Of a stretch of 64,000 nt of DNA, positions 1 through 64,000 are shown one piece after another (position 1 is the stretch's first letter; each line of letters begins with the position of its first letter). The translations under genes and the position numbers were made by a program. The stretch spans positions 18,972,001 to 19,036,000 of the forward strand of contig JBHGNT010000010.1 in NCBI GenBank assembly GCA_043228905.1, read 5' to 3'. The DNA is from Azolla caroliniana (Eukaryota > Plantae > Polypodiophyta). The notes below the pieces were generated by a model that did no database searches, was not told the origin of the DNA, and saw only the letters and a list, made by a program, of their open reading frames with translations.

Positions 1-699
1 ACTACACATTTAATGCAAGCATATTTATTTTGATATAAACCTTTAGAGAAACATGGAATGGAGTATGGAGTATGAATGTCGATATCTCCTTTGCCTTTAC
101 ATATTACTATATCAAGCTTAGTTTCAAAAACCAATTTCAGAAACATACAAATTCTAAAACCAACTTCAAAAAAGCAGAATGAACTAGTAGATAAAGCCTT
201 ATGTTGTCATAAGAAAGCAAATTTGTGCATGTGGCAATTTTTGGTTTTGGTGCCATGACACAAAACATAAATAACCATTGCTCAACACAAATCATATGCT
301 TGGAACTTGTATCATAGCTTGCAACTTCTAATTATTTTCATGCAATGTGCATATATATGTAAAACATTAATTGTTATTTGTATATCACACAAGATGTCCC
401 TATCCTTTTTCCAAAAGAGAACGACGTGACTAATTACCTTTTTTTAAGTTTGTTGTGCCGTTGCCATATCATCATACATTTGTAACATAGTTATAGACGA
501 AGCAACTTATAGTATGTAGAACTACTTTCAAAGCATCTATTTGTCTACAAACCAATTTAAAGAGAAACAAGTAGAAATGTTTGCAAGGCTTGTCTTTTAG
601 ATCTATTGTTGATGAAGAATAATAACTTATAAGGCATTAGATTTTTTTATTTTTTTAAAGATTCACCTTGGTATTAATGGAAAGTTGCCCAAATCCTAC

Positions 700-1250
700 A
701 AAGAACTCATACATGAAAACATAACCACCATACCCACATAAACCAACATGTCCAATAGCAAAAGCCCTCACGCAATTACCCTAGAATTTGTATTTACACA
801 TCTAAAATTCAAACCCTTCCATAATGGGGGCCGGATAAAGCCAGCTCGGTGGAGCATATCTTCACTTTATTCTTTCCCTAAATGAGGTGAAGACCTTTGC
901 CTTTGTCTATATTTCTCTAAAATGTTGTTTCTTACGAAACACAACATTAGGCTCACTAGTAATTGCCTCATATTGACCTCTTAGAGCATGTAGAAGCATC
1001 AACAATATCTCCTTGACTAACTCAACTGCATTTTGTTTGACTTTATGAAATACACATGAACATCTTGCCTTCCACAATACCCAAATTACTAAAGAAGATA
1101 GTGTAGCCCAAACCTTGTCTTCTACCAAACAACGGATTGTTGTAGCATAAGAGACATCCAATACTTATCTTCCATAAGAGAGAATAAGAAAATCAACTCA
1201 ATCCTTTTCATAATTTTGTATTTCTTTAGCAAACCTTTCCCATCTCACAA
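700..1250 (-). mobile_element. Degenerate L1-clade LINE 3' fragment
   Basis: ORF 907-1161 (VWATLSSLVIWVLWKARCSCVF...LRGQY) matches the C-terminal W-x-LWKARC-xx-VF region seen in the other LINE copies here (2207-2545, 47506-47712, 59764-60054). Boundaries approximate. Confidence 0.6.
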
Positions 1251-2590
1251 AACCCATGTATCAGAGATGAATTTGATCAACTAATTGGATCACGTAAGGG
1301 GTTGTCATGGGGATACATTGCGGAAGGTCCAGGAAAAAGTATAGAATGTTGGAGACGGTTTATGTCATTGCCAATACAAGAACAAGCCAACATACTCCAT
1401 GGAATCAAGGGTGGATGGGCTATGAGATCTGAAAACATTAATGCTCTATTGATTAGGGAACCTGCTAATCAAAGGACGATAATAGAGAAGTGGATAGGCT
1501 ACGAGGAGGAGGGCTCTTTGATCCCCAGAGGTAGGGAAACACCAGATAGGATTGCACGCTTTGAATTACAAGACAATGAGACACCAACACAATATAAGGA
1601 AATTCGAGTACTAGCGTATATTGGGCATAAGTGGATTGTAGATCCTGATCCTATCAAAGTACAACTAGATTGGCACATATGTACTCACGAAAACACATGG
1701 CTACGTAAGGTTAGTTGGGACCCTTTGCAATGGACATGGCATGATCCTTACGTGGGGCAAGGAAGCAAACCCATCCCTTTCTTTCAATTCACAACTAGAT
1801 TGGGTCGCCATATTCTAGCTACTCAAACCCCCTGAGAGCCGGTTGCTGCAAAGGTCTGGCACACATATCATGTTCCTCACACAATTATCACCAAGTTCTG
1901 GAAACAAATATGGAAACAACAACACACACGACGAATCACCACCTTCCAATGTCTATTAATACATAGGTCACTACCGGTTGGTGCATGGCAGCATGGGAAC
2001 CTTAACTCTCCTAATCGTGTTTGCGTGCCCAAATGCAATAGAATCAACCCGACACGCTTTGTGGGACTGCTCAGTCCCATTGAATATGGTAGGGGGTTGG
2101 CCGCTTATTAGAAATATGCCAGGTGCAAGGCTTAATCAAGTGGGGAAATATATGTTGGCTATCATGGCAGGCCCCACTTGACAGATACAAGCATTAGGAG
2201 GAGGGGATGGTTTTGGTGATAAAAGCACAAGATGTTTTTTTCTCCACCATCGATAATGTCCACTCAACTCTTATCAATGCCAAATCTCAAGTTGTGTTGG
2301 AATTGGTCAGCCCAATAACTCTTTGGACTCTATGGAAACAATGGTGTAGACGGGTCTTCTCCAACCAAACCGTGCATCCAATAGTGTTAATGCAAGAGAT
2401 ATGGAGGGAAGTTGTAGCCATGCTAAAAAGCCAATATGATGGCCTCAAGGGCGACTCTGATGGAGTTGAAAGACAACGACTAGCCTTCATCCAGCAATGG
2501 TCAACCTCTCCCTTTATTGAGTCGGTGGGCATCCACATAAGATAGACCTATTGAGTCCCTACAAGGATTTGTATATATTAATCTCATATG
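1251..2590 (+). mobile_element. 5'-truncated L1-clade LINE (post-RT region, zf-RVT-like region, C-terminus)
   Basis: Stop- and frameshift-broken ORFs 1302-1835, 1978-2181 (CPNAIESTRHALWDC, zf-RVT-like) and 2207-2545. Highly similar in DNA to the inverted copy at 17930-18820. Confidence 0.75.
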
Positions 2591-2619
2591 TAAAATTTTA
2601 TAACTAATGGAAGGAGTGT

Positions 2620-5435
2620 TTTTTTGGAGGGAGCCCGTGAGCTCGTCGTTGCCATCCGACAACTGGTCCGGAATTGTTTACGTCCTCGAGCCCGTGCGCT
2701 CACCGTTTGGAATCCGGGCTCGATCCGGATCGGGTACGCGTCCAGAAGCCATTCGACGAAGTTATCCGGGAAGGATCCAGACACTACTCCGGATAAACTC
2801 CCTCGTCTTACCGGCTCCTTGGTCCAAGTCCTCAGTGGTCTTGCCCCCATTTCAACACAAACCTGCGGATATCCGCGACATATTTGGTGAACCCAATGTG
2901 AACAGGGGCGACAAAGGAGTTCGAGGATGCGGGGGAGCGAGCTAGCGGAGGTGATGGCGGTGGTCGTTCATTGCCTGGTGAACGCTCGAGAGGGCACAAG
3001 CGCCCTCGATAGAGTCGTTGAGTCAATAGTCAACGCGATAGGTAGATTCGATGGCAAAGACACGATGAGCTATCTAGATGCCTACCGGGCTGAAATGATG
3101 ATGAGGGATATTCCGAAGTATAAATGACTGGCTGGATTCCCTCGGGTCGCTACGCCGAGCATCCACGTTGAGGTGCTCGAGGTGCAAGCGGACTGCCGTA
3201 ATATGGCAGATTTTGAGGGACGACTCCTCGAAAGGTACGACTTTGATGACTCGCTCTGGATGTTGAAGAAAGAATTTATGGATTGGGTCGGGAGCCTCGG
3301 CAAAGGCTGGAATACATTGATGTTTCTTCAGGAGTTCAAGGTGCGATTCACACAACCAGATCGTGCTCGACATGAGGAAGGTCCTGCTGTTTGTGAATTC
3401 GGTTGACTTGCTTGACCATGAGAAGATGGGTCTCCCCTTGGAGATGGATGAAGGGCTTATGACCGACTGGGCCGTGGCTAAAAGAGCGTGTAGCCATTTC
3501 GACAAACGACGCAATTGGAACAACGCTGGAATGCCATTGACCGGCTTGACTGCCGAGAAGAAACCGAAGGAACCGATTCCGACACGGTCGGAAGAAACGA
3601 GGCGGTGGCTTGAATCGGGCTTGACTCCGACCAACGCGGTCGCTGGACCGGCCGGGGGCACAACTCTGGAGGAGCTAAAGAAGATGGTAAGAGACCTTTA
3701 GATCGCTCAGGCCTAGAGAGAAGGCGGTGGTCAATCGCGCGGCCGGAGGCCACTGTTCGACCAGAGGTGTATGTGGTGCGACGCTGTCGGCCACGTTCGG
3801 AGAGACTGCGTTGATTTCGCCGAGGCGCTTAAGAGTAATGTAGTATACCTCTGGAACAACTGGGTACACTCTAGTGACACGCGAAGGCCCTTAGAAATAA
3901 AAACTAACTGAGGTGGAATGAAAAGGCTGATTGAGGAAGTTGTGGTGCGGCACGGGGAGACCGTCCATTACTTGGCATTGGTCGGTATTCGGGTTGGAGG
4001 GGAGAATGGGAAGGAGACGAAGGACCCCGGGTTTTGGCCAGTGGTGCTAGAAGGGTTCTTCGGGAAGAAGTTGGTACAGGAGGAGGTGGATCATACAGAG
4101 ATGCGGGTCCGAAAGGTAACCGAATGGAATGATCCGGTCGAGGAGAAAATCGGCTTCGTAGAAGCTGCGTGCCACAACTATGAGTTTTTGGTTGAGGACA
4201 AATGTGGTAGTAAGGTTGGGGGGGCTGGTCCCTCTAACTGGTATCAGAGCCGGAGCGGACTGAAGAAGAATAACGGGGGTTCGGTAGCCTCGTAGGAGAA
4301 GGTGAAGCCCCCGAGAGTCTAGTTGAGCTCGAAGATAGAGAGTGCGATGAACCTGCGGAAGGTCTTGGAGGAACGGATCCTCGACAGCCGGGTGGAACTC
4401 ACGCCGAGGGAAGTGTTGTGCATCGCCAAGAAGGAGTTCCAGGACAACATTGTCGACCTCATGAGGAGGAAGTAGCTCTCGACAGAGTCAGTGCCGGAGA
4501 GACCGATCGAGGTGACGGTGGCCCACATTGAGGAGGTGGCTATGGAATAAGAGCTTCTGGAATGCTACTACACGAAACCACATTGGGCAAGGGCTATGAC
4601 GGAGACCCCGGTCCGGATCGGGGATGTGCAGGAGCCGGTGGTGGCGCTAATCGACCACATATCGGAGATCAACTTGATGTCCCTGGACTTCCATAGGAGA
4701 GGGAAGTGGCCGATTAATACAAATCATGGGTGGAAGATACACGCGACGACCCACACTACGGAGGAGCTTCACGAAGCGTGCCCGAATGTACGGGTGAAGG
4801 TCGGGGACGTCGAAGTTGACCAACATTTCTTCGTGCAAGAGACGTCATCCCACACGGTAATTCTCGGAGAACCTTATATCACGACAGATCGAATAGAGAC
4901 AAAGTTGCTGGACTACGGTTCAATGTATGTGAGGGTGAAGAGCCAGGACGACCGACACTCCGTCCAGTTCTTGATGGTCAGACCGAACCATGAGCGGAAT
5001 CAGGATTCTCTCGGTGACGAAGGCAGAGAGGATTTTTAGAGAGGGCTATCAAGGCGTGGGGCCGTGATAGTTTGGACATCCGGAAGAAACCCCACACATG
5101 TACCATAGGTAGGAAATTTTGACCCTCTGTTAACGAAGGTTGTACCATAACCGGCATCGGTGGTCGGGAAAGGAAGCGGGTCGAAGGGCGCTTGAAGGCA
5201 TGCGAAGCCTTGGGCCCAGACGAAGAGATTGGTGGCGCCGTGGAGGCGGTCTCATTCGACGACACCCTCAGGGAGATCAAGAGGGTAGCCGAGGAGGACC
5301 TAACCGAAGACCGGATGATTCCAATCAATTCGATCGAGGTGTACGAAGTCATTGCAGACTTCGAAAGGGTGGTCAGATTGGATCGAACCGCCAGAGCAGA
5401 CACGAAATATAAGATTGTGGACCGGAAGGTGAGGT
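2620..5435 (+). mobile_element. Truncated degenerate Ty3/gypsy element (partial 5' LTR, PBS, gag, protease, start of pol)
   Basis: LTR end ...CCGCGACA at 2880, PBS TGGTGAACCCAATGTGAA at 2885-2902, gag with a CMWCDAVGHVRRDC zinc knuckle (~3768-3810), protease ALIDHISEIN (ORF 4596-5039), then pol N-terminus. Homologous to the element at 6435-13419. Many stops. Left boundary approximate. Confidence 0.85.
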
Positions 5436-6123
5436 CCACAATCTTAGAAGAGGAGGTGTACATGGTACAACCACTCGACTTCGAATCCAACATTCATCCG
5501 AAAGCTGTATGCCAACTCAAGAAGCCTCTCTACGGCCTCAAGCAAGCACCGCATGCTTGGCATTCGAAGATTATGCAATATCTTCATCAAATCGGCTTTC
5601 GAATGTCGAAATTCGACAACTCCCTCTACTAACGAAATGACTCTAGAAGCTCGATTGTCATCATCCTATACGTGGATGATTTGGTCATTGGAGGAGAAAG
5701 TTTAGTCGACATCAACCATGTGAAATCCCTCCTCTGCAACAAATTCGAGATGACGGACATGAAGGAACTTCATTACTTCCTAGGCATCAAAGTAATTCGG
5801 TTTCCGACCGACATTATGATCTCTCAATGACACTACATTCTCAACTTATTATACAAGTTCGGGATTACAGAGTGCAAATTTGTGGCAACCCCTCTCGATC
5901 GAAACCTCAAACTAGATGCCGTTTCCGGCACAGACGAGTATGAGCCGACTCAATATCGACAACTGATTGGGAGCCTCATCTATCACACGATCACTCGACC
6001 CGACCTCAACTATTCGGTTGGCCTCCTTAGCCAATTCATGCAAACTTCGCGAGATATCCATTTCGATTGCGCTAAGAGATTATTACGATACGTGAGCGGT
6101 ACAATGGATTACGACATCCTCTA
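5436..6123 (+). mobile_element. Ty1/copia reverse transcriptase fragment
   Basis: LEEEVYMVQP...LKKPLYGLKQAPHAW, ILYVDDLVI and TRPDLNYSVGLLSQFM are typical copia RT motifs. Contains stops. Fused directly to the gypsy fragment on the left and cut by an LTR on the right. Confidence 0.9.
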
Positions 6124-6185
6124 TGTTGAGAAGCAAGCTCGACAAAGGTATGTGATGCTTATTGAGAAATAAGCTATAGTAGCAA

Positions 6186-6300
6186 TTAACTAATTAGCTA
6201 CTAGTGGACATAAAGGTGAAACAACTATTTAGCTACGCACAACTATTTAGCTACTGACAACTATTTAGCTACATACAATTAATTAGCTACTGGAAGCTAA
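6186..6300. repeat. ~18-bp tandem repeat (CAACTATTTAGCTAC core) in the copia LTR
   Basis: Core repeated 3 times exactly, with degenerate AATTAGCTAC copies on both sides. Confidence 0.8.
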
Positions 6301-6434
6301 TTAGATGCATATACAAGTCACATATGTACTTAGGTAAAAAGTTGTAGTAAGTAGTAAGTAGAAGAGTGAGAGTAGTGCAGAGAGAGGAAGAATAAAAAAA
6401 CAGAAAACAGACGAGAGCGAGTTGAGCTCTGCGT

Positions 6435-7081
6435 TGTCGCGTTACTACGCGCGTGCGTGGAGAAACGAGGCGGGACCACCGGGGTCTTGAACCGAAGGGG
6501 CAGGTGATAGGAGGGGAAAGAGAAAGAGAGAGACGACCGGTTACGTATGAGCAAAGAAACACGGGGACACGGCTCGTCAACGCAGAAAACACGAATGGAC
6601 ACAGAGACAGAGAGACACGAAAGTTTGTATATTAACGAATAACAAATACACAACAGAGCATGCGAGCGGTTACAACCGAACAGGCCGGCGAACAGATGCC
6701 GATGCCTGTTCATCTGCGCATGAAAGGGGAAAAGGATGGAGGTGCTGCCGGAAGCACACGGGCGTTCCTCGAAGCAGCGCGAGCCTCCCGAAAACCTACA
6801 GAGAAGGGCAATAGAGAACAGAGGAGAAGCGTTCGGTTACGGTCCGACAACACTTCGTCCTCCTCAATGCGCGATCCCTTCTCCCTGCGTCTCCCTCTCC
6901 TTTATAGCTTCAAGAAGGGAGCCGTCTCTCTCATTTACTTCCTACCTACCGAATCTAACTACCCAGGATATGCCTTTGTACTTAATTCCCTATTATATAC
7001 ATTGACGGGCGCGCACGCGTGAAGAGCCGGTTCACGCGCGCTATGCACCGATTGCGCCAAGGGACGGTTTTCTTCACGACA
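6435..7081 (-). repeat. 3' LTR of the gypsy element (647 bp)
   Basis: Direct repeat of 12773-13419 with about 22 substitutions and no indels by manual comparison. PPT-like AGGTGGGGGCGGA lies immediately 5' on the minus strand (7082-7094). Confidence 0.95.
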
Positions 7082-10000
7082 TCCGCCCCCACCTAACCGC
7101 GCATCCACCGGTATGTGCCAAAATTGCGCTCTGGTTGGAGAAAACCGGTCCGGGCTCCGGTTCCTCGTCCATCGGTTCGTCCTTCGTCTTGGATTGTTCG
7201 TCGTCGTCGTCCAGGCCTCTTAGATCCGGTTCGCCGTCGTGGCGCTTCTTGAACGCTTTGATCCTCTTCTCCGCTACCGGTGTCGCCATCCTCGTACCGT
7301 CGAGTTCCGCTAGGTGATACGTCCCGTTGTCGTTGGCGCTCGTTACCACGTAAGGCCCGAACCACCGCTTTGCAAACTTCCGTGTTGCCCGATGCTGGTT
7401 GTCGAGGCTGCTGTCGTAGACTAGCACCCAGTCACCTTCCTCGATTTTCTTCGGTCGGAGCCGGTGCGTTCGGTCGAACCGGGCTTTGTTCTTCATCCTT
7501 GCCGTCCGATGTCTCTCCGCCGCTCGTTCCACGTCCTCTGGCCTCCGCTCGAGCTGTCGTATACGCGCCGCTAGCAGTTCTTCTCGACTCATCTCGTCTC
7601 TCCAGTCTACTGTCGCCCAAGAGGAGATCGTCCGTTCCATCAGCATGATCGGCTTCTGTCCGAACATGAGCTCTGACGGCATGAACCCGGTTACCGAACC
7701 GTGCGTTGTCCGGTCCGCCCACAAGGCATAAGGTAACAGCCGTGGCCAGTTCCCAACCTGGCCTCCGCACACCCGGACTAGCGCTTTGACGATCGGTTCG
7801 TGTCCGCGCTCCACCTTCTCGTTCACCTCCGGATTGTACGCTGTGGTGAGCGAGAGCTTGACCCCTAACCGGTCGAATTGCTCCTCGGCCTCTTCGGCGT
7901 CCAACTCCCCGTGGTCAGCCACGATCTTCCCGACGCACCCGTACCGGCATATCACATCCTCGATTAGAAACCGACACACGGCCACGGTCGTTTTGTTCTG
8001 TAGGGCTCAACCTTCCACCTGGTTCGTCAGGTCCTCCCGGGCAGCACCAGATATCGCATCTGCCCTACGCCCATCGGCATCGTCACCAAATCTACCATCC
8101 ATTTGAAGTGGATGGCCGGAGGGTATGTAGGGTGAAGCTCGTCCCGATGTCGGACTATGAAGTGCATTTGACAGCTCTCACAAGTTGTCACGAACTGATG
8201 CACGTCCCGGTACAGTCCCGGCCACCAGTACTTCCCCTTTAGTTTCTCGAACGTGGCCCACGTCCCACGGTGTCCAGCCCAGGGGCTGTCGTGGTAGGCC
8301 TTCAACAACTCCTCCTGTTCCTCCTTCATCGCCACTACTCGGAGCGGGATGCCGTTTCTCTTCTTCGGGTGCTTCCACAAGTATCCGTCCCGGAGAAAGA
8401 ATCGGTACGCTTTCTTCCAGATCCGGTTGGCCTCGTCCCTTGTCCATGACGCGTCCGACATCATCGTCCTTAAGAATCCCCCAATCTGCAGCCACTCCCC
8501 ATCGTACTTGCTCTCGTTGAAATCGTTAAGCGCCGGAGTGCTTCCCCCCTCGGTTGTTACATAAGCCGCCTCAAAGAAGTCTACGCCGACTTCCTTGTCC
8601 TCCGAAACCATGCCGCCCTCGTCGTTGAATCGCACCCTCGAAAGCATGTCGGCCATGGCATTGTCTTTCCCGGAAATGTGTCGTATTTCCGGATCCAGGG
8701 ACTTGATGTACGCTATCCACCTGAGCATTGCCAGGTCGGGGGTTGCGCATCCGGAAACCGTGCCGAGAATCGGCAGCCAGTCCGTCTCGATAATCACCTA
8801 TGTCTCGATCAAATAGTCTTTATCGACCTTCACCGCCGAAACGATACCCCAGAGTTCGCGTTTAACCTGGGCGTATCCTCGTTGTTGCTCGCTGAGGACC
8901 TTCGCGCCGAACCGGATTGGGAACCGAATGCCGTCCTCATCTTCTTGGTTGACGACCCATCCGACCCCGGTTAGACTCGTATCTACCGTTATATAGATGG
9001 GAATGCCTTTCTCGTAGACAGCCTTCCCGAGTGCCGGAGCTGCAGCAAGAGCCTCCTTCATCTTTCGGACCGACTCCGCATGCTCGTCTCGCCACTCGAA
9101 TTTTCGCCCCTTTTTCAGTAACCCGTATAGCAGCTCGGCAACGTGGGCGTAATGCGGGATCCATATGTGGTAGAACGCGCATGCTCCCAAGAACCTCCGT
9201 ACCTCCGTGACCGAGTTACAGTCGGGCTTCATTGCGGAGATGGCTTCCACCTTAGCCGGAGATGGTTTCCGGCCATACGGTTCGCATAGATGTCCGACGA
9301 CCATGATCTCTGATTGCCCGAAGGCCGATTTCTCCCCGGAGAAGGTGAGCCTCGCGTCCTCTAGCCTCTGCAGCACCCTCTCGCAGTCGTCAACGTGTGT
9401 CGCCACGAATTTCCGGCATCCGTCCGGTCCGATCGTTTCGTCCTTGTCTTCCACTGGACATCCCTTGATCGGGATATCGTCCAAGAATGGCATGGTGATG
9501 TCCGGGATACAATCCCTCAACACGTTGTTCATCGCATTCACCATGTGGGCCACCGAGTTCGTCCCTCCTTGTGGCAGGTTACACATCCGCACTAGGCCGA
9601 GAGGAGTCCGCATCGTCGTAATGTCTCTGCTCTCTACGGCTAGTTGGAACTGATCGTACCCCGAGTACAGATCATCGATCGTGTAGATCGACCTTCCGGC
9701 GAAGGCCTCCGCAAACTCGTCTATCGTTGGTCCGATTCCTGCGTTCCGAATGGTCACTCTGTTGACCGGTTGCAGGTCTTGAATAAAGCGCAACGTCCCG
9801 TTCTTCTTCGGTACAGTAAACCACCGGTTCGAGTACGGAGCACTCGACGGTTCGGGGATGCCCATATCGACTTTCTGCCTCAACAGCTCCATCAGCTCCG
9901 GGATGGGAGCTCTCGGTACCGGAATTGGTTTGAGATTCCACGGTACATGCGGTACTGTGAATATCACCATCGGCTTCACGACTGTCGGGTCTACGCACCC

Positions 10001-10660
10001 GATCTCTCCCGGCGAGAATGCGAAGGCTTTCCCGTGCCTTCCGAGCATTCTCCGAAACCGGTCTTCTTCCGCCGGCAGTAGGAACCTGCCCCCACCGATT
10101 TTGAGCTCCCGTAGCGTTCTGTCGGTGAAGGTGTGTCCTATGCAGGCCGGATCTCGTAAACTGGGGTCCGACGCGACCCCCTTGATTCGCAACTCGCTGC
10201 CCTCCGGTAAGGGTGCCGCGACGGGCCTTACCTTCCGGTCCACAGTCTTGTACTTTGTGTTAACCCGGGCCGTCCAATCCGACTCGAGCCCTCGACTGAA
10301 GTCCGCGATGACTTCGTACATCTCTTCTGAACAAACTGGTATCGTCCGGTCCTCTTTAAGGCCCTCTCCGACCACCTCTCGCAGTATTCCCAAGGTGTCG
10401 TCGAAGGAGACCGCCTCCACGGCTCTGTTGATTTCCTCGCTGGGCCCGAGAACTCCGCACGCCCGAAGTCGCTCTTCCGGCCTTGTCTTTTCTCGGCCAA
10501 CGACGCCGACTATCGTACACCCTCCGTTGTCGGAGAAACAAAACTTCCTACTTATGGTACAAGGTTTCTTTGGTTTCGCCTCTATCGTACATTTGTGGGG
10601 TTTTCCTGGAGTGTCCGGACTGTCGCGGCCCCACGCCTTGGCAGCCCTCTCTAAAAATCC
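7074..10660 (-). pseudogene. gypsy pol (RT, RNase H, integrase), disrupted
   Basis: RT: WFTVPKKNGTLRFIQDLQPVN, DLYSGYDQF, LPQG, FLDDI. RH: ITVDTS...ELWGIV...DNAMADMLSR. INT zinc finger: YHDSPWAGH...CESCQ. INT core: IVADHG...YNPEVNEKVER, WFGPY. Split across ORFs 8798-11137, 8027-8797 and 7074-7985. Confidence 0.9.
10595..10660 (-). other. Predicted -1 ribosomal frameshift signal (G GAU UUU + pseudoknot)
   Basis: gag-PR ends GAG GAT TTT TAG and pol continues in the -1 frame (GFLERAAKAWG). A stem and a loop-to-downstream pairing follow. Conserved at 5030-5095 (+) and 16528-16593 (-). Confidence 0.75.
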
Positions 10661-12728
10661 TCTCGGTTCTCGCCACCGAGGGACTCGCGGTTTCGCTTGT
10701 GGTTCGGTCGCACCGTCAGGAACTGGACCGAATGACGCCCGTCTTGACTCTTGACCCTCGCGTAAGCTGACCCGTTGTCCAGCACCTTGGTCTCCATTCG
10801 CGTTGCCGTAATGTACGGTTCTCCCAGTATGACCGGGTGCGAGGACGTCTCCTGCACAAAGAAGTGCTGGTCTATCTCGACGTCGCCGATCTTGACCCGC
10901 ACGTTTGGGCAGGCCCCATGTAGTTCCTCGGTGGCGCGCGTCGCCACCCGTATCTTCCACCCGTGCTTGGTGTTGATCGGCCATTTCCCCTTCTTGTAGA
11001 AGGTCATGGACATTAGGTTTATTTCCGAACCGTGGTCCACTAGCGCCACCATCGGTTCCTGAACATCTCCGATCTTCACCGGGGTTTCCGTGGTCGCTCG
11101 GGCCCAGTGTGGCCTCGAATAGTGGCTCTCCGCACACTCGTCTTCCAGCGCCATGTCCTCTATGTGCGTCGTCCGCACCTCCACCGGCCTTTCCGGTTCT
11201 GCCTCCGTCGACAGCCTCTTCCTCTTCACCAAGTCTACGATGGAGTCGTGGAACTCCTTCTTGGCGATTCCGAGCACCTCCCGCAACGACAGTTCCACCT
11301 TGCTGTCGAGGATTCGTTCTTCCAGGACCTTTCGTAGGTCCGTGGTCCTTTCAATCTCCGTGCCCAAACGGTATCCGCCCTTCTTGTGGTTATCCCGGGC
11401 ATTGGACTCACCGGCCTCGTTCCGTTTCGGCCCGAATCGGGTTTCGTATTTTTGTGAGGGTCCGGCCCCTCCAGTTTTACCTACCCGTTTGTCTTCAACC
11501 TGAGCCTCGTAGTTCTGGCAAGCTGCTTCGACGAAACCCGTCTTTTCTTCGACCGGGTCACTCCACCTGGTTACCCCCTGAACCCGCTTCTCCGCGCGGT
11601 CCGCCTCGTCTTTCTTTAGTCGGGCACCGGCGAGGCCTTCTAGCACCGTTGGCCAGAACCCGGCTTTGCTCTCCTTCCGGGCCTCGCTGCCTCCGGCCTG
11701 AATAACGGCTGACGCTGAGTAGTGGACGGTCTCCGCATGCCGGGCCGCCGCCTCTTCCATTAGCCTTTTCATTCCTCCTCGCCCATCGTTTCGGTTCAGG
11801 GCCCTCCGGGTATCGCTGGCGTGCACCCGACCTTCCCACAAGTACACTACCAGGCTTCGTCACACCACATGCACCTATTTCCTGCCGGAGGCCGTCGGTC
11901 ACGAGCCTGATCGCCGCCTTCCCTCTGAGCCTAGGCGATCTGGAGATCCTTAACCGCTCGTGTCAACTCCTCCAAAGTTGTTCCCCCGGACGAGCCTCTG
12001 ACCACGCCGGTCGAAGCCGAACCAGTTTCGAGCCACTCCCGGGTCTCTTCCCGTCACGCCTGCGGTATCGGCCCGAGCTTTCTTGCTGCGACAGGTCCCG
12101 CCCCAGTCGCCTCTGTATCAGCCCACTCCCACCGTTTGTCAAAACGGCCGCAAACTCTTTTTACCGCGGCCAAGTCAACCGTCAGCCCGTCTTCGGTTTC
12201 CAGTAAGGAGCCCACTTGCCCCCGATCCCGTGCGTCAACCGATTTGACAAACAGTAGGACACGACTCGTGTCCAGAACGGTCTGATCGAGCGCCGAAAGG
12301 CGCGCAAAGCGTTCCTCAAACTCCCGGAGGAGTACCAACGCATTTCTTTCTTTGTTGGGGGACTCCACCCACTCCATGAAGCCCCGCTTCGAAAGTCGAA
12401 GCGCGTCATCCAACCCGTATTTCTCTAGGAGCCATCCTTCGAACTCCTCCCAGGTCTGGCTCTCCGCCCGGACCTCGAGCACCTCCGCATGAATGCCCGG
12501 CATCGCCACTCGAGGGAATCCGGCAAGACGCCTCTCTTCCGGAATATCCCTCATCAATATCTCCGCCCGGTAGGACGCCAAATAACCTGTGGCATCCTTT
12601 CCACTGAACCGGCCGATCATACTGACGATCGCCTCAATAGCCTTGTCAAGGGCGCCGGTGCCCTCGCGCGCGCTCACTATCCGGTCCACGGCCGAAGCCA
12701 TGGTCTCTGCAAGATCCGACCCCCTCAT
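10651..12728 (-). pseudogene. gypsy gag-protease ORF, disrupted
   Basis: ORFs 12054-12755 and 10651-11847. Protease motif ALVDHGSEINLM ... VILGEPY. Premature stops and a deletion in the zinc knuckle. Confidence 0.85.
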
Positions 12729-12750
12729 CTTCTGCTCCTCTGCCGCCTTT

Positions 12751-12768
12751 TTCACGTCGGGTTCACCA
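12751..12768 (-). other. Primer binding site complementary to the tRNA-Trp 3' end
   Basis: Minus strand reads TGGTGAACCCGACGTGAA, 4 nt after the 5' LTR. The plus strand TTCACGTCGGGTTCACCA matches the plant cytosolic tRNA-Trp 3' end as I recall it. Confidence 0.8.
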
Positions 12769-12772
12769 AATA

Positions 12773-13419
12773 TGTCGCGTTACTACGCGCGTGCGTGGAG
12801 AAACGAGGCAGGACCACCGGGGTCTTGAACCGAAGGGGCAGGTGATAGGAGGGGAAAGAGAAAGAGAGAGACGACCGATTACGTATGAGCAAAGAAACAC
12901 GGGGACACAGCCCGTCAACATAGAAAACACGAATGGACACAGAGACAAAGAGACACGAAAGTTTGTATATTAACGAATAACAAATACACAACAGAGCACG
13001 CGAGCGGTTACAACCGAACAGGCTGGCGAACAGATGCCGATGCCTGTTCGTCTGCGCACGAAAGGGGAAAAGGATGGAGGTGCGGCCGGAAGCACACGGG
13101 CGTTCCTCGAAGCAGCGCGTGCCTCCCGAAAACCTACAGAGAAGGGCAGTAGAGAACAGAGGAGAAGCGTTCGATTACGGTCCGACAACACTTCGTCCTC
13201 CTCAATGCGCGATCCCTTCTCCCTACGTCTCCCTCTCCTTTATAACTTCAAGAAGGGAGCCGTCTCCCTCATTTACTTCCTCCCTACCAAATCTAACTAC
13301 CCAGGATATGCCTTTTTACTTAATTCCCTATTATATACATTGACGGGCGCGCACGCGTGAAGAGCCGGTTCACGCGCGCTATGCACCGATTGCGCAAAGG
13401 GACGGTTTTCTTCACGACA
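12773..13419 (-). repeat. 5' LTR of the gypsy element (647 bp)
   Basis: Direct repeat of 6435-7081, followed on the minus strand by the PBS. Confidence 0.95.
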
Positions 13420-15024
13420 GCGTGTAATGAAGTAGAAGCTTTTTGGACTGTGCAAAGGTAAGCCTCCTTCCCCTTCCCCTTTCTATCTTGAGCACTGAAC
13501 GATCCAACACATCATGATCCGCTGTGCACATAGAAGAGTCGTAGCGCCTTCTTAACATGGTATCAGAGCAAAGTTGCTCATAAAGAAGATTAGAACAGTA
13601 TAGAGATCTGAGAAGTTTGTTTCTGGTTGTTGATCTGAACCAGAGAGAGTTGTTTGTGATGTTAACCCTAGTTGAAAGAGAAAATGGCTACAGAGAATGC
13701 AAGCCAAATAGTCATAGAAAAACAGGATAAAAACAATTTCCTGGCGTGGAAATTCAAAATGACAAACTTCCTTATGGGGAAACGATATTGGGATTATATT
13801 GAAGGAGACCTAGAAGAGGCTCCAGAGATCCCTGAAGAAAATGCATCTGCTGCACAAATTAAAGCATTTAAGGAATGGAACCAAGGGGCAAGAAAGGTAT
13901 TGCATTGGTTGTCACTTAGCATCTCAGATTCGATGCTTGGACACATACAAGATACTATGCTTCCAAAAGAAACTTGGGACAGTTTAGCAAAACTGTTTGC
14001 AGTGAATACAAAGGCAAGAAAGCTTCAGTTGAAGACTGAGCTAAATACCTTGGATGTCAGTGAATGAGTATGCTTTGAAAATAAAGATCATATGTGAATC
14101 ACTTGCTTCTATCAATGTGAAGGTAGAAGATGATGATAAGGTGGAAATATGCTCAAGAGGTTTAGGACCTCAATATAAAAGCTTCAAAACATCTATTCTC
14201 ACAAGGGATAACATTCCAAGTTTTCCAGATTTGGTTTCAATGCTTGTAGTAGAAGAAAGAAATCAAATGGATGATGTAAACAAAGGAAACTCAAAGAATG
14301 AGAGGCAAGTCCTCTACAATAGTGTTGGAAGAGGCCATGGAAGATTTGGTTCAGCTAGAACCAAGAACAACAATTATCAAGGAAGAGGACAACAGGCCGT
14401 AAGTGGAAGAAACAACATTAGAGGTAGGGGGAGCAATCGAGGAAGAGGTAAGCAAACCTATTTGAATAACGATGGGTGTTGGTATTGTGGAAAACCAGGC
14501 CATACATAGGCTGAATGTTATAAAAAGCAAAATGATGAAAAAAGAGGGAAGAGACAGCAAAATAATTATGCCTCAACCAGTGAAGATTGTGATAAAGATG
14601 GTGCATTTGTGATGCAACATGAAACAACAGCAGTGGCTGAATGTTCACAGAGATGCAATGAAGAGTTTATGTGGTATGTAGATTCTGGGGCATCTAATCA
14701 TATGATAGGACATAAAAACTGGTTTGAAAGTCTAAGAGAACCAGAGATTCATAGTTATGTACAGACAGGTGATAATACTACTCAGCAAATAGAGCATGTT
14801 GGAGATATCCCATTGTGGGAAGAAAAAGGAAAAACAAAGTATATGCTGAATGTTATGCATGTTCCAAACCTTGCAAAAAATCTGATTTCTGTTGGACAGA
14901 TAGTAGAGCAAGGAATGCAAGTGAAGTTTAAGCAAAGTGGATGCTTCATAGAGAAAAATGGAAAGCTCATTGCAAAAGGAAAACGAGAAGGAAGGATGTT
15001 TGTGTTAGATGTCGATATGCCTAG

Positions 15025-16735
15025 GAAGATTACAACCCTTGGTTCCCTCGACGGCTTTCGTCTGCTCCTTCCCCGTATCGTCTCGTCGGTGATTCTTGGT
15101 CTCTCGCCGCCGCCTAAAGAACCCGTAGAGAGGTTCTGCGACATGTGCGTAATGCGGAATCTAGAACCCTTCATCGCGGAGATGGCTTCTACCTTTGCCG
15201 AGGACGGCTTCCGGCCGTAAGGCCCGCATAGGTGTCCGACTACCAGGATCTCTGGCTGCCCGAAGGCTGATTTTTCCCCGGAGAAGGTGAGTCGCGTGCT
15301 CTTGAGTCTATGTAGCACCTTTTCGCAGTCGCGGATGTGATCCGTCACAAACCTCCAGCAACCGTCGGGCCCAACCGACTCGTCCTTGTCCTCCACCGGA
15401 CATTCTTTGATCGGGATGTCGTCCAAAAACGGCATGGGGATGTCCGGGATGCAGTCCCTCAACACCTTGTTCATCGCATTCACCATGTGCGCCATCGAGT
15501 TCGTTCCTCCTTGCGGCAAGGTACGCATCCGAACTAGGTCGAGAGGAGTCTGCATCGTCGTGACATCCCTGCTCTCTACGGCTAGTTGGAACTGATCGTA
15601 CCCTGAGTACAAATCCCCGACCGAGTAGATTGACCTCCTTGTGAAGGCCTCCGCGAAGTTATCGATGGTCGGTCCGATACCTGCGTTTCGAATGGTCACC
15701 TTGTTGACCGGTTACAAGTCTTGTATGAAGCGCAGTGTGCCGTTCTTCTTCGGCACGGTAAACCACCGATTCGAATACGGGGCACTCTACGGTTCGAGGA
15801 TGCCCATCTCCACCTTCTGTTTCAGCAGCTCCATCAGCTTTGGGATGTGAGCTCTGGGTACCGGAATCGGCTTGAGATTCCACGGCACATGCGGTACCGT
15901 GAAGATCACCATTGGTTCCACAACCTTCGGGTCTACGCACCCGATCTCCTCCGGTGCGAATGCGAAAGCCTTCCCGTGCCTCCCGAGCATTCTCCGAAAC
16001 CGGTCCTCCTCCGCCGGCAGTAGAAAACCACCCCCACCGATCTTGAACTCCCATAGCGTTATGTCGGTGAACGTGTGTCCTATGCTGGCTGGATCTCGTA
16101 AACTTGGGACCGACGCGACCCCCTTTATCCGTAACTCACTGCCCTCCGGCAAGGGTGCCGCAACTGGCCTCACCTTCCAGTCCACAGTCTTGTACTTCGT
16201 ATCCACTCAGGCCGTCCGATCTGACTCGAGTCCACTACCGAAGTCGGCGATGACTTCGTACATCTTTTTCGAACATACCGGAATCGTCCGGTCCACATTA
16301 AGGCCTTCTCCGAACACCTCCCGTAATTTCCCCAAGGTGTCATCGAAAGAGACCACCTCCACGGCTCCGCTGATTTCCTCTTCAGGCCCGAGGACTCCGC
16401 ATGCCCGGAGTCACTCCTCCGCTTGTTTCTTTTCCCGGCCAACTACGCCGGCTATCGTACAACCACCGCTATTGAAAAACCAAAATTTCCTACCTATGGT
16501 ACATGTGTTTTTGCCTATAGTACATCTGTGGGGTTTTCCCGGGGTGCCCGGACTATCGCGGCCCCACGCCTTGATAGCCCTCTCTAAAAATCCCCTCGGT
16601 TTTCGGCACCGAGGGTCTCGCGGTTATGCTCATGGTTCAGTCGCACCGTCAGGAACTAGACCGAGTGATGCCCATCCTGGCTCTTGACTCGCGCATATGC
16701 CGAACCGTTGTCTAGCACCTTCGTCTCCATGTGCG
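15025..16735 (-). mobile_element. Third gypsy copy, internal fragment (end of protease, frameshift site, RT) with deletions
   Basis: ORFs 15787-16206 and 14782-15699 (GDLYSGYDQF, PFLDDIP) are near-identical in protein to pol of 6435-13419. A deletion follows KVEAISAMK and the sequence is lost after IPHYAHVAEPLYG. Confidence 0.9.
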
Positions 16736-16765
16736 CCGCCGTGAGCAACTCCGCCGAGGCTGAAT

Positions 16766-16910
16766 CCAGATGTGGCGTACCCGGCAACGGAAGACCCGAT
16801 GAGAACCGGATGTGGCGTACCCGACAACGGAAGACCCGGTGAGAACCGGATGTGGAGTACCCGGCAACGGAAGACCCGGTGAGAATCGGATGTTGTAGGC
16901 CCGGTGAGAA
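16766..16910. repeat. 40-bp tandem repeat, 3 copies plus a partial one
   Basis: CCGGATGTGGCGTACCCGGCAACGGAAGACCCGGTGAGAA at 16766, 16806 and 16846, then a shortened copy. Confidence 0.9.
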
Positions 16911-17070
16911 CCTCTCATCGGATAGAAGGGACATATGTGTAAATATGTTCCAGAGAGCCCATTGGGGCTATATTTGTAAATAGCTCGAAATTCATATTAG
17001 TATAAATATGACCTAGGGCAAACTTAATAGTGATGATGATAGAGTTATTGGTGTAACCTCTGTACAGTGC

Positions 17071-17104
<34 letters not shown>

Positions 17105-17929
17105 CATACAGAGATTATGTCTCTGTTGTAACCGCCACGAGGCGAAGATTGTGAGCAAGAGGTCGTTGCCTCTATGCTCCCTATTGTATTACTTTACATA
17201 GTGATAGTTTGGAGTCTGTGGACTCTCGTGGTTTTTTCCCTCTCAGGGTTTTCCACGTTAATATCATGTGTATTCTCTTTCTGTTTTGTGTACTTGCCAC
17301 CATTCCCATTTCGTCCGTGTTTTGATTGTCATCAAGTGATCTACGCTTTGGTTGTGGCTGGAGATTAATACACGTATTACACGACAAATTGGTATCAGAG
17401 CGAAACGACACAAAAAAATGGACGATCCGTTGGGAGGCATGTTCAAGCTCACCGGCTCCAACTATTCGGTGTGGAAGTCGAAGATGAGGGACATGCTCGT
17501 GGTTAAGGATGTTTGGTTGCCGGTTCAGTTCGGGGACAAGAGACCGGACAAAATCGATGCCACGATATGGGAGGTGATGCACATGAAGACAACGACGTAC
17601 ATACGGTGCTTTATCGACATGAGTCTATACAACAACTTCAATGAAGAGAGCAAGGCTCATGAGCTCTGGGAGAAGATCGGCATTATGTTTTAGAACAAAA
17701 ATGTTGTTAATCAAGTTTCGGTATTTTGGAAGCTAGTAAGACTCCGGTACCAAGATGGCTCCAGCATGGCGGAGCACATGAATGCCTTCCCGGGGTTGAT
17801 ACACCAGGCAACATCATTGGAAGTACCTCTCGCCGATGAGGTACTAGTACTACTCCTACTCGGTTCCCTCCCAGATAGCTGGGAGACGTTGGTTGTCACT
17901 TTGGGCAATGCCGGGCCGGAAGGAAAACC
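16766..17929 (+). mobile_element. Ty1/copia fragment: LTR 3' part, PBS and gag N-terminus
   Basis: LTR end ...ACGACA at 17386. PBS TGGTATCAGAGC at 17390-17401. gag KLTGSNYSVWKSKMRDML...LLLLGSLPDSWETLVVTL. Truncated at ~17929. Left LTR boundary not identified. Confidence 0.8.
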
Positions 17930-20448
17930 AGTTATTGGGCTGACCAATTCCAACACAACTTGAGATTTGTCATTAAGAGGAGTTGAGTGGACATTGCCGA
18001 TGGTGGAGAAAAAAACCTCTTGTGCTTTTATCACCAAAGTCATCCCCTCCTCCTGATGCTTGTATATGCCAATTGGGGTCTGCCATGATAGCCAACATAT
18101 ATTTCCCCACTTGATTGAGCCTTGCACCTGGCATATTCGATGGGACATTGGGCAGTCCCACATAGCATGTCATATTGATTCTACTGCATTTGGGCACTCT
18201 ACACAATTAGGAGAGCTAAGGTTCCCACGTCGCCCCTCCCCTTATTTTTAGACTACCCCACTCCTCATCTTTCATAATTTCAGCATCTAAACTCTTACCC
18301 CTCCCTCTAATTTTCATAATTCTACCCTCTACCCCTCCCCCTAGTTTTACATATTTTACTTGTACCCCTCCCCCTAGTTTTCATGGGTACATATGTGCCA
18401 ATCGGGTTGTACTTTGATCGGATCAGGATCTACAATCCATTTATGACCAGTATACACAAGTACTCGAATTGCATTATTCTGTGTTGGTGTCTTAGTGTCT
18501 CGCAATTCAGAGTCTTCGATCCTATCTAGTGTTCCCCTACCTCTCGGGATCAAAGATCCCTCCTCCTCGTAGCCTACCCATTTCTCCATTGTCGTCCTTT
18601 GAGTAGTAACTTCCCTAATAAATAGAGCGTTAATGATTTCCAATCTCATAGTCCATCCACCCCTGATTCCATGGAGTATGTTGGCTTGATCTTGTAGTGG
18701 TCGTGACATAAACCGTCTCCAACATTCTATACTTTCTCCTGGACCTTCTACAATGTATCCCCATGACAACCCCTTACTTGATCCAAGTAGTTGATTAAAT
18801 TCATGCTTGATACATGGGTTCCATAGGATACGTTGACTGAGCTAGGCAGGTTCGAAACTCGGTTGATCGCACTTGAGCCCTTGTCTAATGTCACACCATG
18901 CCTTCCACATGGATGCACTAAATCTATCCTCCAATTGGCGGGAGAAACTAGGTTTGAGATCCATGTTTAGAATCCATCCCATTTGGGGGGCCCAATTGAC
19001 CCCTTTTTGTGGCCTAAAGTAGGCGAAACGTAACCGCAATAGCATTTTCCAACAGTCATTTCCTGGTTTGAGTCCTCACACCACAAATTTGGCAAGTAAG
19101 GCTTTTGATTGTGAGAGGGGATCAATAAGACCCAATCCCCCTCTCGACTTAGGTGTTGTGAGCATAGGTCACGCCACCTTAGGTGCGAGTTACATGATCT
19201 TCCTTACCAGACCAAATGTAGTTGTGTACCAGTCGTTGAATTTGATGTATACTTTCCTTTAAGATTGTCCAACATGATAGACTGTACCATGTTGTTGCGA
19301 GTAGTACCTGGTTTGCCACTATGATGCAACCCGCTAGTGATAGTTTTTTCGAACTCCAATGTATCAACTTTTGTCGAATAGAATGGATAATGAGTGCAAT
19401 CATAGTCTCTGGTAGTATTTGGAGACCCAAATATTTGGTGCTCGCTCCTTGAGTGATCCATTTGAAAGCGGGATGTGGGTGCCATGCAGGATGTGTTTCA
19501 TGAGACAGGCTTATTGCACAGGATTTGTGCCAATTGATCATGGCATTGGATCTCTTGCAAAATACAACTAACCCACTTTCTAGCTTTTGTAGGTTTTCCA
19601 AGTCCCCTTGCAGGTAGACCGTTGTGTCATCTGGAAATTCTATATCCAAGATCCTTTGGTGAGAATGAGGCACGGGAAGACCACGTAGGTTGAGATGCCA
19701 TGAGTTGAGAAAGCAAGAGAGTACTATTGAAACGCAACTGCTACCATTCCTATAAAGTCCTACAATGCCTTTGATCCATGTCTCTTTCTTGAAAGTTCCA
19801 GCATACCCTGTCATATGTTTTCTCAAAATCTAGCAACACCACCGTTACCTTGTTGTTGGTACGCTTGGCAAGGGCTACTGCTTCCCAGAATGAGAAGAGG
19901 TTGTCTAGGATGCTCCAATTTGTAACGAAACCTGTCTGGGATGGATGAATGAGTTGAGGGAGAAGTGGTGTTAAACGGCGTGCCACGATTTTTGCGAGCA
20001 ACTTATAGACAGTATTGAGAAGAGTTATGGGCCGCCACTTGCTAATGTCGTTGGCACTCCCACCACTTTTAGGAATGAGATGTATCATCCCCTGTCCAAA
20101 TTCCTCTGGCATGTTTCCAGAGGTGATGATCTCCTCATATGCCTGGAGGAGGTCTTCTTTAATAGTGTCCCAAAGGCATGTGTAAAAGTGAGGGGTGAGG
20201 CCGTCGATTCCGAGGTAACTATCTACATCCAAATCAGAGAGGGCCTCCCATATCTCGATGATTGATAGGGGACACACGAGCCATGTATTCATTTCCGTCG
20301 TGACTTTCTCGGGTATGCTGTGGAGGATAATATCTTCTCTTATGTCTTCCCCTGTAGCCATAGTATCTTCGATAAGTAGGCACTTATAGTAACTTGTGGC
20401 AATATTCCTCATGTCATCGTCATCCTTAGTGGTCGTTCCATCCTCCAT
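17930..20448 (-). mobile_element. L1-clade LINE ORF2 fragment (RT to zf-RVT), degenerate
   Basis: GIDGLTPHFY, WRPITLLNTVYKLLAK, QTGFV, LLDFEKTYDRV, EFPDDTTVYL, KLSLAGCIIVANQVLLA. Same family as 1251-2590 but in the opposite orientation. Confidence 0.9.
18232..18382. repeat. Degenerate ~33-bp pyrimidine-rich tandem repeat replacing part of the LINE
   Basis: ACCCCTCCCCCTAGTTTT-like unit repeated 4-5 times; absent from the homologous copy at 1251-2590. Confidence 0.65.
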
Positions 20449-23400
20449 AATATTCTTACTTTAACATAAGATTATGCATGGTGATGTTGCTATCTATAAG
20501 TGGTACTTTTTGGCTTTGAGTTAATTAGTAGGGGATGAATATATCAATTACAAGATTTTATGATGAGTTTCGCTATGATATCCTTGAGTGTTTTTTACCT
20601 TGAAATGGTCGCTAGCATCATATGTGCTACCCAGTTTGAGGGAAGTATTTCACATGTGACAATTATGCACAAAAGGTCTAATCATTTATTGTTGGGCACC
20701 ACATTGTAGCAAAATGCTAGTGAATCGCCACATGCAATGACTTGTTAGGGCCATGTATAGTTTTTATTCAATATTTTAAAATGAGTGTTATAAGTAAGAA
20801 AGCGTCAAGACTTATAAAATCAATAAAACACAGTACAAACTAGCAGTTCTCAAGTAACATTAAATCAACTTCTCACAGGGTTTGAACTGCTAGCACAAAT
20901 AATTGAGTTTTTAGTAAACTTCTTTCTATTACAACAATTCTCATTCATCATGAGTTGTTATTTGCATAATCAATCCAATAAACTACTCTTTGTTTATGGA
21001 TAAAATATCAATGTGGATCTTTTGCTCATCTCCATTTTCAAGTTAAGAGCTCTTTTCCAATCCATTTGTTCTTTTATTCTTCTATACCTTTACGCAAGTT
21101 CAAGGGTTTATCTTATCCAAGGGCTTCAAATATTTACTTTTCACAGTCACAAGGAATAAAATATTCTCATCGTTTTATTGCCAAGATAAGTGGTATGGAA
21201 ATGTTAACTACCATGAACTATTTGTCAATCTTTTTTTTTTCCAAAAAAACATTGCTTCGCATTAGTTTGCAAACAAAGTACATCAAAGTTCAACCATTAA
21301 GATCCACAAGGCCTAACCTTAGGGAGATCTATATATCCAACAACTCCGAAAACCAGCAGCAAATTCAGCAAAACTCACGTTGGCCTTCCCCTCACAAATC
21401 TTATCATAATCCCATCTAGCTTCATGATATGTAAACATCATGAGGACGTGGTTTCCAAGCTTCACATAGTTTACAAATTTCTTATCAATTCAACACAATA
21501 ATCTCTTCCGATATATGGCCTTTAGAATGTCATTTGTCTTGCTTCTTTTGTCACATGTTTAGTGGTGCAACATATGAATATCTCATCAAGTTATAACATT
21601 GACTTAGTAAAAGAATACTATATTTGAAATAGAGGTGGTAAACACATATGACCAATATAACATAATGTGAAATGCACAATAAGAATATTTTAGTGAAATA
21701 CATGCTAAGAAATAATTCAATTCGTTCTTTTTAATATAATTTTTATATTACATATTTTAAGTAGTCAAAAAATTCCCAAAGCTCTGAGTTTGAATAATGC
21801 ATGATATAGATTTTTTTATTGTACAACAATCAACATCGTTGGACTTTTAGACTTCAATTAGCAAGAGAGAAAATCAATGGACTTTTGATTGTTTTAAATT
21901 TACACAGAAGCATAAATATTTTGCAGTTACAACAACACAACAACATGAGATTGACTCACCGCCCAACCATCCATTATATAATCATCTCCATCGACGTGCA
22001 ATATTTTTCTATGTTTCACACATGGGGTTTGCATTCCCTCATGCCTTTATACACATGTTTGATTATTATGTTATGACCATTGTAGTGCTCATGTCCGTCG
22101 ACAATGTATTAGGCATTTCATTAATTATGGGTGTTCTCTCTTTAGAATAGTAGTGTAAATTTTTGAGCTTTGAAGATAAGACATTTATCTTATTCCTTGT
22201 ATGAGAGAATTCTATTTTTGAATTATATGTGTCTGTTGTCAAGGTTTGTTAAAAAGTGTGAAATGCATGTTTCTTACTCTCTCATGTAAATGGAATGAGA
22301 AAGGCATGTGATCGTGTCCAAGTAAATGCAAATTGGTGAGTTGGACCTGCTTTTACACTAAATTCACATAATCCAAGCAAAATCAGGAGGTTGGAAGAAA
22401 GGGGCAAATACAAATGCATAACACAACAAGAAAAAGAAAACAAAGAGCATGTTAAAATGATTTGTTCTTCATCATCCACATGTGGGCAGATAAAGAAATC
22501 CATGGGATAGGAAGAAGGGTTAAATGATTGCAAGTGGTTCGAAGTCATACAAGTGAAACCAAGAAAGTGTCATTATGGAAGGACTAAAATGTATGCCACA
22601 TTTCCAACTGAAATGGAAGAGTTTAAAACTAGGTCAAATGTTGTCATTGAAAAGGATATTATTTTCTTTTCACATCTCATGTAATCCAACATTACGTAAT
22701 TTTGAGGAAACCCATTGATAGTGCCATTTCACAAAGCATACATACCCTCCTAGTTTGTATCGAGTATTTCGTAGATTGTTTAAATTATCTATTAATAATC
22801 AATAATGCTATAACCAAGATGAACTTCTCTCATTGTCTTAGGGTAAGGAACTCAATGTGACCTTAAGACAATAAAGGTAGTCCATTGAAACAAACCCTAC
22901 ATTGGCATATTGTAATTAACTAGTGTAATACTAGAGGTGTTATAAATAAAGCCAATCTAGAAGCTATAAAAACGCATGGCTTAGTCATTTGAGGCTATTT
23001 TACTCATTAGTGCATTGCCTTGAAATTTTAAAAGGATTGTTGGGTTACTTAAGAAACACAAAAAGTCTTCCTTTTTTATTCACCGACATTAAAGAAGGAC
23101 AATATATTTCTACTTACATTTGCAAGTTACTTACAAGAAATTGTGTTCATCCTACAACATTACGTTGTTTTATATGACATTCATTTGTATATGCAATGTG
23201 CACTACTTAGTGTTCATATATGCACTAACAAGTGTACATCTACATGATTTTGCACCTGTTAGCTGAAAAGCAAAAGCAAAACTCAGAGAAGATTGCATAC
23301 ATATGGGGTATACGATACCATAATTTCAATACCCAATTTGGAAGGTCCATGTGTTTGATTATGGAAGACATTGGATGAGCTAACTATTTGAATCTTGGAG

Positions 23401-26018
23401 TAAAATATCAAAGATTGTTGAGTCCTTAGCAAAGGTCCATGGAAAATAATATCAATAGGGTAAGAGGAGATTGGTCTAGGAGTATAAAATGGAATAATTC
23501 AAAGTTATAGGAGGCTTTCAAGAATGAAAGAACGAATGAGATGTATATTAAATTTTGTTCTCATAAAACAAATGTCACACGCACATGAAGAGTAGGAACT
23601 CCTTTTTCTGAAGCGAAATGGCACCAACAACCGCTCATACATCAAGCATCAAGTTAGGCAACATTCGTTGTAGGCCACAAGAGTCGCCTCGTATTGGCTA
23701 ACACTGAAGGGCACCAATTTTAGCTATAGGTATCTATTTACATTAAGTAGTCTGTTCGAAAGGCTATGTATGTCGTCTCATTTTCTTGAACTTGGTCGGA
23801 GGGTGATTCCCCGATTTATGTATAAGCCACCTTATATAGTCTCTCTATAATAACCTCTCCTAACTAATGGGAAAGTAGCTTCATTTTGGCAAAAAAAATA
23901 AAGTTAGGCAGCATTACTTTTATCCCTCGTGTTTCCTTTGGAAAGTCGCATTCCCCAAACCTCCACAAAAGTGGGACCGTTTGAAAACCACAAGTCTACT
24001 CTCTTTTATTTGTGCTCTTAACAAATAATGTCTCTACTATATCCATTACTTTCCCGTACTCCTCTCCCCCCTTTCTATCACTTCACCCACACGTCTCAGT
24101 ATTTTGTTTCTAACCTTGACACAAAATGTAGCTAGTGTTAACCGTACATTTATCGTTCACTCCGTACATTATCAATCCCTCTGGCCCCTTCGCTTTCTAC
24201 ATTGCCTTATATCAATAACATGGGTTGTCTCTTTGATCATTGCCCAACCAAAACACCAAAGACTTCTCTAATGAATACTCTGTCATTTGTGTGTAAAACT
24301 ATATTGATATAGTAAACCCAAATGTACTCCCATTACTTCTTGATTCATACATGCTACTCTTTTATCTAAGTTGTATCATAATCTCTCATTCATGAACTTT
24401 TATAGGACTAGTCCCTTTGTACACAAACATGCATACAAACACACATGTTGATGTTAAGCCTTCACAAACATTCACCAATGTATCCCCCCCCCCCCCCCCC
24501 ACATACCCAATGCACCAACATCAAGCAATTCCATGAAGTTTGGCACATCTAGAGGCTAGCGTCATCACTTAAGAACGTATTCATTCTCTCTACATAAAGA
24601 CAAGAGCAACCTTAAGGAAAATTACACGATTCATAATTTGCTACACAGTTAGTTTAGTGGAGCGGAATGTCGCAATGCTTGTTATATGTTGGCATAGGTC
24701 ATGTTTATGATATCTCATGGCCAATGTATATTTGTCATTTCACAAAGAATGGATATATGTAGGGACCTAAAAGTCCTCCTACATTTAACTAAACTAAAAT
24801 AATTCAAAGTGAACATCCCTATGCTCTCAAATATTATGAAAAGTATAACTAAAACGCATAAACAAACATAGTGATTTTCGAAAAAATGGAATTATTTGTA
24901 GCACACTAAAGAGCTCATAGAGCCTAAAATATGACCCAATTCGAAAAAGTAGATTAATCAAATGCAAGTAACTCTGAACCTAGACGAACTTTACAAAACT
25001 ATAGCCAACAAGCCTTAACTGATAAGCAATGTTGTAGTTCTTGTAGAAAATGGCCATGTGCAAGACAAGATCAATCTACGACAAATGTAAGAATGCTTGC
25101 ATCAGGTGCAATGTGTCTACATGGTTTATCAGCTGCAAGCTAGATTTTCCAAGCTTGTAAAACCCACTCCATGATCTCGCCATCTCCACAAAAACACGCA
25201 CACACTCAACCTTCATTTTCCCGTTCTTACAAAAGAACTACACCCCCCTCTACAACACACAATCTTCATTTTCTCGAGCTTGCAAAAGCACCACAACCCC
25301 TTGTACGACACACACACACTCCGGCAAACAAACAAGCTATGAGAATGAGAACAATTTCTCTCTCAAAAATCTAGCTAGACAATGAGGGGCCTGGGGGATC
25401 ATCTTTACTACTACCAAGTCACAATCAATGACAAAATCCTTGAGAGAGAGAGAGAGAAGCGTGTAAATAGGCAAAAAATCCAGAGTCCTCTTTTCTTCTT
25501 CTACTCCCTCTCCTCCACATTATGTGCTCTTTTTCACTCCCTTTTAGTATTTTGACAAATACATAATGACAAGAAAGAACAATATACATATGTATTATGT
25601 ATATATGCTAATGCCACCCCACACACACACACACACAATAAGATTGACCTCCCCTACTCTTCTTTCTTCTTCTTCTTCTTCTTCTTCTTAAAAAACATAC
25701 TTTCTTTCCTTCATTCCATCTTATAAGCTAGCCAGCTTGGAATTAATGTCAAGTCATCCCTCTCCTCTCTCTCATTCTCTCGCTCTCACCCATGTAGAGA
25801 AGATAGCCTTGTAACACATCTTTCTCTTGTCTCATTCTTCATGCTTCTCGGCTCTCGACAACTATAGTTGTTCGTCATTGTCATCACCTATCTATCTATC
25901 TATCTATCTCTTCATTTCCTCTTGTTTGGGATATTGTGCTCCCTTTCTCGACTCCCATAGTCACCATTTCCCCCCTTGTCGTGGGCATCTTCGCCGACTA
26001 CTCCCCCGTGTTCACACC

Positions 26019-29000
26019 ATGGGCCGCACTTCCACCGCCTCCGATTTGTCGATTGGCCGACAACCGATGGCCGACATGGAGAGCGGAACGTTCGGCCAGC
26101 TCGTGGATTTCTGGTTCCGCATCCGGGCTCCAGTTGTCGCACCACTTCTCCAAATCTCCATCCACATATGCTTGGTCATGGTCATCATGATGTTTGTAGA
26201 GAGGGTCTACATGTGCGCCGTGATCGTGCTCGTGAAGCTATTCCGTCAGAAACCTGAGAAGCGATATAAGTTCGAGCCGATTCGAGATGATGTGGAGCTA
26301 GCCAACTCCGGTTACCCAAAGGTTTTGGTTCAAATCCCCATGTATAATGAAAGAGAGGTATTGATCACAATAATACTTCATCAATGCAAATGTTAATGTT
26401 AATGTTGCTAATGTTAATGTTAATGTTAATGTTAATGTTAATGCCAATCCCAATGCTTATAACATTGATGTTCATGTATTTATAGGTTTATCAGTTATCT
26501 ATTGGAGCTGCTTGTGGGCTTTCTTGGCCTTCGGATCGAATCATAGTGCAAGTGTTGGACGATTCAACCGATATCTCAATCAAGGTAATAATTAGTTTTG
26601 TCCGAACTTATTATATGCTTCATGTTATTGCTCAATTCAATCATTTATTTAACCACGATGATGCGGCATTTCGTAATCACTTCAATATCATGACAATGAG
26701 ATTCCCGGAATCTATCGGGGTTGATCATGGATCAATCGTGTGGGTACCCCCCCCCCCCCCCCCCAAGGAATATTGACACAAAGTTATGTGTTAAATTTGT
26801 AGGAGATGGTGCAAATGGAGTGTCAGAAATGGGCAAACAAAGGGATCGACATAAAGTACGAGGTGAGGGACAATCGGAGCGGGTACAAGGCGGGGGCTCT
26901 CAAAGAAGGATTGAGGAGAAGCTATGTGAGGGAGTGTGAATATGTAGTGATCTTCGATGCCGATTTCCAACCCGACCCCGAATTCCTCTGGCGAACCGTG
27001 CCTTTCCTTATGTACAACCCCGAGCTCGCCCTTGTTCAAGCTAGATGGAAATTCGGTAAAGACATCATCTAAAGTTACCACTAATGCATAGGCTCCAATC
27101 CACAATGTGTTTTAGTGTTGATCATTGTGATAAACTCATTGATCATGGTGACAAGCTCATTGATCATGGTGATAAACTGTAACAAAAGTTGTGTTTTAGT
27201 TAGCGATTTTACCATCATTTAATCGATGAAATGCCTCTTAATTCATCGTTAATGTGACGACTAGTCGTAGCGTAAACCGATGCTGAAACATTTCGAGATT
27301 CATTGCAATTAAGCAGTTGGCCTAAATGAATCGGATCGGATGCCATAACCTTAATAAATCCAATGGAATGTCATAGCCTAAATGAATCCAATTGGCCTAA
27401 ATGAATCCGATCGGGTGCCATAAAATTAATAAATCCAATGGAATACCATAGCCTAAATGAATCCACTGGGATGCCTTAGCCCTAATGAACTCTATCCTGA
27501 AATTCATTTCTTCCTAAAGACTCCATCCATCCATCCAGTCAATCAATCCTAAACTCTATAAAGAAAGAACAATTAAATCTAATGCTGTATTGTAGTGTCA
27601 TTTAATCAAAGCCAAAAGTATGTGTGGCGCTACTTATTATAATCCTTCAATTTCATATGTAAAGTAAGTGGGTCTATTTAGGGGCATGCTTTTAATTATA
27701 TATATCTTCATTTGTGCAAAATTTAAATGCCATTTATAAATGTAAATTACTTATCTTGCTTTATTGTTTAGTTAATTTGCTTATTTCTTACTTCATAGAA
27801 AGCAAAGACAAAAACAGAAAACAAATAACAAATAAAAAAATTTGGTGCATTTGCTTCTTTAGTGTTATTTATTTAATAATTGTTTCATTTGCTTGATTAA
27901 TCGAATTAATCATTTATGTATTTTCCTATGTAACTTATTTTATAATTGATTAAAATCATTCTAATTATTTATTTGTGTATGTACTTGCAGTAAATGCTGA
28001 TGAATGTCTGATGACCAGGATGCAGGAGATGTCTCTCTTCTACCACTTCTCTGTTGAGCAAGAAGTGGGGTCCTCCACCCATGCTTTCTTTGGATTCAAT
28101 GGTGAGCTAAACGCAAAAAGCAAAAAGCAAAAAGCAAAAGCAAGAAGAAACAAGACCAAAAACCAATGTTTAGTTATAGCTTGACTTTTTTAATATTGTT
28201 CAACTTGCTAGTCAAAGTCCCATCTTGACTATTTTTCTTGAGTCAAGAATGACACTATATGGTCTGTCCTTTCTCTTCTTCTTCTTCTTCTTCTTCTTCT
28301 TCTTCTTCCTCCTTAAAGGACAAACTATTTTTCATCTTCTTCAGCTACAATGATTAACCATTAATCTGAATTGACGGAATTAATCAATATTGATCATGAG
28401 AATTGTAACCTAATTTAGTCAAGTCAATATTGATCGTCAACAAGCTATCATAAAGTGACAAAAAAGAAAATAATTATATTGACCAACCCAGTAGATGGGG
28501 TGTCATTGTTTAATATTTGATTACCTTGTCTACTAGCTCATGGATGAATCGTGCTTAAAGAATCTTAATTTATAAGAATGATTTATTATTCGTTACGCTA
28601 ATGATTAAGTGCAATTCCTTTTAAATTTCAAGACAAAAAACACATTCTAAGTTGTGTCAAGGTTCAAGTAATTCCTTCACTCGTAGTTGGATCCTAAAAA
28701 TGGAGTGAATGTTCAAACCAAAGTCTAGATTCATAAATTTGGTTAATGTTTTGAATCAAAGCTTTGATACATCTCTTTTTTCGATTGCAAGAGCCAATGT
28801 TAAAATACATTGTTTTTATAGGTACTGCCGGTTTATGGCGCATTAATGCAATCAACGAATCCGGGGGATGGAAGGATAGGACTACTGTAGAGGACATGGA
28901 TTTAGCTGTCCGGGCAAGTCTGAAAGGGTGGAAGTTTGTCTACCTCAATGATCTAGGGGTGGGTAAATCATAAAAACACAACAAAACACAAAAAAACCAA

Positions 29001-31136
29001 ACTTTTGGAACAATTACTAGAATACCCCTCAGTTCTCAAAACACTACCTTCTAGAGTACAAAATTTATGCCTATGATCGGGAATTCATGTAGTATTTTGA
29101 AAATGCTTGGCTATTCTAGTAATTGCCAAACAAGTTCGGGGTATTTTAGGTGTTTTCCCCTAAATAGTGCATCCTTTTTGCTTTTCTAATTTTAATTTTC
29201 GAAGGCCCCTTTCACATTAACTACAGTCATTTCCTTTTTTCTTCTTGTATAGGTGAAGAATGAACTTCCTAGTACATTCAAGGCCTTTCGATACCAACAA
29301 CATCGGTGGTCTTGTGGCCCTGCTAATCTTTTTCGAAAACTCCTCCCAGAAATCATTTCAAACCAGGTTAGGGAGAGGAAAGACTTTAATTGTATATTAT
29401 TGCTATGCATACATACATGCATGGACAACTCATGGATTAATGCAATGCAATGCAATGCATGTATCCATACATGGAAGCAATGTAACGTGTATACCTACGT
29501 ATATGGATGAATGTGATGTATGTGTGCATGCAATATATGTATGTACACACATTTACATATGTATAACATGTGAAGGATGAAATTATATATGTAATGCATG
29601 TTTCTATGTTTTATATATTATATATACATGTGTAAATGCATTCATGGATGTATGTATAAATGGGTAAATGCATGCATATACACATTTATGCATGTGTAAA
29701 ATGTGAAGGATGAAATTTTATACTCTAAGGCACGTTTATATGTTTTACACATTATATACATATACATGTGTAGATGCATTTATGGATGAAAGTTTATATG
29801 TATGTATTCACATTTATGCATGTATAACATGTGAAGGATGAAATTTTATAATTTAATGCATGTTTATATGTTTTATACATGATATATACATGTGTACATG
29901 CATTCAAGGATGTATGTATAAACGACTGAATGCATATATGTGTGTGTTTCTGTAATATTACAACGTATGTGCCTCTTCTTAATTGATTTTGGGTTTTTCA
30001 GAAAGTTGGGCTTTGGAAGAAGGCCCACATATTGTACGCCTTCTTTGTCGTAAGGAAGATTGTGGCACACATTGTCACATTCTTCTTTTATTGTCTTGTC
30101 ATTCCAACGACAGTGCTTGTTCCAGAGGTTCACCTACCACGGTGGGGTGCTATCTATATGCCATCAATCATCACTATCCTAAATGCGGCATGCACTTTAA
30201 GGTAACTTACCCCCCAATATAAAGAATTAGAATCACATGTTAGAGCACATTGTACAATACAAAAATGGGCCTTTAAACATTCCACTAAAACCTACATCCA
30301 TGAGATTGCTTGACCTATGTTATACTTGTAAAACTTTAATATGGATTCAACGTTCAATGAATGGGAGAAAGAGCACCTTTCCCATAGTTTTAAGAAATGG
30401 AACAATCAAATTTCTTTTGTGTTTGAGATGATGTGTACTAATCATTGGTTCCTAAAACAATGGTGTTGAAAACAATTCGCTTGTAAATATGGCTTTACAA
30501 ATACACTTTCCAAAACTCAAGGAGTGCACATTTGACTATTTAAAACAAAATATGGCTTTATGAATTCACTTTCTAGAACCCAAGGGTTGAATATGATGTC
30601 GTCGACTTTTAAAATATGGCTTAAAAAAATGTCAAATGTCAAGTGATAATGCTAACATTGTTTCCTTATGGTCAATCAACATCAAGGTCATTGCATTTGA
30701 TCGTGTTTTGGATCTTATTCGAGAATGTGATGTCCCTACATAGAACAAAGGCGACTTTTGTTGGGCTTTTTGATCTCAATCGTGTGAATGAGTGGATCGT
30801 CACAGAGAAGCTTGGGGATGCCCTCAAAAGAAAGTTTGGCAAATTCGGAAAGAAAGGAACAATGAAGTTTGGGGAGAGGTAATAAATATGTTTGCACTTC
30901 ATGTTCATTGCATTTCATTCATGTGTGCCTTTGCTAACCAGATGCTCATATTCATTCCTCTTTGGATTTTATATAGGCTACATATATTAGAGTTGCTAGT
31001 TGGGCTCTATATTTTCTTTTGCGCAGTCTATGACTTCAACTTTGGTCACAATCACTTCTATCTATACCTCTTCTTGCAAGCTGGTGCATTTTTCATAATT
31101 GGGTTTGGGTACATTGGTACCTTTGTACCAACTTAG
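26019..31136 (+). CDS. CSLA: Cellulose synthase-like A, glucomannan 4-beta-mannosyltransferase (GT2), 9 exons, 534 aa
   Basis: Exons 26019-26357, 26486-26584, 26803-27055, 27991-28101, 28822-28958, 29253-29366, 30002-30201, 30687-30878 and 30977-31136. All introns are GT-AG and in frame (1605 nt total). Motifs [47 protein letters not shown] and [11 protein letters not shown]. Confidence 0.95.
26390..26445. repeat. (TAATGT)n microsatellite in CSLA intron 1
   Basis: Directly visible hexamer repeat. Confidence 0.9.
27317..27490. repeat. ~75-bp tandem duplication built of ~21-bp subunits in CSLA intron 3
   Basis: TTGGCCTAAATGAATC.GATCGG.TGCCATAA..TTAATAAATCCAATGGAAT..CATAGCCTAAATGAATCCA occurs twice, plus a partial copy. 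Confidence 0.85.
28975..29160. repeat. Imperfect palindrome (MITE-like hairpin) in CSLA intron 5
   Basis: CAATTACTAGAATA (29011-29024) is the reverse complement of TATTCTAGTAATTG (~29113-29126). TCAAAACACTAC pairs with GTAGTATTTTGA. Confidence 0.65.
29400..29945. repeat. AT-rich low-complexity tandem repeat (~130-bp period) in CSLA intron 6
   Basis: ATGTGAAGGATGAAATT recurs at ~29568, 29701 and 29829 within TA/CA/TG-rich sequence. Confidence 0.75.
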
Positions 31137-33189
31137 AAGGGTTGTGCATTTGTTCTTTTGTCAACTACCATTTTTAACAGAATCATCATTGCAAATATGA
31201 GCCAGATTCTTACTTCGAAGAGAAGGTGATCATTCATGATGTTTTCATGGAAATAAAAAAATGGAGGAATTAGAGAATTGACACTCTCATCAACATCACA
31301 AGTTAATGTGTAAAGTGTTGGGAGTTACTTGTGTGAATGTATGATAGGAGGCATTCTTTGTTAGTCTTTCTTTCTCCAGAGTGAGGGTTTATGCATTCCT
31401 TTTATAAATAACGATAATAAGAAATGGCCAAGAAATTGTATCTTCTTGTAAAATTGGTCTACTTGCTTGGAGAGACTTATGACCCCTTGGGACATTGTAC
31501 CCCTCAAAGATCAACACACTTATTGTCATTATAACGACTTTGTGCCACTTAAATGGAAATCAATATATTTAACCAATTTGTTGAAAATGCCCCTTTATAT
31601 ATGTTTTTGCCTCATGACGGGTTTCAACTTCAAATGGTCTTTATTTAAAATTTTAAAGTATAACGACATTTTCGCCGTTCCTATATTAGAAAGAGAAGGT
31701 ACATCTTGTACATATAGCCTTAGGGTGTTTCTTAATACTAATGTAGTCTCCTTTTTTGGAAAAGAAAAAAGAAAAACAATGACATCTTGATATTTCTTTT
31801 GACCTTAGAAAGACGGGTTTTAAGGCCAAAATGGGAAAACGGCCGTCAATGTGCAACCATTTATGTAAGTATATGTATCACACTAAATGCATTATATAAG
31901 TGAGGAATCTCATAGAGCTAAAATATTATAATTCATAATGACATTAAACAAAAAATATTAGTAAACTGACATGATGAAAACCTCAATGATTATTAAGAAT
32001 TGTTTGTTTATTATTTAACATGATCTACAATATACATGGGTCGCTTAAAATATCATGTTATTTAAGACACAATGTCAAATTTTGGCGCAAGCGTGTAAAG
32101 GTTTCATGCCGTTAACTTTATGGTTGACATCATTTTCTTGAGCTTTAAATTTATTCGAGGGTTTTTTATTTTCTTAAAATCAATCTATTTCTCGATTAAA
32201 CGGCAATGAATGAAACTCTTAAATGCTATGCTTGTTATATAAGGATAAGAAGAGGGACTCCTTGTGTGTGACCTTATTGTTGGGACATTATCTGGAACTA
32301 GTAACAAGATTTGCGCACTTCGATGTAGTGATGTGTGCGCCAACATTTTGTTTTAAATGTGTGGTGAGTAATCAACATTTCGAGACCTATGAGATGAGGC
32401 CATACTTAAACTTGTGTATTTTAGCAAACTTTCTCAAATTTAGAAAACTGCAAAGATTAGTAATGCAATTTAAAGCTAGGTGTTTTAGCCTTGTATCCAG
32501 CCTCTATAAAATGTTTTCAAACGTGGGCCATTTACATGAGTAGACTTGCCATTTAGTGAGGCAACTCTAAAAAACCCTAGAACTTGCGTGATGAGAACCC
32601 TAGAAATCGTGTATTTTTATAAAAGTGATAAACATAATAAATATTTGGTATACTTCGTAGAATCCTGTTCACCAAAGAAAATAATTTACTAAAGAGATAA
32701 TGATAATGTCTTTTCTTAGTCAAGATAAGCAATAAATTTTAGAGCTTTAAGTTCAAAATTTTTGAGAAAAGCCATAATGCAAAGCTCCTAGCATCCATTT
32801 AGATAGACAATTTTATATGTACAAAGTTCACTTGTTGTATTTAACATCAAATTTGAACACTTATACTCCCAAACTACAAATGGCAAAAGAATGAGAGTCT
32901 ATGCACCACAAACTTGATGCTTTTGAGGATCATCCATAGCAAATTTGTGACATAGTGGGAAGCAGATTTTGTGACACCTTCACATTAGTGGAGGATCTCT
33001 TATAGAAAACAACTTTCTCCATCAAATTAAAGACATGGAGGTTAACAAGCTAAAACTCTAGAGACTTTGAGGCATCAATGCAATTCCCAAAATAGAAAGG
33101 GAAAGGAGCTTCATAATCATGTGAAAACACTTCCAAAACAAGAAAATTCTTTGATTCGTGTTTCTAATTGTATGCATCATACTTCTACT

Positions 33190-33549
33190 TAGGAGTTGGC
33201 AACAGCTCGACTCAAGCCTAAACCGAACCGTTAAAACCGCTTTTAAATAGTTTAACGGTTTGGTTTAGGCTTGAGCTTCCTTAACCGGTTTGAGTTTGGA
33301 ATGGCAATGGCTCAAGCCGAACCGAACCAATTTGGAACAAACCGGTTAAGGCTTAATTGTCTTGGCTAAACCGGTTGAGGAACTAGTTCTATTCAAGTTT
33401 GGAAATTCTTAAATCGGTCAAGGCTTAACCGGTTTGGTTTGGACAAGGCCAAACAAGTTAAGCCAAAACTAAGTAGTTGTCGATACCTACTTTTGCTACA
33501 AAGACATCCCAAACCAGTTAAGCCGAAACCAAGTTGTTGCCAATTCCTA
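33190..33549. mobile_element. Non-autonomous hAT element (MITE)
   Basis: TIRs TAGGAGTTGGCAACA / TGTTGCCAATTCCTA. Perfect 8-bp TSD CTTCTACT at 33182-33189 and 33550-33557. Internal AAACCG/CGGTTT subterminal motifs. Confidence 0.85.
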
Positions 33550-34849
33550 CTTCTACTGCAAACATATCCCAAACCTATCTTTCTAGACCATCGAGACTCA
33601 TACATGCCTTGTATGAAGATTTATAGGTTCTTGGGGTGTGTAAATATCAATCATTCGATAGGCATTACATTAGAACTAGTTGAAAATCATAATCGCCAAT
33701 TTTGTAGGGTCTTCCATGGGTTACATACCTCTCATGTTAGATTGAATGGGGCATATCAAGGAATCCACAATAATTTGAGCACCAAGCCCCAAAGAAGCAT
33801 TGATAATTGTATTCAATGGTATTTATACAAAGAAGCTTGCTTAATGATAATAAGACACAACCAAGGTCAAGACTATTCTTATCAATCATGGAGAAAGCCT
33901 AGCACAAAATCATGAGAACCTAAGAGGATGATATTGTCCTTTCACATCATTCTTATTATAAGTATAACCATACAAACAAATGTTGAAGGCTTTTTGTATG
34001 CAACTTAAAGGACCCTTTAGGAGAAGTCTTTTAAGAAGTGTGGTGTTATGATAATATGATTGATTCATGGAAATTTGGCCCCATTAAACTTCAATCAATA
34101 TTTTCTTGTCCCATTTCCTTTAGGTAATGGAGACCGGTATCATGACGCATAGTTGGATAAGATTTTTACCAGAGTAATAGCAATTGACTTCAAAAGATGT
34201 TGTGTTTGATTGTGATCCTATGCAATATGGATTTTATTGTGGCATGAACAACATTTATAATGTTTTGGATATACAAAGTGGATGATGTTAAGGAATGGAA
34301 ACAAGAAATTGTATCGATATAATTAGATACGGAGAAGGCTTACAAACATGTAATTACTTGATTATTTCCCAACTTATTTTTCATATGGGTATTGGTGCAA
34401 GGATATTAGGCTTCACTTGTTTCCAGTTGAGAACTGTAGTATCACATTTTATGCTAAATTGTGAAGAGACCAAGATGATACTTTTGAAATGTTTTATGAC
34501 AAGGTGGTCTTTTAAGCCCATTATTGTTTGCCATTGTAGACTCTAGTTTAAGTGTAAGATCATGTAAATCTAAGGACATGTTTGTTGCTTGTAGTGAGAT
34601 TCTATGACCTTAGGCCTAGTCATTTTGCTACTCAAGTTGAAATGGTTGGAGCAATATTTTTTTCCATTACTACCTTGGAAAAAGGAATCACTTGATCGAT
34701 TGACTTGTTCACTGAAGTATACATATGAAAGAAGAGTGAAGGGTGGGTGTTTTTTAAAAATAAATAAATAAATAAAAGGTTCACATTGATATTAATGGAA
34801 AGATGCCCTAAGGCTACAAGGAATTCATACAAGAAAACATAACCATTAT

Positions 34850-35480
34850 ACCCTCATCAACCACTCACCTAGATCCCACAAAAGGTGATCAATGGGCTTA
34901 TCCTCATAAACCCACAATTTAGATAAGCTATTTATATCATTTGGATATGGATTCAACATCCACTTTTTACCATTCTTCCACAATATATCAATAGGCAACA
35001 TACTACCTTGAGTTACAACATCCAGAAAGATAGAATGAAGCTGTCAAGAAGGCAAAACCTCGAAGTAAAGACATTAATGAGAGTTTTTATAACCCTCAAC
35101 AAGACATGTAAGGATGAAAACATGCCATACCAAAATAGACGAATTTGAGAAGGTTGAAAGGAAGACATCGTAAACACTCTATCCATCTTTGCATACATAA
35201 TGTTCCTTGCCCAAATTGTTCTACAAACATGGTTTTTGTCTTCCACCTTCAACGACGAGAAAGTCGACCAATTCCTTACTGACCCAGCTTCTCCTCTATC
35301 AAAATCAACCCACTTCAACCTAGTTCGCTTCCCTAACATTACCTCTTCCTTTGTTAGAAATGGTGGGTTCATTATGAGGGACTTATGAACCCATTCCTCC
35401 GTACATGATGGTAGAGATTTAACCAAATTATGCTTCAAATCCCACCATACCTTCATGATACCTCTAAAAATTTTAGCTTG
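34850..35480 (-). mobile_element. L1-clade LINE internal fragment
   Basis: ORF 35013-35456 (MLGKRTRLKWVDFDRGEAGSVRNWSTF) aligns by eye with the LINE at 58735-58830 (MLGKRTRCA*AELDHGPTQSVGAWTTF). Boundaries approximate. Confidence 0.65.
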
Positions 35481-35680
35481 GCAAAAAATATCAATGAATG
35501 GAATGAGTAAAATCTCTTAAAAACCACCATCTAATATTATTTTTCCAATTGCGAGTGAAGGTTAGGTTTGAGTTGGGTTCCATGGAAAATGCAACTTAAA
35601 ATGCTTAGGGTGAGAAACCCTACTAGGAAGATCATATGAGTCCTCAAATATTTACCCCCTTAATAATGTTTTTTCCTTTA

Positions 35681-36035
35681 AATGCTCAATATTTATGGTT
35701 TAACATTTCATCAAGGGCTCCTTCGTTGGGACTGTTAGCATTCTGAAACACTCTTATGCTCAACATTTATGGTAACTTTAATCGAGGGCTCCTTCGTTTG
35801 GATTGTTGTTAACATTCTAGAACACTCTTAGTTTCCATGGAAAGCGTTGCATATAAATATAACACTTCTCTTTCTTTCATTCTTTTCTCGTAATAACGTT
35901 TTGTCATTGAAATGCTGAACATTTATGGTAGCTTTAATCGAGGGCTCCTTCGTTGGTACTATTAGCATTCTGAAACACTCTTAATGTCCATGGAGAACGT
36001 TGCATATAAATATAACGCTTCTCTTTCTTTCATTT
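35681..36035. repeat. Local tandem triplication (~75-bp core, extended in copies 2 and 3)
   Basis: ATGCT.AA.ATTTATGGT...AGGGCTCCTTCGTT...CATTCT..AACACTCTTA occurs three times. Copies 2 and 3 also share the CCATGGA...GTTGCATATAAATATAAC tail. Confidence 0.85.
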
Positions 36036-36425
36036 TTTCTTAAATTCCCACAAAATCCTCTTCAAATTCTTGTTATTTCCCTAAAACTACCCCTTCAATT
36101 CATGTTATGCCTTAGAAAGTGCATTTGAGTTCTTCATGGTTTCCTAAATGCCCTTGGTAAAAAGAAAAACTAGTTCGGACATAACATAAGCGCAATGTGT
36201 TTTAACCATATAATGGGTCAAATAGCATATATAATTATTTTATTAGAGGTTGACAAAATCATATTCAGAAATTTCAAATAACTATAAGCTCGAAGGTATT
36301 TGGGGTTAAAGTACGTAGACTGTCCTATTTATTATTATTGTTGCAAAACATTTACATATATATTAAAGGCAAATCTTGCACATGGGATGTTGCTGTACTC
36401 CAATGAATATGATTAGATTGACCCA

Positions 36426-36427
<2 letters not shown>

Positions 36428-36477
<50 letters not shown>
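36428..36477. repeat. (GT)n microsatellite
   Basis: About 25 GT units. Confidence 0.95.
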
Positions 36478-36480
<3 letters not shown>

Positions 36481-37678
36481 AATGGAGGTTTTTTAGCAAT
36501 TACATACGACTTTACATACATATTACACTAGATCGCATATAAACTTTTGAAGTACAGTATATTATATATGTGTGTGTGTTTGGATTTCACACCAAGAGAA
36601 TGTTTTTAATGTAATCGCTAGGTAATCTCTTGTACACTTGAGGAAACTGTAACTACAATAATGAAAGTTCATTTATCCATAGTCAACACGACAAGGTCCT
36701 ATCCTTTGTATTTTTTAAAGATATCATATTATGCCCAAAATTTGGATACACCCCCATATGCTAGAAAGCATAATTTAATACTATGCAAAATTATAGCTCC
36801 ACAAACTGAACCATTTATTATGAGAACTACAGGTTTAGAGCTAGCATAATTAGAATTTAATCAATTAAGTGGATGAGAATTTCATCACAATATAAAAAGG
36901 AAAAATATAGGGGTCCCGAGTGATAATGTCTATATGAAAGTAATTGGTATAGTGATTATTGTTGCGAGCAAAATGACTAGTTAGGAGATCAATGTCATTA
37001 GTGGTATTTTGACAAAATGATTATTTTGCACAGATCAAATGCTAATTCTAGTAATTTAGCACTAAACCAAGATGTTAGTAATCAATGGGGTAGTTGTAAA
37101 TGTCAAGGTGAAGGATTGATTACATGTAAGATGTCTCACGGTATTCCTTTTTGGTCTTCCACTTCCCTTAGTTGTGGTTTTCGGAGGTCGTCATGGCTAC
37201 AACCACTGTAATGTTTTTAGTCTTGTCATTTCGTCATGTATGCAAAATTCTACTAATGAAGATTTTTTTTTTGTAAAAAAATAAAAAGTGAAGGATTGAT
37301 TTTGTGAAAGAATGATAAAAGTCCAATTTTAAGCATTTGATATCATTTTTTAGGGAAGACATAAGAAAACACCCCTCATATTTTAAACTATACTATGCAA
37401 GATAGACAAAAAACAGTTAACTTAATCTACACTAATGTTAATGTCACCTTTCTCTAGGTGTGTGACATGTTGCTTGCTTTTAGCCCTCATTTAGATGTGA
37501 AATGCATCTAAAGAGAGTGAATAGAGGCATAATGTGTTTGAGAGAGAACGAGAGAGACAGGGAGGGTGATGACTTAAAAAGGGAATTTCTTTCGGTGAGC
37601 AAGTGGTAGGTGAGCGTGTTTTCGTGAAGACAAACTTTTGACCTAGATTGGTGAGCTTATAAATGTGTGTTTTCTTTT

Positions 37679-37680
<2 letters not shown>

Positions 37681-37721
<41 letters not shown>
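37681..37721. repeat. (AG)n microsatellite
   Basis: About 20 AG units. Confidence 0.95.
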
Positions 37722-37723
<2 letters not shown>

Positions 37724-40700
37724 CGAGAAAGATGATGATTGTGCTCCTACTCGTAACCTTTGCTAAACTTTAACGATCACATTGACTTTCATTCTTTTTA
37801 ATATAGATAGTGATATGAGCATTAGATTACATTAAGTACATTACCTTTTCTTACCAAGGTAAAACATAAATTTTCAATATTAAAGGCGTAGTTTTGATAT
37901 ATGTGGGATCATATAGTAACAAATCTTACTTAATCATATGAAAACTAAGATTAAGCACATGATTTAAGTTCCTAAAGTAGTTTTCATGTTATTGAGAACC
38001 TTGCTTTGAACAATTGAATCTAAGTAATAACTTGAAAACAAGCAAGCACGCTTTTTGAGCTTTTGATAGATGTGACCACCTCCACCTCCACCTCCACGTA
38101 TATCCCCATCACTTAAAATATTGACTTTAAGATCAAATGTTGTCCATGATACGAGAGTAAAGTTGAGATTATGTTAAATGTATAAATATTAAAGTCTAGG
38201 AGTAAAACTTCTTTGATCATTTCCTTCAAAGCCATGCGCTAAAGTATGTACACTTAAGTGTTCCTCAAGTAGCTTTGATATGAACCATTTTCTTATACAT
38301 GGGTACTTTTTGACTCTAGAGTTGGCTAGTGGTTTTTCCCCCATGTAACCACATATACATGATATACTCTACTCATCAATAATATCCTCATGAACGTCAT
38401 CATTTTCATCAATACCTTGGTTTTGCATTCTCAAAAGCCTCTCATCATCATGATCTTTGTTGATCATATATATTGTTTGCTTCAACAAGGCATAATCCCC
38501 TTTCCCTTATTCTTCTAATGAGACAATGATTTGTATGTATATAAACCAATTTCTCAACATGAGCATGACTCAATTTATTTCTTATTTTTGCATGTATCAA
38601 TGCGAATGAGCTCTCAATCATGTATATGGTAGCTTGCTTAATTAAAACCTTAGCCTAATCATGTATATGTGAATAATGAATCCACTGACACAAACATGCA
38701 AAGATACCATCTACAGACCAATGGTAAAGAAGCTCTAACATCAATCCTAATATGGAAGCCTGGCTGAATTACAACCTTAACCTAAATAATCATGAACACA
38801 CCCATAGGTTAAATTGGAACCAACAAGTGGATGAATTCCTTACTTCTAGGAGCATTGGCAGTTGCAACAACCTTCTCCTTCTCTTGTTTCACTTGATAAA
38901 GTTGAAATGGTCGATTGAAATATGGTCGAAATTAGAGTTTTGACACAAATTAGGAATTTCAGCCGAAACCCTAATTTGCAGGCCGAGAACAAGATGCAGG
39001 GAGAGGCGAGGATGTAGGCGTCACACAGGATGTAAGGGGAGGCTTCTTCATTGTTCGCTTGCTTGCTAGGTAAGTTTAAAAAAATAAAACGAATACTTTT
39101 ACATCTATTCGTATTCGTATTCAAATGCATTTGCGGGGGAGGCCCTACGAATGTGAATATGTCAATCTATGGTTTTATTTGCAATTCTAAGTCTCTTTTT
39201 CATATGGGGGATGCCCTTCTCTAAAAGTTCTTGAGAAAATATATGCAGCTAATTCATAGTGGTCAACTATATTGAATCATCCAAGTATGTTTCAACATTG
39301 TGTTCATATGTGTGCATGAAGGGTTGTCCCCTCTAGAGAAGTATTTTCAACATTTTTTGGAAAAAGAAGAAGAAAGAAGTAGGTTCAACATCTTTACTTT
39401 GAGGTCATTTAATTGATTATGATCTCTAAAAACCTTTCAAGAATGAGGAATGTTTGGTTTGATATCTCTAAGGAGAGTTTTAAGAGCAAGGCTCTGAATG
39501 AGGCTGCCAGAGCTTATTAGCTTCCTGTGGCAGCTGAACCAATCGCAGAAAACTTGTTTTTTCCAGTAATGCTGGTTCAGTTTTACACGCCCTAATCTCA
39601 CCGCTAACATGAAGATATGCCTCTATGATCACCTTCATGCTTGGGTTTATTTCTTTCCAATCCATCGGTTGCATCTTCAAAAGCGTGATGAGATTAGGCA
39701 TTGAAACGCCAAATCCACAATACACATGATGACTCTGGATTTCTTTTTTTAATTGATACTAGGCTGTGTACATATGACTGTTATGTGTGTGTGGGTACAT
39801 ATATAAATGTTACTCGACTTACATTACAACATGAATAGAACTTGCATCATGGTCTGGTTAGTTTTTTGTGATTTATATCAATCCCATCATCCCAGAAAGC
39901 AAACTAGAGACAACTTGATTCTCTGGCCAGAGTTTCTGAAGTCAACTAATGAATGCAAGATCAATACTAGATTCTCACACCCTTTCCCCTTGATGAAATC
40001 ACACCCTCTTCTCAAACCCCCTCTCTAATTGGGCAATTTGTCAGCCTTGTACAGCAACACAGATAAATGTACCTAAACCTCAGAGAATTCATTAATCTTG
40101 CAGTTGTGCTTGATTTGATTTTGATTGTTGAAATCCTTCGCAAGAATAACTAAGCCAATGTGTTTCAATTTAAACCGACAATGTTGCTAAGTTAATGTAA
40201 TCAGCTTGCGAGTGTCATGAGTCGTTGGCATCTCCCTCGCTCTCGCACACAAATGCACATTCTTGTCAAGTTAAAGCAAGGTGCTCTCAAGTTGTAAGGC
40301 TATCGATAAAGACGGATTTGAATATGAGCAGCTCTACCCAAGTAGTATGTAAGCTTTTGCATTTTGAAATGTTCGTAATGCAAGCAATCTATCATTAAAC
40401 ATCATCTCAGTAAAGATTTACTTAGTTGAACATGTGCAAATACATATACCCACATACATACAATACATGTATGCACGTTTGCATGCATTATATACAATTA
40501 ATTACGAAGATGTGTATGTATATGTATTGTGTGTGAACATGGGTAGAAGCCGAAGGAATGGCCCTTTTGTCCGGACACATGGGAAACGGACTAGAGATAA
40601 CTGACCAAAATCAGAAGAAAAGAAAAGCAAATAAAGCTTTCTCTTTTTGTGCGTTTTTTTTTACTTGAGAGAAAAGGATAAGCGACCTATATTGTAGTAC

Positions 40701-40826
40701 ACTAAGCACAACAAATAAACGCAATACATAACAAGAAAACAAAAAAGCAAAAGAAGAAGCGAGAGAAGGGTGAAAGAAGGGTGAAAGAAGAAGAAGAAGA
40801 AAGAGGAAGGAATAAAGAAAAGAGTC

Positions 40827-42477
40827 ATGGGCCATGGAAAGCTTGAGAATGTCCTCATAGAGAAGAAGGGGAGCAGGAAAGATTGCTTCAACAAAAGGAA
40901 CAGAGGAATATTGAAGAAGTTGTACCAACTCGCATACATATCAGGATGCGGTGTCCACCTTGTCATCCAAGCGGAAGACGGGAACATCTACGAATTCCAT
41001 CGGAAAATGAACCCTCTCCTCCAGAACACCATATTGCAAGCCTCCCTCCTCAATTCCTCTTCCATGAAGAACTCTTCGTCTTCGTCTTCATCTATGTCTT
41101 CGTCTTCGTCTTGTCCTAATCCATTGTTATCCAAAGTTGTCAATGTCCCCAACACTAGCAACTCCACTAGTAGTACTCCTAGGCCTTCAAAAATTACTAA
41201 CAAACGTATGTTCTTTAACGGAGTCAAAACCATGGACACCGGCCTCACTATATCACCCCAAGAGAGAGTTGCCATGATGAACCCTTCTTCGTGCTCTTGC
41301 TTCGATTGTCGGAAAGGCTTTAGTAATCGGTTTGTCGAGTGTATCGACCCTACCAGCTACATGGACAAACCTTTCATCAATAATATTCAATGTCCTAGTT
41401 TCCATGGTCATGATGATGTGATAACCCACCCCATCAACCAATACTCCTCACATATTGACCAGGACATTAGTAAACTCCCTTTCACTTATACAAGTCCCAG
41501 TTTGCCCCACTACAACTCTAGCAATTTCATGGGCCGATTTGCAACACCCTCACCACATCCAGGTGGACTACTTCCTCTGGTAACGACGGCAACTCATGAT
41601 GCATTAGAAGATCGCTGTGAATTAGAATTCGAACAATCCGGTAATTCCAAGATCTTTCTCTATCTGAACTCTCCCTCTCTAATTACCTCATGCTTTTATC
41701 ACCTTATATATGAAACTTATCATCATGTTAACTAATATCATCATTAACTAGATATTAAGGTAGTAGTAACTTATCCCATAAGCATGCTCATGCAATAGGA
41801 AGCCATCGCAACCAAGTCAAGTCAAGTTAGTCTCCAATCTCTTCAACCATTAAGCAGTTTTGATTGCATTTATGTATTTGGGTGGGGTCTCCACTAACTA
41901 GGCTTTGGGTCTAGACATGTCTAGGGTTTAATTAGGGTGAGCAAGTTCTTCTTCTTCATACGTTTTGTCTTCAATCAATTAATGTCTACATATCTTGGTA
42001 CAATTGTACATACATATAATCATAGGATTAATGGGGCTTAGGGATACAAGGTAATTATTTGTGAGTTATGTTTGTGATTATGACCACGAACATGACCCCA
42101 TATTTTTAATATTACTTTGTCTCATCCCAGAAATTACCAAATGTGATGAACAACATGAAGAACAATTGATTCGGTATAGGGATGATGGGGTGGAGAACTC
42201 ATTGACGCCAATTGTGGAGCTGCCCAATATTTCCCATGAAGACATCATGCTGAGTACTAACCTACCAACAAAAGCTTCCTTCATTCTTTCAGAGGAGTTT
42301 GTAGCAGATGGAACACATTTCAGAGGAACCGATACAAGTTTCACTAGTGAAATGGACACAATCAAATCCTATTTTGGCTTCAATCCATTCAATGACTTTG
42401 TGAATGCTAGTGATTCTTTACATTTCCATAGTCACGTGAAGGAGGAGGTTCATGGTGGCATATTTAAGATTCCTTAA
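40827..42477 (+). CDS. Divergent MADS-box (type I-like) transcription factor, probably 2 exons, ~386 aa
   Basis: N-terminus MGHGKLENVLIEKKGSRKDCFNKRNRGILKKLYQLAYISGCGVHLVIQAEDGNIYEF aligns without gaps to the MADS consensus. Predicted exons 40827-41640 (G|GTAATT) and 42131-42477 (CCCAG|) join in frame (1161 nt). The unspliced ORF would end at 41735. No K-box seen. Confidence 0.75.
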
Positions 42478-42879
42478 TGGAAACCCGTGGGTGTAATTTA
42501 CAGAAATGACTTGTACATATAATGTATCATATTTTCATCTATTGATACACTATTACTAACACACACTTAACCTTTTTTTGCGGACAGAATAAAATCCATG
42601 CTTACATTGGTGGAATGTCATAAAAAGCTTGTGTAACATGATTCTTCTATTGGCTTTGATTTGACATGTTTGCTTGTGAGTGCATACTTGACTTGATGTA
42701 TATAATGCCTCGATCACTCACAAAGGCCCACTTATTGATTGCAAGTATACACTGCTTCGATATATATAATGCCCCGATCACTCACAAGGCCCAATTATTC
42801 ATTGTAAGTGTAAGTTGTGGATGGGACGTTATACTTTCCTCGAATATATGAGAAGGTTATATATTGTGTGGGTACGAGC

Positions 42880-44278
42880 GATAAACTTTTTCAAATGTTT
42901 TGAATAGGACTATTGGTGTTAAGCAAGGATGCCCACTCTCACCAAGTCTATTTGGTCTATGCATTGATGAATTGGAAGAAATGGTTGCCAAGTTTGTAAA
43001 GGAAGAAAGTGTTGAAAATGTTGCAATTGGGAATGTTGTCATTATGCTTTTGCTATATGCAGATGTAGTGCTTTTTGCAAATACTTTAGGAGATGCGCAA
43101 AAGCTTATGAAAGCATTGCAAAAAATTTGCATGCATACTAAATCAAGTGTCAATAGCTCTAAAACAAAGATTTTGTTTGTCAAGAGCCAAAAAAAAGATA
43201 AGTCATGCATTATGTACGATAATGAGCTATTTGAATGTGTGGAAAGCTTCAAATATCTTGGTCGTGAAGTTCTTTCAAATCATAGATGGAACGAATGTGT
43301 TACACGCTGCTTAGAGGTGAGAAAGCAAGCATATTATGCATTTGAGAACATATGCAATCGTGGAGATATTAAGTGTTGGGTCCTCAAGAAATACCTTTTC
43401 GACACTCTGGTGACATCGGTGCTTCTCTATGGGGTGGAAGTATGGGTTGCTAGCATCCCTAAATCGACTTAGAAAGAGTTTGAAAATGTCCAAAAACATT
43501 TTCTTACAAAGTTTCTACAAGTTAAGAAATAAATGTCATACATCATCCTCCTCCATGGCCATGGAAAGGGTTGTTGAATACATGCTTAAGGTTCAAAAAA
43601 GTCCCTCATATCGACTTCCTAGAATTGCATGGGAAGCAAGCAAAAGATCCAAAAGACGCATAAAAGCAAAATTCTGTGTTCCAGTTGGATGCAAGATATG
43701 AAAAGGTGGTTTGGTAGATGGGATGCAACACATTTGCTTCATGATGCATCACTAGATTCCTTTGTAAATGAGGCCTTTTTGCAATGTCAATGTATCATGA
43801 CGTGGGAAAAATGTGGAGGCTCACGTTTCACACATTATACAACACATGTTGCACCTAACAACAAAACCATATTCTGCGTGAAATGAGGAAACCATACACA
43901 TCAATACATGTTAGAGCCCATTCTGTTGTCTTCCATTCGAACCATTGCTTCCATCCAACTTAGCTCACATCCATTGTGGTGTGAGATGGGGAGTTGGGGC
44001 ACAAGTGAGGAGAGCGGTCAATTATGCACACTTTGCCCTAGACAAGTTCGAGAGTCTGAGTATCACATTTTGATACAATGCGTTGCCATTGATCATATTC
44101 GGCCATGCTTTCCACACATGTTCGACCAAGCCCAATCCTTGCACAAATTTCTCTCACAACCACCATGCACAATCTTGCTTACGACATTTATTGGTAAAGT
44201 TCTTGATATGTGAAATATAATGTTTTTGGTCTCATAGGTCATATTTGACCTCCAAAGACGATAATATAATCAATCAAT

Positions 44279-44282
<4 letters not shown>
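42880..44282 (+). mobile_element. 5'-truncated RTE-like LINE
   Basis: GVKQGCPLSPSLF, LLYAD-V, SFKYLG, LLYGVEVW, LSSHPLWCEMG and CTLC...ESEYHILIQC motifs. Ends in short (CAAT)-type repeats next to (TC)n. Stops and frameshifts present. Confidence 0.85.

Positions 44283-44321
<39 letters not shown>
44282..44321. repeat. (TC)n microsatellite
   Basis: About 20 units at the LINE 3' end. Confidence 0.95.
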
Positions 44322-44324
<3 letters not shown>

Positions 44325-46468
44325 AAAGGATATTAAGTGGCCTTCAATTTGACAACAGGCCAAAGGGAGATTTTGTTTTAGTTATTAAGCAAAGTGGCAA
44401 ATCCAATCACAAAGGGTTTGGTGTTCACACACTTGTTGGATCGGTCAGCAATCTCTTGATTGTTTCTCTCTTGGATCTTATCCTTTCCTTAATTGTCATG
44501 AGCATAACTATGCTTTAATTATGTAGCTTCAGGTTTCATATAAGAGCAAGTGAGCGCCCGTTTGGCACAGATTCTTAGTCTTGATAGTTGTGGTTTCGAC
44601 ATGGCCTCAAGATTTGGTATATAAAGGGTCAACAACATTACACTTAACCATTGTAAGCAAGAATTAACGGTAGTTTGTGGTCCATTAAGCATGAAATGCA
44701 TGGATCCAATCCCATGGTTCAAGTTCAAAGATGCAATTGTACTTACACTTCAACTGCCTTAAGATGCATTTGGGCCTAAGAATAAGTTTGAAGCATGAAA
44801 AAAAAAAAATTTAATGATGCATTTGGGTCTAAGAACAATTTGGTGCTATCAGTTAGATAGATAATGCAAAAATTGTATTACTTTCAGTTTTATACTGCAT
44901 CAATAACTCCTCTATCCGGGTGGAAATCAGTCCACAAGGACCAGTTGGCCCACTAGACCAAAAGTTGTTCTCATCCAATTGTTTGATCTTGTCTTCTTGC
45001 ACACCAATCTATCATATACATATATTTTCTTCAAAGTGCCTTCCGTGTTGCCATATTCAAACCAGTGTAAAAATCATTATCGCTGATATATCTCATACAC
45101 TCTAATACTTCATCGTGTCTTTATTAACAAAAGTATTATTCCACATAACAAATTGCCTAAGACTTAATACTAGCTTGGAATCCAATGTTCAAATTACTGA
45201 ATTTTATTACAGATATCTATTAGCATAGGAACCAGAAAAAGGAAGAGCATACTAGCAGTCAAAGCTTGCCTCATCTCTCCAAAACGTGAAAGCCTCATCA
45301 TCATCCTTCAAAACACTCTACCATAACGGATCAATAGGCAGCTGAAATCTGGCAAAAAAGTGAATTGCAAATTGCAGTAAGGCAAATAAAAATCTGCCGA
45401 ATGACTTATTTACTGGGAAAATAAAAATTTGCCTAATATATCCATGCACTTACTGCTTAGTTGAAAGTTCCCATTCTTGACATGTTCGAGAAGGCCATCA
45501 TCATAGGACCCAATCTACAAGAAGGAGACACTCATCATACCATTCCTTATGCTGAATTGGTCAACAACTATTCATAAATAAGAATGTGGGGTCTTGTGTA
45601 CATAACAAGCTAAAGTGATCAAATATGTATGTGGCAACAACTTTCAAAGAAGCAAGGACACAAGCAGTTGAAAGAGAATGGCAACAAAACGCTACCACAA
45701 ACATCCAGATGATCACACTCACCTTGCAACACTAAAATAAAAGGGATGATGACTAGTACAACCTATACTTATAAATGCCCTCCTGTTAAATCACACATTT
45801 GCATATCTTCGATTGCATCAAGAATTTCCATTACCTCTGATAGCAGAAGATCCTGCACACAACTCAACAACTAAGAGATGCAATGCAGCTAGTTTTTATA
45901 GCAAAATCCTTAATCACTTCAAACTCTGATGTCCACTGCTCCAGGACTTCCATAAATTCATCCCCACATTTCAGATATGGCAATTTTATGGCAATTTGAC
46001 TTCCATGACACCTCTCTTCTCCATACCAGGTTGTTGGGATTTTACCCAAGCATTGGAGCAGAATCTGATGTCCACCAATTATTGTACCCACAAATCTACA
46101 ATGATAAGATAAAAGAATGTTCTACATCCTACCCATACAGTAGTCAAGGTTTGTTCCATGAAATTGTTTACCTACTTACTGAACCGCACAAAGTTTAATT
46201 GTCATGGTGCCTCTCAATTCTCAATGACCTGACGTTCCGACTAAAACTTGGCATTCTTCTACTATTGAAGTGTATCTAGACCCAACATTTTGTCCTATTC
46301 TATGATGTTTATTTGGGCTGAATTCTCGGAAGCCCAAGGCAACATTTTCCAGATTGCTATTCCACTGGGAGTTGCTACAACCACACCCCAATGAAAACCC
46401 TGTGTATGGTGTAGATCATGACCACGTTCATCAACCACTATATCAGTGTACTTGACCCAGACATTCAA

Positions 46469-46613
46469 GAAAGCATTCAATTACAACAAAAACTTTGCAT
46501 TCTCTTGATAGACTTAGTGTCCAAAACACCCAAATACCATGAAAGCATTCGATTACAACAAAAACTTTGCATCCTCTTGATAGATTTTGGGTCCAAAACA
46601 CCCAAATACCATG
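46469..46613. repeat. ~72-bp tandem duplication
   Basis: AAAGCATTC.ATTACAACAAAAACTTTGCAT.CTCTTGATAGA.TT.G.GTCCAAAACACCCAAATACCATG occurs twice. Confidence 0.9.
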
Positions 46614-47199
46614 ATCACGACAAACTCTGAATGGACCTAGCTTTTGATGCAATGATAAACCTGATTGGGTGCAACTAGCCGGTCTCTGGAGTCAAGCCCA
46701 AACACTGCCATCTTCTGAGATTTGAGACCATGGCTGATACAATCTTCATACCTTACATCTCAATGAGTTGTCCATCAACTCTACACCAACCAAGTCTCAA
46801 TTTTCCTCTACTTATTCAAACTCACACAATAAGCCTGCATCCCACAGATCACCATAGAAATTCCCAGCCTCCCCTGGCGCCAAGTTCCTTTTCCTTGATC
46901 ATCCATTCCTTAACATCCACCTTGCAGAAATCTAGGGTAAGTCTCCCCTACTACCCACATAGCTATACCCAAGAATGTGCAGTCATTAGATCTGGGGAGG
47001 AGGGGGGATGCTACAATTGCACTGGGTACAAGCATCGACGATTAATTGCAGAACTTTGTAGGCGATGAAAACCTCTACAAAACCTTAGGAAATAGAGGTA
47101 CATAATGCCAAAAGAGGCACCAGAAATGGGCCAAATATGTAGATAACTCAAATGTAAAGAAGTATAAAAGTAAAAGCATAAGCTCTTATAGGCGGACAT

Positions 47200-47850
47200 T
47201 GGGCATCCCTGACGAGGTGCCCAGTACCTTCTAGAAGGGTCTCTAGCGTCTCCACATGCTTGAGAAGATCAAGCTATTTTGGTGGCAGATCAGCCATAAT
47301 GTAATCCCCGTTGGCGAATGGATAGGTAAATGTGGAGGCCTAATAGCTTGCCCACTCTGTTCTGCACGTATTGAGACTTTACAACATTGTTTGTGGGATT
47401 GCCCCCAAGCTGAGAGGGTATGGGATAGGGTGACCCGCCTCCTAGTTGCCTATGAAGTGGAGAGGACGACATCGTGGAGCGTAGCGGCTTGGATCAATCC
47501 TTGAGTTGATAGTTGAATGGACACCTTCAACGCAGACATCTAATGCTATGAATGCCCCGCGTTTCCTGAAGATTTGGATGTTGATCACACGCTTCACCCT
47601 TTTGTCTGTGTGGAAAGCACGCTACCTAAAGGTCTTCCAAGATCTAGTATGCCCCTCGAATGAATTGATTATGGATATATGGCTTGCGATTATCAGTTGT
47701 CTACAAGGGTAGTTCAACGAGGTTTGGGGCCACTCTAACAACGTGGTCACTGCCCAGTTATGTTTTTAGTCGAAATGGAGGAAATAATCGAAGGTGGAAC
47801 TACCAACACCCACACTGGCTATTTCCTACTCGCCTCCAACCCTCCCTCCG
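47200..47850 (+). mobile_element. L1-clade LINE 3' fragment (zf-RVT)
   Basis: KIKLFWWQISHNVIPV...CPLCSARIETLQHCLWDC and VWKARYLKVFQ. Boundaries approximate. Confidence 0.8.
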
Positions 47851-48995
47851 TTGAAGGCAAGAGAACGAGGCTTGGGTTGGCCATCGATGAATGTCACTAG
47901 TTTATAGTGTTAGGTACCTACCTACATTGAGTATAAAGTATGAGAGGATATGTTTGATTTTGATTACAATATTGTAGACAAGTATTCTTGGTATTATATG
48001 AGAGATCATACTTCCAATAAGAATGTCTTGAGGAACCCACCTTAGCCGTTTAGATGCCTTAAACTGAACATAAACGCTATCTAAACAACCACTTAAAGAT
48101 GAATGGATGAAAATGCACAAAATTGAGTGCACACAATCCCAATGCCGCTTATTCTAGAGGAGACTCATTGTTGGATCTGTCTTGGCACTTGGGTATTTGT
48201 CTTGAGGGCTTCAAGAAAAAGAAATGTGAAAGGCCTTCCAACTAGCACGAATCTAAGAGCAATATGATTGGAACCACACTACGACTTGGGAAGAATTTTG
48301 GACAAGCACATTTTGTTAGTTGGAAAGGTTTCAACATTGCGAATGATCTTATGGGGAAAAAAACTTTATAGAATAAACACATAATTCTTCCTTTAGAAAA
48401 GGAAAAAGACTTGGAAATAAACTAGACACCCAAAATCAAATCTATATGAGATTGTTGATGACAAAAGGAATTGTGTTTCACCGCTATGATGTAAAAAATG
48501 TCTCTATGCAATGATGCCATGTGTACAATTGTTTTAGCTTGGACTTATTATGTACATGCATGCAATGTCGTCCACAATTGCAGATGCAAATAGGCAAAAA
48601 GCTTTTAACACTTATCATACGTCCCTTTGGAATGATGCCACATGTGTAAAGTTTTCTTTAAACGATGACATACGTGGACAATTCTCTCTCATGAGTAAGG
48701 TCACTAGGGCTCACATGTACAAAGCTTGTTCACACTGCAATCACCCGTACAAGAGATGGAACCTTCCTTTGACCCTAATGGGCAAATCCATTTCCCTCAA
48801 CATAGCACATGCTTCTTTTCCAAGGGAAGGATTGGTTGGGGGTAGATACCAATTGATCTTCAAACACACGCACACACACACACACACATGTTCCACTACC
48901 TGTGTAGTGTAGTTAATGGGTGACCATACTCCATTGTCAAACCTATATGTAAGTAGTGTTTTTTACACACATTTATTAATATAATTGTGTGTTTT

Positions 48996-48999
<4 letters not shown>

Positions 49000-49056
<57 letters not shown>
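49000..49056. repeat. (GA)n microsatellite, left flank of the inserted element
   Basis: Directly visible. Confidence 0.95.
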
Positions 49057-49058
<2 letters not shown>

Positions 49059-49366
49059 TTACGGGCATGACCATATAATATCCCGTGGTGAGAATTAACT
49101 GTAGTATTCTTTACACTCTGAACCACCACGAAACAGAGTCTCGGCGTAGTCAAAAGATGATCAAACGAGGGTAGCTAGGCCTCTTATTTATAGCGATACA
49201 CAAGGCCCCCAGGCAAGTTCACACTTGGCCTAATGGGTTGTCTCAATCCCGAGGATTAAAAGTAATCCTCCCCTTCTTTACACTCTCGTTTAACCCTCAC
49301 ACTTATCCACATGTATAGAATACTATGGTAAATTCTCACCACGGGATATTATATGGTTATGCCTGT

Positions 49367-49370
<4 letters not shown>
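49057..49370. mobile_element. 314-bp non-coding element with 40-bp terminal inverted repeats (TG...CA) inserted in (GA)n
   Basis: Left end TGTTACGGGCATGACCATATAATATCCCGTGGTGAGAATT. Reverse complement of the right end is TGTTACAGGCATAACCATATAATATCCCGTGGTGAGAATT (38/40). Pure GA repeats on both sides. Confidence 0.85.

Positions 49371-49446
<76 letters not shown>
49371..49446. repeat. (GA)n microsatellite, right flank of the inserted element
   Basis: Directly visible. Confidence 0.95.
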
Positions 49447-49449
<3 letters not shown>

Positions 49450-49957
49450 TGCATTCCCCACGCGGTCTGTCTAAGTATTGACGAGGCGTAGAATGAATGA
49501 GATTGAAGATATCTCGTGGTGTGATCGATGAGGACAGAGCTCCAAAAAAAAGAGGTTCTACTGACCGATGCGATCCCTAGAGAGAAGCTCATACGAGTTA
49601 CGTACATAACAAGGGATCCGGCTACACACGAAACTACAAGAGTCCATGTCGGTAGGCCCGAAACACACACACACACCACACTCACATTGGCAAGAGTGAA
49701 TGAATGTAGCCATGGAAAAGTATTTGTCTTAAGCTATGAGAGAGAGAGAGAGCCTTCCACTTTCCCCTTTGAAGAGATATAGTACATACATACATACATA
49801 CATATTGATATATCATAGATTCATATGTATGTATGTATATGTCTCTCAATTTTCCTCCTTGGGCTTCCCCTGTTCCACTTGTGTGTCAAAATATCCCCTT
49901 CCCCTGTTTCACCCTCTCCTCTCCTTTCATTCTCAGAAGAGACATAACTGTCAGTCC

Positions 49958-51643
49958 ATGGAGAGCTGCCTGCAGACCTTGCCATCCCTGTCATGCCCCC
50001 TCTGCATACCCTCCTCCTCCTCCTCCTCCTCCGCTCGCTCGCAGCTTCGACCTCATGTCCCAAGCCATGGCTCCCTTCCATCGGTGATACCCCTCAAAGT
50101 TGGGATTTCACCCTCTCTTAGCATCGGTATATCCAGGTCTCTGAAGAAATCAAGACGAGCCGTACATGTTCGTGCTCTCGAACCGAACCATCATCATGGC
50201 TCCGATGCCGTTCCGGACGAGACGAACAAGAAGAAAGAAGATCTGATCAGGGACCGAGATGTGGCTATGAAGGAAGATGATACATCCAAGAAGGATGATG
50301 CAGCCAAGAAGGATGGTGCTGTCAACATGCATGATTTAGCCGACAAGCAAGGTGTGATCAAGATGCGAGACTTGGTCAAGAAGGCAGATGTGGTCGAGAA
50401 GGCAGATGTTTTGGCCATGCAAGGAGTGGTCAAGAGTCAAGATGTGGTCAAGAAGCAAGACATGGTAAAGCCTAGCCTAGTTGTGAAGGTTCTTGACCAC
50501 ATTGATAAGGAAGGTTGTGTGTTCGGGCCGAATACTGCACCTGAAGCATGGGATAATGGTTATGTGGGTGCTCATGTGGTGAAAAGATATTTGAGTGATG
50601 AGGAAGAAAGATGGATCATGTGGTATAGCGGAAAGCCGAGCTCTTGTGAAGATGGAGCCCAAAAGAATGAGGTAATGGGCATAGCCGTTTCTTCGAATGG
50701 CCTCCACTGGAGAAGAGGAGATGGTTTAGTAGAAACTTATGGACCGAGTAGTGACGATGTCGGCAAGGTTCTGGGCTGTAGCCCTAACTGGTGGGCATTG
50801 GACACGGAATTCATTAGGCCTTCATCCGTGATCATTATGTCAAGCTTGAAAGGCACAGTTACGGCCGGCGTTTACTGGTGTTACTACACCGGCGGAGGCA
50901 TCGATTCCGTCGAGATTCCAAAGCCCAACAACTTGCCCGCGAATCAACCCGAGTTCGAACACCGCGCGGACAGTGTCGTGGTGCGTAGGACTCGTCCGGG
51001 CCTCGCCATGAGCCATGATGGGCGAGCTTGGCTGAAGATCGAAGGTGAGGATCATAGTGGGTCGCTTTTCGATGCCGGCACCAACGAGAATAAATGGGAT
51101 TCCTTGTTTATCTCCGCCCCCCATGTTGTTCAACATGGCCCAGATGACTTGAGGATGTACTATCATTCATTTGATCAGAACTCGGGGTGCTTCAGCGTGG
51201 GCTATGCGAGGTCCCGGGATGGCATGAAGTGGATTAAATATAGGAAGGTCCTCGGGGGCAGAGGGAGCTGCCATTCATTCGATGAACTTGGTGTTAAATG
51301 TTCCCAAGTTATACCGCATCCCGACGGGAATGGATATCTAATGATTTACGAGGGCGTGTCTAGAGATGGGAGCATTGGGTTTGGCCTGGCGAGGTCTGAG
51401 GATGGGCTTTCAGAATGGGAAAGGTGCAACGATGGCAGCCCTATCTTCACCGTAGCCAGCAAAGAGAATGCATGGGATAGTAGAGAAATACATAGTCCTT
51501 GTTTGGTGCATATGGGCGGGACTGAATGGCGCCTTTACTATCAGGGTATGGACAAAGATGGGAGGACAGGTATCGGGATGGCCGTGTGTACCGACCCTGA
51601 ATTGCGTGACTTTAAAAGGTTCCATGGATTGCATATGTGTTGA
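49958..51643 (+). CDS. Intronless glycosyl-hydrolase-like five-bladed beta-propeller protein with putative plastid transit peptide, 561 aa
   Basis: Open ORF; ATG 49958 is in good context (CCATGG). Ser/Arg/Pro-rich N-terminus ending in VHVRA. Repeated blade motifs WIMWYSG..MGIAVSSNGLHW, GLAMSHDGRAW, LRMYYHS..VGYARSRDGMKW, YLMIYEG..FGLARSEDGLSEW and WRLYYQG..IGMA are typical of the GH32/43/68/130-like propeller superfamily. Confidence 0.85.
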   Translation: MESCLQTLPSLSCPLCIPSSSSSSSARSQLRPHVPSHGSLPSVIPLKVGISPSLSIGISRSLKKSRRAVHVRALEPNHHHGSDAVPDETNKKKEDLIRDRDVAMKEDDTSKKDDAAKKDGAVNMHDLADKQGVIKMRDLVKKADVVEKADVLAMQGVVKSQDVVKKQDMVKPSLVVKVLDHIDKEGCVFGPNTAPEAWDNGYVGAHVVKRYLSDEEERWIMWYSGKPSSCEDGAQKNEVMGIAVSSNGLHWRRGDGLVETYGPSSDDVGKVLGCSPNWWALDTEFIRPSSVIIMSSLKGTVTAGVYWCYYTGGGIDSVEIPKPNNLPANQPEFEHRADSVVVRRTRPGLAMSHDGRAWLKIEGEDHSGSLFDAGTNENKWDSLFISAPHVVQHGPDDLRMYYHSFDQNSGCFSVGYARSRDGMKWIKYRKVLGGRGSCHSFDELGVKCSQVIPHPDGNGYLMIYEGVSRDGSIGFGLARSEDGLSEWERCNDGSPIFTVASKENAWDSREIHSPCLVHMGGTEWRLYYQGMDKDGRTGIGMAVCTDPELRDFKRFHGLHMC

Positions 51644-51827
51644 TGTGTGCTGCACAAATTGAGCATGTTGAGGGAAGCATGCCATTCCAAAGAGTGGAAT
51701 ATATTTTACTAAAACTGGTCTTAGTCTTGTAATGTGGATTAGTTACTTACTCAGCTCTGTATAATATCACCTTCCCTATCTTAGGGAGCCATTTGTATAT
51801 ACTTTATTGTTGTGTGACCACAAAATC

Positions 51828-52002
51828 GCCGGAGAACTTCGGTGCTTTGGAATGAAATTAATATATTGTTTGTATAAAATCGATATAATCATGCAAAAGT
51901 CTGCATTTTTGTAACTTGCCGGATAACTTTGGTGCTTTGGAATGAAATTAATATTTTGTTTGTATAAAATCGATATATTCATGCAAAAGTCTGCATTTTT
52001 GT
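51828..52002. repeat. 90-bp tandem duplication downstream of the propeller gene
   Basis: GCCGGA.AACTT.GGTGCTTTGGAATGAAATTAAT...GCAAAAGTCTGCATTTTTGT at 51828 and 51918. Confidence 0.9.
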
Positions 52003-55000
52003 TCATGTTGTAACTTTACTCAAATACATTAGAGCTATAAATGGTTTGTTATTTACATGGGTATGGACAATTTTCATTACTTTTGAGACAAATGTGAATT
52101 ATTGTGAATCTATTGAACTTTTTGAGCCAATTGTAGCCACTCATAAAAATTACTGGTATATTATCCTTTCATGAATTGTCATAGACCAAAATTTTATTGG
52201 ACATAACACACGCATTGTCTCATCTATTTGAGTCTCTCTTGACTATTGTAAAATGACTCGTTGAGCACAATTTTGTTTATCAGTATTTGCAAGAAATGCC
52301 TCGTTTACCTCTTATGTCAAGAATGTTTTGCGACATGACAATACAAAAAATAAACAACAAATATAAAACCATGAAGCATACATCGAAGTCCTCAATTCAA
52401 CCTTCATTATGGGCCATTGTATTAGATAATGCGTGAGTACTGATTTATCGTGATAGCCTCAAATTTAATCATGTTTAACCTAAATAATTTGATTTAACTA
52501 GCGAATAATTATGGCAACAATTTCTAACGTACCTTCTCCCATTTTTGCATAGCAATGATAATTTAATTACTTACCTCTCTATCATTTCCTAAATATATAT
52601 TTACTTAGTAGTGCTCTTGTTTAATTTTGTAGTTAAAACATAGCCATTATAATTTGGAAGATCCTTGACATGATTAGAGAAAACTACTCGAATTGGCATC
52701 ATTGGCTCTTTTTATTCCTCTCTAACGATGGAAGGCACCCTTTTGTTTTCTAAGGTAAGTAATATTAACAAAACATTGATAAGCTTGATGTTTTGGTTTG
52801 ATCTTTGTATATTAATGACAATGATATTGTAGTGACTTAGTAGGGATTTCCTTTTCTCTCAAAGAAAAAAGATTGACGAAAATTAAAAGAACTTTTGAGC
52901 TTTGAAGAATGTAAGGTCAAGTTGTTAATCATCATATTCTATTGGGAGTTCATACTACTTTTGCCTACATGCCTTGGCAAATCCTCACATCATAAGAGTG
53001 TGCTTGGGCAACATTTGCCGGTGTTTGTGAAATGTGAAAGTAATCTTTATATAGCAAACTTTATTTGAGTCTGTGAATCAACACGTTTTTGTTGAGATGT
53101 CGAGCTCAACCACACACCTTATTTGTGAACACACTCTTTGTACATATGTGGGTGAAAGTCCACCATTGACTAAATGCATGTATTTTAGATATCTCATTCA
53201 TTCCTAGAATGATCTAGAGTTCTATGCATACATGTTTTTGTATGCCTTAATCTTTTGGCATACAAAAACATGAGATGGCTAGGAGATATTGTTGTGTGCA
53301 ATTTGTTTTGTAATTGCCTTCTGGTGTCAAACAAGTAAACCATCATAAGTGCACTAACCTATATTTGAAATATTCAAGTGATGACTATTTTTGTGTCCTA
53401 TAATCTATTGTCATGCATATTGTTCATCTCTTATCAAAGCGATGAATTCGTCGACATTCATGAATTTGTCTTTCCTATGAAAAAGACACAATTGTCTATT
53501 TTCATGTTTAAACTTGAATGTTTACAAATGCATACAATGATACTCATTATTTCAACATTTTATATAAATTTGTAATAATCGAGTGACAAGCGTCCTTATA
53601 TGATAGACCATCCATATATGCCTATGATCGACAAAAAAAATTCAAAACTTGTGTCTGGTGATTTCTCTTGCTTATTCTGGCATTTCACCTCGTGGTATGT
53701 TGAGAGATGAAACCCTCAAATACGAGGATAAACCCTCCTTGAAAAAGGACATTTTAACAACATAGTCAAACCATAAATTGTAACTCTAAACAATATGTTG
53801 TAGGAGTGAACATGTAATGTATGATATATAAAAGTCATAAAGTAAGTTCTTAATACTTATTCACTAGTTTGTCTATGACTCTTGATATTGCATGTATGAT
53901 AGTTGGAATCACTTTAACCACCCACATAGTTAACTTTGCTAGTGCAATATTTAAGGATTAATTTCACTTAACACAATGATTTACATTGGAAATATTATTG
54001 TGCGAAGAGTAGAAATATCATTGTATAATATTATTGTATTGCACCCAATATATTATATAAGAATCAATATTAAAATCAAGTTCGGTATTGATGGTTCTAG
54101 TAACTTAATATGAGTTTATTCCCACCTGCTAATTTTAAATTAAAAATCCAAGTAGAGTCTACTCTCTCTTGAATTGTCAATTTTAAATTAAAAAACTAAA
54201 CATTTAGATTATATATAAGATTGAAGATTAAGTTTGAATCAGAACGTTAAGTTCTTGATGTAGTGTCTCTTAAATACGTCACTCTACCAAATATATAGTG
54301 CCACCATGTTGCCCAAGAGTTCCTTTGTTTAAACTTTACACATAATCATGAAATTAATATTTCCAAGATACGGAAAGGAAGATGAAAAACCTTCACATAC
54401 TATCATAACATGATTGTATTATTATTTGATAGTGAGTAAGACCAATTTTCCATCAATGGAGTGTGTTTCACTTAAAAAAACTTTCTTGCAAAAGGGTGTT
54501 CACTTATCCAAGGCAGGCTTTTCTACCTCTTCTTTATGCTCAAGCCACTTTCTCATCTGTATGTATAAATAAACTTTTCTTGTTGGAGGCCAAACATAAT
54601 GCTCAAATTTGAGGTCTCCTACAAACAACATGCATATAAAGTGTGACTAGATTCATTTTCATATTTTTCTCACATTCCATATTGGAGCTAATGAAAAATA
54701 AGTAATTGCCACATTGTATACATGGTTTATGCATTAATCCTTAAATTCATGTTGCTATATTTGGAATGTCTCCTATTGTTTAGCGATTCAGAAACCACAT
54801 GCCCTTGCAAAATTTCCTACGATAAGATTTGGTTGCTTCTTTAAGGGTTTCTCTTTGTTATGTATGTTCTTGCATTTGTTTGTTGGCACCATAAAGGTCA
54901 AATGGTGGGTTGCCCCTTATCAACTAGAGATGTTTTTGTTTGTGGTTGGTTCTTTCATCCTTATGTCTAACATATTTCTTTGGAGATCATCTTTCATGAA

Positions 55001-55889
55001 GTTGTCCTAGGAGCCATAACTTGCTATATAAATCTCCATGGGCTTTTCTTCAAGATGGTTGATGCTTCTCAAGGATTCCTTGGCAACTGTTTGATGATAG
55101 TTGTATAGAAAGATTATGTGGCCACTATTGTTGATTTGCGATGAGACAACCTCAAATCATTCTATGGGACAATTTCTATCCCCTAGAGCCTCATAACATG
55201 TTTACAAAGGAGCCTATTGGACTCTACCAAAAACTACCTTCTCTTGCTGGCTTTTGATAGTGCCTTCATGATCACAAAGTGACTCATATGGAATGCCAAA
55301 TGTAGTTTGATGGAGAAAAGATCTTGACTAGCATATTATACCACCAAAACATTGCTATATCATCAACCAAAATGGCAAAGACTAGAAGCTCATACTTTCA
55401 AGCCCCTACATCTCACAATGGCATCTAGTATATTAGAAAAAAATGTATGGTGTAATGGAGAGGCGTGAAAGACAAACCATCAACCCAAGGACATGAGTTG
55501 GTACACTAGGATAAGCTCATTAAGATGAGAAATTGATATTTTTATCGTCCACAAGGAGGTCAAATTTGACCCATAGGACTAAATAAACATATCATCTTGT
55601 ATGTGACTCCATCATTAGAAGGGGGGGTTATAACTTTGTATGTGAAAATAACACACATATAGAAATTTGAGCCACTCTTCTTGGTAGAGAATTGGGCTAC
55701 CAACATAAGCAAACAACTCATTCCCCTTCCACTATTCCTTGGATCTGCTTGTACGATAGGTTTGTGACCCTCCAGATGCATTCAACACCCTTGAGGTGAT
55801 CTTGTTGTTCCTATGGGATGGGGAGGTGATGGGGTCGGTTCATGGATCTTGATTTCATTCGCTGCTTTGCACCTAGGTAGTTGAAGAGG

Positions 55890-56670
55890 GATAGTCTATA
55901 TGACACTTAAATTATCACGCTCTTCTAAGAACTCATCATACTTCTCATGAATTACCTTATATGTTAAGCATGTGAGAAGTAAGTGATATTCATTCTCCAC
56001 AAGATTTTCGATGCATACCTTGCATATCTTCATACTTGATTGATGATGTTATGGTGCTACCTCAATACGTAACTCGTGTGAGCGAGTTTGAATAAGTGTT
56101 AGCGCTCTCTGAGAACCAACATTCATGGGGGTAGTAAGATGCAATTTGGATATATTTTGGCAATTTTACCTTGTAATTGAGTTAGCATTGAGAGTTAACG
56201 ATTGTATTGTAACATTCCAACTTTGACATTTTTAGCATCTTGCCACTTAATCCTTATTGCCTCTCACAATCTATCCTTGATATCCACGTACTTCATAGCA
56301 GCACTTGAGAGCTCCAATAAATCTTCCGCTGCCCTTTTTTTTTTACCATTTCATAATGTCAAGCTAGATCAGAGGATTTTGACCCGTGTTTCTCTCTCTC
56401 AAACGCCACTCGCGTGATTTCAAGGAGTCTTCATGAATAGTTGTGCAATGGATTTGAGAATCTGGGGAAATTTCCTCCATGCGCTTATTAGATTTTTCTA
56501 CCTTGTAGCTTACATTCCAAGGTTGCTTTGGCAAATTGTGTTTCGGTACATTCAAGACTTTTGCAATATAACTATATACGCTTTGCATGGAAAAGATAGG
56601 ACGCTAATGCAAAGGCTTCCAATTCATCAAGTTAATGATCAACTTTTTACTTCGAAGTTGGCTAGTTGAG
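55890..56670 (-). mobile_element. Degenerate RTE-like LINE 3' fragment
   Basis: Minus strand encodes TRSHELRIEVAP and ICKVCIENLVENEYHF, homologous to the RTE C-terminus at ~43960-44090. Confidence 0.7.
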
Positions 56671-57689
56671 CTTGTTATCTCAACATAACCTTTGAGCTCA
56701 ATTATGTCATATTTTCAAGTGAACGAGGAGCATGTTTTTCTTTCATCACTCATCAAGCTTGGCAAATCAACGGGGTGTAGGCCACCAGACATAGCCAACC
56801 TACCATCGACATCCCATACCGACGAATATTAAGATGACTAGTACCTTGGAAGAGATAGCACAATCGTCGCGACAAAAGTCTAGCCCGCACCACTGGTGTC
56901 TTAAGACGACAACCTTCAAACATAATATATTTTATGAGGGTAGCTAGACCTCACATTTATACCTCTTCCTAGGTCCCTTGAATGGACGTGCTTTTCTAAA
57001 AGATTCTCCATTCATTGATTTTCAAGATCATGATAGTGTGTGCACCTATCATTCCTTCTAAGTTCTACCCAAACACATTAGTTGCGTTCTAACAATAGTG
57101 AACATGCCCTTCACTTATGTAGATATTAGTAACTTACCCACACCTATGTGATGTGTGCATAACACAACCATATTAAAGATAAAGACTAACAATTGAGGAA
57201 GTCAAGACAAGCAAATGTTAATATTTTGTTTAGCTACACATTAATTTAGGTGTAGCCTTTTTTTTAATGCACTTGGAGAACCCAACATGTTGGTTATTAA
57301 AATTCAAGCACCATCACCAAATTTAACATTTTAAAATATCTCAAATCAATTATTAACTTTCCATTTGGCATCCCTAAATTCTTCAATAAATTATAAAAAC
57401 TTTTTGTCTTGCCCTTAGTAATACATTTGCTTCTCATACATTTCGTAGAAAAACTTTTTGAGAACACGAACTTAATGAGAACGGAATGATGACTTCTTGT
57501 TGATATTAAAGGCATCTCATACCTAGTCTTACAAGAGTACCATGAAGGAACTCCCAATCAACTCAATCATATGTTTTTTCAAAGTCAATTAACAAAATTA
57601 CTTAATCCTCTTTTTTCTTACGAGCCAAGGCAATGGATTCCCCAAAAAAGAACAAATTATCCAGTATACTTCTTTATTCAGCGTGCAAT

Positions 57690-60130
57690 TATGTTTTGGT
57701 AGAAGGGGTTAAAGGTGATGGGTTTCAAATTTCCTGAAGTGTACGACAAGGCTATCCACTTGCACCATATTTATTTCTATTTTTTGCATAAGTGATGAGT
57801 TTGTTTTTTCCTGCTGAAGAGGTTGGATTGAAAGGAATAGCAATGCCCCTTGATGGGACAAATGTTGTCGATGTAGAATTTGTTGATGATACAAGTTTGT
57901 ATCTAGATGTCAGATTAATAATTTGCATAAAATGTACACAACAGTGCAAACAATTTGTATGGCTTCAGGTGCATCAATTAATTGGAATAAATTAGTGGGT
58001 TTTTTGGTGTTGTCAAATTCCACAACTCCACAATGGAGTCCCCATCCAGATTTCCGATGGATTCCCGAGGGCACTTCTGTTAGATATTTGGGATGTCATG
58101 TAGGTTTGAATATTTTTTCAAAAATTCAAGTTGCTTCTTTTCTATTGAAAATTAGGAAAAAACTATTGTTTTGGAGTAAAGCTAAACTATCATTTGCGGG
58201 TAGAGTGATAGTTGTTAATCAAGTTTTGTTGTCTAGCCTCTGGTATATTATGTCATGTTGGAGTTTTTCCAGATCATGTATCGAACAATTACAAAGATTG
58301 ATCCATAATTATTTGTGGTCTGGTAATGATGGAAGCCATGCAAGAGCAAAGGTCTCTTGGTCCACGATTGTTAAGCCATTGGATAAGGGAGGATCAGGGA
58401 TTGTAGATCCATTACAACAGTCCAAAGCTTTGATTGCAAAATTGGTGATTCGAGGATTGTTGCCAGGATTAGAACCTTGGAAACAATTGTTGTTTTATGA
58501 ATTGCAAAATTTTTGTCCCAAAACTGGTGGGGATTGGAGCCCTAGTTTTAGATGGGCTTTTATGGAACATAACAAATTGGCTATTGCCACAAACTGGGAA
58601 GACAAATTGCTCGATCTGTTCTTAATGCATGGAAAGATGTTTCTCTTGATTTAGTTAAGACATTGCCAAAATAAAATCTGAATTCTGTAGACAACCCTTG
58701 ATTTAGAATTCATGGTTGATTGACTAGAGAGGACAGATGTTGGGAAAGCGTACTAGATGTGCATGAGCAGAATTAGATCATGGGCCAACACAGTCTGTAG
58801 GTGCATGGACAACATTTCTGTCTAAACCTATAGACCAACAAATGATACTGATTAGTAATATAAGGGGTGGGAAGATAATGTATTTTGCAATACAAAATGC
58901 CCTTTCTAATATTTAGATGCCAATTGGATCTGCAACATAGAAGTGGATGAGTTTATTTACTTCATTGGATGTTTTTATTGGTGTTAAAACCTATATTGGG
59001 GAACAAGAGAGTATGAGTTTTGATGTACCAGATGATGGTAGGTTAATCTTTACACCTAAGGAAAATGATTTGTTTAGGTTTTGTTTGCATAAAGAAATGA
59101 GGGTGATTGCAAATGATGGATCAATTTGCGTCTTAGACCCAGATCCTTAAAAGGTGAATTACTTTTGGAGGATTTGGATTATGGAAAGGAGACCAATATC
59201 TAGATTAACTTGGGATCCCAGAGAACTGTATTGGAAGGTGTGGGTGCAACATCACATCAAATACATGCCTTTCTTTCAATATTTTGTGAAGATTGGTAGG
59301 AAAATATTAGGTGCTAGATCATGAAAAGAACCAACTGCAAATGTTGTTTGGAGACGAAATGAACTTTCTCCAGAACATCTCAAACCATTTTGGAAATGGC
59401 CATGGGGTATAAAATGAGTAGGAAAATTGTTTGTTTTCGATGGTTTTTGGTTCATAAAGCTATACCAGTTAATGGGTGGTGAAAAGGAAATGTATGGATT
59501 TAATAGAGACTGCTAAACATTGTTTGTGACGTTGTGGTTTTGTTATCTACATATGGAATGAAGCATAAAATTATTAACTCTAGTATATCCTAGAGCAATG
59601 TATACATGGGGTGCAATATTATGGGCGGTGGTACATGATAAACCTATGGTATATGAACAGGAGGAGGTTGCAGATGCTATTGTGATGAGACATGGTTTGA
59701 TGGAAAAAAAAATTGATCCCTTTGAATACACAAATACAAACTGATAAACCTCAAATATGGTAATTGGTAAGTAGTATTACAATTTGGTATATTTGGAAGG
59801 CTCGATGTTTGAAGGTATTTCAAAATGTGACGGAAAGACCCGCCCAAATAATTTCGGGAATTTGGATAGAGATTGTGCATAATCTCAGAGGGTTGTTGGA
59901 TAGTATAAAAGGTAATACGCACCAAGTAGAGCTTAAGCGTTTGGAGTTTCATGCCATTTGGAACATAGATATATTTTATATACAGTTTTTTTATAAGGTG
60001 AAGTGGTTTTACTCAACACCAAAGTATTTATTTAAGCTGATGGTTAGAATTTAGAAAAATATAGGGGATCAGTGGATATCTTGTATGTTTAGCCTTACGA
60101 CATTTTCTAATACTAACATAGTATCTTTTT
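57690..60130 (+). mobile_element. 5'-truncated degenerate L1-clade LINE
   Basis: RQGYPLAPY, VEFVDDTSLYL, VRYLG, KLSFAGRVIVVNQVLLS, LDKGGSGIVDP and IWYIWKARCLKVFQ motifs. Many stops and frameshifts. Confidence 0.9.
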
Positions 60131-61224
60131 TTTGGAAAAAAGAAAGAAAGAAAAGGCATCACATACCAACATCAACAATATTTGGAATCAAACGTGTAAA
60201 GAGCATGAAGTGAGAATATACATGCAATGTCAGACACAACAAATGATTGTACTATCCTATTATATCATAGTTGTACATAGTTTATTGATGTTTGTGTTCA
60301 TCTATATTGTAAATGTTATGCCATCTTTCCATAACGCTATGTGGGTTTTCGAGCAAACCTTAAATCTGTTATTGTTGTAGCAAGCAAGGTATGGAAAAAA
60401 AACACAAAGGCACCGGACAAGACAATCCATACCGAAACAAGGAACGATATGTGGATTATGTGACGCGTGTGCTTTTCGGCAATTGATAAGAGAACCGAGA
60501 ATTGGCAGTTAATGCTCTAGAAGTACACATCTCATGGAATTCGTTGGTTCAATCTATCTCGAACAGAGTGCTTTGTTTTCTTTTGAGTGAAAACAGAGCA
60601 CACACATGCATACTAATGTAAGCAATGAATGATGAGGCCATGTGGGTTTACTTCATCCACACTCTCTTCTCATCGTCACCATCATCATTGGCCTTTCATC
60701 TTTTGTGGGCACTTTGCTGGATTCAATGGTGTTTGTTGAACCAACCCTGTCAACAGAGTGTTTGGTGGGTGTAACATAAGCTTAGCTTTCTAACAACTTC
60801 TAAAGTTAAAAAAGAAGAACAGAAAAACCCATCCCGCACTCCTTATTTTCCTTTATGTTTTACCTTGCCCCCTCCCCTGTTTCCTCACCATTTTTTCACC
60901 TGCTAAAAGATCAGTATCTCATCCAGTTAACGATCACGGTTTCTTTTTTTCTGTTCCTTTGGTGTGACTCACATTAGGTAATCTTTTTTTACTTCATTTA
61001 TGCTTTTCACATTGTTATGGTATAATAAACACGTTATTAGGGTATGATAAACCTTTTTTGCTTGGGGTCATTTTTCTTTTGTTAAGTTCATTAATCATAA
61101 TTTTTCTTGTGGTAAGCATTGTTCTGATCTTATTCTGACCATGAATGTTTCATTTTATTAAATAAAAACTTAAGCTTTTGTATGTTTTCTTCCTTCTGGC
61201 AGTGATTGATCCAATCATAAGAAT

Positions 61225-63455
61225 ATGGGTATATCATTAACAATCTTATACTTCATAATTCCACTAGTATTAGTGATCATTCGATTCTTCATGAATCGAA
61301 GATTTCATGGTATTCCTCCAGGACCAAAACCTCGTCTTTTCGTTGGCAATCTATATGACATATCTCCGTTAAGATTCCGATGCTTTTGGGAGTGGTCTAA
61401 AATATATGGTCCAATCATGTCTGTGTGGTTTGGTTCCACGCTAAATGTGGTCATAACATCGGCTGATCTTGCGAAAGAAGTATTGAAAGAAAAAGACCAA
61501 CAACTTGCTGCAAGGAATCGAACTCGTGCTGCCGATCTTTTTAGCAAAGGCGGTCAAGATCTTATTTGGGCAGATTATGGACCACATTATGTGAAAGTTC
61601 GAAAAGTTTGTACCCTCGAGTTATTTGCTCCCAAAAGGATTGAAGCACTTCAGCCTCTTCGAGAGGATGAGGTTAGCACCATGGTTTGTAGCATCTTCAA
61701 GGATTGTGGAGGAAAAGGTTAGAGATATTTACATTGATTCAGAATGCTTCTGCATTTCTTTTAGATTATCCCCTAGGTTTTCAGAAGTGCCAGAATACAC
61801 CCATTAGCTCATTAATGGCCATTATGTTGGTATACCGATGGTTTGGCCACAAATGTAACGTTAATAAGTGAATAGATAGATAGATCTAGATACTGCGACT
61901 CAATTGTGTGCTTTTTCTTGCTATCTCTGCACAATCATACATCAAAAGAGTCAACTAGGCATATGATCAAAACATTTATGTACTATTAAGGAGCTCATTG
62001 AATGTGGTTATATATGTACATTGAACGTTTAAAGGATTGTATGTATAGGTGGTGATTTCAAAGCAGTCACTCTCAAGAAATATCTCTCTGGTGTGGCTTT
62101 TAACAATATTACAAGAATTGCGTTTGGCAAGAGATTTATAGATGACCAAGGAAATACTGATCCACAAGGGATGGAGGTCAAGGAGATCATATCACAAGGG
62201 ATGAAGTTAGGTGCCTCAATCAAGACACCGGAGTTCATACCATGGATCCGATGGATGTTCCCATTGCAAACTGAGGAGTTTGCAAAGCACAGTAATTGGA
62301 GAGACAAGCTGACAAAATCGATCATGGAAGAACACACCCTTGCAAGAGAGACGAGTGGGGAGACGAAGGAACACTTTGTTGATGCATTGCTAACACTTCA
62401 AAAGCACTATGACCTGACTGACACTCACATCATTGGCTTGCTTTGGGTAAATTTGTATTAAGTGTTTATCATGTATATGGTCTCGTTCTAATTATTAGGT
62501 GATATATGAAAGTATCCTTTTGTTATGGGTTTTTAAATTAGTAAACTATACCCTGTTTGCAAATGGAAAAGTAGTTAGCCTTTATCTAAAGTATTCAAAT
62601 TCAAGGCTCTTCCTGAATGGTAGACTGTAGTCTAGATTTAATTCTTACTAATATCATTGTAATTAATGCCTAATTTCTATCACTTCAGATTATTAACATC
62701 ATTAGTAAAAAGACAATTAAGTTGACATTAATTACACCTAAATTCCCAATTACGAACAGAATTTTTGAAAATTTCTCATCTTATTATCCCACCAAACATA
62801 TTTCATGTTTCTTCTTTTATTGTAGGATATGATTACAGCTGGCATGGATACAACTGCTATTTCAGTGGAATGGGCTATGGCTGAGCTAGTTCGGAATCCA
62901 CGTGTACAAAAGAAAGCTCAAGAAGAGCTCGACCTAGTTATCGGCATGGAAGATCTTGTGAAAGAGACTGATTTCTCAAGGCTACCATATCTTCAATGCA
63001 TCGTCAAGGAAGCACTACGGTTACATCCTCCAACACCGCTGATGCTACCTCATAAGGCGACAGAAGATTTGAAAATCGGTGGTTATAATATACCGAAGGG
63101 GACGGTTGTGCATGTAAATGTATGGGCAATTGCAAGGGATCCCACTATTTGGAAGGATCCTCTGACTTTCCGGCCCGAGAGATTTTTCGAAGAAGATGTT
63201 GATATCAAAGGGCATGATTATAGGTTATTGCCATTTGGAGCAGGGCGTCGGGTTTGTCCTGGTGCTCAACTGGGGCTTAATCTAGTTGAGCTTATGCTTG
63301 CTCGTCTTTTGCACCAATTCTCTTGGTTGCCACCAGAAGGATTGAATGTAGATGATATCGATATGACCGAGCGCCCTGGAGTTGTCACATTCATGGCTAA
63401 ACCACTTGAAGCCATTCCTCAACCACGTCTCTCCACACATCTCTATGCAAGGTGA
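61225..63455 (+). CDS. CYP98A: Cytochrome P450 CYP98A (p-coumaroyl ester 3'-hydroxylase, C3'H), 3 exons, 506 aa
   Basis: Exons 61225-61717, 62049-62446 and 62826-63455, GT-AG and in frame (1521 nt). Motifs [72 protein letters not shown] and heme [11 protein letters not shown]. Confidence 0.95.
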
Positions 63456-64000
63456 AAGATAAGACGTAGGTAATGTTTACAATGGAAACAATTCCACTGG
63501 TGTCTTCTCCCAACAGTTCTCATTATCCTCACTTTCATCAAAGCTTTTGTTTGGCTTTCAAATTAGATGCAATGTCCCCTTGGAACCTCTACAAATGAGT
63601 GTTTTGAAAACTATGAACAACCTATATTTGTGTTCTGGTTTTCAAATCATTGTAAAAAGATGAAATACTGGGACAATATTTCTTAAAGCAAACTACTTCC
63701 AAACAACAAATTCAATTGACGTTTCTTTATGTTCTACAGGAATGCAAAATGAGGGCTTTCTTGATAACCCACAAAATACCCAAGATGATTCTTATGTTTT
63801 GCAAATGTGAGATGTTGATGGTGCTTAACACCATCAACACTAACATATCATGCTGCACTTTATCATTTATGAGATCATATATCTATACAGATAATAATCA
63901 CCAAAGATGGGTATTGACAATATTGAATGATTAGTTCTGGACTTGCATATCAGTCTTTAATGTGTTCACACCATTAGGACATTTGGTAGTTTGAGTGGTT

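Follow-up and report, generated by a model that had tools for sequence, protein, structure and literature searches.

How reverse transcriptase and integrase are made by an LTR retrotransposon whose polymerase region lies out of frame with its Gag and protease is the question raised by a gypsy element in the Azolla caroliniana DNA analysed here (a stretch of 64,000 nucleotides, hereafter the window; positions given without a locus name refer to it). Its first open reading frame (ORF1) ends after the protease, and reverse transcriptase (RT), RNase H and integrase are encoded downstream of it, one base back. We read the junction as very likely a programmed -1 ribosomal frameshift placed after the protease, with a predicted H-type pseudoknot as its stimulator, and give this reading, which is drawn from sequence comparison and RNA reads, a probability of about 0.87.

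According to the proposed scheme, most ribosomes would stop at the UAG codon and release Gag-protease, and a minority would stall at the pseudoknot with the Asp and Phe tRNAs on GAU UUU. Re-pairing of these tRNAs on GGA UUU would give a Gag-protease-linker-RT-RNase H-integrase protein. The expected outcome is scarce RT and integrase, with one protease per Gag.

The element and its copies in the window

The element is a complete but decayed gypsy LTR retrotransposon on the minus strand (6435-13419, 6985 bp). Its two 647 bp LTRs, the 5' LTR at 12773..13419 (TG...CA) and the 3' LTR at 6435..7081, differ from each other at 22 positions. The primer-binding site (12752..12768, minus strand) has an identical sequence in many relatives and is presumably matched to tRNA-Trp; no tRNA gene was found in the window. 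A purine-rich tract (7082..7094, minus strand) precedes the 3' LTR. The target-site duplication GCGT, which fits NCGN, occupies 6431..6434 on the left and 13420..13423 on the right, and the ends of the element are confirmed by empty-site joints in two DNA runs, which lead from 6430 to 13420 with four shared letters and skip 6431-13419.

ORF1 (10651..12728, minus strand) comprises gag, a DUF4100 region and the protease; pol (7161..10660, minus strand, -1 frame) comprises a linker of about 130 residues, RT, RNase H and integrase, and stops about 80 bp short of the 3' LTR. Both frames are damaged: ORF1 is interrupted by a stop (12054-12056) and breaks frame near 11857, and pol is interrupted by a stop (8798-8800) and breaks frame near 8042. 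An earlier reading of the window, made from sequence only, had already divided the coding region into an ORF1 with gag and protease and a -1 frame with RT, RNase H and integrase; domain searches, fold searches and frame reading bear this out.

The junction signal of this element is the second of three in the window. Copy 1 (5030..5095, plus strand) lies within a truncated element (about 2800-5437) and copy 3 (16528..16593, minus strand) within an internal fragment (about 15100-16745). All three are decayed, the -1 frame being open for 620 codons in copy 2, 30 in copy 1 and 60 in copy 3, and function is therefore attributed to intact family members. Copy 1 ends at the start of RT and continues in frame into a Ty1/copia RT fragment (5437-5632, plus strand; RVT_2 match).

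Several other features were recorded in the window. An ORF at 40785-41735 (plus strand) has an SRF/MADS-box domain at its start and is apparently a single-exon MADS-box gene. A 636-codon ORF at 49733-51643 (plus strand) is host-gene-like, with a repeat-rich N-terminus and no Pfam match at E 0.01. The regions 1251-2320 with 17930-18820, 19179-20460 and 57890-58654 contain related repeats arranged as an inverted pair (82-87% identical) and LINE-like RT fragments recognised by eye.

Domains of ORF1

The protease domain (10714..11094, minus strand; Asp codon of the DHG motif at 11037) is missed by Pfam at E 0.01 when the long ORF is searched, and a short piece gives weak protease matches below the curated cut-off. 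A PDB sequence search with the protease profile returned no match. Comparison of the last ORF1 domain with aspartyl-protease clusters gave an Atlas score of 0.97, and the structural model (mean pLDDT 65) has Ddi1 and retroviral proteases as its best matches in the fold search. By its predicted model, the domain preceding the ORF1 stop is a retropepsin fold, a question that the fold search settled.

The active-site motif is DHG (11029-11037, minus strand) as against DTG or DSG, and DHG is found in 283 of the 360 homologues with a motif match, 37 of these matches having likely caught another motif. Directly upstream of the protease, ORF1 has a Pfam DUF4100 match (11215-11442, minus strand). DUF4100, a family of unknown function, is part of Gag in these elements.

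Two-frame layout in related loci

A scan of metagenome contigs confirmed 187 relatives; the best 80, together with one locus from a genome bin, make up the 81 loci used here. As 78 of the 81 stem from one series of assemblies, host breadth at the DNA level is narrow. The sole locus from a prokaryote genome (L081) is likely plant DNA in a bin, and none of 19 pattern matches in viral contigs was a relative.

A fused protease-RT frame, which the sequence-only reading had named as an observation that would speak against frameshifting, occurs in none of the 81 loci and in none of 83 stop-to-stop gene calls. The latter are 706-899 aa long; their end is DF or [DG]F plus five residues in 76 cases, and GF or NF in five more. 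The slip site could be located in 71 of the 81 loci, the other ten being truncated, chimeric or mutated there. RT motifs are out of reach in 24 of these 71 and are reached in 47, among which 39 are open in the -1 frame from the heptamer, two in the -2 frame, and six are broken. Clustering at 90% identity gives 36 clusters, and 14 of them have a whole pol of 1145-1203 codons counted from the heptamer. The same offset, with pol frames whole, is shared by families that are 56-70% identical in protease DNA.

The -1 frame of the 14 whole-pol families is closed by a stop 1-38 codons upstream of the heptamer (one codon upstream in L021 and L078), with no AUG between, and the heptamer is therefore the only slip entry into the pol frame. 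A longer overlap or an earlier shift, to which the 230 open -1 codons upstream in copy 2 might point, was rejected, since the intact families have 1-38.

Slip site and RT are separated by a conserved linker of about 125 residues (10270-10660, minus strand; L004:1135-1560). It has no family match, and its Atlas matches are weak. One locus carries a tandem duplication of the junction region (L056:1290-1900).

The slip site

ORF1 terminates in GAG GAU UUU UAG, with the stop codon at 10651-10653. The slippery heptamer G_GAU_UUU (10654..10660, minus strand) takes in the final two gag-protease codons, Asp-Phe, and is followed by a 6-nt spacer (10648..10653, minus strand), the UAG stop being its first three bases. 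Heptamers start at 10660 (minus), 5030 (plus) and 16593 (minus) and are in zero frame in all three copies; GGATTTTTAG sites occur in the window at exactly these three places. Nineteen columns over heptamer and spacer are identical across the three copies, and mean column identity is 84%. The signal coordinates given by the sequence-only reading proved exact, and all parts of the signal are indeed present in the three window copies; the strand detail was corrected, the minus strand being the one that carries copies 2 and 3.

Codon choice at the site was examined in 68 loci picked by their Asp-Phe protein tail alone. The tail is encoded as G GAT TTT in 63, as G GAT TTC in four and as A GAT TTT in one low-coverage copy, so that an in-frame slippery G GAT TTY is found in 67 of the 68. 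These loci are related, not independent trials, with protease DNA identity reaching down to 56%. Upstream protease codons provide the background: GAT encodes 162 of 299 Asp residues, TTT encodes 65 of 171 Phe residues, and G precedes 100 of 298 Asp codons. At the protein level, the residue before the tail is one of the ten for which a G-ending codon is possible in 68 of 68 DF-ending proteins (identified after an anchor, among 294 proteins, 121 without the anchor being left unclassed). DNA variants remain slippery, namely G_GGU_UUU in L076 and G_GUU_UUC in L079, and a stop directly follows the heptamer in 33 of the 36 clusters. Taken as sequence evidence, codon choice at the slip site supports a presumptive working -1 signal.

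One point against this signal is that G_GA is a non-homopolymeric P-site triplet, with imperfect re-pairing. G_GA is described as an accepted exception to the XXX rule of -1 slip sites, pea enation mosaic virus RNA 2 slipping on G_GAU_UUU and dianthoviruses having G_GA, in the sections consulted of PMC5009743. Dianthoviruses are listed among users of -1 frameshifting, with the sequence omitted, in the corresponding part of Firth and Brierley (2012).

Ten distant proteins end near DF. Three Riccia sorocarpa records (P0361, P0391, P0402) and P0283 have ORF1 ends of the form ...RRVFPDSLL or ...KVFD; given these protein ends, a Val-Phe type of site may be present in a liverwort too.

Could Pol instead arise by independent initiation, or by re-initiation at an AUG within the linker, possibly on a shorter RNA, with the structure aiding initiation or packaging? 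Of 16 intact families, 14 have a methionine at pol-frame codons 102-113, about 20 before RT, and L068 has an in-frame AUG immediately upstream of the slip site. This methionine is, however, absent from L021 and L063, and the position of the first AUG is scattered from codon 3 to codon 111. In 39 loci the whole linker is open from the heptamer, and purifying selection acts on the first 130 codons (dN 0.17, dS 0.66 between L059 and L068); both observations speak against a start near RT. Read ends form no pile-up, which is a weak observation at the given depth, and internal initiation leaves the fixed synonymous choice of G GAT TTT unexplained. We regard such initiation as very unlikely.

The predicted pseudoknot

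Stem 1 of the predicted pseudoknot in copy 2 pairs 10640..10647 with 10617..10624, both on the minus strand. The 5' strand of stem 2, GUGGGG (10629..10634, minus strand), lies within the stem 1 loop, and its 3' strand, CCCCAC (10595..10600, minus strand), follows past a 16-nt loop. Stem 1 matches the earlier description except on two points: copy 2 has one C.A mismatch, and in copy 1 the 3' strand closes with UUU, which forms G-U pairs, in place of the UCC described.

Junctions were scored by a simple search for H-type folds starting 4-9 nt past the heptamer, the score being a stacking sum and not a full energy model. The search covered 38 junctions (L033 was excluded as truncated), and the same geometry was recovered in most of them. 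Scores of -25 or below were obtained for 31 of the 38 junctions, as against 14 of 896 random positions in the same loci and 5 of 760 shuffles. Dinucleotide shuffles of the window copies reached the native score in 3/200, 0/200 and 1/200 cases for copies 2, 1 and 3. The seven junctions that miss the threshold include L047, which has an intact pol and a poor fold, and stem 1 is sometimes lost when longer stretches are folded with plain ViennaRNA. Rfam gave no match to 10400-10800 at E values up to 5.

Compensatory change was assessed for each stem. Stem 1, in a nearly gap-free alignment, shows 84% pairing versus 23-43% with slid partners; both sides have changed in seven of its ten pairs (reached in 4 of 500 shuffles), and there are 25 further pair types (reached in 0 of 500). 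Stem 2 occurs as GUGGGG/CCCCAC, GCAGGG/CCUUGC, UGAGGG/CCCUCA, GCGGGA/UCUCGC and GUGGGA/UCCCAC, and its observed score was reached in 0 of 2000 partner swaps. The 3' arm of stem 2 begins at column 61-64 in 34 of the 38 junctions; this arm was placed by free search, and the covariation counts are inflated by sequence kinship. The stems overlap pol coding sequence, and protein constraint can explain part of their conservation. The comparison nevertheless indicates a predicted structure 6 nt downstream of the heptamer that is kept through compensatory change, and this covariation, with the fixed spacing, supports a presumptive working -1 signal. The functional recoding element proposed in the sequence-only reading is thus favoured by layout, codon choice, stem covariation and spacing alike.

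A narrower alternative accepts the -1 shift and assigns its stimulation to the stem 1 hairpin or the adjacent stop only, stem 2 serving RNA dimerisation or the like, or being a by-product of G- and C-rich codons. With 4-8 pairs, stem 2 is indeed short, and in L047, L055 and L079 it is weak. The stop found next to the heptamer in 33 of the 36 clusters would also suit this alternative, the stop 3' of G_GAU_UUU being described as important for the shift of pea enation mosaic virus in the relevant section of PMC5009743. Against it, the stem 2 partners covary at a near-fixed distance, and both stems are kept in L055, L073 and L076, families without an adjacent stop. We hold it to be very improbable.

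Transcripts and gene models across the junction

From two poly(A) runs of a related organism, 611 reads fell on the window element, those over pol being mostly sense. The RNA alleles agree with L004, an intact member, at 32 of 34 positions, and in three runs 638 reads on L004:1-3200 cover the junction continuously. These 638 reads contain neither a splice joint nor an indel, at a depth of 4-16 per run at the junction, and no such splice joint is among those listed for the window copy (15 of 299). About one eighth of each run was sampled, at which a minor spliced form would be missed. Unspliced transcripts span the junction in the related organism, though inactive copies may be their source. 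Within stem 1, 37 reads cover L004 position 1150, and 35 of them carry a pair-preserving change. Reads over the protease region (10412-11355; L004:430-1180) have both orientations, versus mostly sense over pol.

Thirty eukaryotic gene models of relatives (Physcomitrium, Riccia, Adiantum) include fused proteins of 1042-1981 aa. Their joins are scattered within one family, with 62-185 residues between two anchors. From this scatter, and judging by the protein sequences, we rejected the fused models as probable predictor introns bridging the frameshift, and a frameshift would explain the scattered predicted introns in the gene models of these loci.

Pol expression by splicing had been named beforehand as a finding that would count against frameshifting, and the 638 reads, at their low depth, show no joint. 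The corresponding model is an Ogre-like intron that excises the stop and joins protease to RT in some transcripts. It has the precedent of the spliced Ogre junction (part of PMC6317226 consulted) and the gene models that join both frames, and intact families commonly have an AG at +39 (12 of 14) and a GT at -53 (9 of 14). The RNA, however, offers no joint on L004 or among those listed for the window copy, and scattered joins are typical of predictors bridging a frameshift. There is also no stop-filled spacer: the open pol frame begins at the heptamer, and A+U makes up only 42-68% of the region. An intron of this kind appears scarcely more plausible than stimulation without stem 2, and a little less so than internal initiation.

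In principle the frames could also be joined by slippage during transcription or by editing of the RNA within the U run, or the offset could result from decay of formerly fused elements. Five U residues do stand at the slip site, and the window copies are decayed. RNA reads, however, have no inserted or missing letters at a 10% cut, and the offset is common to families with whole pol that are 56-70% identical in protease DNA. These explanations are hardly credible.

A sister branch with a -2 offset

The two families read in the -2 frame, L059 and L068, are 77.5% identical, stem from separate assemblies and form a clade with support of 100/99. Candidate -2 junctions were placed at L059:2830-2920 and L068:2492-2580. 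Pol lies in the -2 (= +1) frame and is open for about 1150 and 1100 codons, respectively. The junction reads CAG GUU UUU GAC UAG in L059 and CAG GUU UUU UAC UAG in L068, and the -1 frame closes at once in L059 and after six codons in L068. Between the two, dN/dS is 0.10/1.15 for pol and 0.10/1.23 for ORF1; such purifying selection means that pol was still being maintained well after the origin of the offset. In the L059 cluster, five complete ORF1 proteins of 724 aa end in QVFD, an end reached by 6 of its 15 listed members, the other nine being shorter pieces. A contig error as the source of the offset was rejected, because two separate assemblies have it and the QVFD end recurs.

The same pseudoknot is predicted in both families but starts 5 nt past the heptamer. 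With this 5-nt spacer, a -2 slip would bring the knot into the register that it has in the -1 families. In engineered constructs, -2 shifting is most efficient with spacers 1-2 nt shorter than those for -1 (part of PMC3458567 consulted), and a knot one base closer in the -2 families would agree, as predicted, with the mRNA-tension model. G_GUU_UUU itself is the -2/-1 site of arteriviruses, according to the passages seen of PMC6675879 and PMC4937337.

We rather favour a -2 shift of L059 and L068 on G_GUU_UUU. Points against it are that two families with DNA are at hand, that P-site re-pairing is poor and that L068 has an AUG next to the site. A +1 shift was rejected as a common explanation, UUU U permitting it in L068 and L059 having UUU G. 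An antizyme-type shift at the stop was also rejected; the knot would begin inside the stop codon, which is probably too close.

With slightly less confidence, a little above even odds, we propose a wider picture. One clade spread over mosses, liverworts and ferns would set its RT level by pseudoknot-driven frameshifting after the protease, and one of its branches would have exchanged a -1 slip (G_GAU_UUU, 6-nt spacer) for a -2 slip (G_GUU_UUU, 5-nt spacer), the knot being kept in place relative to the pol frame. If true, a structure-driven -2 frameshift would occur naturally in a mobile element of eukaryotes, and evolution would itself have tested the mRNA-tension model. Being one base apart in spacing, the two sister signals (-1 and -2) form a pair for relating spacer length to slip direction on plant ribosomes.

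Two known systems resemble this branch. Arterivirus nsp2TF shares with it G_GUU_UUU and a product in the -2 frame, but uses a C-rich CCCANCUCC motif about 10 nt downstream together with nsp1-beta and PCBP proteins, not RNA structure, in the account given by the portions seen of PMC6675879 and PMC4937337. By inspection, the C-rich CCCANCUCC motif is absent from L059 and L068, where the pseudoknot is predicted. Spacer-dependent -2 shifting on U6A has the shorter spacer in common and differs in being known from engineered constructs, as described in the part seen of PMC3458567.

Classification and comparison with known systems

The target duplication, the lack of a chromodomain and the close Physcomitrium homologues point to the Phygy clade, and we call the element Phygy-like, the tree built here covering this family only. 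GCGT on both sides of the one element agrees with the 4-bp NCGN duplication of Phygy, and the two share a short element filled by coding sequence. No chromodomain match was found by Pfam at the end of pol, and there are no extra ORFs. A primer-binding site for tRNA-Trp is a further Phygy trait, which the conserved site here may share. The protease has relatives of about 56-70% identity among Physcomitrium patens predicted proteins. At 6985 bp the element is below the Phygy range of 7656-9968 bp, size being called weak for classification in the portion seen of the survey by Neumann et al. (2019, PMC6317226). There the coding organisation of Phygy is given as 'ND' and the clade as P. patens-specific, whereas the relatives found here include Adiantum and Riccia records.

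The openly accessible literature searched, mostly by titles and opening lines, yielded no prior description of a post-protease frameshift in plant retrotransposons. In the text consulted, Atkins et al. (2016, PMC5009743) count no more than two plant types whose frames are separate, each of them +1 and described as a puzzle. No plant case with slip site and pseudoknot is named in the portions seen of Oberlin et al. (2017) and the 2025 review PMC12786077, and an overlapping-frame class after the protease is missing from the survey table as seen in PMC6317226. On this literature, the -1 slip site with a predicted pseudoknot after the protease appears to be new, the plant split by an intron or a stop being already known.

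Gag excess over Pol in plant LTR retrotransposons is known mainly from splicing cases. The junction described here offers a precise, testable -1 signal of about 70 nt from a clade that is present in high copy number in non-seed plants, and its natural variants number in the dozens.

Among plant elements, Ogre and Retand (Tat) likewise have Gag-protease and RT-RNase H-integrase in separate ORFs, and calling the gag-pro/pol split a retroviral layout, as the earlier reading did, was too strong (part of PMC6317226 consulted). The same source describes the Ogre junction as a spliced spacer or a stop, and that of Retand as a single in-frame stop (49%). A Retand-type stop is ruled out here, as pol is outside the gag frame. 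An Ogre-type non-coding spacer is absent, and the 638 reads, of low depth, contain no RNA joint. Tat elements carry an additional RNase H, whereas Pfam finds one RNase H region here. Tcn1 and Selgy of non-seed plants also combine two overlapping frames in a plant gypsy element, but the overlap lies between Gag and protease, and neither slip site nor stimulator is given in the portion seen of PMC6317226.

Retroviral -1 shifts, such as gag-pol of Rous sarcoma virus and pro-pol of MMTV and HTLV, share the heptamer, the short spacer, the pseudoknot and the shift into RT; a shift located after the protease is also seen in MMTV and HTLV, which however need two shifts, according to the sections consulted of PMC5009743. 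Retroviruses use other heptamers, and the element here is a plant retrotransposon without env. The protease of Rous sarcoma virus is encoded in gag.

Closest in the slip site are umbraviruses and dianthoviruses, with the same heptamer (pea enation mosaic virus RNA 2), a close stop and plant ribosomes. Their stimulators, as described in the same sections of PMC5009743, pair over a long range, from kilobases away, whereas a compact local pseudoknot is predicted here.
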